This document shows positions 1 to 64,000 of a stretch of DNA of 64,000 nt, piece after piece. Source of the stretch: Hormiphora californensis. Taxonomy: Eukaryota; Animalia; Ctenophora. The notes beneath the pieces were generated by a model that had not been told where the DNA came from, did not search any database, and was given only the letters and a program-made list of their open reading frames with translations. Location: the NCBI GenBank assembly GCA_020137815.1, contig CM035360.1:744001-808000 (forward strand). The letters run 5' to 3'. The position numbers and the translations under genes were made by a program. How positions within the stretch are numbered: position 1 is the first letter of the stretch; each line of letters begins with the position of its first letter.

Positions 1-913
1 GGAAACCCCTTTTATTGGGGGGGGGCCCGGGGGGTGGGGGGGGGGGCCCCCCCGTGGGGGCAGGTAAAAAGCGAATTTTGGGACAAAGTGAAGTGAGGGT
101 TTTAAACTTGCGTTGAAAATTTTATCAAACGCGTGCCCCCACATTGTCTACCCTTCATTATACCGTCTGTCTAACTAAATCTCTCTCCCCAGAGTTCCAT
201 CCCTGTTCATACACGTTCCGCCTAACAGCTCCTCTGATCAACTCAAGTTGTAATTTCAACTGATTGCCGAGGGGGGGGGGGGGTCGTTATAATATCAGAC
301 ACGTTTAATCTTGCCTGGTTCCCACGATTCCTTCCTCTCCCGATTCCCTTCTTTTCCGACGAATATTATTTTCACATCCCCTCCCAACGACTCTCTCATC
401 TCCCCATCTCGGGATAACAACTCCCTCCCCAGCTCCCCTCCCCTCCCCGGCCCCCTCTTTGCTCGGTAGAAGAAAAGTGAAGCGTGGCACGTTCTTACAG
501 CGAGGTGCGAGATTGGGGAGGGAGAGATAGCTACAATATTATATATCCACACGTTACGACCATTACTTAAACAAACATCCGGGTAGGAGCGGGGGGTCAC
601 GTGATATTAGAACCAATAGGACCAACCTCCCCGCCATTGGGTGATTTGTTTGGAGTTGTAAATCTATCATTCTATATCATTCGCACATTCTATACCATTC
701 TCATCTCTCTTCTCTTCTATCAGTATCTCTCTCTCCCTCTCCTCTCTCTCCCAAGTGGGTGTGTGTTATAACACCAAAAGCTGTTAGCTACTCCAGTAAG
801 AGCAAAGCCCAGTGCAGGACAACTCTCTTCATTTCTGTAGAAAAGAGGGAGAGAAGTTGAAGCGAATCCTAAACTTTTTTCCTACAAGACAGGACGAGAA
901 TTAACTTACCAAC

Positions 914-957
914 TGTCTGTGTGCCTGTCTGTGTGTCTGTCTGCCTGTGTGTCTGTG

Positions 958-1023
<66 letters not shown>
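914..1023. repeat. (TCTG)n microsatellite
   Basis: Visible tandem repeat; explains the spurious SVCL-rich ORF. Confidence 0.9.
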
Positions 1024-1024
<1 letters not shown>

Positions 1025-1726
1025 TTTCGTGCTTTCTACCATCTTGCCATTTCCTTCCAGTCCAGACAGATGTGTCGTTAGAAGACTCGTTAGACTAGGT
1101 ATGTCGCTAGAAGACTCGTTAGGACACTATAGCCGCTAGGTAATATGAGTCATTAGACTAGGTATGTTTAGTGGTCAGAATATTGTTTATGTTTTAGTTA
1201 AGTGGGCTAATTAAGAGCGCCATTAGCACCATCTTTCTTTCTAGGATGAGCCCGTTATCGGAATATTTAGAACGCGAGGTGCTGGCCGGGCTAATCGCCG
1301 AATAGAGACGAAATCTTTGACATAAGTTGTTGTAGTTTCAGCATTAACGATCCATTATACGTCAACTGGTCATCATGGTTGTCATGTCATATCGAGAGCT
1401 GAACAGTGGCTCTGATGTTGTCATGTCATATCGAGAGACTAGGAACAGTGGCTCTGATGGTGTCATCATATCGAGAGACTAGTACCAGCCGCTCCAACCA
1501 ACCATATCGAGACTAGGAACAGATGTCATGTTGCTTGATATCTCTCAAAGAATGACCCACCCTAGCCATCTCTGATGTTTTAAAAGAATGACCCACCCTC
1601 CCTCGCGTGAGAGGGTATATAGTGAATTGGTTGGACATGGAATTAATCTGTCACGATTAGACTGGTTCACTTGCAACAAAGCGACCCTTCGGCGACGAGA
1701 GAGGGAGAGAGATAGGGAGAGAGAGC

Positions 1727-1790
<64 letters not shown>

Positions 1791-2295
1791 ACGAAACAAC
1801 TTAACTTACAGTACTGTAAGGAAATAGTGTGAAAGAGCAATACACCCCAAGATGGAATCGACCCCCATGCCACTTAGTGAATCAGTTTCCTTGTTTGATC
1901 CCCTCCCCTCGAGGGAGTAAGTCACACCTACTGGACAAACAACCGATTATATCCCAACTCCTATTACCCACTAAACTATCGTAACTTCTTGAATGTGCGT
2001 CTGTCTGTGAAGCAATACGTCTGAAACTCAGAGGAACCCCGTGCTCTATAATCTACCACTACGTTACTCTCTACTCCTCTCTAATTCTATTTTCTATATA
2101 TATTTCTTTTCAATATCACTATCTTTTCATTTTTTACCGTATGCACTAAACTGATTTCCAATCCGTCACGTGGTACAATCATTAGCAATATCAATAATAA
2201 TGCCTGTTCACTGTCCACTGGAAAAAACGTGCGATTACACCTGTGCAGCACCACTAGCGTATCACGTGATAGAGAGAGAGAAAGAGAGAGGGGGA

Positions 2296-2347
<52 letters not shown>

Positions 2348-4633
2348 GCTAGATTCTCGCGAACAGTAAAACTAAATTACTCAGTAATCGGATTGGGTCA
2401 ACCTCGGTTTTTGCAAATTCAATCGGTTGACTATTCAGCTGAGTCATGATAATAAAAAACGGAGTAAGATCGGCTAAGGGGGCGCATTGTATGGTGTGAA
2501 CAGTACCAGGTGCAAGCCGCTAGACAAAAGTGCAGTGGAGATCAGTAAAAATGGTGATCTATCTGCACTCTCTCTCTAACTGCAGGTTATAGTGAGTGAT
2601 CTATCTCTTATAACAGGGGCCGTGCACCAGATAACCAGATTAGCAACTCGGCATAAGCTGGTATGCGGGGGAGGAGGGGGGGGGGGGTATTTACCAATTG
2701 AATCGGAGAATATGTCTTTTCTTGAACAATAAAAAACTCATGTAAACCTAAAACCCACTGCATGCTGCACAAAGTTATAAAAAGCAGGTCCTAAGTCCTA
2801 ATATTTTACGAGTTGCAATGAGTAATGCGACGTAGGCCTAATGCATATATCAGCCATCAGGGTCAGGCTATTAATTTGTATCAAAGGCTCATGTAAGGTA
2901 AATTACTACAACACTGCAAATAGGGCTCATAATAATTAAAGTTGGTCAAGGAATAGTGCGGGTTTACACAGTATATCTGTAGATACCGTAGAAATAAGTA
3001 TCTTTAGCACGGTGCAATAAGGCACGCATGCCATGTGACCCCCCTGTATAATGCGACAACAACTGATCAAGAGATATACTAACATCTTGTAAACTCATCC
3101 CTTACTAAGTAAGTTACTTTATAACTAGAACATGATCAACCTGTACTTTAATATATCTAGCACTTGAACACCCTTTTCAGGTAGAAATCGGTATCTAGCG
3201 TGTACGCTGCAATATGTTCACTTACCCGGTCGCTTGTAGTGGGAAAATGGTAATGGAAAACGGAGACACGGTAAGAAGACGCGCAACCGTGGCCAATCAG
3301 TGCGCTAGTACGTGCTGACACATGCACTTTTTGCCGCGTGTTATGCAAAGTCTGCGTCTTATTACTGTAATTCCATGACGGTAATGCCACTACAAGCGGC
3401 AGCGTTAGGGAAAACGGAAGAGTTACCAAGTTGGGGAACACCTTAGAGGGGCACTATATATTTAACTGAAAGAGCTCCGAATACGATTACTGTTTCCCCA
3501 GGGACGATCGATCTACCGAACCCTCACAGAGCGCCCACACAACGAAATGGCGCCCCGCTAGAATTCTATACGAGATACGGGCTGAACAATGACTGAAACA
3601 TCAATTAGGGCGGTGATCCGTATCGGGTAAAGTGCGACTATTCGCCTGTTCAATGCGGGGCGGTTCACTTAAGATATAGTGGTGCAGTGGGGCAATATAT
3701 CAGTGGGCACTTAAACCTAAACCCCCCTCCATATACATGATATAAATATGAGGTCAGATTTAAAAGCATTTTATCTAAAAACTTAAAATTACTGAAAGGC
3801 TTTCCGTTCTATATAATATTTCCATTGAAGACTGGTTGTAAAAGCAGGATTTTAATAAGAGCGGCGATTGGAGCTCAAATAATCAGATAATCAGAGGGAG
3901 ATCCCCCCTTCAAATACCTCATGAGATGGTTGCTGCAGCTGCAGGATGAGGAGCCACGTTGCTATCAAGAGGGGGTGATCATCCTTTGTTTTCAGGCATC
4001 GGAGTATTTCCAGTCTCCCCCATCTCTCTTTCCAGTCCTCGCATCTCTCTCTCTATCTCTGAAAAACTCTCCCCGCCTCGTTTAATCGTGGAAATCTGTG
4101 CCGTCGTGCCCATTGTCATGCCCTAATAGAGGTGTGGGAGGGAGTCATCATGGGATGGAGGGGGGATTATCTGATTCAGGGTGATTGGCGCCAACTAGGG
4201 CTCACCACCCATTGACTATCTTTTTACTACGATTTAACCAGAGGACAATGGATTTGTCTTTTGTTAACGTAATGGAGATTGAAAGTAAGGTAAAACATGT
4301 GAAAACAGGAGATCATGAGGGGACGGAGCTAAAGAAAGAGAGGGCTGGGAGGTCTAATTAGGGGAGCCGGGCAGGGCAAATAACATATAGAATCGGGGGG
4401 ATATATGAAAAGAAATATCAGTTCTGCCGGAGACAAAAGGATTAAACGTGATTTAAAACATGGAATAATGTGGTCAAAAATATATACCTTCACTATCTTG
4501 TTAGATAGCTAGAGAGAGAGTTTGCTTTCACAATCATGATATATATGGGCTTTACAAAGCCAGTCATGTCCATAAATGGGTAATATAAAAACCGGCTATG
4601 ACCTTATATAATATGAGTATAAACCCGGTTATA

Positions 4634-7600
4634 TTATCTGTGCTCAAAGAGTTGTTTCTCGGAGTTATAAACAAAAGGTAAAATATTGGCTGGCCCCTTG
4701 AACTTGTTAAGGAAGAATTTGATCTGAGGCTCCACTCCCATACCCTCTAGATACACATCTAGCAGGAGACACAGCCGTGACACAACTTTAGTTAGCAGAT
4801 AGTTCTCGTTATCTACAACCAGTTCGGAGATGTGGACATTTAGTTCCTCTTCCATAGATCTGAGATTGTTGGGCTCCGATCCGGATATGTGGAGGGTGAT
4901 GAAGGGAGGGGTGTCAGGGTAGCGGAGAGGCAGGGCCAGGTACGCTTTACAAGTGGATTTGGCACGTTTAACCATGATCTAGGGGGGGGGGGGTTAGTGT
5001 TAAACTTGCCTAGTGATTAGAATGAGGATGAAAGATATGAGAATGAAAGATAAGAGAAAAAAGAGGCAAAAAGTGTTCAGTTCTGGCTCGTTTTTTTAGA
5101 AGATGGTATATAATACCTCATACAGTGCATCTCTATCAGATACATGCTTCTTCATTAGTTCAGGTAGATTTTCAATATCAGCTTCCTTCCACATTGACAA
5201 CTCTGTGAGAATTGTGGGTTGCGGTATCGCTCCTTCCTTCACCAGCTTGCTAGATGACAGATTCCTGCAGAAGAGTTGAGAATCATTGCACGTCTGGAGG
5301 GGGTACTCATGGTAAGAATTCTCACGTCTCTCTCTCTATAGGGCACGCGGTGCTAGATTTGCAATAGTAGATATACCAGACAAAATAGGAGCATCGAGGG
5401 GAGGGGGGCATTATTTGGAAGAAAGGAACAAGAACTTACTGTTCGATGGAAGATAGTGTCTGGCACTACCAGTATAACGTTTTAGTATACGGTGTACTAC
5501 CAGAATAATAATCAGTTTTAGTATATGCTGTGGAAATTCTACTCAGAAAAATAATAAGTACTTGAGTCGCCTTGCTCTACCCTGTCTCACCCTGTCACAG
5601 AATTGGCAGCTGACAGCTCACACAACACATGATGGTTAGTTACCTGAGCTGGTATTTGAGAGAAAGTCTGGCAAGACATCTCTTTTTAACAGCTGACAGG
5701 AACCCAGGAACAGTTTCCATGCTCAGTTTGATGTCCAGTCCGTCCCCTGATGTGTACCCTGTTATTCCAGCCAGCCGCTGGGCCCAAAGAAAGGGCCTGC
5801 CTAGTGAGGCTGGGATCTTGGATTTACTGGGGAGACTGTATTTGTTGAGGAGTGAGGCCATTTCAGGGTTTGGGCATTCGTCCCCGTAGTCCCCCTCCCA
5901 GAGGTCACATAGCAGCTCCTTGCTGGACATGTAGTCAGTTCCCTGGCAGATTTACCGGTTGTGATTTGTCTCTTAATACTCTGATAAATTACAGCGACAA
6001 TCATCTTAACTCACCACAGAGAATTTCTCCCTCCAAGGACTAGAAGTTGTAATCATAAGAGATATTCCGACAGTAACAATTCTTAGTTTCAGCAGATACG
6101 TGAACAAGACCTTAGCATGTACACCATCATCACAAGGAACAATAACCTGAGACAAAGACTTGTTAAATTATTTCAGAAAACAGTTTCTCACTCAATGAAA
6201 ATGTTTTATTTATCAGTACATTTATCTTTTTACGGGAAAATTTCACAAAACACCAACCTCGACTGTCAGGGGATGGGCTTTAAAAACTTTCTTTTTTCCA
6301 GGATCTTGAGCGGCACTTCGTCTCTTTGAGTGCTTTCCTTCATTGTCAATCGGTTCATCGATATCACTGAATAGAAACAGAGATGTTATACGGTTGAGAA
6401 ATAGGCTAATGAAACCGCGAAATTCACGGCTCCGAGTAAAAGTTTTGATGAAGGAGTAACTAAAAAATTCACTTCTACGAAAATCCAGAAAATGATCGCT
6501 CTTTCGCTTGACTTTATTTCTTTAACTATGCAATGCAAGAAATCGCTTCGGAGTGTATTGAAGTAGACTGCAGAAAGGTATCCGTGGAAACTGTCACAGC
6601 CTCACTGTGTGAAAATTGTTCAAGAGCGTTCGAAGACGATGTTCCAGATGAACCCAGGACTTTCAAGAACCGAGTTGATCGGATTATGAAATCCAATACG
6701 TTTCAAGCCATTATTGTTGTGCTTGTTGCGATTGATCTAATGCTGGTTACGTTCGAGCTCTGTGCAACTATGGATGTCGCCAAGCTAACCAGCAAAGACA
6801 ATCAGAAAAGAGTTATTTGCTGTATCCACATAGCAAGCTGCAGTATCCTTTTCCTGTTTATTTTGGAAATTATTGTTCGCCTGGTTATCAATCCCAAGGT
6901 ACTGTGGACAAAATGGGAGATATTTGATATTGTGGTAGTGCTGGCCTCGATCACGATCGACATTCTCCATATTTTCCCGAGCATGGTGACTGCAGCAGCC
7001 GAATTTATAATCGTTGGACGACTTGCTAGGGTCGCTCGGGTGGTCAACGGGACATTCAGTACGCTCAGAATTCGTAAAGGAGTGAAAATCCAGTTGCTCA
7101 AGAAAGAAAATGCGATGTTGAAAAAGAAAATTGAAGATCTTAAAAAGAGTTTGTGATTTATTTTGAAATACCTAGAATCGTTTGTCTTTGCTCTCTCAAT
7201 ATCCCCATTTATAGTTACCACAGCTCCCGACCCTAGGTACTCACTATATCCAACAACCTATCAAAGTAGAATTAAGTGTTTTAAAACATCTCTTTGGCAG
7301 ATGGCCTACTTCTAAAAAAGCACTTAAATAATATCACTTTGAAATGAGATTTTCCGAGAAACCTGACTATAAATGTTGTAAAGCTCAGGAGGGAGCCACG
7401 CAGACATCTCTGCCTGAGTGCGACGCTGTACCATTTTCAGACCAAGGAAGTCCTGCACCTGAAATGAATGAATGATATTTGTCGCCTAGAAACTAAAACT
7501 TGGGCATGAACCATTTTCTTTCTCTCTCCTGCTTCTAACTTTTTTCTCTCTCTCTCTCTCCCTCTCTGATCTCCCTCTCTCTCCTGCCGTGCCAAAAGCA

Positions 7601-8892
7601 CTATCCCTCCGTTACCTGAGTAGTTGAAGCAAGAAGTTCGTCTAATTGAGGAGGGAGAGAGCTCATATACTCCTCTAGTTTCTTAATCTCCGTCTGAAGA
7701 TCTTTCTTTTTCTTTTCCCATGTTTCTAGTTTACTCTTCATCCTGGCAGAGAGATGTGATTAGAGTTAACTGGAGAAAAACCCTGTATTCAGAAAGTCTG
7801 AGTGTATATTAACAAGTGAGCTATTCATCAAGGGGTATCCAGCGAGTTGTTTCAATACACATACCCCTTTCTCTGCTCCAGTTCCCATTCCAATCTCCGA
7901 ACCATTTGCTGATGTTTTGTCCCCCCAGGTTTCCCTCCCTCAGTGGTCATCCACTCCCCCTCAGGGATCAGACACAGCTCCTCATCTAGAGACCTGATAG
8001 GATAATGTTATGATTTGGTGTGTTAATTGACCTGAATCAACGTGGTGTGATATCCTGTATCACAAGTTAGGTCGTGCGCGTCGTGCTGACACTGAGTCCT
8101 TTCATCAGAACAAATGTGCGCGGCGTACGCTATCAACACACACTTTGGGATGTTGAGGGGGTGATCCCTGTATTGATCTCACGTGGTTCGAAGTTTGGTC
8201 AGGCATAGAAGACTCGGGATGTTACAAAGGTGAACAAATTTCAATAGCAAAACAGACGTTTCGGCGTAAAATAGCCCTCATCAGTGAGCACACTTTGGGA
8301 GCCTTTGATCTCAATATCGAGAGGCCTTGTTTCACAAAAGACTGTCCTCTCCGAACCGATCTTACAAGATAGTATGCTGTATGAACAAGACAAGGGTTTT
8401 CATACTACAACGTGACTGGTTTGGAGAGGGCAGTCTTTTGTGAAGAATACCTTACCCACTAAAACCAGACATGGCAAATATAGCTAATCGACTAACTTGA
8501 ATGTATGGCACTTCTGGATTTCTCGTTGCAGGTAGATTTCCTCAAATTGTAAATTCTTCAGCATCAAATCTTTGCTGTCTAGCTTCTTTTTTAACTGAAA
8601 GGAAGGCGAGAAAATTGTGATCAAATCTTGACTTGCAAGAACAACACAAATATAATCGACCCTAAATGAAGTTTCAGTTTTATCTCATAACCAATACCTG
8701 ATGTGTGTTGTCTCTAACCCTCTTGCACTGCTGCTGTGCTTTGCAGTTGTACTTCTTTAGTTGAGAGAAGAAAACCATACACTCCTCAAGAGCAGTGTCA
8801 CTCTTTCCGTCCTTCAGCAGTCCTAGAGCTCCAGATAGTTGGGCACAGATCTTCTTGTACAGACCACACGCGTCAACAGCCCCTGTTGACAT
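4634..8892 (-). CDS. THOC5: THO complex subunit 5 (FMIP), about 11 coding exons
   Basis: Manually spliced GT-AG exons: 8892-8698, 8594-8497, 7993-7865, 7742-7616, 7458-7363, 7257-7172, 6366-6258, 6146-6015, 5942-5644, 5249-5117, 4978-4634. Translation gives THOC5-like motifs LKNLQFEEIYLQREIQKCHTFKS, HQQMVRRLEWELEQRK, LPPELY, HPLTV, GDYGDECPNP, RPFLWAQRLAG, LCLLLDVYLE. Confidence 0.9.
6533..7156 (+). CDS. HVCN1: Voltage-gated proton channel Hv1-like, intronless, nested antisense in a THOC5 intron
   Basis: 207-aa ORF with four TM helices: S1 IVVLVAIDLMLVTFEL (D112/E119 equivalents), S2 ILFLFILEI (F150/E153), S3 WEIFDIVVVLASITIDI (D174/D185), S4 RLARVARVVNG. C-terminal coiled coil LKKENAMLKKKIEDLKK; no pore domain. 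Confidence 0.88.
   Translation: MQEIASECIEVDCRKVSVETVTASLCENCSRAFEDDVPDEPRTFKNRVDRIMKSNTFQAIIVVLVAIDLMLVTFELCATMDVAKLTSKDNQKRVICCIHIASCSILFLFILEIIVRLVINPKVLWTKWEIFDIVVVLASITIDILHIFPSMVTAAAEFIIVGRLARVARVVNGTFSTLRIRKGVKIQLLKKENAMLKKKIEDLKKSL
8151..8288 (-). mobile_element. Short insert with a degenerate Penelope-type hammerhead motif and 12-bp flanking direct repeat
   Basis: Minus strand reads CTGATGA-GGGC..GCC-GAAAC-GTCT-GTT; CACACTTTGGGA occurs at 8139-8150 and 8289-8300. Confidence 0.6.
8331..8445. mobile_element. Small inverted-repeat element (MITE-like)
   Basis: TTCACAAAAGACTGTCCTCTCCGAACC ... GGTTTGGAGAGGGCAGTCTTTTGTGAA. Confidence 0.5.
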
Positions 8893-9139
8893 GCTTCAAA
8901 CTAGGTCAAAATATACAAATATTAGCCAATATAATGAGCCTTTAGAATGACTCAGAGTTGATCTTGAAACAAATCACAATTCCAATTAATTAGGATCGGT
9001 TTAAGCAAAAATGTACAGATTAACACATTTCACAATAAAGATAGGGCGGTCCAAAAAATATAGATTTCATAAGATACATCCCACATACACAAAAACACAA
9101 TCTTGTCCCCCCCCCTAACTCCAAGTCAAACTCACGTCT

Positions 9140-12100
9140 CTACTCTCCAATCTGTGTTGCAGTAGTAAATTTGTGATAGTCCTTACTACTGACACTCAGT
9201 ACTGTCCCATTCCTAATTTCCCCACATATCCCTCTAACTAGGTTGGTATAGAATTGTTGCTCTCTAGGAAACTCAGTATACCGCTCAACGTGGTCCAAAC
9301 CGTCTTGCAGTTTGAGGGTTAGGGAATCATAGTTCGATCGGACAATCTCCATGACCTAGTGTGTGAGAGAGAGTTAGAACTAAACTGGCAAGGTTTGTTT
9401 CTATAGCAGATATATATTACCTCTTCTGGTTTGGGTGTTGAGATCTTGTTTGTCTTGGACCATGCCTCAATTTTAGGGGCAAAGTGGTTCACCAAGGCTC
9501 GAATATTGTGGAGACTAGACAATAGTTCCCGACACAAATCTTTATAATGCGACCCTGTGAAGAGGTAAGACCATTTTTATACGTGGTATGGGTGACTATA
9601 TGATTAATATTATGTGGTGCTAAACAATCGAGGGATATTAGATTCTCCTACCTCGGTTTGAGTATTGTAGTGCCGTTTCATTGAGTGCATCGAACACAGC
9701 GTACTGTCGTAGCACCTCATAATACAGTTCATCATAAGAATCAGGATTGGGTAGAAAGGTGTCTCCGTACATTACAAACATGTTAAATATCTTCCCGACC
9801 TGGGGGTAGACAGGTTGTGAGGGGGGCCCGTTGTGAGTCAAGGAAGGGAATAACAACGAATTTTATTTTCTGTGAGCCGTGCGGGTTCGTTAGATGAATA
9901 CGATACTTCCATAATAAAAGAATATCTTGAGAGACTAATAGTTGGTGAAATCTGGGTGATATAATATACCTAATTATCAATGATTTAATATAAGTATGTG
10001 TACCTGTGTATAATTATCAATGATGGCAGGTGGTCTCCATTCTTCATCTTTACTAAAGAATTGCTGTGGTATTGTGTGGTGTTATGTGTGTTATGTAGTG
10101 TGTGATAATTGAATGTGATCAATGATACTACAACTAGTTAAACTAGTTAGGGCGGGTTATAACTGCACAGGTGCTCCATGATGCTCAAATAAAAACTATG
10201 ACAGTATAATCTTCAGGTGCATAACAAACTATACATTCCTGGATAGCAGCTCCCAGAGATATACATATACTAGTTGTTGTTACATACCTGGATGTAGTTA
10301 TGTATAATCTCAGGTGAATCAAGTTCCAGAGAATTAGACCACTTCACAGCGCTGATCACCGAATTCCATAATCCATTCCAGGGATAGTTCAATCGGACTT
10401 TAGACTTCTTCTCATAGCATAGAACACGGTGAATTACTCGATAACATTTACTAAGGGAATCATTGGTTACAAATTAAGAAACCATCATGTAACCATCATC
10501 TTTCCTTGCAAAACAACTAGGTACCATTAAAAGTTCACTAATTGTACTGGTACTAGTGGTACTAAATATACTAATAGTACTAAAAGGTAGGATTTCCCCG
10601 GTAATTCCATGTAGTACCGACCTGTACAATTCTGTTGGGAAGGATTTAGTAAGGTTGGTGGTTAGGAATTCACTCATCAGATCCAATAGAGTGTATGCGA
10701 GGGACATTGGGGCAGTATCCCCTGTTGCGTCCTTACGGTGCCGCAACTTCTGTAATGTTTGAGAGTATTGAACTGGAAATTAATTAACTTGGTAATTTTA
10801 ATTGCATATCAATAAAGTTAATTCATGTAATTGTAATATTATCCAAATTCCACACATACCGTCCGATAAATGAAAACAGGGAACACCTGATTTTCATCAT
10901 GCATGAAGGCATTTGCATAGTTATCCTCAGTTATGCAAAGTAGAATATTGAAACACAACATGGCAGCAGTGTGGTTGGTTTTAACATCAGAGAAGACGAG
11001 GGAGGAGAAAGTGAGGAATGAAGAAAGCAGATTACTATGACTCTCGACTGATCCCTCCTGATCCTCCCCCTGGGCTGCTGACATCGTCTGAAACAGTGAC
11101 GTCATTGCTTTTCAATAGAGCTACGTAGATTTAATGGGACACCCTGTATAGTTACTATACAGGGTGTCCCATTAAATCTACGTAGTATACGCTAGAGATG
11201 AAGTTTAAACTTTATGAAACTCTGGCAATATTGGGGTACTGACTCCCGGGTAGGGATAAATACCTTCTCATAAAACTGTGAAAATACCTTCTCATAAAAC
11301 TGTGAGTACACACTTTCCAATAAAAACTGTGAAATGAAAGACTGTCTCTCATATACCTGAGTTAGGACGCTAGTAAAGGTCCTATTTAGATGAACTATCT
11401 CGTACAGACTCAGCAGCAGGGAGAGGTCCACAGGTGGTGGTCCATTCTCGTCTCCACTCGCCCAAAACTAGTTAATATACACTTGTTAGAAAAGAGGGAG
11501 TCACTAGCGTACTGGTTAATATACATTTGTTAGAAAAGAGGGAGTCACTAGTTCAAAACCACAAATCAGAAATACATCAATTGGATGTCTGCCTAGTGCC
11601 TAGATCGGACGGGGGAATTGAGGGGTGGAGGAGGGAGGGGGAACAGTAACTAGATCGGGGAGGAGGGTAGGGGGTCACACATACCCATGATGTTAAGTAT
11701 TCCGTGTAGGTTGCTTGGTTCGTGTGTTTTACCGCCAATACCGTGCTAAAAATAAAAAGTAATATTTATATTATAATGCTCAACAAAAAATTATTATTTT
11801 CCAACAAAAAACACTGCTACTGTTTATCTCTAACTCTCTCGTTAGCTTTACTTGCCTGGCTAGACTGTGTTTCGGGCGGGGAGGGTTAGAACATAGCAAA
11901 GCTTTACCTGTTATAGCGTGTAACATAGTTCAGTAGAATTTCACCGAACCCATTTAGTAACAACTCATCATCTGTACCAGATACTTTAATGTGATAGGGG
12001 TTGCTATACTGATAGAGGGGGAATAGGATTAGTAATGGGATTGCTATACTGAGAGAGGGGGAATAGGATTAGTAATGGGATTAGTAATAGAATACAGTAC

Positions 12101-13401
12101 ATTGGTGTAGTCAGTAAAGCGTGATAGCGTATAATGGTAAACCTCATTTCTACACACCTCATTTTTCCTGTAGTTCAGAAGTATAGCCAGGAGAGAGAGG
12201 GAGTGGGTACCAAGGGATGACCGGAGCGATGGGTTAACCAGAACTTTACAGAGACTATACCAAAGGGAATGTAGCATCAGGTACTCCACCTAGTGAGATT
12301 TGGGGAAGTTTAGAAGAGGAACATACTCCCAGTGGTAGTTTGTAATCTTGAATAATCAATAACAATCCGAGACTGACTGATTCAGTTGTTGTTGATTGCA
12401 AAAATCTTTCTATGTACATAGAGCGTATTTCATGTTTAAAACATACCATGGTGTTCTGTGACACGTTATCTGATGCACTACATAGTATCTTCAGGAATAC
12501 CAGGGCGTAATACTTCAGTTCCTGTATCTTGTTAGCTATCAGAATCTTGTGTATCTCCTCGATAAGTTGTGACATTGTCTGTTCCGCCTGATCAAACCCA
12601 ACGAGAACATCAACTGCTCTGAACCCCTCCCCCAGATCCTTCCTCCAGACACACTTCACTAGTGTAGATAGCGTCTAGTTGGGGGAATGGGAGGTGTTAT
12701 TGAAATAATGATTCTTAGCATTATTATATTAGATACACACATCAATTACACATGTGTACAATATATATGTAACAACTTGCAAGATTGAGAAGTTGCAACT
12801 TACCAACAGAATATTCAAAGATTTGATGCAATGATCCTCCCGGAGCCCTTGAACACACTTCTTGAACAGCACATTGATGGATCCCTGTAATAAGTCGGAC
12901 AATTAGTATCTGCTGAGTGCAAGTGATGAACATTATTCTAACTTACTTTACTGATAGTAATAAATATTATTTCACTTACTTTTAAGCTGATAAGATCGTT
13001 AGATGTTAGCTCACTGAAATGCTCCTCCAACACAGGAACATTAACTTTAATCAGGAACAATTTCTCCCATACACGGTCATCTTGCTCTTCTCCCTGATGT
13101 GTAATAGTGATTTTAGTGGCGATGTTATATAGTGATGTAGATAATAACTGATGTAACAGTAACGCGGATAATGGTTAAAACTATCATTGGGTACCAATCG
13201 AAATGAGATGTTTTGGTTCAAGCTCCAGCTGTACCACTATCGAGTACTTTCACCAGCATCTATTTACATATCAAGTACAGTATTACAATCTTGTTTATTA
13301 CCTCTCTCTATGCTCTATCTCTCTTTACTCTTGTTTACCTTAAGGATAGATTCGTAGATGATGCTAAACTCAGTTTTCAGCTGAGGTTTAGTGCTCCCCA
13401 T
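9140..13401 (-). CDS. ARMH3: Armadillo-like helical domain-containing protein 3 (C10orf76), multi-exon
   Basis: Exon translations [108 protein letters not shown]. ATG at 13401 inferred from the first exon MGSTKPQLKTEFSIIYESILK. Confidence 0.9.
11121..11186. repeat. Palindrome of TACAGGGTGTCCC-type MITE ends
   Basis: CTACGTAGATTTAATGGGACACCCTGTA...TACAGGGTGTCCCATTAAATCTACGTAG; related ends at 31460-31545. Confidence 0.6.
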
Positions 13402-13797
13402 CACATGATAAGAAACTAAAATATAATATTCAATTACTGCTGTTTATGTAACCGTCGCTGGATAAATTAGCTCGAAGAAACAAAACTTTAAAGTCCTCGG
13501 TTCAAACGCATGAAAATAACAGATAAGTAATTTGGCAAACGTTGCTGGCGCGGGATAAGGCAGCGCTTTTCAAATAAGTAATCTGAAATCTGAAATTCTG
13601 ACCCACTCGTCTTTTTCTCTGGCTGAAATATTATCGGTTAGATCGGTAAATTTGCGCTGCTATAAATGAAAATAAACAGTAAGGCGCGAAAAACTTTAGT
13701 TTGTAAAACGCGCGTCGCTGTACTGTTGCCAGTCAGCTCAGTTGCAGAAAATGAAAAAGTCAGAAGATTTTTGATTTTTGCCTTTTGCCCAGCGCCT

Positions 13798-14162
13798 AAG
13801 GAACCATAATATTATTATTATTATTAAATCTGTTTACAATAATTTGACACTGTCAATATTGCCATAATAAAGTTCAAGAGCCTCCAAGAGCACCCAAGAG
13901 CGCACCCGATCGAAGAGAGACCACACCTGAGAGCGCACCACACCCAAAAGAGACCACATCCAAGAGCGCACCACCTCCAGAAGACACCACTTCAAGAGCG
14001 CACCACATCAAAGAGAGCTCCCCATCCAGAAGATATGTTAGCTGCGCGCGGTATCTTCTGGATGGGGAGCTCTCTTTGATGTGGTGCGCTCTTGGAGTGG
14101 TGTCTTTTGGAGGTGGTACGCTCTTGGATGGGGTGCGCTCTTGAACTTTATTATGGTTCCTT
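13798..14162. mobile_element. Foldback/MITE with internal AAGAGCGCACC subrepeats
   Basis: Termini AAGGAACCATAATA / TATTATGGTTCCTT; arms invert around about 14045. Confidence 0.6.
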
Positions 14163-14439
14163 CTTGATCGCGGGGGCGGGGGCTCTGCCCTCAACACAGC
14201 ACACCCCCGGGGCTGCGCCCCTGGACCCTGCTTGTAGGGGTTTCACCCCCACACCCCCTGACCAGGCCATGGCTGTTGCCCCAGGCCCCGGACGCACAGG
14301 GACACGCTTGGCCGGAGGCCCAGTTTCATCCCTACATTTTAAATGCGATATTTCTGATAGTTTAAATCGGTTATGGTTATCGATAGCGTATATTTTTTCC
14401 CTGCCCGGGTGAATGCCCGAAGGGCATTCACCCGGGATG

Positions 14440-14930
14440 ATGTTTTTAGCCCGCACGTGCCACGTGCTAAAAAGATCATTCAGGGTTTAGAAATCAGCAG
14501 ATCGTGTAGTTAACTAAATGTCCGTCCGTCCGTCCGTCACGGACAACGCCTGACAACCGATCCATTTTGAAAGCGTCGTCCGCAAAGTTATTACACTACG
14601 GCCGATTTCGGTGGCACGCGCTCAAAACTTGTGCGCACACACTCTCAATGCAGCGTATGTATACAATTGCCGGATGAAATAGAATCACCCCGAATATAAA
14701 TTGTAACTCCTACAGCTTATTTTCTCTTACAAATTGTCACTGTGCCTCAGCAGCTGTGTCCTGCTGGAGTCTAAACACCAAGAAGAGCCGTCATTTTTTC
14801 CTGTCCGAAGGGCATTCACTCGCACGCACGTGCTAAAAAGATCATTCAGGGTTTAGAAATCAGCAGATCGTGGGGACTGGGGTTAACTAAATATGTCCAT
14901 CCGTCACGGACAACGCTTAACAACAAGTCT
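14440..14930 (+). mobile_element. Helentron/HINE-like non-autonomous repeat, two partial tandem copies
   Basis: T-run start and (GTCC)n microsatellite; block CACGTGCTAAAAAGATCATTCAGGGTTTAGAAATCAGCAGATCG occurs twice, with a related copy near 57020. Confidence 0.45.
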
Positions 14931-15224
14931 ACTCCTTCATAAAACTTTCATCTCACGCTTCGTTGATTCAGCAAAGGAAATGATTAACACAAATTCATCA
15001 AATTTAAATCCAATTGTGACAGGGAAACACCGCATTATGAATACATAATGCAATAATTCTTGTTAGGATCCCGAACATATTGCATGGACGTCATATAATA
15101 ATATGGCTAAGTCCTAAGAGACTAGTCCGTACATTTTCTTACAGAAACATTGTAGGACAACTCCGTTTGTTATGACATGATTAGACGCTCCCTACTACGT
15201 GGTGTGGGATAGTTGGTATGAAGC

Positions 15225-17475
15225 ATGGAAGTCATTCAACGTGTCATCAGTGCGCTACGGAAAGACTGTCGTGAAAGAACAATCGAGGACTTCAACACCA
15301 TCTTCGAGTATTTTGTTCAGTTACAGGTCAGTCACATGATGTTGGAACTGCAGTCATACACATAGTTTGGGAACTGCAGGGAACAGTTCAATTACCTACA
15401 TAATATCTGTTTTCGGAGAACAGATTATTCTGAATAAAGAGATCTGAGCAAGAATTTAATTAATTAAAAACAAAGATATAAGATTTATACAATTTTCCCC
15501 AACAATGCTTCATAACCTTTTTAACCGATATATCCTCCTAGTTATCCCATTTTGCTGCGTTAACAAACAAAGAACTCCGGGAGACATGCAACCTGTCACG
15601 GTACATCGAATGTGATGAGAGTACAGTTCTCTTCAAGAGAAACACCCCAGCCAAGTGCTGGTATATCCTGGTCTCTGGATCTGTGTTGTATGGAAATCAG
15701 ATGTTTTGCAAGGGTACAACATTTGGTCATAGCAAACCACCACTTCCATACCTGAGGAAGGATGATTGTATATCGTTGGAGTATTGCCAGGTAAATAGCT
15801 TGGCAAGTCTCCAAGTATTAGTTCCATTGTGTAACGAATATGTATGATTTGGTAGTTATATTTCTTGGGATGAGGCCAAGACAAGTATTGTTTACATAGA
15901 GCTGCATTGTGTGAGGCTGAGCTAAATAAAGTGAGCTGTTGTTAAGATAAATAACAATCACACTCAAGTAGCTCCAACCTATCCATGTCTTCTTTCCTCC
16001 CCCTCCCTTGTCTTCTTGACCCCACATCATTTCAGATAATAGTGATAGACTACTCAGCCCAAGAGCTAGCCGGAGGTCACGCTCCCTCGTACCGTGGGAA
16101 CCTCCGCTCCTATCCGACCCGGTACAGCGGCAGTGTGGAGAGTTACAGCCTGCAATCTGGTGAAACATTCCCTGAACGAGAGAGTATCGATGGGAAATCA
16201 GCATCTTCCATTGACTCGTATCCCGATTTGTTGGGACTAACTGAGGGAGGGGTGGATAGTGACGATGAATCGGATGAGTTGTCACAACTGAGCGCTCAAA
16301 CTATTGATCCGCTGAGGGATAGTTTGGGGAAGAAGCCCAGTGAGAGGACTGAAACTGACGTACAGGTGAGAGAAAGAAAGAAGAGTAGATGATACTATGC
16401 AATGTATAAATTCGGAGAGGCACATTTTGTTATTCAGGAAGGTCGGTTTTGGAATAATGTTAGATTAGTTAAACCGGTTAAACCATACAAATCTGAATAT
16501 TTTTCCGAATTGGGGGATTTGGTTTGATCTAGGTAACCATTCATTGTAGTTGTCTGTCTGTCTGTCTGTCTGTCTGCCTGTCTGTCATGTCTACTGATGG
16601 TTTCCCCCACATCTCAACTGTATCTCCCAGGTCACTATCTCTACCACTATCTTTATCTTCCTTTCTCCCCCTCTCTCTATCTCTCTTCCCTCACTTTTTC
16701 TCTCCTCTTCTCTCTTTCTTTGTTTCTGTTTCTTACCCTTATTCTTCATCGAATGTTCCTGATTTGGACTTGGTTTGATCTAGTTTACCATGTCTTGAAG
16801 TTCCTGATGCGTCTACTATAGTCATTACTATGTGGTTTCTCAGTCTCTCTAGGAGTCTATTGCGGACATTGCTAGTTTCCTGTAGTTAAGACAACACTCT
16901 TAAGCTAGTACTTGCTCTGGTACTATTCTTGTTACTCACAGTCTTTCGTATGTTCTCCTACCCTTTCATATCTTCCCCAGTGTATGATGTTGATTATCAT
17001 CGCTGTCACCTAGTTCTATCTGCGTGGATTGATGTTTTTGCTGTTCCGCATAAGTATCGGATGATCAGATTAGCTCTATGTGGTAGCTCGATGCTTAATG
17101 CGGTGTTGTCTTTGCTTCTCTTCAGTTCGCTATCTGTTTCTCCTCTGCTCTCTCTTCTCTCTAGTTAAATCTCTCTACTTACAATCTCTCCTTGATCCTC
17201 TCGTTCATTTGCCTTCCTGGTCTATGATATCTTCTAGTCTCCTCTCGTCATCTTCTGAATCTGTGGTGATTCTCAGTATGCTCTTGCTGTCATCAGTCTC
17301 TTCTCTCTTTCTTCTCATCTCATTCCCTCTTTCTCAGCGTCATCTCTCTTCGCATCTCTCTCTCTCTTCTCTCCACGCTCTCTCCGTGCACAGGTCCCGG
17401 ACCGACTCTGCATCGAGCCATGTGTCTCTCGTCAGAATGAGGTGCTCGTCTCTCTGCTCATCTCTCCAGTCTTCT

Positions 17476-17559
<84 letters not shown>

Positions 17560-20500
17560 CTTCTCTGCGTATTTCCCTGTGTTAAATATTTCTTCCTTGC
17601 TACCTTCGCGTACAAATGCAACTACTCATAAATTGTACTTGCACGTTCTAGTTGTATATTTATCTCCCTCTCTTCCTCGGTACTACTCAAGTTCATCTTG
17701 ACACACTACTTGTTACTTTTGGTTTTAGTATCACGGATAGTAAACTTGGGTTACTTATTTCTATCCCTATTGTTCATTGTTGTTGTGTACTGATACCTAC
17801 ATTTTCCCATTCCCAAAAGCATTATATTTCACAATGATTCGTGCTATTGTATCTATGGCATCTTCCCTGACAGGCGGCCTCCTCAGCCTTCTCTACTCCT
17901 TTGCTAAGGTGTGATAGGAAGGGAGGGTTAACATGGTTATGTGATAGGAAAGGTTGTGTGATAGGAAGGGAGGGTTAACATGGTTATGTGATAGGAAAGG
18001 TTGTGTGATAGGAAGGGAGGGTTCATGGTTATGTGATAGGAAAGGTTGTGTGATAGAAAGGAAGGGTTGTGAATAATGGTCGAGGAACAAAGATTTTGAT
18101 GGGGAGGGAGATGTAGCAGAGACTAAAACATTTTAGGAGGAGTGGAGAGGTAGGGACTAAAGCATTTTATGTGGGGACTAAAATATATTTTAGCCCCCAC
18201 TCCTATAAAATAAGGGGGTGGTGGCCGCAAAGTGGACGAGGGAAATGTACCCTGCATGCGAACTGCACACATGAGAAACACACAGCGGGGGATTGAGGGA
18301 TTAGTGGAGGGTATAGTAAGAGTCTATACTATAGACTGTAATAGAGCATGATGAAATAGCGAGTTCTCTGTTATGTACCCCATAAAATAGTGTGACGCAA
18401 ATCCAATACCACTTGAAATAATCTCTCTCTGTGTTACTCATGTCAAATTATGGGGGCGGGGCGATGTGAGTACCCCCTCCTACGTACTCGAGAATGAAAG
18501 GGTACTGGAAAGCTCGAGAGAATCATGGGAGAGGTAAAGGGTTGTGTTAGTACAGTCGGACCCCGATTTAGTAGTAGGTTATCATGTAGCTCTGTCTGTA
18601 GTTCTGTGAATGTTCGATGTCGCTCTGTGAGGGTTCAGTAGATCAAGTACAGGGGGACCCCCAAGTAAAGGGTTGTGAATTATTAAAAAACACCCCATTC
18701 CCCCCAGACGATTTGTAACGAGGTGTCACACCTCCCTGCCCTTCTGAAACTGCCCGTCCCGGTGAGGAAGGAGTTGTGTCAACGCATGCTATACAAGGTA
18801 ACCTTTCTGGGGTGTGCTATACAAGGTAACATTTCTGGGGTGTGTATCAAGCAGGATTCAGGAACCGACCGAAACAAGTAAACAACCAATCAGAACTCGT
18901 TATTTAGGTCACGTGACTGGTTATCAGCCAATTCCCTGATTCGGTCGGTTCCTGGTATCAAGTTTAGTATACAATTGACCCAACCGGCAACTTTCCGCCC
19001 CGTATCCGGGTACCCGAACCTCCCTCTCTCTACTCCCCTGTCATCAATCTCCCATCTGGATAGCGGAACCTAATTCCACTCCTAAATTCCCTACCACCAA
19101 ATTCCCAACACAACCTCCCAGTCCCATACGGCCTACCACCACCTTCCATCCCCACTCTCCACTCCTTTGCACCTCCCTGCCCCCTCTCCATCACCACTCT
19201 ATCACCACTCTACTCACTTCCTCTCAGGTGTACAAAGACCCTGGGGTAATGTTGGTGGGCCACTCCCCACTCCCCTACCACAAACCTCTCAACCCCTACC
19301 TGGGTAACCGAACCTCCCTCTACACAACTCTCGTCTCCCAGGTGTACAAAGATCCAGGGGTAATGTTGGTGGGCCACTCCCCACTCCCGGTCCCCTACCA
19401 CAAACCGCCCTAGTCCCTCTACACAATACAACTCACTCTCTCCTCCCCCCTGCAGGTGTACAAAGACCCAGGGGTAATGTTGGTGGGCCACTCCCCACTC
19501 CCCTGCCACAAACCTCTCAACCCCTACCCGGGTAACCAAACCTCCCTCTACACAACTCTCCTCCCCCCTGCAGGTGTACAAAGATCCCGGGGTAATGTTG
19601 GTGGGTCACTCCCCACTCCCCTACCACAAACCTCCCTAGTCCCTCTACACAATACAACTCACACTGCACTCCCCCCTCCCACTTCCCAGGTGTACAAAGA
19701 TCCAGGGGTGATGTTGGTGGGCCACGGGAAGGAACTCCACTCTTGGCAGGTCCTCCTAAACGGTGTGTTAGAAGTTAGAGAGGAGGGTCTCCCTCCAAAG
19801 TTGCTACATGTTGGAGAGAGCTTTGGAATGCCCGCTGCTACACAGGTACTGATACCAGTTGTATACCAGATATTAAAAGCAATTAAATAATCAAATTTAG
19901 TTACACGGTACAGTCGGACCCCGATTTACCGGGATGCTCGGGGGAAAGGGTTTTTTTAGTTACACGGTAGTTAGTTTTACTGTGTGGTTTACTGATCAAT
20001 AATATTTGGGGAATTTGTGGAACCCAGACTGATATCGGGACACCGTATGGCGTGCATACATGTGCGTGTGTATAATAAGAGTTTACCTCTCTCATTTTAG
20101 TAATTATTAAATGTATCCATCTCTTGATCTAGGTGTTGCGACAACAAGGTGATATTTTAACCCGCTCTCCTGATTGTCATGTCCTCTCTATACCGCGATC
20201 TGAGTTCCTGCAAATCATCAAGTTAGTAATATTTTACCTCTCTTGCACTGTGAGGGAGACAAGCAACATTTGAAACATTGTTCTGACGCTTCTTGTCTAT
20301 TATCTCCCAATATATCATCCAATTCTACAGTAAGAGTGAGCTAAACACTAAACGGATAAAGAACGAAGAGGGGAAGGTTATAGTGGTGAAGGAATTGAAG
20401 GCGAGTGTAACGGGTTGTCAGCCTGGAGATGTAATTACTGCTGCAGACCCACAATCTCTAATTGAACATCTGAAGGAAAATACGAAGAGTGTTGACCCTG

Positions 20501-23500
20501 AGTACACCGAGGTAATAACTGTTGTGTGTTTGTTTGTTTAATTGTTTGTCTGTTTGTTTGTTTGTTTGTTTGTTTGTTTGTTTGTTTGTTTGTTTGTTTG
20601 TTTGTTTGTTTGTTTGTATGATTGTTTGTTTGTTTGTTTGTTTGTTTTTTGTTTATTTGTTTGTTTGTTTGTTTGTTTGTTTGTTTGTTTGTTTGTTTGT
20701 TTGTTTGTTTGTTTGTTTGTTTGTTTGTTTGTTTGTTTGTTTGTTTGTTTGTTTGTTTATTTGTTTGTTTGTTTGTTTGTTTGTTTGTTTGTTTGTTCTC
20801 TAGCAGGTAGTGTGAAATGTGTCGGTAATCGAATGTAGCAGTTCTAAATTGTAACGAGATACTCATGCCGTATCTGGACTCTAGATTTTAGAACTGAGTG
20901 GGAGATGGAGAAACTGATTTCCGTAGAAATTGTTTTCTAAAATCTCACTCTACTGCTGCACTAAAATAATCACCAATCACTTAACTGTCTTGTTTTCTCG
21001 CCCACTCCGAAAACTCCCAATTATCTTTTTTTAGGATTTTCTATTGACTTATCGGATATTCATTCCCGACGTGACCCTCCTAACAAAACCTCTTCTTCAC
21101 TGGTTCGAGGACAGTCAATACAGGTTCGTAACACACTTAATTAGCAATTATCTGTTTGATGTTATAATTTTGAATAATTTTCTTAACTCCCAAATATCTT
21201 CAGATATAAGATTCTAAGCATCGTCAATGCCTGGGTTTCTTCTCATTTTACTGATTTTGACTACAACACCACGTAAGAGTACACTATATCTTGCTGTGAA
21301 CAATGTGAATTAACCCCCTAAATTGTAATCCATGTTCCCCTTATTTTGGCTGTACAGTCGGACCCCGATTTACCGGGCCCCGATTTACCGGAACCCCGAT
21401 TTACCGGGAGGATAAACTTCCCCCGATATAAGAAATTGACGATATTTTGCCCCGATATACCGGGCACCCCGATTTACCGGGCAAACCCCTTTCCCCCGAG
21501 CATCCCGGTAAATCGGGGTCCGACTGTATTAACATTTCACAAGTTGGCCTATTCAGTACCATGCTTAGTGAACTGACTAGTACTCGGTGTCTACGTGTCT
21601 CTATATATGCGTTACAACACGCCTTTGTTTACACTTGACACTGTATTGTGAGGAGCTATAAACATATGATCTCTCAATATAGAGTAGAGAGATAGAATGT
21701 GTCTGATAGAAACAGAGACAGCTAAAAATGTCTCACGTGCCTAAATATTGAATGACCATACCCACCACACCAAACGGCAAACAACCCTCTCCCCTGGCAA
21801 CTTAGTTACCCCTCCCTTGCCGGCACAAAGCCCTATTTTGTAACCCCCCTCTCCAACAAACACCCCTCTCCCCTGGCAACTTAGTTAGCCCTCCCCCTGG
21901 CAACTTAGTTACCCCTCCCTTGCCGGCACAAAGCCCTATTTTGTAACCCCCCTCTCCAACAAACACCCCTCTCCCCTGGCAACTTAGTTAGCCCTCCCCC
22001 TGGCAACTTAGTTACCCCTCCGTTGCCGGCACAAAGCCCTATTTCGTAACCCCCCTCCAACAAACACCCCTCTAGTTTCTAGAGGAATTAGAATCCCAAA
22101 TGAGAACCCCCCTCATATCATATCAAACAAACACCCCTCTGCCCTGTCACCAGGTTATGGAAATTTCTAGAGGAATTAGAATCCCAAATGAGAACCCCCC
22201 TCATATCATATCAAACAAACATCCCTCTGTCACCAGGTTATGGAAGTTTCTAGAGGAATTAGAATCCCAAATGAGAACATGGAACTTGAAACAGGAGCTC
22301 TCCCAGTTCCGACAGCTTTGCAGTAGTAAAACGTTACGAAGGACAATTACCATCGACCGGGAAAAGAGCGATCCTATACCCCTGCTAGTTGGTGGTGCCC
22401 GATTAGGGTAAGAAATTATATATGTTAACTTTTGAGTATTAATTGGACGTTAATTAGTTGGTTGGACATTGTCAAAATGAACCATGTTTGTACAGTCTCT
22501 TACACGACACGCGCCGCCACACAGCACACTCTTGTGTGGAATCCGGAAGTAGGCCCTTAATAGGAGGGGGACCCTCCCCGTCTCTGGGTGGGGAGAGGAA
22601 GAGGAGGGGGAGAGGGAGGGGAGGGGGAGAGAGCGAGAGAGAATTGAAGTATGCTAGTTCTTAAACAGACAGTGTACACTAACAATACATTTTGTGTTTA
22701 AAACGACATCCGATGCTATTAAAAGTGTAGTAGTCGACATGTCTGTTTGCCTCGCCAACTTTGTTTAGACAAAGAATCTTGGCCAGGTTTTTCAACTCCA
22801 CAGACGTGCAAACATTCACAATGAACTGTGTGTTTGATTATAATATATCGAGAATGGGGAGAGTGGGTCAACCCGGTCGTGATTATCATTAGTATTGCAT
22901 AATATTCACACATACTGACTATTATAATAGCATGCGAAGAATATAACTTGTTAGGGTATCTCGGTCCTCGGTGAAAGGTCATTATTCAGATTATTCACAC
23001 ACTGACTTGTGATATTATTCAGCATATTCAGAATAAAGAGATCTGAGCAAGAATTAAATAGGGAAGAAAATCGAAAAATACTGGGTTCGACCGGGAATTG
23101 AACCAGGGACCTCCAGAGAGACGCGCTCGATGCTCTACCACTGAGCTACCGAACCCCTGTACAGATCGCATTTCTTCACACTATATTCAAGCACATGCCC
23201 TTAGCTAGACACCATTTGATAGAGGAAGTAATCTCTCCTTGACCGAGATCTGCCCGTGTGTGTGTGAGATTCCCCTATATAACCGTTGTACGGAGGGCGT
23301 GTGTGTGTGTTGATCACCAGAAGGAGATATCAAAATTACTTCCTTTATTCAGCATAACAATGATAATAGTTGTGACGCATGGGTTCCGCATTGTTACACA
23401 ATAGAAAATGAGAAAACAAACGAACGAACAAACTTAGTGAATTATGTGTTTACTGAACGAAACAGTAAAAATAGTTGTTGCACTGTTCAACTCGCGTGAT

Positions 23501-23746
23501 TCCCCTGGGATTTGAGCAGCTCTCTCTGCAAAAGTGCACTTGTTTGCTTTCCAACTGTAAACTGTCTCTCCACATTCGCTCATATCTCACTGCAATCATG
23601 GTCCTTTCTGAAAACTTGCCAGAGCTGCATGTTTTCCCTGCCTCGGATCAGAGACATCACTCTCAGCACGGCTTCAGAATTAATATCTCCAGTACCTTCT
23701 CCAAGCATGTATCGATTTCTCTCTCTACAATATTGCATCTCTCTCC

Positions 23747-23839
<93 letters not shown>

Positions 23840-26686
23840 ATCCTCTCCTCTCTCTCTCTCTCTCTCTCTCCCTCTATCTCTCTATATCGACCCGCTCAAT
23901 CATCTCAAGTTCTTACACACAAACTATAATATAGGCTCTGGTGTCTGGGGACGATCTTCCGAAGCCCCCCTCTCCTCCCTCTCTTCAGAAGAATTAAATT
24001 TTATCTGGGATCACTATTATTTTTATTCTACATCAAGTTATATATGTAACAATCAGGCTTCGGCAGAATATTCAATTCCTAAATTATCAGTTGGGATTGA
24101 GAGAAGCTCATTCCACGGAATATATGGATCCGTTATGTTTTGTTAGGACGAAATACAGCATTATCTATATGACTCTGATTGTTAATCTCTCCCCCGACTG
24201 TTATTTATTAATCCCCCCTCTCTAGGTGTGGTATATTCGTCACGAAGGTCATGTCAGGCAGTTCATTTGATAGTTCCCTACTACGATCATGTGACCAGCT
24301 CCTGCAGTTCAACGACACGAAACTGGACCAATTTACGGAGGATCGGATAGCCAAGATGCTAGCACAAAGTAATTAATTAGTTAGAGGAAAGTTATTAGTT
24401 GATTATTCAATTAATTAAATTATTAGGATATAAGGCATTAATTCCATCCAAATAAGGCACTAACACGATGTTTCTTCCAAATAAGGCACTAAATTCTCGC
24501 TGGTAGTCCGTAGTAACAAGATGGGTATGAAGGAGGCAATGCAGAGATCAGATGACCTGCTACGGAACCGACAACTTGGCACCCAACAACGGCACTATGT
24601 AATTACTGTTATGTAATTACTAATTAATTGCCAATTACTACGTCATAATCAATATATTTTAGAGAATCAATTTATTTAGGGGAACGATTATCATTCTGCC
24701 TCTTTGTTAATGTTTTCATATAATGAAGGGGGCCTAATTAAAATTCCATCAGTACCCTCATTTTGGACTTTTTAGAACTAGACCCCCAAATTAACTGAAT
24801 ATATGTTTTCATAGAAGTAATTAAATAATTAATTAATTAATTCATTTAATGATATGTTCCCTTTTACACGCAGAGTGCAGATAACATCAGTAAGAACAAG
24901 GCGTTCTCTGGATTTATTGATTCTCTCAAATACAAGAAGACGCCCAAGCGGGTACATACCAGATTGATATCAAAATGATTGATTACTATAATTATTGTTA
25001 ATCATGATTATTTAATGGTTCATCAATATATTATTGTTCTAATGCCCAAATATGGTGTTTTGTTGTAATGCCCATATATGGTGTTTTCACCGGTTTTCAG
25101 GGTAAGCCAGATCTGAATGATGTTGGCACGATGAATGCTTCTCTCCCTCTGCCGGGTGGGTCAAACGTATTTACCCGGGGGGGGTATTTCCCCCTTGGTT
25201 TTTTAAAGAAGCGTCATTCACCTTCCCCCTTTGTATCCCCGCAAGGGAAAGATTTTATTATGTTAAAGGGGGGCATGTCCCCCACTAAAAGATGATTAAA
25301 AAACAGGATTCAACCTGCTGAACCCATGTCTCATGCTTGATAAACCTTGATCTTGGTAACTATATCGTATTCCTAATCCCTATAATTCCTCAGGGTACAA
25401 AGAAAAGAGGGGTTTTTAAGTTTTACAGAGGGATTTTACACCTTAAAAAAAGCATGTTCAGAGGGAAACAGCACGGGTTGGTTACCCGGGCTTTAACGGT
25501 ATTTGGGGGTAAATTTAAAAGGGGGGAATTGGTACTAATTAGTTTCATCCCAAAAGTCCTAATTGTTTCCCCATTTTAAAGTTGAGACTGGAAAAACCCC
25601 CCCCACTTTCCCTCTGCGAAGTGTGCTGTCCCCTTTCGGGTGCAGGGGCGACAGGGAAAAGTTGAGTTCAAACAAAGAACTTGAGGGAAAAAGACGGTTG
25701 TGTTCGGGATTATCTGAAGGTAACCCGGAGGAGGACAGCCGGGGGCCCCTTTAGCTCTCGCACAGGAGTTAAAGGGGGGAAAGGGGAGAAAGAGAAGAGG
25801 AGAGAAGAAAGGAGAGGAGAGAGAGGAGAGAGGAGAAGCGAGAGAGCGAGAAAGAAGAGAGACGAGAAAGAGAGAGAGAAGAGGAGAAGGGGGGAGAGAG
25901 GGAAAAAGAGAGAGAGAAAGGGGGGAAAAAGAGAGAAGAGGGGGAAGAAAAGGAGAAGAGGGAGAGAGGGGAGAAAAAAAGCCGAAAAGGGGGAAAACCC
26001 CCCCGCTACCCTTTTTCCCCCTCTCTCCCCTTTCGTTCTCTCTCCCCCCTTCCCTTTTTTTTCCCTCTCTTCTCTCTCTCTCCTTCTCTTTTGGGAAATG
26101 CTGCGTGATAAGTACAAAAATCAAATTTGGACCCGAGGAGGTTTTTCCCCCAGCTGACCATCAAAAAGTTTCAGTATCTTCAAAAAAGGGAGGGCAGGTG
26201 GGGGGGGGGGAAAATTAAAAAAAGGGGGATTTGGGAAAGGGGTTATATCCCCTTTTGAATGGCGGGGGAGAGAAAGAAGAATATAAGGGTGTGGTATAAC
26301 ACATGTCATGTCACATGTACTACACGTGTGTTTGAGTCCCATATATGGAAAGGGGGACGGGGGTCAAACGTCATACTACCAAATTAGGTACTCGTTCCCT
26401 CGGTGTGCCCTCGATGTGACCTGTCATCACTTGCACCATGCTATTATAGATGTTTTTCACACACATATATTCCAGATACACTGTCTATAATACTTTCAAT
26501 GGGGCTGGGCTGGTAGAGGGAAAGAGAGGAAGAGAGAGAAAGAGGGAGAGAGAGAGAGAGACAGAGGTGATATCGAGAGCAAGACCAAGCGATGGAAAGG
26601 GAGAGAGAGGAAGAGAGAGGAAGAGAGATAGAGATAGAGAGAGAAAGAGAGAGAGATAGAGAGGGGACAGAGGGAGAGAGAAAGAA

Positions 26687-26747
<61 letters not shown>

Positions 26748-27954
26748 CAGAGACAGACAGAGAGACAGACAGAGACAGACAGAGACAGAGACAGAGACAG
26801 AGAGACAGAGTCAGAGAGATGAATGATGACCGATATATAGATAGATAGGGTAGATAAAGATAGATAGTAGATAGAAAGAGGGATAGAGAGATAGGCACAT
26901 AGAGAGAGGATTATGTTATCCTGATAATCTCATACAATGAAACAGGAATGATGGTGAAACATACTGCACTTGTAAGGATTTTTTGACAGTTCTAGTACGA
27001 AGTCCATCGATTTAGCACGGTCGTACCCATGCTAAATCAAAAGACCTCATGCTAAAGTTTGAACGCTGGAAAGGGGCCAATTTGACGTTTAGTTCGTGCT
27101 AAAAGATTTAGCCAAATTCTAAAGTGCAACTAAGTTTTTGAGTTTGGTTCATAGTATTTCGAGGTCGTACTATCTATTTACCTCGTGCTAAACTGCTACT
27201 AATTGGTCGTTCTAGATAGGTCATGCTAAATCGGTAGGTCATGCTAAAAATTAGTGCCAAAACTGCGTTTAGCAGCACATTGGTTCATAAGGGCACTTTT
27301 TAGCACGAGATTTTACTCAAAATAGGGTATTTAGCATCAGCTGAAAATTGGTTCATCAGGCCCTAAGTCTCAGTATAGTAACTGAGAGCGATATTACTAC
27401 TAGATATTACTAATTCTAAACCTCCACCCAGATACGTTCAGAAGAGTATATAACGGAGCTGTTTGGATTAAAGAGTGGATACGGTCATGACAATTTACAG
27501 GTAATTTGTAGGTGCATTCAAGCCTTGATTTACCGGACTCCTCCTCGAAGGAATGAGATGAGGTTAAACATTTGGGGGAATTTATCGAGGTCGGACTGTA
27601 TCATGAATTAGGGGTGCAGTTGTAATATTTGGCCCAAAATCAAACTGTTCTCCTTCAAAATAGGACGCCTCAAAATAAACGCTTTCATCTAGTCTCCAGG
27701 GAAAAAATAAAATCACAAGTTTTCAGCAATTCAACACACACTCTTTCTCAATGTCCGGTACACACAAACACACACACACAGCTAGTGATAGAACCCACGT
27801 CACACACGTATGACGTCACATGCTCTGATGTCTTTTGAAGTTTTTATCAAGGTGGTATCATGATTCATGGCCCAAATCTACCATCGTCGGTACCTGAAAA
27901 TCAAAATTACAATAATGATATGGACTTCGATATATTCCCATTTCCCTCCCCCCT

Positions 27955-27985
<31 letters not shown>

Positions 27986-30210
27986 CCTTTCTACCGATCA
28001 GTCTCGTGTCTCCCTTTCTCACTCTCTGTCGGCCGAGATAGTCTCCCTCTCGTCTCACCTACAACCAAAGGTACCAGAGGGGCAGGTTCAGGCAGGTTCC
28101 CATCTTCTCACCTGTTGGAGTGTGATTTCTTCTCCAGGTTCACAATTTCAGCATCACCACCCTCATCATCCTCAGCGTTAGATAGAAGCATGTTGTTACT
28201 ACTCAGATCCATTCTCTCAGCAGCAGACAGTACTTCCTCACCCTCATCTTCTGTTAACACTGCACTCTCTGGGGGCAGAGGGTTATGTTAGTGTTTACAA
28301 GTTAAAACAATAACATTTAATAACTCCACCTTGCTACCCCTGGCCCTAATTACCACTTGTTAGTTGTTACCCATTTTGTGTGTTACCACTGTTTACCCTG
28401 AGTTACCCCTAGTTGCCTAGTAATACCCCTAGTTACCACTTGTTACCCAATACCCCTAGTTCCCCCTAGTTGCCCCTAGTTACCCCTAGTTACCTGAGAT
28501 GAGAATCAGGCAGCCCATACAGAATACAGTCAAAAGTAGGAATCTCATCATAGTGGGATAGGGAACTTGCTAAAAATATCACGGGATTTAGATACGACTG
28601 TACATTTGCAAACACTAGACACAGCATTCGAGCTGGATCGGAGACGGGACAGGGCAATATCAATATGAAATTAAATAAGAATAAGAAGAAGGGCCATTAG
28701 AGAAATTTCAAAAGCAGTAGTGTCAAAGTAGAAAGAGGTTGCAAATATCTTAAATTGGATTGAAAGATCTGCACAGGGGAGTAGATTTGCATTTGAATGG
28801 GCCCTCCTTTTATTATAACATCAACACACTAATTACCGCGTGAATGTAATTACATAACGGGGGGCTAGGTGTCATTAACTAATTATCTAATTGGACCAAC
28901 ACTTATCGTGTAATGTTTAGTACTTAGTTTGGTAAGTGTAACTACGTTTAGAAAATTACAAAATACGGGAAAATGAGACAAGGGGGGAGAGATGGGTCCC
29001 ACACTCTCTCACGGTAGTTAAATGATTTGCTAAATACTCGATCGTGTGCCTAGAACTAACATGACGCACTATTCACCGTGGCCCGTGTTGAGGTAGCGCC
29101 TCAACCCTATTTTCTAACCCACTACTCCTCCCCTAACCCACAACTCCTCCCCTAACCCACTACTCCTCCCCTAACCCACTACTCCTCCACCGAACCCAAT
29201 CGTAGCCGCCCGAACCCACGACGCACGCCCGATACCCCGAGCCGCCCCGAAGGCCAACAATGGTCATCCCCTAACCCACAACTCCTCCCCTAACCCACAA
29301 CTCCTCCCCTAACCCACAACTCCTCCCTCTAACACACTACTCCTCCCCTAACCCACTACTCCTCCCCAGAAATTCGCGGACGCTAACAATACAGAAATGT
29401 ACTGGGTCGCTACTGAGATAGTAAAGGAGAAGAACCTTATAAAACGGGCTAAACTGATAAAACACTTTCTAAAGGTGGCCATCTACTGTCAGGTAATATC
29501 CATGGTTGTCCAATGCTTGGGTATAACATGCCTGCCTCTGGAACTGAGATCAGTGAAACAGAATGTCCGATTCTCGGGGGTCCCTCTCCTCCAGAAATAG
29601 ACATTGACAGATAGTAGCAGCTGTCAGCTACTCTGTTCATTTGACAACGTTGGGACACCCCTTCTCCCCTAAAACAGCTGGTTGTAATGACACAATTCCC
29701 TGCAATATGGGGCTGCAATATTGCAATAACTACAACAGTAACCCCCTCCCTTGCAGGGTTGTAATAACTACAACACCATGTTTTGTATACTGTCGGGGTT
29801 GTCCCACGCAGCCGTGAACAGACTGGACGAGACGTGGGCTAGAGTTCCTGGGAAGTGGAGCAAAGTTTTCAAGGTAAACGGGAGTTGAGATGATGTGTTT
29901 TATGAAGGAGTAAACTCTCTCAACTCGTGCAGTCCGTAACTAACTTGCAAAACTTACTCGTAACATGTTCACTTGGCCCTGTAAAATTAAGCAAAGTGTT
30001 CAAGGTTGAAAGTAAAGAGAGGTGGAAACTTAACGTATGTCAAATAGTCTTGACATGATGGTGGACAAAGGGGGGGGAAGAGAGAGAGAGAAAGAAGAGG
30101 AAGGAGAAGGACGAGACCGAGAGAAGAGGAGAAGAGGAGAGGAAAAAGGAGATGAGGAGCGAGCGAGCGATAGAGAGGAAGATCTGAGCGCGAATCTTAT
30201 CTCTCTCTCT

Positions 30211-30256
<46 letters not shown>

Positions 30257-30682
30257 CTTCCTCTCTCTCTCTCTCTCTCTTCTCTCTCCATGGCACGACA
30301 TCTTATCTTGTGTGACAGTTGCAAAAAGGTTACCATTCAAATGTGATAGTCCTGGATCATCACGCGACATTAAAGACTACTGCTGGTCACATGACATATC
30401 ACGTGGTTTAATCATACAAATTTCTCTCTCAATTCTCTATTCTCCCTCTCACTATATTCTCTCTTTATCCTCTACCATTGTGAAATAGCTGTGACGTTCA
30501 TTTGGAATTATCATTATTGGCCTGAGAGTGTATCAGGAGTGTCGACTGTCTTACAAAAAGCAATAATATCAGAAGTGCAGACCCTACCACGTGTGGAAAT
30601 GTCTTTTCTACTTTTCTAAATTCTAATGTTCCAAGTAGTTGTCAGAAACTCCAAATAGTGGACAAGACAATAATATAAAGCT

Positions 30683-30745
<63 letters not shown>

Positions 30746-32310
30746 CCTCTCTCTCTCCAGGATCTCCATGGGCTGCTGGACCCATCCCGGAACATGTTCA
30801 AGTACAGGAGTCTGATGAACAATGCACCCTGTCGAGCTCCCATGATACCCTTCTTTCCAGTACTGAAAAAGGATCTAACTTTTATCCATCTTGGTGAGTA
30901 CACCCTGCATTTACCCTGCGTGATAGCGAAGTTGCCCCTACCTTGCAGCAGGAACCGACTGAATCAGGAAATACTGGTCCCTGATTTGCTGATAACCAGT
31001 CACGTGACCTAAATAAGGAGTTCTGATTGGTTGTTTACTTGTTTCGGTAGGTTCCTACCTTGCAGGCATGGTAAAGAGTGATGCAGCAGAGGGGTAATTT
31101 CGTTACCAAGTACCCCGCGTGGTATACCGTTTGGGGCAATAAAAAAGCCCCCCCCCCCCCTGGCTAACATGGTTCCCATGGTTCCAGATATCGGGGAAAA
31201 CCCTTTATCTCCCAAACTCTACACAGGTATTGACACAAAGGTGGAGGGAGGATTGATCAACTTTGAGAAGATGAGAATGGTGTCAAGAGAGATTCAGAAC
31301 ATCAGGAGATATTGCAGTACAGATTACAACCCCCACACAATGTTTAATTTGGGTGGAGACCTCGGTTCTGTAGCTCGATTACGGAGAAAGGTAGAGACTA
31401 CAAAGTACAAACTTAAATATAGCAGATAATATAAATCTCACCGATCTTGCAACTTTAAAGGGTGTCCCACTATAGAAGTTTAGCAGATATTCTGAACTCT
31501 ACAATTATACAGGGTGTCCCACTATCTTCGGGACACCCTATACTGTTGCCTTGTTCAACCCTCTCTCCGCGAGGGATAGAACATAACAACTGTACTGTAA
31601 TCTCAATACACTTACAGGAGAGCACTCAGACTCTGACTTCCAATGTGAAGAAGCTCTACGACAAGGGGCTAATGCAGCGCAAAGTGGCGCTCTACCTCAG
31701 TGAAATTTCCACCTTTAACGATGTAAGGCCGTTAATTAACATATTAAATAACATGTTAATATTCTTCATTGCATTATATATTCATGTGATTAACATAACA
31801 CCCCAGCATCTTTTCTCCCCTGCTAGTTTACAACATCTCACTAACTAACTGCTAATTCAACACCTCTCTCTTCAGGCGAAACTGCGGCAATTCTCACATG
31901 CCTGCGAAGCTCCATCCCCATCAACCTTCGTCTCGACACTCCAGCGACGTTCATTACCTGACTTAACGGATGTGGGCCGTATTGCCACACCTACTGCAGA
32001 TAGTACCACTGTCACCTCTGAAAAGGTAGGAGGGAGGGAGGGAGGGAGAGACAGCGAGAAAAGACTGAGACAGAGACAGGCATAGACACAGACAGAGACA
32101 CAGACACAGACAGCTACAAAAGACAGAGACAGCTACAAAAGACACAGACAGCTACAAAAGACAGAGACAGCTACAAAAGACAGAGACAGCTACAAAAGAC
32201 AGAGACAGCTACAAAAGACAGAGACAGCTACAAAAGACAGAGACAGCTACAAAAGACAGAGACAGCTACAAAAGACAGAGACAGCTACAAAAGACAGAGA
32301 CAGCTAAAAA

Positions 32311-32351
<41 letters not shown>

Positions 32352-33723
32352 TTGAAACAGTTTCATCACTGACAAACAAACATTACCTTACAGCGACAAC
32401 AACCTCCACTAAAACGAAGTTTCCATCTCGGACGATCGCCCTCTATTAGCACCCCCTTGGAGAACCCACAACTTGGCCGACACTCGCCCCGACAGTTTCT
32501 ATCGTTACCCCGACCTGCCCGAAGTGTCACACTCGGCTCCAAACGGGACATATCACCCCTTGCCCGGGGCATGGAGGGTCGACTCAGTACGGAACGATCA
32601 CGACAAACATACGCACATACAGACGTTTTAGTTAGGATTAGCGAACCAAGAGATAGTGATGGGGAGAGGAGAGAGAATGAAGGGGAGAGAAGAGAGAATG
32701 AAGGAGAGAGAAGAGAGAACGAAGGAGAGAGAAGAGAGAACGAAGGAGAGAGAAGAGAGAATGAAAGAGAGTACCGTGGAGATTTCAGTCTGGAGACTGA
32801 GTTTCCCAGCCGGCTCCAGATAAGCGAGGTGGGTCGTTTAGGTAACGCGTTGAGAGGTAGTTGCCTTAGTTTAGCGGCATCGGAGAGCAACCAAATTTCA
32901 GAAGTTGTATCTGAAATTAATATTGATAGTACTTTTACAGACATTTAGAGCTACAGTAGTTATCTTGATTTATCTCACTTTTCCTCTCTGTGGTTTCTCT
33001 CTCGCCCTCTCTTTCTCTCTTTTTCCCAGACGCTCAACTATTATATTAAAACTGTCTTGCAGATTTATTGAGTTTCTCAACATACATAGGTATTTTATTT
33101 TAATATTTGACGAAGTTTAATATTTGATAAAATTACGACAACTAACAGTTATCCATTCTTTACCAACAATAAAAACAGAACTCTGACACAACGATAACCA
33201 CAACGATACGATTTGCCTTGTTCGACCCTCCCCAAAATATAATTATCATATCACCCCTTCCAGAGTTCAACTCCGGAACTAAGGAAAAGCGCGTCTGTGG
33301 AGAGTGTGAATAGCAAACGGTTCCTCAGTGCCCTAGATGAACCGATAGGATCAGATAGGCCCGTACCGGATGGTGCTGACAGGCCAATTCCCCCGGCGGT
33401 CCCTCCGCGATTGGATCTGAATTCAGGTACGCAGTTGTTTGAAGATAACATATATTTTATATTTTCTCTCTCACTACCATTTCTCAGAGAAGGGAGCGAG
33501 AGATAAAATTACTGTGATCTTTATGTTTTTCCAACTTAACACACCCCTCTTTTCAGCGCTCCAAACTTCCTTCAAAAAGAAACTCGAACAAAGCCGATCG
33601 AACTCAGTGGACTCACTACCTATTCAGCCTATGAAGGCTTTTAAAAACTCTTCCGGTCCAAGTTCGCCTCACACTGCCTCGCAGCTACACTTATCGGATC
33701 AGAAGTCAGATACGACTGTTTAG
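15225..33723 (+). CDS. RAPGEF2: PDZ-domain Rap guanine nucleotide exchange factor (RAPGEF2/RAPGEF6 family)
   Basis: Exons encode cNMP1 (CWYILVSGSVL), DPLRDSLGKKPSERT, cNMP2 (ELHSWQVLLNGVLEV..GESFG), REM (VDPEYTEDFLLTYRIF), PDZ (GIFVTKVMSGS), CDC25 (YWVATEIVKEKNLIKRAKLIKHFLKVA, LDPSRNMFKYR, PMIPFFPVLKKDLTFIHLG, LINFEKMRM) and a C-terminal PDZ-binding motif DTTV*. The RA-region exons near 25.1-26.4 kb are corrupted. RAPGEF2 versus RAPGEF6 cannot be resolved. Confidence 0.9.
17893..18070. repeat. Intronic minisatellite built from GTGATAGGAAGG units
   Basis: Visible tandem units. Confidence 0.8.
18852..18954. mobile_element. hAT-type MITE (CAGGAACCGACC family), 8-bp TSD
   Basis: TIR CAGGAACCGACC / GGTCGGTTCCTG; TSD GTATCAAG at 18844-18851 and 18955-18962. 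Confidence 0.8.
19200..19726 (+). repeat. Five tandem ~115-bp copies of a 3' splice site plus exon start
   Basis: CAG|GTGTACAAAGA..GGGGT(A/G)ATGTTGGTGGG at 19228, 19342, 19456, 19574, 19690. Confidence 0.9.
20525..20797. repeat. (GTTT)n microsatellite
   Basis: Visible; marks one breakpoint of the inverted duplication. Confidence 0.95.
21355..21526. mobile_element. Tc1/mariner-type MITE (CAGTCGGACCCCGATTTA family), TA TSD
   Basis: TIR CAGTCGGACCCCGATT flanked by TA; empty site seen in the paralog near 39470; partial copies at 18551, 19909 and 27590. Confidence 0.9.
21780..22270 (+). repeat. Intronic minisatellite followed by a duplicated acceptor/exon start
   Basis: CCCCTGGCAACTTAGTTACCCCTCCCTTGCCGGCACAAAGCCC units; CACCAG|GTTATGGAA at 22154 and 22237. 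Confidence 0.85.
23027..23344 (-). mobile_element. tRNA-containing SINE-like insertion with 12-bp TSD
   Basis: TSD TTATTCAGCATA at 23015-23026 and 23345-23356; absent at the equivalent site of the duplicate (about 37950); contains Pol III A and B boxes. Confidence 0.8.
23083..23156 (-). pseudogene. tRNA-like sequence (pseudo-tRNA) inside the SINE-like insertion
   Basis: Acceptor stem GGGTTCG/CGAACCC, D arm TAGCTCAGTGGTAGAGC, T loop GGTTCAATTCC; the anticodon arm does not pair. Confidence 0.75.
29113..29368. repeat. 19-bp minisatellite containing CCCTAA, abutting an acceptor site
   Basis: (CCCTAACCCAC[T/A]ACTCCTC)n. Confidence 0.8.
30949..31057. mobile_element. hAT-type MITE (CAGGAACCGAC family), 8-bp TSD
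   Basis: TSD CCTTGCAG at 30941-30948 and 31058-31065; same family as 18852-18954, opposite orientation. Confidence 0.8.
32109..32312. repeat. 19-bp minisatellite (GACAGCTACAAAAGACAGA)n
   Basis: About 11 visible copies. Confidence 0.9.
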
Positions 33724-34441
33724 CAGATTTTTATGACCGATTGTCAGAGAGAGCTCTAGTTATGTGTTTATTAACATTATTCGCTGGTTGTATTCGAATT
33801 CTTTTAGAAACTTTATGCCGTGTGAGAGAATATTAATGTCTTTTGAGTGTGCGCAACATTCATCTACTTTTATCTCATCAGAAAATAGCTTTGTTTACGT
33901 TGTTGTCTAAACACCCACCGCCATGCAAGCTACCCTTGTTAATTGGTGAGAAATAATTCCCTGCTCCCCGCACAGCCTATTTATTATGCACGAGGAGGTA
34001 CAACAACGGAACGCGCGAAGACGCCCTTGTTATGAAAGGCCCCTCGAGTTGGCGCGATCAAAACCCTCAGATCCCTGGACTCGATCGCGCCGCGCGCAGC
34101 TCTTTCGGTCGCAGAGATCGTGCCTCCTCCGCAAGCTTCTCCCTGTTTAGTTATTCAGATTTGTGTCCCCCCGTGGTTATTCAGGTTCTTTCGGTCGTTT
34201 TTAGCTGCCTCTGTCTTTGTTTTTGACGACTCATTTCCAAATGAGATCGCCGGTTTGTCGCCATCATCAAATACCAATTGAGATTTCATTTTATGCATTT
34301 TGAGAAATGAGATAGCTTTGCAAAGCTATCTCGAAATGCATAAAATGAAATCTCAATAGGTATAATATTTAAAATCATAAATGAAAAAGCTTTGAGTTTG
34401 GTCTGTCCATGTCATATGAATTACCTATTAATTACTGTCTA

Positions 34442-35413
34442 CGGTGGCAGATTCCGGCCAAGAGTTTTTTCAATCAAGTGAAATATTTTTGCTTGAAGTT
34501 TTATACAAATTTTATTTCAAAATAAAAATAAACATGTCGTTAAAATTATTGGCCAGAATCTGCCACGCGAGTGGCAGATCTCGGCCAAGATTCTAAAAAA
34601 ACCTTGGCCAGAATCTGCCACACACGTGGCAGATTCCGGCCAACAAATTGAAACTTACTTATATAGAAGGCGAAAATCGCTGTATCCGACTAATTTTGAT
34701 ACGCTGAATCACGTAAACAACTTTTCCAATCCCTCAGATGTCGGGAAAGTGTCCTAATTGAGCATAATAGGGTCTAATTGACCCAACTTGCAACTTTTCA
34801 CCTGGAAACGATAGACGCTTATGTGAAGGCACTTTTCCGACTAATTTTGATACGCTGAATCACGTAAGCAACTTTTCCAAACCCTCCGAGGTCGGGAATT
34901 TGCTGCTAATTGAGTATAATTGGGTCTAATTGGCCTTAATTGCTCAATTAGGGCACTTTCCCGACCTAGGCGGGCTTTGAAAAATAGCTTACGTGATTCA
35001 GCGTATCAAAATTAGTCGGAAAAGTGCCTTCACATAAGTGTCTATCGTTTCCAGGTGAAAAGTTGCAAGTTGGGTCAATTAGACCCTATTATGCTCAATT
35101 AGGACACTTTCCCGACATCTGAGGGATTGGAAAAGTTGCTTACGTGATTCAGCGTATCAAAAATAGTCGGGTACAGCGATTTTCGCCTTTATATAAGTAA
35201 GTTTCAATTTGTTGGCCGGAATCTGCCACGTGTGTGGCAGATTCTGGCCAAGGTTTTTTTAGAATCTTGGCCGAGATCTGCCACTCGCGTGGCAGATTCC
35301 GGCCAATAATTTTAACGGCATGTTAATTTTTATTTTGAAATAAATTTTTCATAAAATTTCAAACAAAAATATTTCACTTGATTGAAAAAACTCTTGGCCG
35401 GAATCTGCCACCG
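34442..35413. mobile_element. Fully palindromic foldback DNA element, TA-flanked (Tc1/mariner/pogo-like)
   Basis: TA|CGGTGGCAGATTCCGGCC ... GGCCGGAATCTGCCACCG|TA; near-identical arms of about 480 bp. Confidence 0.85.
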
Positions 35414-35846
35414 TAATTGTCCAACTCCTGTCGCATGTCGGAGCTATGATAATGATATTGGACGTGTTTTTTAGTGATTGTTGCTATTATCTGACAAGTT
35501 ATATTACACGTCTGTAGTTTATTAGACAATTTTGACCGGTGATCTAAGTTTTCACAGTGCACCGTTTCCACCGGTTACAGTGCACTGTGAAAACTTAGAC
35601 CACTGCAAAACACTAGTAATTATAAAGTAAAATACCGTTGCAGTGGTATGTGAAAAATTAGACACTTTCTAGTCACACACACACACACACACAGTATAAA
35701 CACTACGTCACTACTGCACACGCCCTAACCCTTATCTTTTCTTCCCCTCTGCAACTATAGGTCACGTGATCGTCACGTGATGGCACCACCCCAATGAGCG
35801 TCCTGCATCTGCTTTCCCTCTCTGCCTTCGATTCTCTCTTTCCCTA

Positions 35847-35962
<116 letters not shown>

Positions 35963-36014
35963 AATCTTTATCTCGTTCACTCAGTTTGTTTCCAAAATCA
36001 TCTAATAAAATTAG

Positions 36015-36281
36015 ATGACTGCTTTTACATGCTCTATTACACAACAATAATGTTAAAGATTCTTTCACTTTTAGGCCTCGCAGGCTCGGCCCAAAAGTAC
36101 AACTACAGAGCTCGCAGGCTCGCTCAGTAGTTACACTTAGCGTGCCTCGCAGGCTCGGCAGCTAAGTAAAAGGATCTACCTCGACCTTTCGGTCTCGGTT
36201 CATTATTGTTGTATTTAGAACACTCGGCCTTCGGCCTCGTGCACTAAATAGTAATAGACCATTTTAACCAGTCATCTAATC
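36015..36281. mobile_element. Short TIR element with serial GC hairpins
   Basis: TIR ATTAGATGACTG / CAGTCATCTAAT; internal CTCGCAGGCTCG x3 and CTCGGCCTTCGGCCTCG. Confidence 0.55.
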
Positions 36282-36944
36282 ATATAATAGTGTCTAGTGA
36301 TACTAGCTCCCAACCCTTCCCGACAATTACTACTGTCCTATTGTAACCAATTACAACAACAAGAGTCCAGAGAGAAAATTGATAAAATTACTTACGATAA
36401 GAGGAAATAAATAAAATAATAAAATGGAAGGAGGGGGTTATCTAATGACGCCTGACGGGTGGAAATTTACTAGAAAATTATGTTCCAAAATTGAGATTTG
36501 AGAAATTCAAATATTCTAGTACAAAAGCTCATTATCACATAGAGATAAGAGTTTCTCTTTGGGTTTGGCCGGTGCCCGGTTTTGCGACAAATCTAGAATC
36601 TAGTAAAATCAGACCAGAAACGTGATACGGCCTCCTTGCGAGGGAGGGGTGAAAGCCAGATAAAGACAGATAAATAAAGTGAGAGAGAGAGAGAGATAAA
36701 TAAAGAGAGAAGGAAATCAAGATAGGTGTGATAGCGAAGAAAATGCGAGAGAGAAATTCTAGAGATAAGTAATATGACCGCTGAGTTGCAGTAGTAGAGA
36801 GGGGGAGAGAGATAAGATAAATTTACCACCCTTATCTTATATGTCCGCGTTTTGATAATCAGTTTGTGTGTGTTTCTCTCTCTATGTTTCCCATGCTGCT
36901 CTTTGGAGGCCTCTTCCCTCTCTTCTCCATAATATATTTCATCA

Positions 36945-37419
36945 TCGTTGAACTGCAGGAGCTGATCACATGATCGTAGTAGGGAATTATCAAATGAACT
37001 GCCTGACATGACCTTCGTGACGAATATACCGCACCTAGAGGGAAGGGGGATTAATAAATAATAGTCGGGGGTGGGGTAATATACCGCACCTAGAGAGGGG
37101 GAGATTAATAAATAACAGTTGGAGGAGAGATTAACAATTAGAGTCATGTTAGATAATGTTGTATTTCGCCCTAACAAAATATAACGGATCCATATATTCC
37201 GTGGAATGAGCTTCTCTCAATCCCAACTGATAATTTAGGAATTGAATATTCTGCCGAAGCCTGATTGTTACATATATCTTGATGTAGAATAAAAATAATA
37301 GTGATCCCAGATAAAATTTAATTCTTCTAAAGAGAGGGAGGAGAGGGGGCTTCGGAAGATCGTCACCAGAGCCTATGTTATAGTTTGTGTGTAAGAACTT
37401 GTGATGATTGAGCGGGTCG

Positions 37420-37459
<40 letters not shown>

Positions 37460-37671
37460 TATTGTAGAGAGAGAAATCGATACATGCTTGCTACACAGTG
37501 AAGGTACTGGAGATATTAATTCTGAAGCCGTGCTGAGAGTGATGTCTCTGATCTGCAGTAGGGGAAACATGCAGCTCTGGCAAGTTACCAGAAAGGGCCA
37601 TGATTAGTGAGATATGAGCGAATGTGGAGAGACAGCTGCTTTTTACAGTTAGGAAGCAAACAAGTGCACTG

Positions 37672-37709
<38 letters not shown>

Positions 37710-38307
37710 GCTCAAATCCCAGGGGAATCACGCTCGAGTTGAACAGTGCAACAACTATTTTTAATGTTTCGTTCAGTAAATTATACAGAATTCATCTTGT
37801 TTTTGCTGTTTACACCCTTATACTCTCCACATCAAGGATGAGATCTACCAAATCAAAAAGAATTCACTAAGTTTGTTCGTTCGTTTGTTTTCTCATTTTC
37901 TATTGTGTAACAATGCGGACCCCATGCGTCACAACTATTATTATTGTTATGCTGAATAATATCACAAGTCAGTGTGTGAGTAATCTGAATAATGACCTTT
38001 CACCGAGGACCGAGATACCCTAACAAGTTATATTCTTCGCATGCTATTATAATAGTCAGTATGTGTGAATATTATGCAATACTAATGATAATCACGACCG
38101 GGTTGACCCACTCTCCCCACCCCTCTCTCGATATAATCAAACACGCAGTTTTTTGTGAATGTTTGCACGTCTGTGGAGTTATAAAACCTGGCCAAGATTC
38201 TTTGTCTAAACAAAGCGAGTAGAGGCAAACAGACATGTCGACTACTACACTTTTAATAGCATCGGATGTCGTTTTAAACACAAAATGTATTGTTAGTGTA
38301 CACTGTC

Positions 38308-38361
<54 letters not shown>

Positions 38362-38385
38362 CTCTCTCTCTCTCTCTAGCTTTCT

Positions 38386-38459
<74 letters not shown>

Positions 38460-40074
38460 CCTCCATGTATCTACCCTCCCCTCCCTCTCCTTCCTCCCTT
38501 CCTCTCCCCACCCAGAGACGGGGAGGGTCCCCCTCCTATTAAGGGCCTACTTCCGGATTCCACACGAGAGTGTGTTGTGTGGTGTGGCGGCGCGTGTCGT
38601 GTAAGAGACTGTACAAACATGGTTCATTTTGACAATGTCCAACTAACTAATTAACGTCAAATTAATACTCAAAATTCAAAATATAATTTCTTACCCTAAT
38701 CGGGCACCACCAACTAGCAGGGGTATAGGATCGCTCTTCTCCCGATCGATGATAATTGTCCTTCGTAACGTTTTACTACTGCAAAGCTGTCGGAACTGGG
38801 AGAGCTCCTGTTTCAAGTTCCACGTTCTCATTTGGGATTCTAATTCCTCTAGAAACTTCCATAACCTGGTGACAGAGGGGTGTTTGTTTGAGGGGGGGGG
38901 GGGTTACAAAATAGGGCTTTGTGCCGGCAACGGAGGGGTAACTAAGTTGCCAGGGGAGAGGGGTTTTTGTTTGAGGGGGGTTACAAAATAGGGCTTTGTG
39001 CCGGCAAGGGAGGGGTAACTAAGTTGCCAGGGCAGAGGGATGTTTGTTGGAGGGGGGTTACAAAATAGGGCTTTCTGGGATTCTAACTCCTCTAGAAAGT
39101 AGAAACTTCCATAACCTGGTGACAGGGTGATGTTTGTTGGATGGGGGTTACGAAATAGGGCTTTGTGCCGGCAACGGAGGGGTAACTAAGTTGCCAGGGG
39201 AGAGGGATGTTTGCCATGCCATTCGGTGTGGCAAGCAGCGCTTGGTCATTCAATATAGGCACGTGAGACATTTTTAGCTGTCTCTGTTTCTATCAGACAG
39301 ACTCTCTCTCTACTCTATATATTGAGAGATCATCTGTTTATAGCTCCCTTACAATGCAGTGTCAAGTGTAAACAAAGGCGTGTTGTAACGCATATAGAGA
39401 CACGTAGACACCGAGTACTAGTCAGTTCACTAAGCATGGTACTGAATAGGCCAACTTGTGAAATGGTAATACAGCCAAAATAAGGGGAACATGGATTACA
39501 ATTTAGGGGGGGTTATTCCCATTGTTCACAGCAATATATAGTGTACTCTTACGTGGTGTTGTAGTCAAAATCAGTAAAATGAGAAGAAACCCAGGCATTG
39601 ACGATACTCAAAATCTTGTATCTGAAGATATTTGGGAGTTAAGAAAATTACTCAAAATCATAACATCAAACAGATAATTAACTATTAATTATGTTTCCAA
39701 CCTGTATTGACTGTCCTCGAACCAGTGAAGAAGAGGTTTTGTTAGGAGGGTCACGTCTGGTATGAATATCCGATAAGTCAGTAGAAAATCCTAAAGATTG
39801 ATAATTAGGAGTTCAGATTTCGAAGATTTGGCTTCGCAAAAAAGTTAAAGCAATTGGTGATTTTTTTTAGGGCAGCAGTATAGCGTTATATTGCGGAAGT
39901 TTGTACTAGCAAAACAATTTCTACAGAAATCAGTTTTCTCTATCTCCCACTCAGCTCTAAAATCTAGAGTCTAGATACATGTACCTATATAGTATATCTT
40001 GTTACAATTTAGAACTGCTACATTCGATTACCGACACATTTCACACTACCTGCTAGAGAACAAACAAACAAACA
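36945..40074 (-). pseudogene. Inverted partial duplicate of RapGEF (REM-PDZ exons with introns; source about 20783-24315)
   Basis: Reverse-complement match over about 3.1 kb, including the identical ORF start MTFHRGPRYPNKLY at 22982(-) and 37992(+); truncated inside the PDZ exon. Confidence 0.92.
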
Positions 40075-40264
40075 ATGAGGGCCGCTGCCGTGAGGATCCG
40101 GACGCTTCAAAGAGGAACCCTGCCGCTACCGAGAGGACACCTTCCCCCACTCCAATAGCCGCTGACAAGAGAACCCCCGCCTACCGCAACCGATAATCCA
40201 GCTGCTGAGATGTCCCCGCATCATAGTAAGTTAACAAACGAAAACTCCTCCCCCAGGCGCCATC

Positions 40265-42480
40265 TAGTCAGGACCACTATTGGTGCGCGGTCGTGCCCAC
40301 GGAAGGAGTGCTTGGATCATCTTGAAACCGGTTTTAAGTTAACTAATACATATCCAAAAGTGTCTGTAGCTATTTGGGTGATGTTCTGACAATCCAATTA
40401 CGAGTTATGACCAAAAAACAGTCAAAAAAGACGTTTTAAAGTGACAAAAAGGAGGACCTGAACACAGCCCTTATATGAAGGGTTGGGGCTATGAAACTTC
40501 TTGAGTGGACAGAGAATCGTCCAAATTTGCAGTGTCAACTTTGGAATAGTTTCTATCTTTTGTAGTTATTTAATTAGAGCCGTTTAAGGGTACGCTAACC
40601 AAAAATTTTTTTCGAGTGCAGGGAAATCTCTCACCGTAGGGTTGTAGGCCATGCCAAGGAGACCTCAAATATGCAATTTGAGCTCTCAAGTCGAATTCAT
40701 ATTTTTGCTACAGCTGCTTGAAAAATGAACTGAAAATAAGTTTTTGGCATCTTAAAAATACATTTGTAAAGATAGGATCATAAAAATTTGTGGATTTGAA
40801 GAGGACAAAGAGGTGAGTAGCCACAAAAATTTTTTTTGAAATCCGAGGTGATTTCCGGTCCTGAGATGGATTTCTTTTTTTCCACTTTAACGCCCTATTT
40901 GGCAAAGTTCCGAAAACATGTGAAAGCTGTAAATTGGTGAAAAGTTGCGTCTAACGATTATCTAAGTGGCCATAAATTTTGGGCGTGTCCTTATTTGAGA
41001 TAAGCTGTACAGAGTTTTTTTTGTGAAAGCCGTCATTTCAGAAATAAATAAATTCCCTGTATCTCAAAAACGACTGATCGTAGAGACCTGAGACTATGCT
41101 TAAACGATTCAGAAGGTCCGATTTTGGGGGGGTCTTCTGAGAGACATTTTGCTCCTACTTCAACCGTTTTTGCTGTAATTGCGAAAAACAAATTCTATGA
41201 AAAGGGCAAAAGCTAAACTCCAATATCCTGTAATTAGGGAATTTTAGCTAAGAAAGGACCGAAACTATGGAAAAGTGTGTAACAAGCTAATTCCTTCACT
41301 ATTTGGTCCATATGGGTCCCTATAATCACCAAAAACAAAATCACAAAAAATCCACGATGGCGAAGATGGGTTTTTGTTTTTCGCAATTACAGCAAAAACG
41401 GTTGAAGTAGGAGCAAAATGTCTCTCAGAAGACCCCCCCAAAATCGGACCTTCTGAATCGTTTAAGCATAGTCTCAGGTCTCTACGATCAGTCGTTTTTG
41501 AGATACAGGGAATTAATTTATTTCTGAAATGACGGCTTTCACAAAAAAAACTCTGTACAGCTTATCTCAAATAAGGACACGCCCAAAATTTATGGCCACT
41601 TAGATAATCGTTAGACGCAACTTTTCACCAATTTACAGCTTTCACATGTTTTCGGAACTTTGCCAAATAGGGCGTTAAAGTGGAAAAAAAGAAATCCATC
41701 TCAGGACCGGAAATCAGCTCGGATTGCGAAAAAAATTTTTGTGGTTATTCACCTTCATGTCCTCTTCAAATCCCCAAATTTTCATGCTCCTATCTTTAGA
41801 AAAAAAATTTTTGAGATGCCAAAAACGTATTTACAGGACATTTTTTAAACAGCTGTAGCAAAAATATGAATTCGACTTAAGGGCTAAAATTGCATATTTG
41901 AGGTCTCCTTGGTATGGCCTACAACCCTACGGTGAGAGATTTCCCTGCACTCGAAAAAAATTTTTGGTTAGCGTACCCTTAAACATGTGAGAAGATGCTG
42001 TAGGGGCCTCTAATAGTGTGTATTTTTGCTTGTGAAGTGATCACTTGACGAGATTTACCCAATTAGAGAGCAGATTAAAGCATACAAGCGGTGAGAGCAA
42101 GCAATATGGGTCGGAAACAGTACCAAATTACCCTATTTTGCAGACCGTCTCACATGTTTAAACAGCTCTAATTAGATAACTACAAAAGATAGAAACTATT
42201 CCAAAGTTGACACTGCATATTTGGACGATTCTCTGTCCACTCAAGAAGTTTCATAGCCCCAACCCTTCATATAAGGGCTGTGTTCAGGTCCTCCTTTTTG
42301 TCACTTTAAAACGTCTTTTTTGACTGTTTTTTGGTCATAACTCGTGATTGGATTGTCAGAACATCACCCAAATAGCTACAGACACTTTTGGGTATGCATT
42401 AGTTAACTTGAAACCGGTTTCAAGATGATCCAAGCACTCCTTCCGTGGGCACGACCGCACACCAATAGTGGTCCTGACTA
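40265..42480. mobile_element. Non-autonomous foldback transposon with TAG...CTA termini and 3-bp TSD (Academ-like)
   Basis: Inverted arms of about 920 bp starting TAGTCAGGACCACTATTGG; ATC on both flanks. Confidence 0.8.
41983..42157. mobile_element. TTAA-targeting MITE (piggyBac/Kolobok-like) nested in the right arm
   Basis: TTAA|ACATGTGAGA...TCTCACATGT|TTAA; the left arm shows the empty TTAA site near 40585. Confidence 0.8.
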
Positions 42481-42602
42481 ATCAGTGATGGCCCATCACT
42501 CATGACGCATCAATCCCATGTGACATGCCATTGTTATCCACTATCTTTCCAACTTATTTTCTTCCATAAAATCCAATCTATGATCTACCCCTCCCTTCTC
42601 AG

Positions 42603-44200
42603 ATACTGTGAGCGAAGTGATGGGGGAACTGTCAACTGGGAGTACAAGCACCAGTACCATTTGATATGGACCAAATTACCCAAGTAATTACGAAGTGTGT
42701 GGATGCTGCGGTAACTAGGGCACTGGCTAATTACCAGTTAATGAACCCCCGACATCTACACCCGCTACAGAGGAAGAACGACCGAGAAGAAAAAGAAGGA
42801 AGCAGGAGGTGACACGTGCGCCTCTGCCTTTGAATGATTGTACCAATTTGCCTGATATCCCGAAGGAGAATCCACACTTCGAGGTAACATTTTACATTCT
42901 AAACCCCTGATTTCCGAATCAATTGTTCTCATCTCAATTTCAAGAATATTACACGGGTCCTTACTGTGGCTGAGATCCCATAAAAATGTATACTCGATGG
43001 TGCTCGATATCACACAGCACATTATGGCTTCACCTGTGAAACTTAGCACCACAGCTAGGTCCCATTCCCATTTGAGAGAGACTAATTTGAACATTCAACA
43101 GGTCAATAACAAAATGCTGGTGTGTAAGTTGTGTGTAAAGAACCCTACCGAGGCACTCAACATGAACTTCCCGCAAACTCGGTACGGAGATGATGGGAAG
43201 CAGTCGGTGCTATGGACTAAGAAGATGTGCCGGCTTCTAGACAGGTCCTTTTCAACACAAAACACAGTGTGTCTTACAAGTGAGGCCATGTTTTATATTT
43301 AATTGTATACAGACATACAGTATATCATTTTTGAACATTGCATAAAACAGAAAGCTAGTATGTGCGGTGTGAAAATGACCTTTGACTAAACTCCAGATTA
43401 TTTCAGGCAGTTTGCGGCACAAGTGGAGGTCTCCATTATCAATGGGGAGGAGTGGGGAACCACGTTTCAAATTCAATCAAGAAAACTGGGGCAGTTCTTG
43501 AATGAAAATGATTTCACGGTAACGGCAGACAAGGGTACTTCCATGGGAAGGTAGTTCATTGTTAATTCATGGATAGACTAATTGTTAGTTTCAGGTGTGC
43601 CCGGTAGCCGGTTTCCAAATGATGAGAAGCTTCAAAGGTCAAACATAGTGACGTGACCAAGTGATAATAATATTCTGAATATTCTGAATTCTCAGGAAGC
43701 GGCTGATCATCGCTGTGCGGACCAGTAACTGTATTTGTCACGTTGGCCACCCCTATGTGGGGAAGAAAAGCGATGGCATTACACCGGGGAAGCTTGTGTA
43801 CGATTCCATCTGTGCACTTGGTGTTACTCCGACCGGCTTCATGGAGCACTTCAAAGGAGTATGCTATGATGGCCAGCTTGTGAAAATACATGTAGGTTTT
43901 TAATTACACTGCATACACTCCAGAGTCCACAATCCATGGAGACTGAATCACTTCAAATGTCCAGGGGTTCACTCTCCCCTTTCCCAGGGAGACTGAACCA
44001 CTTCAAATATCCAGGGGTTCAATATCCACTCTGTCTCCTCACCAACTTCCAGGGATTGTTGATAAGACCTCTCTCCTCTCAATTCCCCACTCCTCTATCT
44101 TACTAACTCCCCTCTCTTCAGATTATCACATGCTGGACCAGAGAAATGTATTGCTAATTGTTACTATACAGATGAGTTTACTGAATATGAAGCGATCAGG
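42603..44200 (+). pseudogene. Decayed intron-containing hAT-like transposase
   Basis: Exon-like blocks LVCKLC, FTVTADKGTSMGR|KRLIIAV and FKGVCYDGQ resemble the first two catalytic Asp motifs of hAT transposases; stops and frameshifts present. Confidence 0.5.
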
Positions 44201-46439
44201 CTCCTAAATTGATAGACTTCCCTGCCTCACACAGAGGTCATTTATATGATGATTGGAGATGAACGGAAACTGTGTGCCAATGGACCATATTGTTAGTTCA
44301 GGTAGAACAGTTGAATCTCCTGCTAAGGGTATAGGTAGGGTGGTTTATCGTCTCCTTTCAAAGGGGTGTACTCTCCCTTTCCCCGAAGAGACTGGACCCA
44401 TTCAAAACGTCCGGAGGTTCACTCTCCCTCTGAAGTCTGAACTCTGAACCCCCACTAACTCCCGGGGATCGGTCATCGGGCACCCATGGGGCAGTATATT
44501 ATAGTTTACTCTGTCCAGCGAATCAATGTAGCGGGTGACCCGCTCAATATTAACCCGGGTTTATTGATTAGGGTAGCAACTGACTTTTTGAAACGTTTGA
44601 AACGGTGGCTAATTTGAAACACCCCCTCCAGAGTTCAGTAGGTGCACCCGATTTGGATTTTTAGACATCAGTAGGCTAGTCCGAACCCATGCCAAGCTCA
44701 CCGATGTCTAAAATCCAAATCTGGTGCCGCCGTTTCAAATAGCCAGTCGCTTTCCATATATAGGACTAATATAATACTTGTTTCAGGTTGCCAAAGCTAA
44801 AGTAACGAGTGTCAAACATCAAGTGTTTACTTGTGCTGTTGCACCGACCCCCGCACAACAACAATACAAGTGTTTACTACCTTCACTCCAATCGGTGTCC
44901 CCGATCCAAAGTTCTTGATTTCCGGAGTGTACAATTGTTTGAAACTCTATTTTGAAGAAGAAGTGACTTTATATAATTATACCTGTGTGGGAGAGAGAGA
45001 AAAAGAGAGAGAAAAATAGAGATGAGAGAAGAGAGAGAGGGAGAGGAGAGAGAGGGAGAGAAGAGAGAGAGAGAGAGGGAGAGGAGAGAGAGAGAGAGAG
45101 AGAGACGAGAGAGAGAGAGAGAAGAGAGGAGGAGAAGAGAGAGAGAGAGATAGAGAGACGACTGAGAAAAAATATATATTGACTGTAAATTTACTCCACA
45201 TTCTTCCAAACAATATCGTATATCACGTGTTTTAGTTTGATTAACAATGAATAAGCGATCCACTTAAAAGAAAAGTGATGAACCTTTTTTGCTGATGTTG
45301 GTGTGATGTCGGAATGCGGTTCTGTATGGCGGCGCCATATCCCATTTGATTCTCACAAGGAAGAGACGCTCAGATGGGTGCGCGGCGCCAGACAGGAATC
45401 GATAGGGTACTGGAGATGTGAGATTGAGGATGGGCGGGAAAAGCGTGAAAATGGAGATTAGCGAGCGGCAGGACGTGAGGGCCAGAATTACGGTTACGTG
45501 GATGCATGAAGCACGACGAAAAATTTCATGACGTAAATTTTAACCGATTCTTTCTCAATACGTTTCCGTTTTTCAGTTGGCCCTCCGAAAATCTTCCAAA
45601 AACAAAGTGATATGAGCGCCAGGACTGTATTCGGTATCTTAGACTGCGCTTATCATTTGCGATGGTTCGCTCAATAACTGTATCGATTTGCCTGCGACAT
45701 GGGGGGCGCGACGTGCCCAATGTATCGATAAGGGGATATCGGGGCAGGGGCAAGGCGGCTGCAAGTGACGCTGATGAATATTTATATCGTATGGACTAAT
45801 TCCACAATAATTTATTGATTCCATTGATTTCTACTGTATAATTTATTATATATTTTATTTTAAGGCCGATATTGGCCGCCCCCCCCCCCGTTTTTCTTTT
45901 TTTCTTTTTCATTTTTTCTTTTTTTTCATTGGAATGCGCTGCAGCCCCCTCATGCGCGCACCCCCGCTTATATATTATAAGGGGCCTGCAACGTATGCCA
46001 ATTTTTTTCAATTTTTCTTCTTTTTCTTTTTCATTTTTTTTTTTTTTGTTAAAAATTTATCGTGCACTCATGCACCGCCAGGCTTGTTTTGAATCTTTCT
46101 GTTATTTCTTTTCCATTGTAGCGCTGATTTGATGCCCCTGCGCTGTAGTAAGCTTTCAATTTAAGGAGCTCAATGCAAATTTCAAAACGTCTCACCAAAC
46201 CTATTCTCTCGTTCGTTAAGAGATAAAATTCCAGTGTCGCTTTCCCAGTGTTAGCCTTGACTCCGCATCTCTGTTAAGATCTCTGAAGTTTGTGTGCACT
46301 CAGCGCCGCGTGACGGCTCAAAGGACGTAAAAAAATGTTTCTTGCTCTTTTTTTCCCCTATTGTTCATTTTTTTCTTTGTTGTGGTACTAAAAATCAAAA
46401 GGCCCCATAAGAGGCTTAGACGGTTTGCAAACGTTTCAG

Positions 46440-47720
<1,281 letters not shown>

Positions 47721-48245
47721 TTCACGCAATTCGCAATATACCAGTCTCAGTCATTTAAAATCACACAGTATGTATCTTTCTTTTCCCACGGTTCGAAAAT
47801 TTTCCCACGGTCAAAAACTTTCCCACGGGGCGTGGGAAATACCGTAAGAGCTTTCACTATTCAAAAAAACCGAATTTTTTTCTTTTTTTTCAGTTTTTCT
47901 TTTTTTCTTTTTCATTTTTTCTTTTTTTTCAATTTTTCTTCTTTTTCTTTTTCATTTTTTCTTTTTTTGTTAAAAAATTCATCGTGCACTCATGCACCGC
48001 CATAGGCGTGTTTTGAAGCTTTCTGTGTAATTTCTTCGCCATTGTAGCGCTGATTTTGATGTCCTGCGCTGTAGTAAAGCTTTCAATTTGAAGGAGCTCA
48101 ATGCAAAATTTTCAAAAACGTCTCTACCAAACCTATTTCTCTCGCGTCTCCGTTGAAGAGATAAAATTCCCAGCTGTGTCAGCCTTTCCCAGTAGTTAAG
48201 GCCTTGACATTCCGCAATTCTCCTGTTAAAGAATCTCTGTATAGT

Positions 48246-48809
48246 TTGTGTGCACTCATGCGCCGCGTGAACGGCTCAAAAGTGCACGGTAAAAAAATTG
48301 TTCCATTTTTTTGACAAATGTTCATTTGCCTCAAATGTTGTTTTTAGACGTCGTCCCGCCGTCCGCCAAGCTTACCACGTCGTCTAGACCGAGGCTGTAC
48401 CTGTCTAGACGTGTTTTACCCCAGATGGGCTTGAGACGGATTCAGATGGGCTTGAGACGGGCTAAAACAGGCTCAAACAGGCTCGAAACGGGATTGAAAG
48501 AGGCTTGAGACGGGTTGAAATAGGCTAAAGACTTGCGTTTTACGAGTAGCCCATCTCACGCCTGTTTCGAGCCCGTTTCAAGCCCATTTCAACCCGTATC
48601 AAGCCCATTTGACTCCATCTCAAGCCCATCTGGGGTAAAACACGTCTAGACGGGTACAGCCTCGGTCTAGACGACGTGGCAAGCTTGGCGGACGGCGGGA
48701 CGACGTCTAAAAACAACATTTGAGGCAAATGAACATTTGTCAAAAAAATGGAACAATTTTTTTACTGTGCACTTTTGAGCCGTTCACGCGGCGCATGAGT
48801 GCACACAAA
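48246..48809. repeat. Palindromic element with arms of about 200 bp
   Basis: Same ORF start MTNVHLPQMLF on both strands; near-identical arms. Confidence 0.8.
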
Positions 48810-49106
48810 ATTTTCAAAAATCGTTTTTTTTCATTTTTAAAAATTTTTTCTTTTTTTCTTTTTTTCATGTTTTTGTTGAAAATTCCATCGTGCACTCATG
48901 CACCGCCATACGTAAGTCAAACAAAAAAGATTTTCAAACTTTTGGAGACAAAAATTTTTCAATTTTTTTTGGCAGTTTTACTCGAAATTCAAAACAGGGT
49001 GCGCGTCGCAATGCCAAAATGCGCGTCGCATGCGCGTCGCATTGTGCGCGTCTCAACACAGTGTCTCGCCTCCATTTTGTTCGAAAACGCGAACGTCTTA
49101 TCTTGA

Positions 49107-49556
49107 TAGGGATCCCTAAAAAAGTTCAGTATTTACACAGAGTTTACACAGTCTTTACACAGTCATTACACCCAGAGCGGCGCGTGCTGCGTTTTGCGGC
49201 TTTTTCTAAGAAAATATTGGATTTTGTGCTGCACAATTGAGTAAATTGAGCGCTGCGGCGAAAAAAGTTTCCGAAAACGCTGCAAATCGAGTGCGAAAGA
49301 CGCAGTCTTTACACCCAGAGCGGCGCGGGCGCTCTGGGTGTAACGACTGTGTAAAGACTGTGTAAACTCTGTGTATAATCCATTTTTTTTCAACTGTTCA
49401 CCCCCCAAAGTCGTGCGCGGAATTGTTTTGCGCGTCTATCATATGTTAACATGTAGCGCGCGCAGCGTAAATTAAAATATCGCACGCGCACGAGTTGGAG
49501 GGTGAACAGTTGAATAAAAATGGACTTTAAATACTGAACTTTTTTAGGGATCCCTA
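49107..49556. mobile_element. MITE with TAG...CTA termini and 4-bp TSD (Academ-like)
   Basis: TTGA|TAGGGATCCCTAAAAAAGTTCAGTATTTA ... TAAATACTGAACTTTTTTAGGGATCCCTA|TTGA. Confidence 0.75.
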
Positions 49557-49716
49557 TTGATTGCGCACAATTAAAAATTAAATTGCGAAGCGCACGCGCG
49601 CGGTTGCAGATTTTATGTTTTACGCTGCATTGCTCGCACGCCGCGCCGCCTTGAAAAAATCAAAATGCCAAAACGATTTAATTTCTTTCTTTCTTTTTTC
49701 AGTACACGTGATTTCT

Positions 49717-49949
49717 GGGCGGCGTTAAAATCTGGGTGTTTGCGTGAAATGACGTCATATGGCGCGTGCGAGTTCGCGCGCGACCAACCTGCCTGATCTC
49801 AGCTCAAGGCAGTCCGCGCGTTACGTCAAGTCAACAGAATGTAACTTAGTGTACCAAATCACCAAATCAATAGATATTTTATGTTCTTCATCACACGTTT
49901 CCTTTCTATCTTCCTTCTTTCTTTCTGATATTTATGTCTTTAAATTATC

Positions 49950-50021
<72 letters not shown>

Positions 50022-52750
50022 TCTCTCACACACATTCCGCCTACTTTATCATCTCCCAGGAGACTTCATGAGACACCATGAAACTTCATGAGACAATACA
50101 ATACATGGCGACACCATGAGATATGTCTTGTGATGTCTTGTGATGTCTTGTGATGTCTCATGATGTCTCATGATGTCTCATGATATCTCAAAATATCTCA
50201 CGATGTTCCATGATGTCTCATCAGGTATCATAATGTCTTTTGAGGAGTCATGGGACATCACAAGACATCACAAGACATCACAAGACATCATGAGACATCA
50301 TGAGACATCATGAGACATCATGAGACATCATGAGACATCATGAGACATCATGAGACATCATGAGACATCATGAGACATCATGAGACATCATGAGACATCA
50401 TGAGACATCATGAGACATCATGAGACATCGCTCTCCCTCTCTCACTCTCTCTTTCTCTTTCTCTCACACACATTCCGCCTACTTTATCATCTCCCAGGAG
50501 ACTTCATGAGACACCATGAAACTTCATGAGACAATACAATACATGGCGACACCATGAGATATGTCTTGTGATGTCTTGTGATGTCTTGTGATGTCTCATG
50601 ATGTCTCATGATGTCTCATGATATCTCAAAATATCTCACGATGTTCCATGATGTCTCATCAGGTATCATAATGTCTTTTGACACATGAGACATCATGAGA
50701 CAGACCATGACAGACCATGACAGACCATGACAGACCATGACAGACCATGACAGACCATGACAGACCATGACAGACCATGACAGACCATGACAGACCATGA
50801 CAGACCATGACAGACCATGACAGACCATGACAGACCATGACAGACCATGACAGACCATGACAGACCATGACAGACCATGACAGACCATGACAGACCATGA
50901 CAGACCATGACAGACCATGACAGACCATGACAGACCATGACAGACCATGACAGACCATGACAGACCATGACAGACCATGACAGACCATGACAGACCATGA
51001 CAGACCATGACAGACCATGACAGACCATGACAGACCATGACAGAGTCATAGTCATAGTCATAGTCATAGTCATAGTCATAGTCATAGTCATAGTCATAGT
51101 CATAGTCATAGTCATAGTCATAGTCATAGTCATAGTCATAGTCATAGTCATAGTCATAGTCATAGTCATAGTCATAGTCATAGTCATAGTCATAGTCATA
51201 GTCATAGTCATAGTCATAGTCATAGTCATAGTCATAATGGAGACCATGATCGAGACGGGAGACCATGATCCAGACCGTGATCGGTGATCCAGACTATGAT
51301 CCAGACCATGAACGATACTATGATTGTTAGAATAAGGCTTTAATTATCTCTTTAACAGTCCTTATTTCTTACTAGGCGATTGGCACCGGTAAGGCGTAAG
51401 CGATCAAGTCTTTTAATTTTGTAAGTTTGTCACACACTTTTATCACACAATTTGGACGTTTCTGGTCAAAACCAGACCATGACAGACCATGACAGACCAT
51501 GACAGACCATGACAGACCATGACAGACCATGACAGAGTCATAGTCATAGTCATAGTCATAGTCATAGTCATAGTCATAGTCATAGTCATAGTCATAGTCA
51601 TAGTCATAGTCATAGTCATAGTCATAGTCATAGTCATAGTCATAGTCATAGTCATAGTCATAGTCATAGTCATAGTCATAGTCATAGTCATAGTCATAGT
51701 CATAGTCATAGTCATAGTCATAGTCATAGTCATAATGGAGACCATGATCGAGACGGGAGACCATGATCCAGACCGTGATCGGTGATCCAGACTATGATCC
51801 AGACCATGAACGATACTATGATTGTTAGAATAAGGCTTTAATTATCTCTTTAACAGTCCTTATTTCTTACTAGGCGATTGGCACCGGTAAGGCGTAAGCG
51901 ATCAAGTCTTTTAATTTTGTAAGTTTGTCACACACTTTTATCACACAATTTGGACGTTTCTGGTCAAAACCAGACCATGACAGACCATGACAGACCATGA
52001 CAGACCATGACAGACCATGACAGACCATGACAGAGTCATAGTCATAGTCATAGTCATAGTCATAGTCATAGTCATAGTCATAGTCATAGTCATAGTCATA
52101 GTCATAGTCATAGTCATAGTCATAGTCATAGTCATAGTCATAGTCATAGTCATAGTCATAGTCATAGTCATAGTCATAGTCATAGTCATAGTCATAGTCA
52201 TAGTCATAGTCATAGTCATAGTCATAGTCATAGTCATAGTCATAGTCATAGTCATAATGGAGACCATGATCGAGACGGGAGACCATGATCCAGACCGTGA
52301 TCGGTGATCCAGACTATGATCCAGACCATGAACGATACTATGATTGTTAGAATAAGGCTTTAATTATCTCTTTAACAGTCCTTATTTCTTACTAGGCGAT
52401 TGGCACCGGTAAGGCGTAAGCGATCAAGTCTTTTAATTTTGTAAGTTTGTCACACACTTTTATCACACAATTTGGACGTTTCTGGTCAAAACCCTCGTTC
52501 TTAATTCTTATCTAAATACATTCCTTTTTAAGCCCGTCAACAACAATCGTTATTGTTCTTTATTTTAACCCTCAAAGCCTGTTTTTCGGATTTTTTTCGA
52601 CTTTTTCTCTTTTTCTCTTTTTTGAAAAAGTTTCAGTTCAAAAATTTGAACTGATTCGAGCTGTGATTTTCTCCGAGCGAAAAAACCACGCGCGCGCGGC
52701 GTAAATTCTGGATTTGCGCGTAACCAAACACCCAGATTTTAACGTCGCCC
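49717..52750. mobile_element. Non-autonomous Mutator-like (MULE) element with 9-bp TSD carrying satellite arrays
   Basis: 26-bp TIR GGGCG(G/A)CGTTAAAATCTGGGTGTTTG; TSD GTGATTTCT at 49708-49716 and 52751-52759. Confidence 0.85.
50120..52492. repeat. Composite satellite: (ATGAGACATC)n, (ATGACAGACC)n and (ATAGTC)n with a three-copy higher-order unit
   Basis: An apparently identical ~240-bp spacer ends at about 51472, 51970 and 52492. Confidence 0.95.
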
Positions 52751-53154
52751 GTGATTTCTGGTCTAGCATGGATAACACCTATTTTGATGTGAGGGTATTT
52801 AATCCTAGGGTGGCATCTAACTCTAACCAGGCAATCTCTAAAGTGTATGAAAAACATGAGAGGGAGAAAAAGACTGGCTACCTTCATCGGATCATTGAAG
52901 TGGAAAAATCTTCATTTACACCTCTGGTAATGTCCACGACGGGGGGCCTCGGTCGAGAATTCAAAAAGACACTGAAACAGCTAGCCGATAAGAAAGCTAA
53001 GACAACGGGATACACCTACGACCAATGCATCCGTTATCTTCGACTCAGACTATCTTTCGCCATGGTGCGATCAATAACGGTTTCCATCAGGGGGCACCGG
53101 GGTAGATTGAGGGGCGAGGGTAACAGGGACGAGCAGCTATATCAAGTGTGGTAA
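52751..53154 (+). mobile_element. 3' fragment of a CRE-clade non-LTR retrotransposon (restriction-like endonuclease domain)
   Basis: RDFW..YFDVRVFNP..YEKHEREKK.GY..RIIEVEKSSFTPLVMSTTGGLG..RLRLSFAMVRS..IRGHR; the frame continues across the MULE TSD (STRDFW). Confidence 0.8.
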
Positions 53155-53448
53155 TAGACTCATTTTATATTTTATATTTAATTTATTAATGTTTTTATCA
53201 TTGTAAGTGTCTACACGTATTTATATTCAGGCCGATGTTGGCCGCCACCCCCCCCCTTCTTTTTTTTTTTTCTCGTTTTTCTTTCCCGTGTGTTTTTTAC
53301 ACTCCCCTCGCGTGCACCGTCAGAGGGGCCTGCAACCAGTAGTGTATGCCAATGGTTGGCAGTCAATCAAAATATTTTGCTAATTTAAGTAACAATTCCG
53401 CTGTAGCCTTTCAAGGAAAATGACAAAAAATCCCCTGTAAAAATCACC

Positions 53449-55779
53449 ATGGACGCAACAGATCTGCCAGTGTTCAAGGAATTAGTTCCTACTTTAACCC
53501 TACCGTTGGGATGTGGTAAAAACAATAAACCCCCGATACCCATTCACTCCAGTCTTGATGAATCACTGTTCGTGGTAGGCGCCTTAAAGACTCGCTCTGA
53601 GGATGATGCTCCGAAAATGCTTCAACCTCAGGTCGTGGATAACGATAGAACTGTTGATAAGGTTTTTGATAAAATTATACCTTGTAAAACTCAACGCTGG
53701 TACAGACAGCGCTTTGAATACAAATTAAAGGAGTATGAAATATTTCTTAACATCGGGGAAAACACAACTAATGGCTTATGGGAATGTGCATTCTGCTCAG
53801 CAGTTAAAAATGAACAGTCGATAGTGAATCATTTCAAACAATTCCACCTTAGTAATTGGTCAGAATCCCTCAGCTTGTGCAAGGATTGCGCTACGGTGGG
53901 GACCAGAGGATACATTATGTCCATTAGGGCAGCAACTGTAACAATCGCACTTAGATATTACGGACAGAATCGAAACCGTTTGTTAAGGGAGGTTAAGATT
54001 TGTAGAGGAATGAGCTGTGGACTTACTACTCCGGGAAGAAAGGAAGATGAACGGTTTACATGTGTCCAGTGTAAGTTACGAATGGAGGGGGTGGAGGCTG
54101 CCCAATACCACATGGTTAAGGAGCATCACAAGACTTTGTGTGGAGAGTGCATGGTTGTGGGCACCTTCTGTTTACCTCAGGATTGTTGTGGGGGATGCAG
54201 TGAATGCAGGGATATTCTGAATTATATTTGTAAGCCATGTCGGACTGAGCTGAACACACCAAATCCCTTGTCTTATAACAGGTCTCAGATAATGACGAAG
54301 GATAAAAGACAAATTCCCGGTTTTGTTAGTAAAGCTGCTGAAAGAGCTGCTGCCCTAAAATTAGCAAGAGCAGCTGCACTGAAAGCTGCACAAGCGGCTC
54401 AAAAAGCTGCAGAAAAGGTGGCTCGTCTAGAGTCTGAAAATGCAGCTGCAGAAAGAGCGGAAAAGGCGAGAAGCGTGAGGCGAAAAGCACTTGAGGTTGC
54501 AAGAAAAGTGGCTGAAGAAAAAGCTGTAAAATTTAAAGTGGCTGAAGAAAAACCGGTTGCACATAGGACCACAAAAGAAGCACGCGAAGCTGATGCAATG
54601 GCAATAGCCGCTAACGCAAAAGCAGCAGCGTGCGCTTATCGGCAGCTCATATTCGGCCAAAAGAGGAAGCTATTTAAGAGGAAAGTAGCCAGACCAGCTG
54701 CCAGGGTTGTGAAAGGCCGAGTATCCAAAGCAGCTGTAAGAGCAGCGATCACTGATGATAAAATTAAAATAGCTGCTTGTGATGAGAAATGGAAACCTGA
54801 TCCTGATCTTTCTGATACGAATTCCATAACTTCTCAACATCCCCCCGAAACCCCGGCAAGGCAACCGAAACCCCCTAATCGGGAACTCAGAAAGTCGTGG
54901 AAACCACTGCCCAGAGATCCCAAACAGCAGCCCGTGTCTATATCAACGCCGAAGTCTACTCCTCCACATCCATCTACTGCTACACAGTCCTCTACCCTTG
55001 CCCAGCCCTCTGCTGCTACACAGCCCTCTACTGCTACACAACCCTCTGCTGCTACACATCCATGTACCATTGCCCAGCCCTCTGCTGCTACACAACCCTC
55101 TGCTGCTACACAACCCTCTGCTGCTACACATCCATGTACCATTGCCCAGCCCTCTGCTGCTACACATCCATCTACCCTTGCCCAGCCGTCTACTCTAAAT
55201 CAGCCGTCTACTCCTCAACAGCCGTCGACCCCTATACAGCCGTCGACCCCTACACAGCCGTCCCCTGCTAACCAGTCAAAACTGTCATCCGCGATTACGC
55301 AGCTTTCTACAGCTATAACCCAACTTCCTACTCCTGTTAAACAGCTGGGTAACCCTTCCAAACACCTCGTTACCCCTACAGAACTTTCCAGAAAACCTAA
55401 AAAACTTCTGTCCCAACCTTTCACAGGTATTGGAATGTTGGAAACGAACACCACGTCCCCCGTCACCGTGAGTATTCGTGCGAGGAAAGAGGATAACGCC
55501 TCGGCGCCCCATAATCCTGCAGCTGTCGTTAACTCTAAATCACGACCCCCAGCTAAACCACAACTGTCGTCTTTGGCAGATGTTGAATGGATCGACACTG
55601 TTTTAAAGTATGAACAGTTCCAGGCAAATAAGCGGAATCTCCCTCTGACCAAGAAGGTCGCTATTCCTATTATATCTGCAGCTGTTCAGCTTGGTGATGC
55701 CATGCGCACGGCTGGTAGTGGAGGGGTGACTGCGTCACCAACTGTTCAGCCAGGTTCCAAGCGTTCGGCGCCTAGATAG
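53449..55779 (+). CDS. Intronless orphan ORF: Cys/His zinc-finger clusters, Ala/Lys-rich helix, QPS(A/T)AT repeats
   Basis: 776-aa ORF; C2H2-like CAFC..HFKQFH and CVQC..HMVKEHH; further CxxC clusters. Confidence 0.6.
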   Translation: MDATDLPVFKELVPTLTLPLGCGKNNKPPIPIHSSLDESLFVVGALKTRSEDDAPKMLQPQVVDNDRTVDKVFDKIIPCKTQRWYRQRFEYKLKEYEIFLNIGENTTNGLWECAFCSAVKNEQSIVNHFKQFHLSNWSESLSLCKDCATVGTRGYIMSIRAATVTIALRYYGQNRNRLLREVKICRGMSCGLTTPGRKEDERFTCVQCKLRMEGVEAAQYHMVKEHHKTLCGECMVVGTFCLPQDCCGGCSECRDILNYICKPCRTELNTPNPLSYNRSQIMTKDKRQIPGFVSKAAERAAALKLARAAALKAAQAAQKAAEKVARLESENAAAERAEKARSVRRKALEVARKVAEEKAVKFKVAEEKPVAHRTTKEAREADAMAIAANAKAAACAYRQLIFGQKRKLFKRKVARPAARVVKGRVSKAAVRAAITDDKIKIAACDEKWKPDPDLSDTNSITSQHPPETPARQPKPPNRELRKSWKPLPRDPKQQPVSISTPKSTPPHPSTATQSSTLAQPSAATQPSTATQPSAATHPCTIAQPSAATQPSAATQPSAATHPCTIAQPSAATHPSTLAQPSTLNQPSTPQQPSTPIQPSTPTQPSPANQSKLSSAITQLSTAITQLPTPVKQLGNPSKHLVTPTELSRKPKKLLSQPFTGIGMLETNTTSPVTVSIRARKEDNASAPHNPAAVVNSKSRPPAKPQLSSLADVEWIDTVLKYEQFQANKRNLPLTKKVAIPIISAAVQLGDAMRTAGSGGVTASPTVQPGSKRSAPR

Positions 55780-55783
55780 TAGA

Positions 55784-56731
55784 TTCATACTGCCAGCTGC
55801 CGATAATCCTATCTCACAAACTACCCCTCAAACCCATGTACGAGTCTTTCAATTAAATCAGCATCCAAATAATCAGTCTGCAACCTTCGTTCAAGTCCCT
55901 ACTCCACTACAACCTCCAACTCCTTCTGCACCGGGTGTTCAAGTCCCTACTCCTGTTGCAGCAGTCTCTACTCCAGTGCAGGCTCCAACTCCTGCTATAC
56001 CCGAACCCTCTACAACACACTTACAAGTGTCTAGTAATAGTCAAGTACAGCCTTCAACTAACCCTTCCACGGCTCAGAATCAAGTATCTACTCCCGAGCA
56101 GCCTTCAACTAGTACTGTAAAGCTGCGAAGTCGATCAGTCACTAGGACCGTTGAAAAAAGCTCGAAGCTAGCCCGGTTAGAATTGACTCAACCTTCGGCA
56201 ACCCGTCCCCCGGTATCTACTCCCGTGCAGCCTTCAACTAGTACTGTGAGTCTGCGAAGTCGATCAGTCACTAGGACGGTTGAAAAAAGCTCGAAGCTAG
56301 CCCGGTTAGAATTGACTCAACCTTCGGCCACCCGTCCCCCGGTACCTACTCCCGATGCAGCCCTGTTGAGACTAGCCCAACAACCAACTAAACGCTTGTC
56401 TACAGATCCACTTGTGACAAAACCCTCCGATAAAACCCAAGATGCCACCCAACCATCTGCTCGACCTAGGAAACTCTTTCGCCGGACTCGTGTCATAGAT
56501 GCCGTTTCAGGGCTAATGGATCTCGCCAGACCGCCGTCCAACGAACCGAGTCAAGTGTTGGACCCAATCTCGAAAACTTGTCCAGACCTACCCAATCCTA
56601 CACTATCCCACGAACCGGAAAAACAACAGGGCAAGTTAATCGATCTCGCCAGACCGCCGTGCGGGGAACCAAACCTCGAAAACTACCCTGTCCTGCGAAC
56701 CGGAAAAACTACAAAACAAATCGGTCTGTGA
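55784..56731 (+). CDS. Frameshifted continuation of the orphan ORF (Pro/Ser/Thr-rich, ~43-aa tandem repeat)
   Basis: Frame is open from before 55784 to 56731; same composition as the upstream ORF. Confidence 0.5.
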   Translation, partial: FILPAADNPISQTTPQTHVRVFQLNQHPNNQSATFVQVPTPLQPPTPSAPGVQVPTPVAAVSTPVQAPTPAIPEPSTTHLQVSSNSQVQPSTNPSTAQNQVSTPEQPSTSTVKLRSRSVTRTVEKSSKLARLELTQPSATRPPVSTPVQPSTSTVSLRSRSVTRTVEKSSKLARLELTQPSATRPPVPTPDAALLRLAQQPTKRLSTDPLVTKPSDKTQDATQPSARPRKLFRRTRVIDAVSGLMDLARPPSNEPSQVLDPISKTCPDLPNPTLSHEPEKQQGKLIDLARPPCGEPNLENYPVLRTGKTTKQIGL

Positions 56732-57398
56732 GTTAGACACTTCTTCTAGAGGGCCTGATAACACACGGGGGAATATCTCCAAGGCAATAACGCTAGGTTG
56801 GCGGCAGCAGCAATTATGGAGACCTTCTCACACAATTAGAAGAAAGAGTTGGAAACGGAGATTTTCATAAACATTGGAGTGGATACTCGGTGTCACTTGA
56901 AGAATATCGACCAATATTTAAAGGTGTCAGGTCGTTCGTTTGGCGTGTAGAAGGTCTGATATCAATGACAATTGTTGGTTTATTTTGAAAGTTGGTTTTG
57001 TTAATCGGCCTGTATGCCGTCAGGGGTTTAGAAAATAGCAGATCAGTTGGGTTCGGCCAACACTATTGCCGGGAGAAATAAAACGGGCGAGGCCACAGGC
57101 AGATGCTTTTAAGTTATTTTCTTACTTTTACTGTAAATGTTTTTATAAACACTGACTAAATTGAAATGTTTTTAATGGATACCAATGAGTTTTATATCTC
57201 AAACCTCCCCCTCCGGTCTCCCTTATTCTGTAATAATTCATGAAAAATTATCTTCTTTGCCGTTGACACCAACTCCAGCGCACCGCCCATATAACAAAAT
57301 GGCGACATCCCAGATCCCTTGTAAGATTGTTTCTGTGTGTGCGATAACATTAACAACACTTCATAATGTACTGTACATCAGATCCAGGATATGTCGGA

Positions 57399-60300
57399 AT
57401 GAATGTAGAGTCGTTAAGTGCTGCGTTCAAAGCGGCACAGGACTTACCAGACAACGATGTCCAACTTATTGTGAGTACAAAACGGTAGTTTTTCCTTTGT
57501 GAGTACATACTATGAATTGAACACGGATAGATAGCACAGCAACTATCTTATTAATACAACACAGAAACTGTCTTATTAGTACTGTAGTCTGTATAGAACG
57601 CTATTGTAGATAGCTCAGCAGCAACTAAGTACACTTTAGAAGAGACAAATGATGATTGAAAAGAAATGGAACTGATCCCTAACTACAAATGAAATTCAGC
57701 GTACTTTTAAAACGTTATCCAAGAGATATAACCAGTGGTTACCAGTGGTTACCAGTGTAGTGGTTACTAACCACTCTCCTCCAGGCATACGTCATCAGCA
57801 GTTGCATAGTGGGGCTGACAGTGATGCTCTTCATGTACTGCTGTGTCAGTGTTAAGAAGAAAGTGACACGAAGAAGAGGAGATGGTGGGGGTTTGTATAA
57901 CTCCCAGCCCTCAACCTCTGGGGGTTCTTCAACCTCACTACCCCGGATTAGAAAGAGGGATAAAGTGGCAAATCTGACCAAGAAAATGTTCAAGAAATTA
58001 CCAAAGGTTGGTGAGATGTTTTGACATTTTGACAATTTTGAGGGTTAAAATATGTTACTCGGGCAGTATTGCCAATCATTTGACTAGTTTCCTCAAGTTT
58101 GAAGATTCAGACTATCTGACAAGCAGACAAGAGATTCGATGAAAACAACAAAACTACATAATTTTCCAGATTTCAGTTACCGCTGAAGATGGTCCCGGTT
58201 TAAGGCATTATCTTCGAGACAGGGCACGTGCCTAATTCCGAATTCTTGGTGTTCAAATCACACGTGATATAGATCTGCACGTGCTGTATCTAATCGCTCT
58301 ATAATCAGCATGATTTCATGGGTCGCTGGTTTTGGGAGAAAAATAAAATAATATTGCAAATCAGTTCTGAAATGCCTGTTATAATTCCAAATTAGGTAAC
58401 CACAAGCCCTATTGGAAATCTAACACTTGTTTGCTTTCAGGCTAAAAGTTTTCAAGATATCCACAAGATTTTGGACCGGCGAGCTACAATGACCTTGGAA
58501 TCTGCTCGACGTTTCATCCAGGTATGTATTGTTTTAAATATATTGTTTTAAAACATGTCCTTATCAAAATGTGAAGTGATGAAACAGAAATAAAGAGGTG
58601 CTGTTCTTTAGTCAAACTGTACAGTGTACTTGTACAGAAAGATCGCTGCTCCTCCTTATCGTCCTAAGATTCTAACTCCCCTACTATTCCCTACAGGGTC
58701 CCGGTGACGTACCTGGAATGGTGAGGAAGAACACCGGCCCTCCAACTTCCGCTCTTGAGGTATGTAACATGATGGAGGGAGGGGGATAGTATAATGGGGG
58801 GGAGGTAATATAGGGGGGAGATAATATTATATGTGGGGGGGGGGATAGTTATAGTGATTAGATAAAACGGGTTGTATGTGCTCGGGGCCTGGCCGTAGAC
58901 AAGAGTTTACATTCAAGGTATACACATAATATACTTACACTGAGGAAGTGCGGAGGCGCTTGCCATCGCTATTACTGATCAGAGAGCATGCTCTCATTCC
59001 CTACAAAAACAGAGCAAAAATCAGTTGTACTGATTGTAGAAATGATGGCCTATTTATTGTTGTTGTTTGTACACACGCGATATTATCATTATTTCTGTTA
59101 CCCCCAGACTTTCCTGTTACCCCAGTTTGTCTGATCTAATACCAGCCTGCCCAGGAAATAATGGGAGATGCAGACCACAGGCTGCCTGCAGAACTAAAGA
59201 ATATTCTTCACAGCACAAGGGTCTTTGGAAACTTCGAACAGCCAGTTTTCCTTGAGCTATGTAAGTGTTTCGAAAAAATAATGTAATTCATACCTCTGAA
59301 ACTACATCAGGGGTTTTATTTTTGCTCCCTGCATGCATTCCGTTTCATTGACAATCTCAACCCCCTAATTCCATATATTTCTCTGTTTGTATACACCAAG
59401 GAGTACACTCCTAATAGTTAAAACACAACAAATAGAAACACGTTGGTTTACAAACAAATGTTTCGATCTTGCGATCTCATCAGTGTAAACATCAGTTAAA
59501 ACACACAAAGAACTCTTTTATACCCAGGTAAGTTTGTATCAAGTTCATTCTACCCTCGGGGAAGTCTCCTGAATGATCTGGACAGCAGCTTCTACGTCGT
59601 CCAATCAGGGGAGATGAGCGTGTTCATTGAGGATTCTGATCAGAAACAGTAAGAAATTATCGGCAGGTCGGAAGAATCTCGACACGCTATTACAGTACTA
59701 TAATAACTCGCTATTACAGTACTGTAATAGCGATACCCTGTATGTATTACCAAAACTGTAACAGTAATAAGAGTTGCCAAAACTGGTTGTCTCCAAATGT
59801 TCCTATCTTTATTAATGGACGATAATAACTCTCCTCTCCCTCATGTGACAATTCCCCCTTTCACCCCACCTAGATATGTGATAAAGAAGGCGTACACGGG
59901 TGATAGTATCTTCAGTTTGATCAGCATTCTTGATACAATATCCTCTGCCAAAACGCGAAGGACTAATGTATACGCACGATGTGATACTGATTGTATGTTA
60001 CTGAAGTGAGTTGTTTCATTGGTTACCTCGGGTTACAATTGGTTACCACGGGTTACAATTGGTTACCACGGGTTACAATTGGTTACCACGGGTTACAATT
60101 GGTTACCACGGGTTACAATTGGTTACCACGGGTTACAATTCGATGTAGTTGGTTAAAATATTTGTGTAACTAACAACTCTCTCACTCAGGTTACCGAACA
60201 GTGCATTTGGGTCCGTGCACAGCAAGAATCCTGAGTCAATGTTTAGGTAAGTGACATGTTATTCAGATAATTGTTTCATGGGGAACGTTATGGTTTCTTC

Positions 60301-63300
60301 TGTGGGTAATCACTACGATGCTCTCCGTTACATGTCCTCGGCCCCTTGTAACAGGTCGGCCTTGCTAACAATTCGGGCCATTTGGTCGTAGTTTTGGTAA
60401 CATTTCAAACAATTTCTTCTCTCAGGTTTATTCAGGTTATCCTTCTGCGTTTATCACGAGTTACCTATCTCGCTCTCTACAAGTACCTTGGACTTACCAG
60501 GGAAAATGTTGAAAAGGTAAATTATCTGGATTTTATACCATATTTGGGCATAACAAATTTGGGCATATTATGTGATACGCAAGGATACTCTTATCTCTCT
60601 TTATCTCCTTCTGTTCCCCAAAAACTAACCCCCAACTCCTATTCCAGGAAATAGATCTACCTGAGATGCAGGTCCACTCCTTGACCTCCCTTCGTCGGAG
60701 TCGATCAGGGAAACAGCGCAGGAAAGGGCGGAGTAGAAGTAATACGGGCAATAGTAGTAACGTGTCTACTGATAATGAACAATTTGAGGAGGCTGTGAGT
60801 CATAGCCTGGAGACTGGAGCTGCACTCAATTTTGATATCGGTAAGATATTTAAACATAATTCCATTGTAACTCTTCATCAATTGTACTGTTCGTTTCTTC
60901 TCCCGTTGCCTGGCTAGACTGTGTTTCGGGCGCCGTTTATTTTATTATTTATGTAAAGGGAGGGTTAGAACATAACAATGATTTTAAATGATAGAAACAG
61001 GACACATGGTTCAACCTATCACAGGTCCCCCATGAAATATATTTTGAACACCCCCCCCCCCATTTGGTTACGAAGTCACCCCTGTTATTATATTGCATAT
61101 ATATCCTTGAGCTATATTAACGCGAAGGGGTAATTTCATTGCCAACTCCCCATCAGGTTCGCCGGTAGCTGTTCGGGAGGAGTTCCCAGAGGATAATGCG
61201 GTGATTAAAATCGCAATGGAGGACCTTGCAACGATACTGGATCTCCCGGTTAGTACCAGGGACAGAGTACCATGTCAAGTTAGATCTATGCAGTAGAAGA
61301 TGATAGAACTTGGACGAGGTGATTGGGAGAAGGGTCGTAAAACAAAGATAGAGAAGCTATTATTTGCTTCAGCTTACAATAAACATTTTGACTGGTAGAC
61401 ATATTCTTCACACACATATTCCATACATAATTTCAAACCACATCTAGTTTTACAGTCGTCACACACACCTAGATAACCACCGTAACGAAGTTACCCCTCC
61501 CTTGCCGGCGCGGCGTGCGAAGCACGCCAAACGAAGGCCGCGAAGCGGCCTGAGTAGGGGTAACAAACCCGCTTTGATTCACTTCAAAAATTAATAGCTC
61601 CTCAACCACTCAATGAAAATGCACCAAATTTTGGTATTCCCCACCAAATTGTCTGAAAATTATAATTCTGTACTCATATTTAAAAAATTATCCCCGGAAC
61701 CTTGGTTTTGAAATCAGTTTTAGGTGTTAATGATGAAAAAAATTTTTGAAAAAGTAGGTCAGGTATGCTTAACATCATATCAAAGATCGTGGCAAAGTTT
61801 GAAGTTTCTATCTTGAAAGGTCTGGCCATCAAAATTAAAAAGGTCTTGAAGTTGAACCATTTGTACAAAACATGTTGTAACTCAGCTTCTACTTTGCCAA
61901 ATTAAACCTGGTTTGAAACACTGAACTGCTAATCTATCCCTCCGAATACGGACGAAGTTTGAAACCGCCAGCTCTATTGGCCGCTCTGCAATACTTGTTT
62001 GTGTCAAAGAAATCAGGAAAGTAACGAGATTTGGTCTCGGTGTGGCCCTGTGCGCGGCTCAAACCCCTTAGCTAGAACTATGTAGTGTAGACTACAACTT
62101 TTCAGTGCTCAGTATAACGTTTTGGGCGCGCTATAAAAATAGGGGAAGCCCTTCTGATACCTCTAAACAGAGTGTGAGGTGTCTTCGATACCAACAGCTG
62201 ATGTACCTTCAACTTCAGTGTTGCTAGGCCAGTGACATGACTGTAGCGCGCGGTGATTCAAAAGTTATGAAAAGACGCAGCGCAGCACTTGTCGCACCGA
62301 CGCCCGTGGGAATCACTATCACAGAAATGCTATTTCAACTTTGGCAGGATCACAGTTCACAGCGAGCATCAAAATATACCGATCGAGTGCTCGATCATCT
62401 GGACAGGAAAGAAGATTACAAACTTGTAACAAACCTTCTATTTGAGTTCTTTTCAGGATCCCTCCATGTTGGAGGGGAAAGTTACATTGATACACATTGC
62501 TCGAGGGAGTGTTATCTCGAAACAGGGGGAAACAGAGAAATTCCTGACATTTGTGATTTCTGGACACCTTGAAATCACACAACAGGACGTACAGGAGGAC
62601 TCCCAGGTTTGTTTACGGGAGGCCTTGTTTTTATTCAAACCCGGTGCGTGCTGACTCACCACGCCCCGGGTTTGATTTCCTAGTTCGACCCTCTGTTCGC
62701 GAGTTCTTGTCTCTTACAAATGTAAAGGAAGGGTTAGAACATAACAAGGATTTGAACAAAAACCACTGGTGAGACAGGGTTTAGCAAGGCAAGGGAAGCC
62801 CATAACAACTGCCTTAATGTATCAACGTGTTCTATTACAGGTGTACATGTATACAACGAGACTTGGTGAGTTGCTGGGGATCATGTCTGTGTTAACTGGT
62901 GACCCCAGTCAGGTCACTGTAACTGCCATCAAGCGATCCATCATCCTAACCATCTCCCGGAACGACATTTTCAGGTATGTCAAGATATGGACATGCTTGG
63001 GTCTAAATATGGTCATGGTTTGGTTATTATATGTCCAAATATGGTCATGTAACATATCACCATATATGGGAATGTGTCACATTGTTTCCTAATTCACATA
63101 CTCAATTATCCACACACAGGTTAATTGGCGAGAACCCCTCCACCCTGTTCCGACTAACACAGGAATTTAGTAAGAGGATATCCATGTTCGTTAGGAAGAT
63201 GGATTATGCTCTGGGGTGGAGCAGCATTGAGGCGGGTCATGCGCTGTACAGGTAATTAGTTAATGATTAAATTAGATAATTCAATTCATTAAATTAGTTG

Positions 63301-63835
63301 TTTTATTATCTAAATAGTAAAATAATTTTCGATTTCCTCTACAGACAGGGAGAGCCGTCCCATAGTACATACATTGTGCTAAGTGGCAGGTTGAGGTCTG
63401 TGTTTGAATCTGAGCAGGGGCATAAAGAAATTGTGTCTGAATTTGGTAGGGGTGACACCATTGGAGTTATCGAGTTCGCAACCGGTAAGTGAATAACATC
63501 TTCCGATATAAGACTTTTATTTTTCTCTCAAATAGCACATTGACACTAAATTGTCCTGGATAATGCTAACGTAAGAATATCATAATTAAACGTCTCGATG
63601 ATTGGTTCCGGGGTTTCTAAAAATAAAAGGACCATCACTATTGTAGGATCAACCCGGACCATGACGGTGTTGGCAGTGAGAGACACGGAGCTTGGCAAGA
63701 TTCCAGAGGGTCTTCTGAACACTATCAAGCTGATCCATCCCAAGACGGTATCTCGGTTAATTAGCCTTCTGGGGCATCAAATCCTGGGGCAGTACAAGAG
63801 GAAACACGGAGGTTCTTTGTCCTCCCTTTCAATGA
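57399..63835 (+). CDS. PNPLA6: Neuropathy target esterase / patatin-like phospholipase PNPLA6/7, 5' part (continues beyond the window)
   Basis: N-terminal TM followed by [113 protein letters not shown] exon 57399-57470 is inferred. PNPLA6 versus PNPLA7 cannot be resolved. Confidence 0.9.
59446..59490 (-). ncRNA. Minimal type I hammerhead ribozyme
   Basis: GUUUACA-CUGAUGA-GAUC-GCAA-GAUC-GAAAC-AUUU-GUU^UGUAAAC: 7-bp stem I, 4-bp stem II with GNRA loop, intact core. Confidence 0.8.
60020..60140. repeat. 20-bp minisatellite (GGTTACCACGGGTTACAATT)n
   Basis: About 6 visible copies. Confidence 0.9.
61475..62075 (+). mobile_element. Helitron-like non-autonomous element in a PNPLA intron
   Basis: GCGAAGC mini-hairpins near the 5' end; GC-rich subterminal stretch followed by CTAG. 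Confidence 0.45.
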
Positions 63836-63845
63836 GTATGTTGAC

Positions 63846-64000
63846 TTTGTTTGTTTGTTTGTTTGTTTGTTTGTTTGTTTGTTTGTTTGTTTGTTTGTTT
63901 GTTTGTTTGTTTGTTTGTTTGTTTGTTTGTTTGTTTGTTTGTTTGTTTGTTTGTTTGTTTGTTTGTTTGTTTGTTTGTTTGTTTGTTTGTTTGTTTGTTT
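63846..64000. repeat. (GTTT)n microsatellite
   Basis: Visible. Confidence 0.95.

What the first reader, a model, noticed from the sequence alone, without database searches (positions are those of the whole stretch)
7010..7050. Natural loss of the signature S4 Trp in an Hv1 channel (RLARVAR instead of RxWRxxR)
Seen: the codon at 7025-7027 is GCT (Ala), three substitutions from TGG, so it is unlikely to be a sequencing error. The selectivity Asp, the S2 Phe/Glu, the S3 Asps, three S4 Args and the following Asn are all intact. Established: RxWRxxR is the Hv signature, and engineered human W207 substitutions greatly speed gating and weaken pH-dependent gating and selectivity at alkaline pH. Inference: a naturally fast or altered proton channel, notable if the animal lives at seawater pH near 8.
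Basis: partly seen in the sequence, partly recalled or inferred. Interest (0 to 1): 0.72.

Follow-up and report, generated by a model that had tools for sequence, protein, structure and literature searches.

The report
Comb-jelly proton channel lacking signature tryptophan
A gene that likely comes from a comb jelly encodes a protein of the voltage-gated proton channel type with alanine where nearly all such channels have tryptophan; the same swap makes the engineered human channel open about 100 times faster, so this one is predicted, but not yet measured, to be a naturally fast channel that is less tied to pH.

Summary
An intronless ORF (6533-7156, +, 207 aa) is Hv1-like and has GCT (Ala165) at the S4 Trp site. 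DNA runs of three studies besides the possible source show the same codon. An 88% identical relative has Val. Trp stands in 146 of 148 alignable relatives. The S1 Asp, three Args, Asn, gasket residues and a short coiled coil are kept, and pN/pS is 0.14-0.26, so the gene is not decaying. Trees put it in a fast-evolving clade beside Bolinopsis (comb jelly) Hv1. The clade's other members keep Trp, though one branch lost the third Arg. It also has Thr at the His168 site. Best reading (0.5): a proton channel without the Trp-Arg latch, fast and weakly pH-coupled. This is inferred from engineered mutants and was not measured. It fails the published Hv signature. A Trp-free Hv-like protein (Limacina) is in print, untested, and lacks the first Arg too. 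Whether this genome also has a normal Hv1 is unknown. The scan's notes show no earlier find of this.

The parts
6533..7156 (+). Intronless ORF, 207 aa, Hv1-like voltage-sensor-only protein (P0001)
   Evidence: model with four helices and a long S4-coiled-coil helix, pLDDT 82
7025..7027 (+). GCT, Ala165, at the site of the signature Trp (human W207)
   Evidence: Val in P0002
7019..7048 (+). S4 motif: Arg163, Arg166, Arg169 and Asn172 (human R205, R208, R211, N214) intact
6734..6736 (+). Asp68 in S1, the selectivity-filter position (human D112)
6857..6868 (+). Phe109 and Glu112 in S2 (human F150, E153); with Val65, Val135, Val136 the hydrophobic gasket is complete
   Evidence: the role of the gasket residues V109/V177/V178 is recalled
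6908..6910 (+). Thr126 at the human His168 position (inner pH-sensing, 'throttle' site)
   Evidence: effect of H168T from PMC5987877; His is kept in only 72 of 146 relatives, so this is common
6917..6961 (+). S3 acids Glu129, Asp132, Asp143 (human E171, D174, D185)
7088..7153 (+). Predicted short coiled coil, three heptads (I186, L189, N193, L196, I200, L203, L207)
   Evidence: heptad spacing, helix in model; dimer not tested
6367..7171 (-). 805-nt GT..AG intron of THOC5 that holds the whole Hv-like ORF on the opposite strand
   Evidence: splice sites and reading frame; Pfam FmiP_Thoc5 exons on both sides; a contig of X20 joins 7361 to 6338 with 115 letters between, 112 expected
7172..7257 (-). 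86-nt THOC5 exon, 15 nt beyond the Hv-like stop codon; the Hv-like 3' UTR would overlap it in antisense
   Evidence: frame-keeping GT/AG borders; no Pfam hit on its own
7363..7458 (-). THOC5 exon upstream of it
   Evidence: Pfam PF09766 E 0.0013; borders read; X20 piece 7361-7398

Best explanation
This is an intact gene, kept by purifying selection, of a likely comb jelly for a voltage-sensor-only protein descended from Hv proton channels, and it likely still works as a voltage-gated proton channel, predicted to open fast because it lacks the S4 tryptophan. Shown: the ORF, the Ala codon, the kept Asp/Arg/Asn/gasket residues, the tree position, pN/pS well under 1. Inferred: depolarisation moves S4 outward and protons cross at the Asp68-Arg166 filter as in Hv1; with Ala at 165 the Trp-Arg169 contact that holds the closed state is gone, so opening would take milliseconds, the threshold would likely shift, and the response to outer pH would be flat from about pH 7 up, which includes seawater. 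Thr at the His168 site may also weaken inner pH sensing. It would then behave more like a plain voltage-gated proton path than an acid-extrusion valve. It likely dimerises by its short coiled coil. The Trp was likely lost once, on the branch to this gene and P0002, after which the site accepted small residues (Ala, Val).
For: Hv1 is the best PDB match by far: profile E 3e-36 (3WKV) and 2e-31 (5OQK) against 9e-7 for Ci-VSP and 8e-7 for TPTE2. Atlas features of P0002: Hv1 clusters 0.94, TMEM266 0.84. All charge and gasket positions checked are kept in P0001, and none of them is among the P0001/P0002 differences. pN/pS 0.26 (11.5 nonsynonymous, 13.5 synonymous, p 0.002) against X11 and 0.14 (6.5 and 14.5, p 5e-6) against X12. 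RNA-library contigs of a close relative cover the ORF in 3 runs of 2 studies. With the Trp column removed, the gene falls in a 9-row clade (96/96) joined to Bolinopsis Hv1 (95/90); 9 of these 11 rows have Trp; the join recurs without long rows (95/87). Trp mutants of human, dinoflagellate and coccolithophore Hv all still conduct protons and open fast (PMC4621752); all 19 substitutions left-shift monomeric human Hv1, small ones most (PMC10875263).
Against: No current was measured. Effects depend on the backbone: the voltage shift is opposite in kHv1, and species without His168 can have normal pHi sensing. The branch to this gene is long (1.14 changes per column; about 30-35% identity to its nearest Trp-bearing kin), so compensating changes are possible. 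The sister branch P0006/P0177 lost the third Arg, which suggests looser constraint on S4 in this clade. It fails the Trp criterion used to call Hv genes. The fold search does not single out Hv1: no Foldseek hit at E<=0.001, and Ci-VSP leads by VIA Z (12.6, rmsd 2.5, 120 aligned; 3WKV 11.3, rmsd 3.0, 139 aligned). The trees hold no VSP or TMEM266 outgroup. RNA contigs are shallow (depth about 3-5), unstranded, chosen for holding this stretch, and could be DNA or THOC5 pre-mRNA.
Confidence: 0.5

Rival explanations
1. Compensated ordinary channel: it conducts protons and gates like a normal Hv1, because other changes on its long branch took over the job of the Trp.
For: Long branch and many other substitutions; extra aromatic residues near the inner end of S3 (Trp125, Trp128); the site differs between P0001 and P0002, as if it no longer matters; converse swaps between species often fail to transfer gating.
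Against: No tested residue reproduced the slowing by Trp in three species; no compensating residue was identified here.
Confidence: 0.22
2. Not a proton-selective channel any more: a voltage sensor, leaky or non-selective pore, or partner subunit that modifies a normal Hv1 through the coiled coil.
For: It belongs to a clade that is sister to, not the same as, the normal-looking Bolinopsis Hv1, so it may be a spare paralogue; another branch lost the third Arg; Trp mutants lose selectivity above pHo 8; the review lists Hv-derived proteins that likely stopped being channels.
Against: Those examples lost the Asp or Args as well, while here every filter, gasket and counter-charge residue checked is kept. 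A normal Hv1 in this genome was not shown.
Confidence: 0.2
3. A decaying retrocopy in a THOC5 intron, with the Trp loss as early damage.
For: Intronless and nested in an intron; no AATAAA/ATTAAA in 7157-7700; an out-of-frame ATG five bases upstream of the start.
Against: pN/pS 0.14-0.26; full-length ORF in P0002, with the differences mostly conservative or in the N-terminus; no frameshift or stop among the listed differences in the runs laid.
Confidence: 0.05

Closest known systems
Hv1 / HVCN1 voltage-gated proton channels (human Hv1 5OQK; mouse chimera 3WKV; Bolinopsis microptera Hv1-like XP_063674256)
   Same: S1-S4 only, no pore domain, short coiled coil; D112, F150, E153, E171, D174, D185, three S4 Args, N214 and H140 equivalents; 30% identity to the Bolinopsis protein, E 3e-24; same starred clade.
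   Different: Ala (Val in P0002) instead of the signature Trp; Thr at His168; no His at the second outer zinc position in the alignment to human Hv1; intronless and nested in THOC5.
Engineered W207A human Hv1 (also kHv1 W176A and EhHv1 W278X; PMC4621752, PMC10875263)
   Same: The identical substitution at the identical position, with Asp and three Args kept.
   Different: Natural, fixed across at least two organism labels and under selection, in a backbone only about 30% like human Hv1; properties unmeasured.
'Tryptophan-free' Hv-like protein of Limacina antarctica (PMC10377628, section 2.2 and supplement)
   Same: S1 Asp kept, S4 Trp missing, function untested at the time of the review.
   Different: By my reading of the printed sequence it is a long mollusc protein whose S4 lacks the first Arg too; the protein here keeps all three Args and the Asn and has canonical size.
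Unnamed sister proteins P0003-P0007, P0177 ('NGT' clade)
   Same: One clade (96/96; 89/91); shared Glu/Asp before S4 and Asn-Gly-Thr after it.
   Different: All keep Trp; P0006, P0158 and P0177 lack the third Arg instead.
Voltage-sensing phosphatases (Ci-VSP, TPTE2) and TMEM266
   Same: Voltage-sensor fold; Ci-VSP also has no S4 Trp.
   Different: No phosphatase or long tail here; S1 Asp present; far weaker sequence match.

Membership tests
Hv voltage-gated proton channels | Four-helix voltage sensor (S1-S4) with no pore domain | tested here: met
   207-aa ORF ends after the S4 helix; model helices 55-81, 88-119, 127-145, 149-206, pLDDT 82
Hv voltage-gated proton channels | Acidic selectivity residue in S1 (D112) | tested here: met
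   Asp68 aligns with D112
Hv voltage-gated proton channels | Trp in the S4 signature RxWRxxR | tested here: not met
   Ala165, GCT; criterion (c) of PMC10911540. So I file it as Hv-descended and Hv-like, not as a signature-bearing Hv1
Hv voltage-gated proton channels | Three S4 Args and following Asn | tested here: met
   R163, R166, R169, N172
Hv voltage-gated proton channels | Gasket and counter-charges (V109, F150, V177, V178, E153, E171, D174, D185) | tested here: met
Hv voltage-gated proton channels | Descent from within the Hv family | tested here: met
   Starred clade with Bolinopsis Hv1; profile E 3e-36 to Hv1 versus 9e-7 to Ci-VSP. Trees held Hv-like rows only, unrooted
Hv voltage-gated proton channels | C-terminal coiled coil that makes a dimer | tested here: inconclusive
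   Three heptads and a continuous helix; dimer not tested
Hv voltage-gated proton channels | Outer zinc site (H140 with H193) | tested here: inconclusive
   His99 matches H140; no His at the H193 column, one His (146) nearby; the roles of these residues are recalled
Hv voltage-gated proton channels | Proton-selective, voltage- and pH-gradient-gated current | not testable with these tools
   Needs patch clamp
Voltage-sensing phosphatases (VSP/TPTE) | PTEN-like phosphatase and C2 domains after S4 | tested here: not met
   Stop codon at 7154-7156, same end in P0002; next exon-like DNA belongs to THOC5 on the other strand
TMEM266 (HVRP1) | No S1 Asp, Trp in S4, long C-terminal tail (recalled) | tested here: not met
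   Asp68 present, no Trp, short tail; Atlas score 0.84 versus 0.94 for Hv1; no TMEM266 sequence was aligned here
Mollusc Hv3 channels | xPWRxxR motif, very long S1-S2 loop and tails | tested here: not met
   First Arg present, S1-S2 loop of about 6 residues; definition

The most novel reading that the evidence does not exclude
A fully equipped natural proton channel with both known pH-tuning residues gone (Trp207 and His168 sites): a millisecond-fast, nearly pH-uncoupled proton conductance that could carry inward current in excitable comb-jelly cells at seawater pH. It would belong to an unrecognised second comb-jelly Hv family that is remodelling the S4 signature (Trp lost on one branch, third Arg on another), and show that the 'perfectly conserved' Trp is partly a product of search rules that require it.
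Probability: 0.25. Interest if true: 0.75.

Novelty: new variant of a known kind. Interest (0 to 1): 0.5.

Why it matters
Papers call this Trp perfectly or entirely conserved, ask openly whether slowing the gate is why it is kept, and use it as a filter when they look for Hv genes, so Trp-free members drop out of surveys. A selected, natural Trp-to-Ala gene with everything else intact, an Ala/Val pair and Trp-bearing sister proteins give a ready natural experiment on what the Trp is for and whether proton selectivity and pH-gradient gating can be rebuilt without it. The published count is one Hv gene each in two comb-jelly genomes, so a second clade would also be new for that group. The weight is limited: one residue, no physiology, and a published, less clean precedent.

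Tried and rejected
Sequencing error: rejected. Neutral decay: rejected. One shared origin with the Varroa-type Trp-less protein P0143: rejected, AU p 0.016, two changes on the tree. No whole genome is held, so the search for a normal Hv1 paralogue could not be run; a look-up of the scan's notes with the Bolinopsis protein found nothing, which proves nothing. Two scans of metagenome contigs gave no locus. The word-based protein searches were weak: 1 hit and 6 hits. A search with a THOC5 exon, meant to name the lineage and test synteny, found nothing. Pfam gave no Ion_trans hit for P0001, though sisters score just over the cut-off. FastTree on 156 rows left the clade unsupported and placed Bolinopsis Hv1 elsewhere; the IQ-TREE runs on 40 and 27 hand-picked rows support it. 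Fold searches show only a general voltage-sensor fold. X20, a guessed RNA run whose THOC5 and ARMH3 pieces are only about 80-95% alike, did not cover the Hv-like ORF; THOC5 exons were not covered in X12, X13, X16; neither gap is evidence. No complex was predicted, since a coiled-coil dimer would pass by likeness. Paper searches found no listing that describes a comb-jelly Hv sequence or a tested natural Trp-free Hv; the library lacks most subscription papers. The review's supplement has no Pleurobrachia, Mnemiopsis, Hormiphora, Beroe or 'ctenophor' entry; six R-L-x-R motif look-ups found no Trp-less S4 other than Ci-VSP (line breaks can hide hits; I read 1 of 8 parts). The Hv tree figure of preprint 10.1101/120998 could not be seen and may include comb-jelly sequences.

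Full report
Observation. The stretch 7010-7048 lies in one ORF, 6533-7156 on the + strand, 207 aa, with no intron. Codon 7025-7027 is GCT, Ala165, between Arg163 and Arg166. phmmer against the PDB gives the Hv1 chimera 3WKV (E 9e-19) and human Hv1 (E 4e-15) first and aligns Ala165 on the Hv1 Trp.

It is not an error. Four DNA runs were laid on 6400-7300. Leaving out X3 (same sample as the possible source), X5, X7 and X11 come from three studies and two organism labels. X5 and X7 have contigs over the codon with no other letter; the X11 contig has 30 other letters, all listed, none in the codon. The only close protein in the large collection, P0002 (88% identical, unnamed, ENA), has Val at the site.

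It is rare. A profile of P0001 and P0002 against 1.84 billion cluster representatives gave 266 hits at E<=0.001, of which the best 150 were listed. Two are cut before the site. Of the other 148, 146 have Trp. The exceptions are P0002 and P0143, whose cluster holds a Varroa Hv-like protein that lost the second Arg too. Other signature positions vary more: the third Arg is kept in 135 of 148 and the S1 Asp in 136 of 142. The 116 weaker hits were not seen.

Family and lineage. A profile of the 14 nearest sequences scores Hv1 at E 3e-36 and 2e-31, sodium channels at 3e-14 and weaker, Ci-VSP and TPTE2 at about 1e-6. Atlas features of P0002 point to Hv1 clusters (0.94) before TMEM266 (0.84). Trees were built with the Trp column removed. 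IQ-TREE on 40 rows, picked by hand from 156, puts P0001 and P0002 in a 9-row clade (96/96) that joins P0008/P0159 (95/90); P0159 is annotated Bolinopsis microptera Hv1-like. A 27-row repeat without most long rows keeps the join (95/87; inner clade 89/91). FastTree on all 156 rows did not support it. Two earlier AI notes on this genome call it a comb jelly, which agrees. Of the 11 rows in the clade, 9 have Trp, so one loss on the branch to P0001/P0002 is the simplest reading; the Varroa-type loss is separate (AU p 0.016). P0006, P0158 and P0177 keep Trp but lack the third Arg, so S4 is unusually free in this clade. Its other members are unnamed, and no genome is held, so I cannot say whether this is the animal's only Hv or a second copy. 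A table in PMC4685580 counts one Hv gene each in Pleurobrachia and Mnemiopsis (one passage seen).

Selection and expression. Against X11, 25 differences in the ORF give 13.5 synonymous and 11.5 nonsynonymous steps, pN/pS 0.26, p 0.002 (one polymorphic site left out; the printed label for residue 97 is wrong there and right). Against X12, 21 of 24 differences were listed and give 14.5 and 6.5, pN/pS 0.14, p 5e-6. The two comparisons share many sites and are not independent; no multiple-hit correction was made. Contigs from three metatranscriptome runs of two studies cover parts of the ORF; X12 spans the S4 codon with 16 of its 17 other letters listed, none in the codon; X13 also holds a spliced joint of the neighbouring ARMH3 gene. 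These contigs are shallow, unstranded and were found by this very stretch, so expression is likely, not shown.

Surroundings. The gene is nested. Pfam finds THOC5 pieces in order on the - strand at 8487-8684, 7855-8007, 7327-7485 and 5643-5951. Frame-keeping GT..AG borders give exons 7458-7363 and 7257-7172 and an 805-nt intron 7171-6367 that holds the whole ORF, whose stop lies 15 nt from the donor. A contig of X20 joins 7361 to 6338 with 115 letters between; the exon model expects 112, one codon fewer. An intronless gene inside an intron suggests a retrocopy; this is inference. Sister proteins called whole on long contigs, two with upstream extensions typical of plain ORF calling (P0153, P0177), hint that the clade is intronless.

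Mechanism. Models from 14 and 91 sequences give four helices and a long S4-coiled-coil helix (pLDDT 66 and 82). Fold searches show a voltage-sensor fold but do not separate Hv1 from VSP or sodium-channel sensors. Function therefore rests on residues and on engineered mutants. PMC4621752 (abstract, results part 2 of 3 and section 17 read): W207A/S/F opens about 100-fold faster, closes 29-fold faster, activates 18 mV more negatively, saturates outer pH sensing from pH 7 and loses selectivity at pHo 8-10; a Trp-Arg211 cation-pi latch is proposed; dinoflagellate and coccolithophore channels speed up too, but the dinoflagellate voltage shift is opposite. PMC10875263 (abstract and passages): all substitutions left-shift, size matters, and W207A halves the pH shift (21 against 38 mV). 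PMC5987877 (passages): H168T speeds opening 10-fold and weakens inner pH sensing, yet three unicellular species without that His sense pH normally. P0001 has Thr there. I commit to a fast, weakly pH-coupled proton channel at 0.5, a compensated ordinary channel at 0.22, a non-selective or non-conducting sensor or partner subunit at 0.2, and a decaying copy at 0.05. That the channel meets seawater pH is an assumption: its cell type and membrane are unknown.

Comparison with what is known. It works most likely like Hv1 and descends from Hv channels, but it fails one defining feature, the Trp that PMC10911540 lists among its criteria (passages), so I do not file it as a signature Hv1. It is not a VSP, TMEM266 or mollusc Hv3. 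PMC10377628 (passages, section 2.2, supplement part 3 of 8 and two look-ups) already names Trp-less Hv-like proteins in Limacina, Saccoglossus and Oikopleura and calls the Limacina one untested; the latter two lack the Asp or an Arg, and by my reading the Limacina S4 lacks the first Arg. Nine paper searches showed no tested natural Trp-free Hv and no description of this gene; for most hits I saw listings only. 10.1101/120998 and PMC6259924 (passages) added nothing. The scan's notes hold no similar find.

Verdict. Real, fixed, selected and rare; a new variant of a known kind. It is the cleanest natural Trp loss I could find and makes an open question directly testable, but it is one residue in a fast-evolving clade with no physiology and a partial precedent. 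Interest 0.5.

Noticed in passing
window 4634-8895 (-) and 6533-7156 (+): The Hv-like gene fills 624 of the 805 nt of a THOC5 intron on the opposite strand; its 3' UTR and promoter must lie close to or over THOC5 exons in antisense.
   Followed up: yes
proteins P0006, P0158, P0177: Sister Hv-like proteins keep Trp and Asp but have Val or Ala in place of the third S4 Arg: a second natural change of the signature in the same clade.
   Followed up: partly
window 6492-6566 (+): Out-of-frame ATGs at 6492 and 6528 open a short frame (24 or 12 codons) that overlaps the start at 6533 and could damp translation; an X13 RNA contig includes 6520-6532.
   Followed up: no
protein P0143 (cluster with Varroa jacobsoni XP_022700333): A mite Hv-like copy has lost both the Trp and the second Arg, independently of this gene.
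   Followed up: partly
proteins P0041, P0063, P0072, P0075, P0096, P0124, P0139: Seven Hv-like representatives carry Glu in place of the third S4 Arg, a charge reversal in the sensor; they group together in the quick tree.
   Followed up: no
proteins P0090 (Symsagittifera roscoffensis), P0106: Hv-like proteins with Tyr at the S1 Asp column and Asn at the third Arg, likely not proton channels.
   Followed up: no
window about 9140-12700 (-) and 15500-31400 (+): Neighbours are an ARMH3-like gene and exons with cNMP-binding and RasGEF matches, likely one RAPGEF-type gene.
   Followed up: no
window 50600-52400: Three near-identical blocks, each with long short-unit repeats, follow one another; possibly a tandem duplication or an assembly repeat.
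   Followed up: no
window 52705-56728 (+): A 149-codon frame that looks like a retroelement fragment (recalled likeness) is followed by long frames of 790 and 333 codons rich in Pro, Ser, Thr and Ala, with Cys/His clusters in the first.
   Followed up: no
run X20 on window 4500-9700: This run carries the same species label as X1 but matches the window at only about 80-95%, so the label likely covers a different species.
   Followed up: no

What the first reader, a model, noticed from the sequence alone, without database searches (positions are those of the whole stretch)
8890..9145. ARMH3-THOC5 appear joined by an intercistronic intron: candidate spliced bicistronic mRNA or operon
Seen on the minus strand: the ARMH3 stop TAG (9142-9140), then AGAC, then a consensus donor GTGAGT (9135). 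A branch-like GCTAAT and TTTTGACCTAG acceptor close a 235-nt intron at 8901, followed by TTTGAAGC and the THOC5 ATG (8892). The 247-bp gap has no AATAAA on that strand and is almost entirely this intron, leaving little room for a 3' UTR plus a promoter. Splicing would give TAG-AGACTTTGAAGC-ATG, a 12-nt in-frame linker containing a second stop (TGA). Established: ctenophores use spliced-leader trans-splicing. Inference: either a stable bicistronic mRNA translated by termination-reinitiation, or an operon in which cis-splicing and SL trans-splicing compete at one acceptor.
Basis: partly seen in the sequence, partly recalled or inferred. Interest (0 to 1): 0.85.

Follow-up and report, generated by a model that had tools for sequence, protein, structure and literature searches.

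The report
Candidate comb-jelly two-gene operon
Two unrelated housekeeping genes of a comb jelly lie only 247 bases apart on the same strand with a splice acceptor just before the second, so they are likely copied as one RNA that is then cut in two by adding a short leader piece, as in Hydra and worms; no RNA read here shows the bolder idea that they stay spliced together as one message.

Summary
ARMH3 (628 aa) and THOC5 (587 aa) are intact ctenophore genes 247 nt apart, and the THOC5 ATG is the true start. The evidence for a real intron is weaker than claimed. The donor outscores only 1 of the 23 modelled donors of these genes. Missing AATAAA means nothing: THOC5's own 3' region and about 87% of 247-nt tiles lack it too. 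The gap is richer in U and G+U than all 23 introns and CpG-poor, unlike the DNA upstream of three neighbouring genes or exons. ARMH3 has a similar acceptor before its own ATG. This fits a spliced-leader-resolved operon like Hydra RFC140-flp (about 0.5). Rivals: an internal promoter (a GC-box-like motif lies in the gap; 0.27) and a stable cis-spliced dicistronic mRNA (0.13). Neither of two RNA runs covers the junction, so nothing is shown at RNA level. One unexplained contig-length coincidence in a relative keeps the dicistron alive. The scan noted similar operon-like junctions in other animals, none in a ctenophore.

The parts
13339..13401 (-). ARMH3 first coding exon (ATG 13401-13399); gene spans 13401-9140, 14 exons, 628 aa
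   Evidence: introns 13338-13094, 10859-10750 and 9420-9356 skipped by X1 contigs
13416..13430 (-). Acceptor-like site (T-rich, AG at 13417-13416) 14 nt before the ARMH3 ATG; likely trans-splice site of the first gene (inferred)
   Evidence: nearest GT with U1 score of 6 or more lies 190 nt upstream (13606)
13416..13860 (-). CpG-rich upstream region of ARMH3, likely the promoter (inferred)
   Evidence: CpG o/e 1.62 and 1.37; 14 of 259 tiles reach 1.26
9140..9355 (-). ARMH3 last exon with stop TAG 9142-9140
   Evidence: Pfam ARMH3_C positions 183-230 of 231; X1 contig spliced 9421 to 9355
9130..9135 (-). Donor-like GTGAGT 4 nt after the stop; use not shown
   Evidence: window PWM 0.28 bits, above 1 of 23 modelled donors; U1 pairing 6.5, the median of those donors; C at -1 in 0 of 23
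8893..9139 (-). 247-nt gap: U 41%, G+U 63%, 3 CpG, G10 run, GU-rich tract at 9100-9087, no stable fold
9044..9050 (-). GC-box-like ACCGCCC, possible internal promoter element (motif name recalled)
   Evidence: 5 copies in the window; 3 of the other 4 lie within about 120 nt of an ATGGCG motif
8901..8926 (-). Branch-like GCTAAT, T-rich tract and acceptor AG at 8902-8901; likely leader trans-splice site of THOC5 (inferred)
4634..8892 (-). THOC5 gene, 11 exons, 587 aa, ATG 8892
   Evidence: start matches close relatives; introns 5116-4979, 5643-5265 and 6014-5943 skipped by X1 contigs
6533..7156 (+). Intronless Hv1-like proton-channel gene nested antisense in THOC5 intron 7171-6367

Best explanation
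ARMH3 and THOC5 lie 247 nt apart on one strand and are likely a two-gene operon, predicted to be transcribed from one promoter upstream of ARMH3 and resolved into two mRNAs by spliced-leader trans-splicing at the AG at 8901. Shown: two intact genes, the gap, the acceptor with branch motif 8 nt before the true THOC5 start, the U/GU-rich and CpG-poor make-up of the gap, ctenophore identity. Inferred: (1) Pol II starts in the CpG-rich region at about 13420-13860 and runs through both genes; (2) the ARMH3 mRNA is cleaved and polyadenylated in the gap at a non-AATAAA signal, giving a 3' UTR under about 200 nt; (3) the leader RNA is spliced to 8901 and caps THOC5, leaving an 8-nt genomic 5' UTR; (4) ARMH3 likely takes a leader at 13416. 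The GTGAGT at 9135 would be a weak or chance donor that at most leaks some cis-spliced two-gene RNA, which would be exposed to nonsense-mediated decay because 10 THOC5 junctions lie behind the ARMH3 stop.
For: Gap 247 nt, within the 300-bp operon-candidate cut-off used in flatworms (PMC12582326 section 11) and shorter than Hydra's tested RFC140-flp (417 nt; PMC3273482 section 6). THOC5 groups with named Bolinopsis microptera proteins, 66% identity, 100/100 support for the 8-row clade; the leader was on 56% of Hormiphora long reads (PMC8527503 passages). No coding exon can join at 8901: in-frame TGA at 8898, and all 7 close relatives in the alignment start within a few residues of the window's Met. 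The span 9135-8901 has U 0.413 and G+U 0.634, above all 23 modelled introns (maxima 0.408 and 0.592); U-rich sequence before trans-splice acceptors is described in Hydra, Schistosoma and Ciona (passages). CpG o/e 0.45 in the gap against 1.62, 1.58 and 1.26 upstream of ARMH3, Hv1 and the carbonic-anhydrase exon. ARMH3 has a like acceptor before its ATG. 7 of 9 tabulated short contigs with a close THOC5 relative leave only 152-308 nt outside its CDS, too little for ARMH3 (about four distinct species-level sequences; gene order there unknown; contigs can break at branch points). In flatworms cis-splicing is lowest at operon-resolving acceptors.
Against: No leader read, no read across the gap and no poly(A) site was seen. 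A GC-box-like ACCGCCC lies in the gap; it occurs 5 times in the window, 3 of them near ATGGCG motifs in promoter-like places. The U margin over introns is slight (0.413 against 0.408), and the last 61 nt before 8901 are not exceptional (T 0.41; 3 of 23 introns equal or higher). The donor pairs with U1 as well as the median modelled donor (3.2% of background GT do) and sits 4 nt behind the stop. 2 of the 9 contigs have more non-coding room (789 and 2062 nt). The promoter comparison rests on three regions that are not mapped start sites; 63 of 259 tiles are as CpG-poor as the gap.
Confidence: 0.5

Rival explanations
1. THOC5 has its own compact promoter in the gap (around the GC-box-like motif at 9050-9044); its short 5' end is removed at 8901 by trans-splicing, and the genes are close neighbours or a hybrid of both modes.
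For: ACCGCCC in the gap, about 143 nt upstream of the acceptor; 3 of the other 4 copies lie near ATGGCG motifs at about 3550-3660 and 57280-57300. Most trans-spliced genes in Schistosoma are monocistronic (PMC5832876 passages).
Against: Only 3 CpG in the gap against 15, 18 and 8 in the three upstream regions compared. About 100 nt between stop and motif must hold the ARMH3 3' end. Five copies of a 7-mer in 64 kb is near chance, and the motif was picked after the fact.
Confidence: 0.27
2. The 235 nt are a true intron. Cis-splicing leaves 12 nt between the ARMH3 stop and the THOC5 ATG, and THOC5 is made mainly by termination-reinitiation on a stable two-gene mRNA.
For: Donor 4 nt after the stop (GTRAGT within 10 nt: about 0.4% by chance), branch motif and acceptor in order, length within the 65-805 nt range of the 23 introns. 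GTGAGT is a used donor at 6014; both modelled donors without G at -1 also carry AGT at +4 to +6. In relative X2 the ARMH3 contig runs about 114 nt past the expected stop and the THOC5 contig begins near 8808; a 30-nt contig overlap would put stop and start 0-12 nt apart (arithmetic; letters not shown). One relative's THOC5 contig has 2062 nt of unseen extra sequence, about an ARMH3 CDS (1887 nt here).
Against: No junction read. Donor above only 1 of 23 modelled donors, 12% of background GT score as high, C at -1 in 0 of 23. The AATAAA argument fails. Ten junctions behind the first stop would invite decay unless reinitiation is efficient (55-nt rule, described for mammals, PMC3951408 passages); reinitiation after a 628-codon ORF is usually poor (recalled). 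7 of 9 relatives' contigs are single-gene sized. An ordinary 114-nt 3' UTR explains X2 equally.
Confidence: 0.13
3. Neither splice signal is used: THOC5 starts inside the gap with an unspliced 5' UTR, and the motifs are chance in AT-rich DNA.
For: Acceptor PWM score is modest (-0.99 bits, above 4 of 23 modelled acceptors, reached by 13.5% of background AG); 208 of 259 minus-strand tiles hold some donor-like motif.
Against: Branch motif plus AG directly before the start, repeated in form at ARMH3; most ctenophore mRNAs carry a leader; an unspliced leader reaching past 9028 would hold upstream ATGs.
Confidence: 0.1

Closest known systems
Hydra RFC140-flp operon (PMC3273482; section 6 and passages read)
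   Same: Two unrelated same-strand genes, a few hundred nt from stop to acceptor, T-rich gap, acceptor just before the downstream ATG, non-bilaterian host with spliced leaders.
   Different: In Hydra the leader, the lack of a promoter in the gap and the need for the AG were tested, and a candidate poly(A) signal is present. Here none is shown, there is no AATAAA, and a donor-like site follows the stop.
Flatworm SL-resolved operons and shared cis/trans acceptors (PMC12582326 section 11 and passages; PMC5832876 passages)
   Same: Same-strand gaps of 300 bp or less; cis- and trans-splicing can share one acceptor.
   Different: Cis-splicing is lowest at operon-resolving acceptors there, which speaks against the intron being the main route here; different phylum.
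Processed dicistronic mRNAs of Drosophila (159 pairs) and human SNURF-SNRPN, LASS1-GDF1 (PMC4528330, PMC3951408; passages)
   Same: What the locus would be if the 235 nt are spliced out: two CDSs on one mature mRNA with a short spacer.
   Different: No mature two-gene RNA is shown here; both ORFs are long (628 and 587 aa); this host lineage has a leader machinery that can resolve the pair.
Ctenophore spliced-leader trans-splicing and nested genes (Hormiphora, PMC8527503 passages)
   Same: Explains unpaired acceptors before start codons and the Hv1 gene nested in a THOC5 intron.
   Different: The main text has 0 occurrences of 'operon' or 'polycistronic'; its supplements could not be read.

Membership tests
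SL-resolved eukaryotic operon | Same-strand genes with a short gap | tested here: met
   247 nt from stop to start
SL-resolved eukaryotic operon | Host lineage has spliced-leader trans-splicing | tested here: met
   THOC5 groups with Bolinopsis; leaders in Hormiphora and Mnemiopsis. Met at phylum level; species not identified; no exact match to the leader's end plus GT in the window
SL-resolved eukaryotic operon | Splice acceptor before the downstream start with no coding partner | tested here: met
   AG 8901, in-frame TGA 8898, relatives start at the same place
SL-resolved eukaryotic operon | U-rich intercistronic sequence | tested here: met
   U 0.413 and G+U 0.634, above all 23 introns; margin for U slight
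SL-resolved eukaryotic operon | No promoter in the gap | tested here: inconclusive
   CpG-poor, but a GC-box-like motif at 9050-9044
SL-resolved eukaryotic operon | Leader joined to the downstream mRNA | tested here: inconclusive
   No contig of the 2 runs reaches 8900
SL-resolved eukaryotic operon | Upstream mRNA polyadenylated in the gap; polycistronic precursor exists | not testable with these tools
   Only contigs were served, no raw or long reads; AATAAA is uninformative here
Processed dicistronic mRNA | Mature mRNA holding both CDSs | tested here: inconclusive
   The X1 contig ends at 9143 in adapter; X2 contigs do not show the gap
Processed dicistronic mRNA | Functional donor after the first stop | tested here: inconclusive
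   Weak by window PWM, median by U1 pairing
Processed dicistronic mRNA | Architecture immune to nonsense-mediated decay | tested here: inconclusive
   All junctions are covered only if THOC5 is translated from the same mRNA; 10 junctions follow the first stop
Processed dicistronic mRNA | Both proteins translated from that mRNA; arrangement conserved | not testable with these tools
   No ribosome data; no relative's DNA obtained

The most novel reading that the evidence does not exclude
In this ctenophore the ARMH3-THOC5 gap is a real intron whose donor competes with the spliced leader for one acceptor, so the cell chooses between two separate mRNAs and one stable two-gene mRNA on which a full-length protein is made by reinitiation 12 nt behind a 628-codon ORF.
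Probability: 0.13. Interest if true: 0.75.

Novelty: new member of a known kind. Interest (0 to 1): 0.4.

Why it matters
If it is an operon, it extends leader-resolved operons to ctenophores, the likely sister group of other animals, and gives a precise site to test. The three papers returned for ctenophore + operons + Pleurobrachia bachei are on other subjects (search listing only), and none holds both gene names. The 2010 ctenophore leader paper and the 2014 Pleurobrachia genome paper were not held; I recall, without being able to check, that the latter mentions operon-like clusters, so ctenophore operons may not be new. If the dicistron is real, it would be an unusual case of efficient reinitiation between two long ORFs and of cis-versus-trans splice choice setting the ratio of two proteins.

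Tried and rejected
No whole genome is held, so no genome-wide count of stop-donor/acceptor-ATG pairs. Run search gave 2 rows, one with share 0.06 and one with 0.00. X1 (very close, mostly 95-99% alike) confirms six intron skips but has no cover at 8616-8966, and its ARMH3 contig ends at 9143 in 19 letters whose reverse complement begins with the Illumina adapter quoted in PMC7986045; a hole in contigs proves nothing. X2 (about 82% alike) has ARMH3 and THOC5 on separate contigs of different depth; contig depth cannot rank genes, so it is not used. The metagenome scan gave 2 loci that are chance matches; the one read is a bacterial acyl-CoA dehydrogenase-type gene. The 17-nt search of viral contigs gave 8 chance matches. 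THOC5 alignment against prokaryote genomes and viral contigs: 0 of 57 and 0 of 92 candidates confirmed. Search for longer THOC5 forms: 0 of 41 candidates, weak evidence, it missed known relatives. An in-frame ARMH3-THOC5 fusion via GT at 9143 and AG at 8894 was considered and rejected: both sites score below all 23 modelled ones. The gap has no stable fold (z -0.12). Rfam finds only a tRNA in the window. A search for C. elegans dicistronic and hybrid operon terms returned 2 unrelated papers. Supplements of PMC8527503 could not be read and may bear on gene order in Hormiphora.
Full report
Observation. Exon models built from the window give ARMH3 at 13401-9140 (14 exons, 628 aa) and THOC5 at 8892-4634 (11 exons, 587 aa), each with one stop and GT-AG at all 23 introns. 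Pfam supports both names, and contigs of RNA run X1 skip six of these introns. The gap from stop to start is 247 nt.

Host. The THOC5 exon search found a full-length relative, whose search returned 7 proteins, among them one named from Bolinopsis microptera. The window's THOC5 is 66% identical to it and sits in an 8-row clade with 100/100 support, apart from Nematostella and bilaterian rows at 28-33% (14 rows). The host is therefore a ctenophore; the species was not determined. In Hormiphora 56% of long reads carry a spliced leader, and nested genes are common (PMC8527503, passages).

The THOC5 start is real. An in-frame TGA lies at 8898, so nothing coding can be spliced to 8901, and all 7 close relatives in the alignment begin within a few residues of the window's Met. 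The AG at 8901 is thus a 5'-UTR acceptor. It is moderate by a PWM from the 23 introns (above 4 of 23) and has a branch-like CTAAT that 5.4% of background AG have. ARMH3 has an acceptor-like site of similar score 14 nt before its own ATG, with the nearest fair donor 190 nt upstream. Acceptors before start codons are what trans-splicing predicts and need no donor.

The donor. GTGAGT at 9135 pairs with U1 as well as the median modelled donor, and such a hexamer falls within 10 nt of a given point about 0.4% of the time; that is the real point in favour of an intron. Against it, the window-trained PWM ranks it above only 1 of 23 donors, 12% of background GT score as high, 21 of 23 donors have G at -1 and none has C, and the chance of such a hexamer somewhere in 200 nt is 8.5%. 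The PWM rests on 23 sites and is rough.

The AATAAA argument fails. Only 31 of 259 and 34 of 259 tiles of 247 nt hold AATAAA, and neither the 1.2 kb after the THOC5 stop nor the 1.1 kb after the Hv1 stop has it, though X1 contigs cover THOC5's 3' region to 4427.

Make-up of the gap. U is 0.413 and G+U 0.634, above every one of the 23 introns (maxima 0.408 and 0.592), with a GU-rich tract at 9100-9087. It holds 3 CpG (o/e 0.45), like introns, whereas the DNA upstream of ARMH3, Hv1 and a carbonic-anhydrase exon has o/e 1.62, 1.58 and 1.26, a level 14 of 259 tiles reach. This favours no promoter in the gap. Against that, ACCGCCC at 9050-9044 occurs 5 times in the window and 3 of the other 4 copies lie near ATGGCG motifs in promoter-like places; reading these as GC-box and YY1 sites is recalled. 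The passages read of PMC12221973 describe a GC-rich ctenophore promoter motif with two CpG but do not give its letters.

RNA evidence. Only two runs, both contigs, were served. Neither covers 8900 or the gap. X1's ARMH3 contig stops at 9143 in adapter. In X2, a relative at about 82%, the ARMH3 contig continues 328 unseen letters, about 114 past the expected stop, and a separate THOC5 contig begins near 8808. If the two overlap by 30 nt, as assembly contigs often do (recalled), stop and start would be 0-12 nt apart, as in the proposed spliced form; but the lengths of both gene ends in X2 are unknown and a 114-nt 3' UTR fits as well. Of 9 tabulated short contigs with a near-complete THOC5 relative, 7 leave 152-308 nt outside the CDS and 2 leave 789 and 2062 nt (left out: fragments, one 36.8-kb contig and the 20.8-Mb chromosome rows). 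The first group looks single-gene; the 2062-nt case could hold an ARMH3 CDS. Gene order in these relatives is unknown.

Mechanism. Most likely (0.5) one promoter upstream of ARMH3 drives both genes, ARMH3 is polyadenylated in the gap, and THOC5 is capped by the leader at 8901. This is the layout tested in Hydra RFC140-flp (PMC3273482; section 6 and passages). In flatworms cis- and trans-splicing share acceptors often, but least at operon-resolving sites (PMC12582326; section 11), and in Ciona weak upstream donors go with more trans-splicing (PMC11155486; passages), so a weak donor at 9135 is compatible with an operon and some leak. An internal promoter (0.27) is the main rival. A stable dicistron (0.13) would need efficient reinitiation after 628 codons to clear 10 downstream junctions (rule from mammals, PMC3951408, passages); processed dicistronic mRNAs are known in Drosophila (PMC4528330, passages). 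All RNA-level steps are inferred.

Novelty. Works like a leader-resolved operon; membership is unproven because leader addition, the precursor and the lack of a promoter were not shown. Searches found no paper on this pair and none on ctenophore operons among the held papers (listings), but two key papers were not held. The scan's earlier notes list three operon-like junctions in other animals and none in a ctenophore. Verdict: a real, tight gene pair and a good test site; the headline intron is unshown. Interest 0.4.

Noticed in passing
window 6533-7156 (+): Intronless Hv1-like voltage-gated proton channel gene nested antisense in THOC5 intron 7171-6367; one relative at 88%, whose top feature hits are Hv1 clusters. 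Its 3' UTR must run antisense over THOC5 exons.
   Followed up: partly
window 13406-13399 (-): The ARMH3 start is overlapped by a start-stop mini-ORF (ATGTGATG), 9 nt after the acceptor-like site at 13416.
   Followed up: no
window 12100-12009 (-): A tandem duplication of about 40 nt at the 3' end of ARMH3 intron 12157-12009 makes two near-identical acceptors; the first leads to a stop.
   Followed up: no
window 3160-3700 (-): Carbonic-anhydrase-like exon (Pfam E 7e-5, below cut-off) about 1.2 kb after the THOC5 stop, behind a CpG-rich region; the rest of the gene was not modelled.
   Followed up: partly
window about 15540-34280 (+): A RAPGEF-like multi-exon gene (RasGEF and weak cNMP hits) divergent from ARMH3.
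   Followed up: no
window 53407-56731 (+): Two long overlapping ORFs (790 and 333 aa) with Cys/His clusters and low-complexity repeats, no Pfam hit, next to a transposon-like ORF at 52705-53154 and trinucleotide arrays at 50600-52360.
   Followed up: no
P0038 and P0045: One relative's 607-aa THOC5 is listed on a 36.8-kb contig (intronless gene or spliced model); another has a 7-residue in-frame extension before the conserved Met that could be read from an acceptor-like stretch.
   Followed up: no
window 23083-23155 (-): tRNA-like match (Rfam 39.7 bits) inside an intron region.
   Followed up: no
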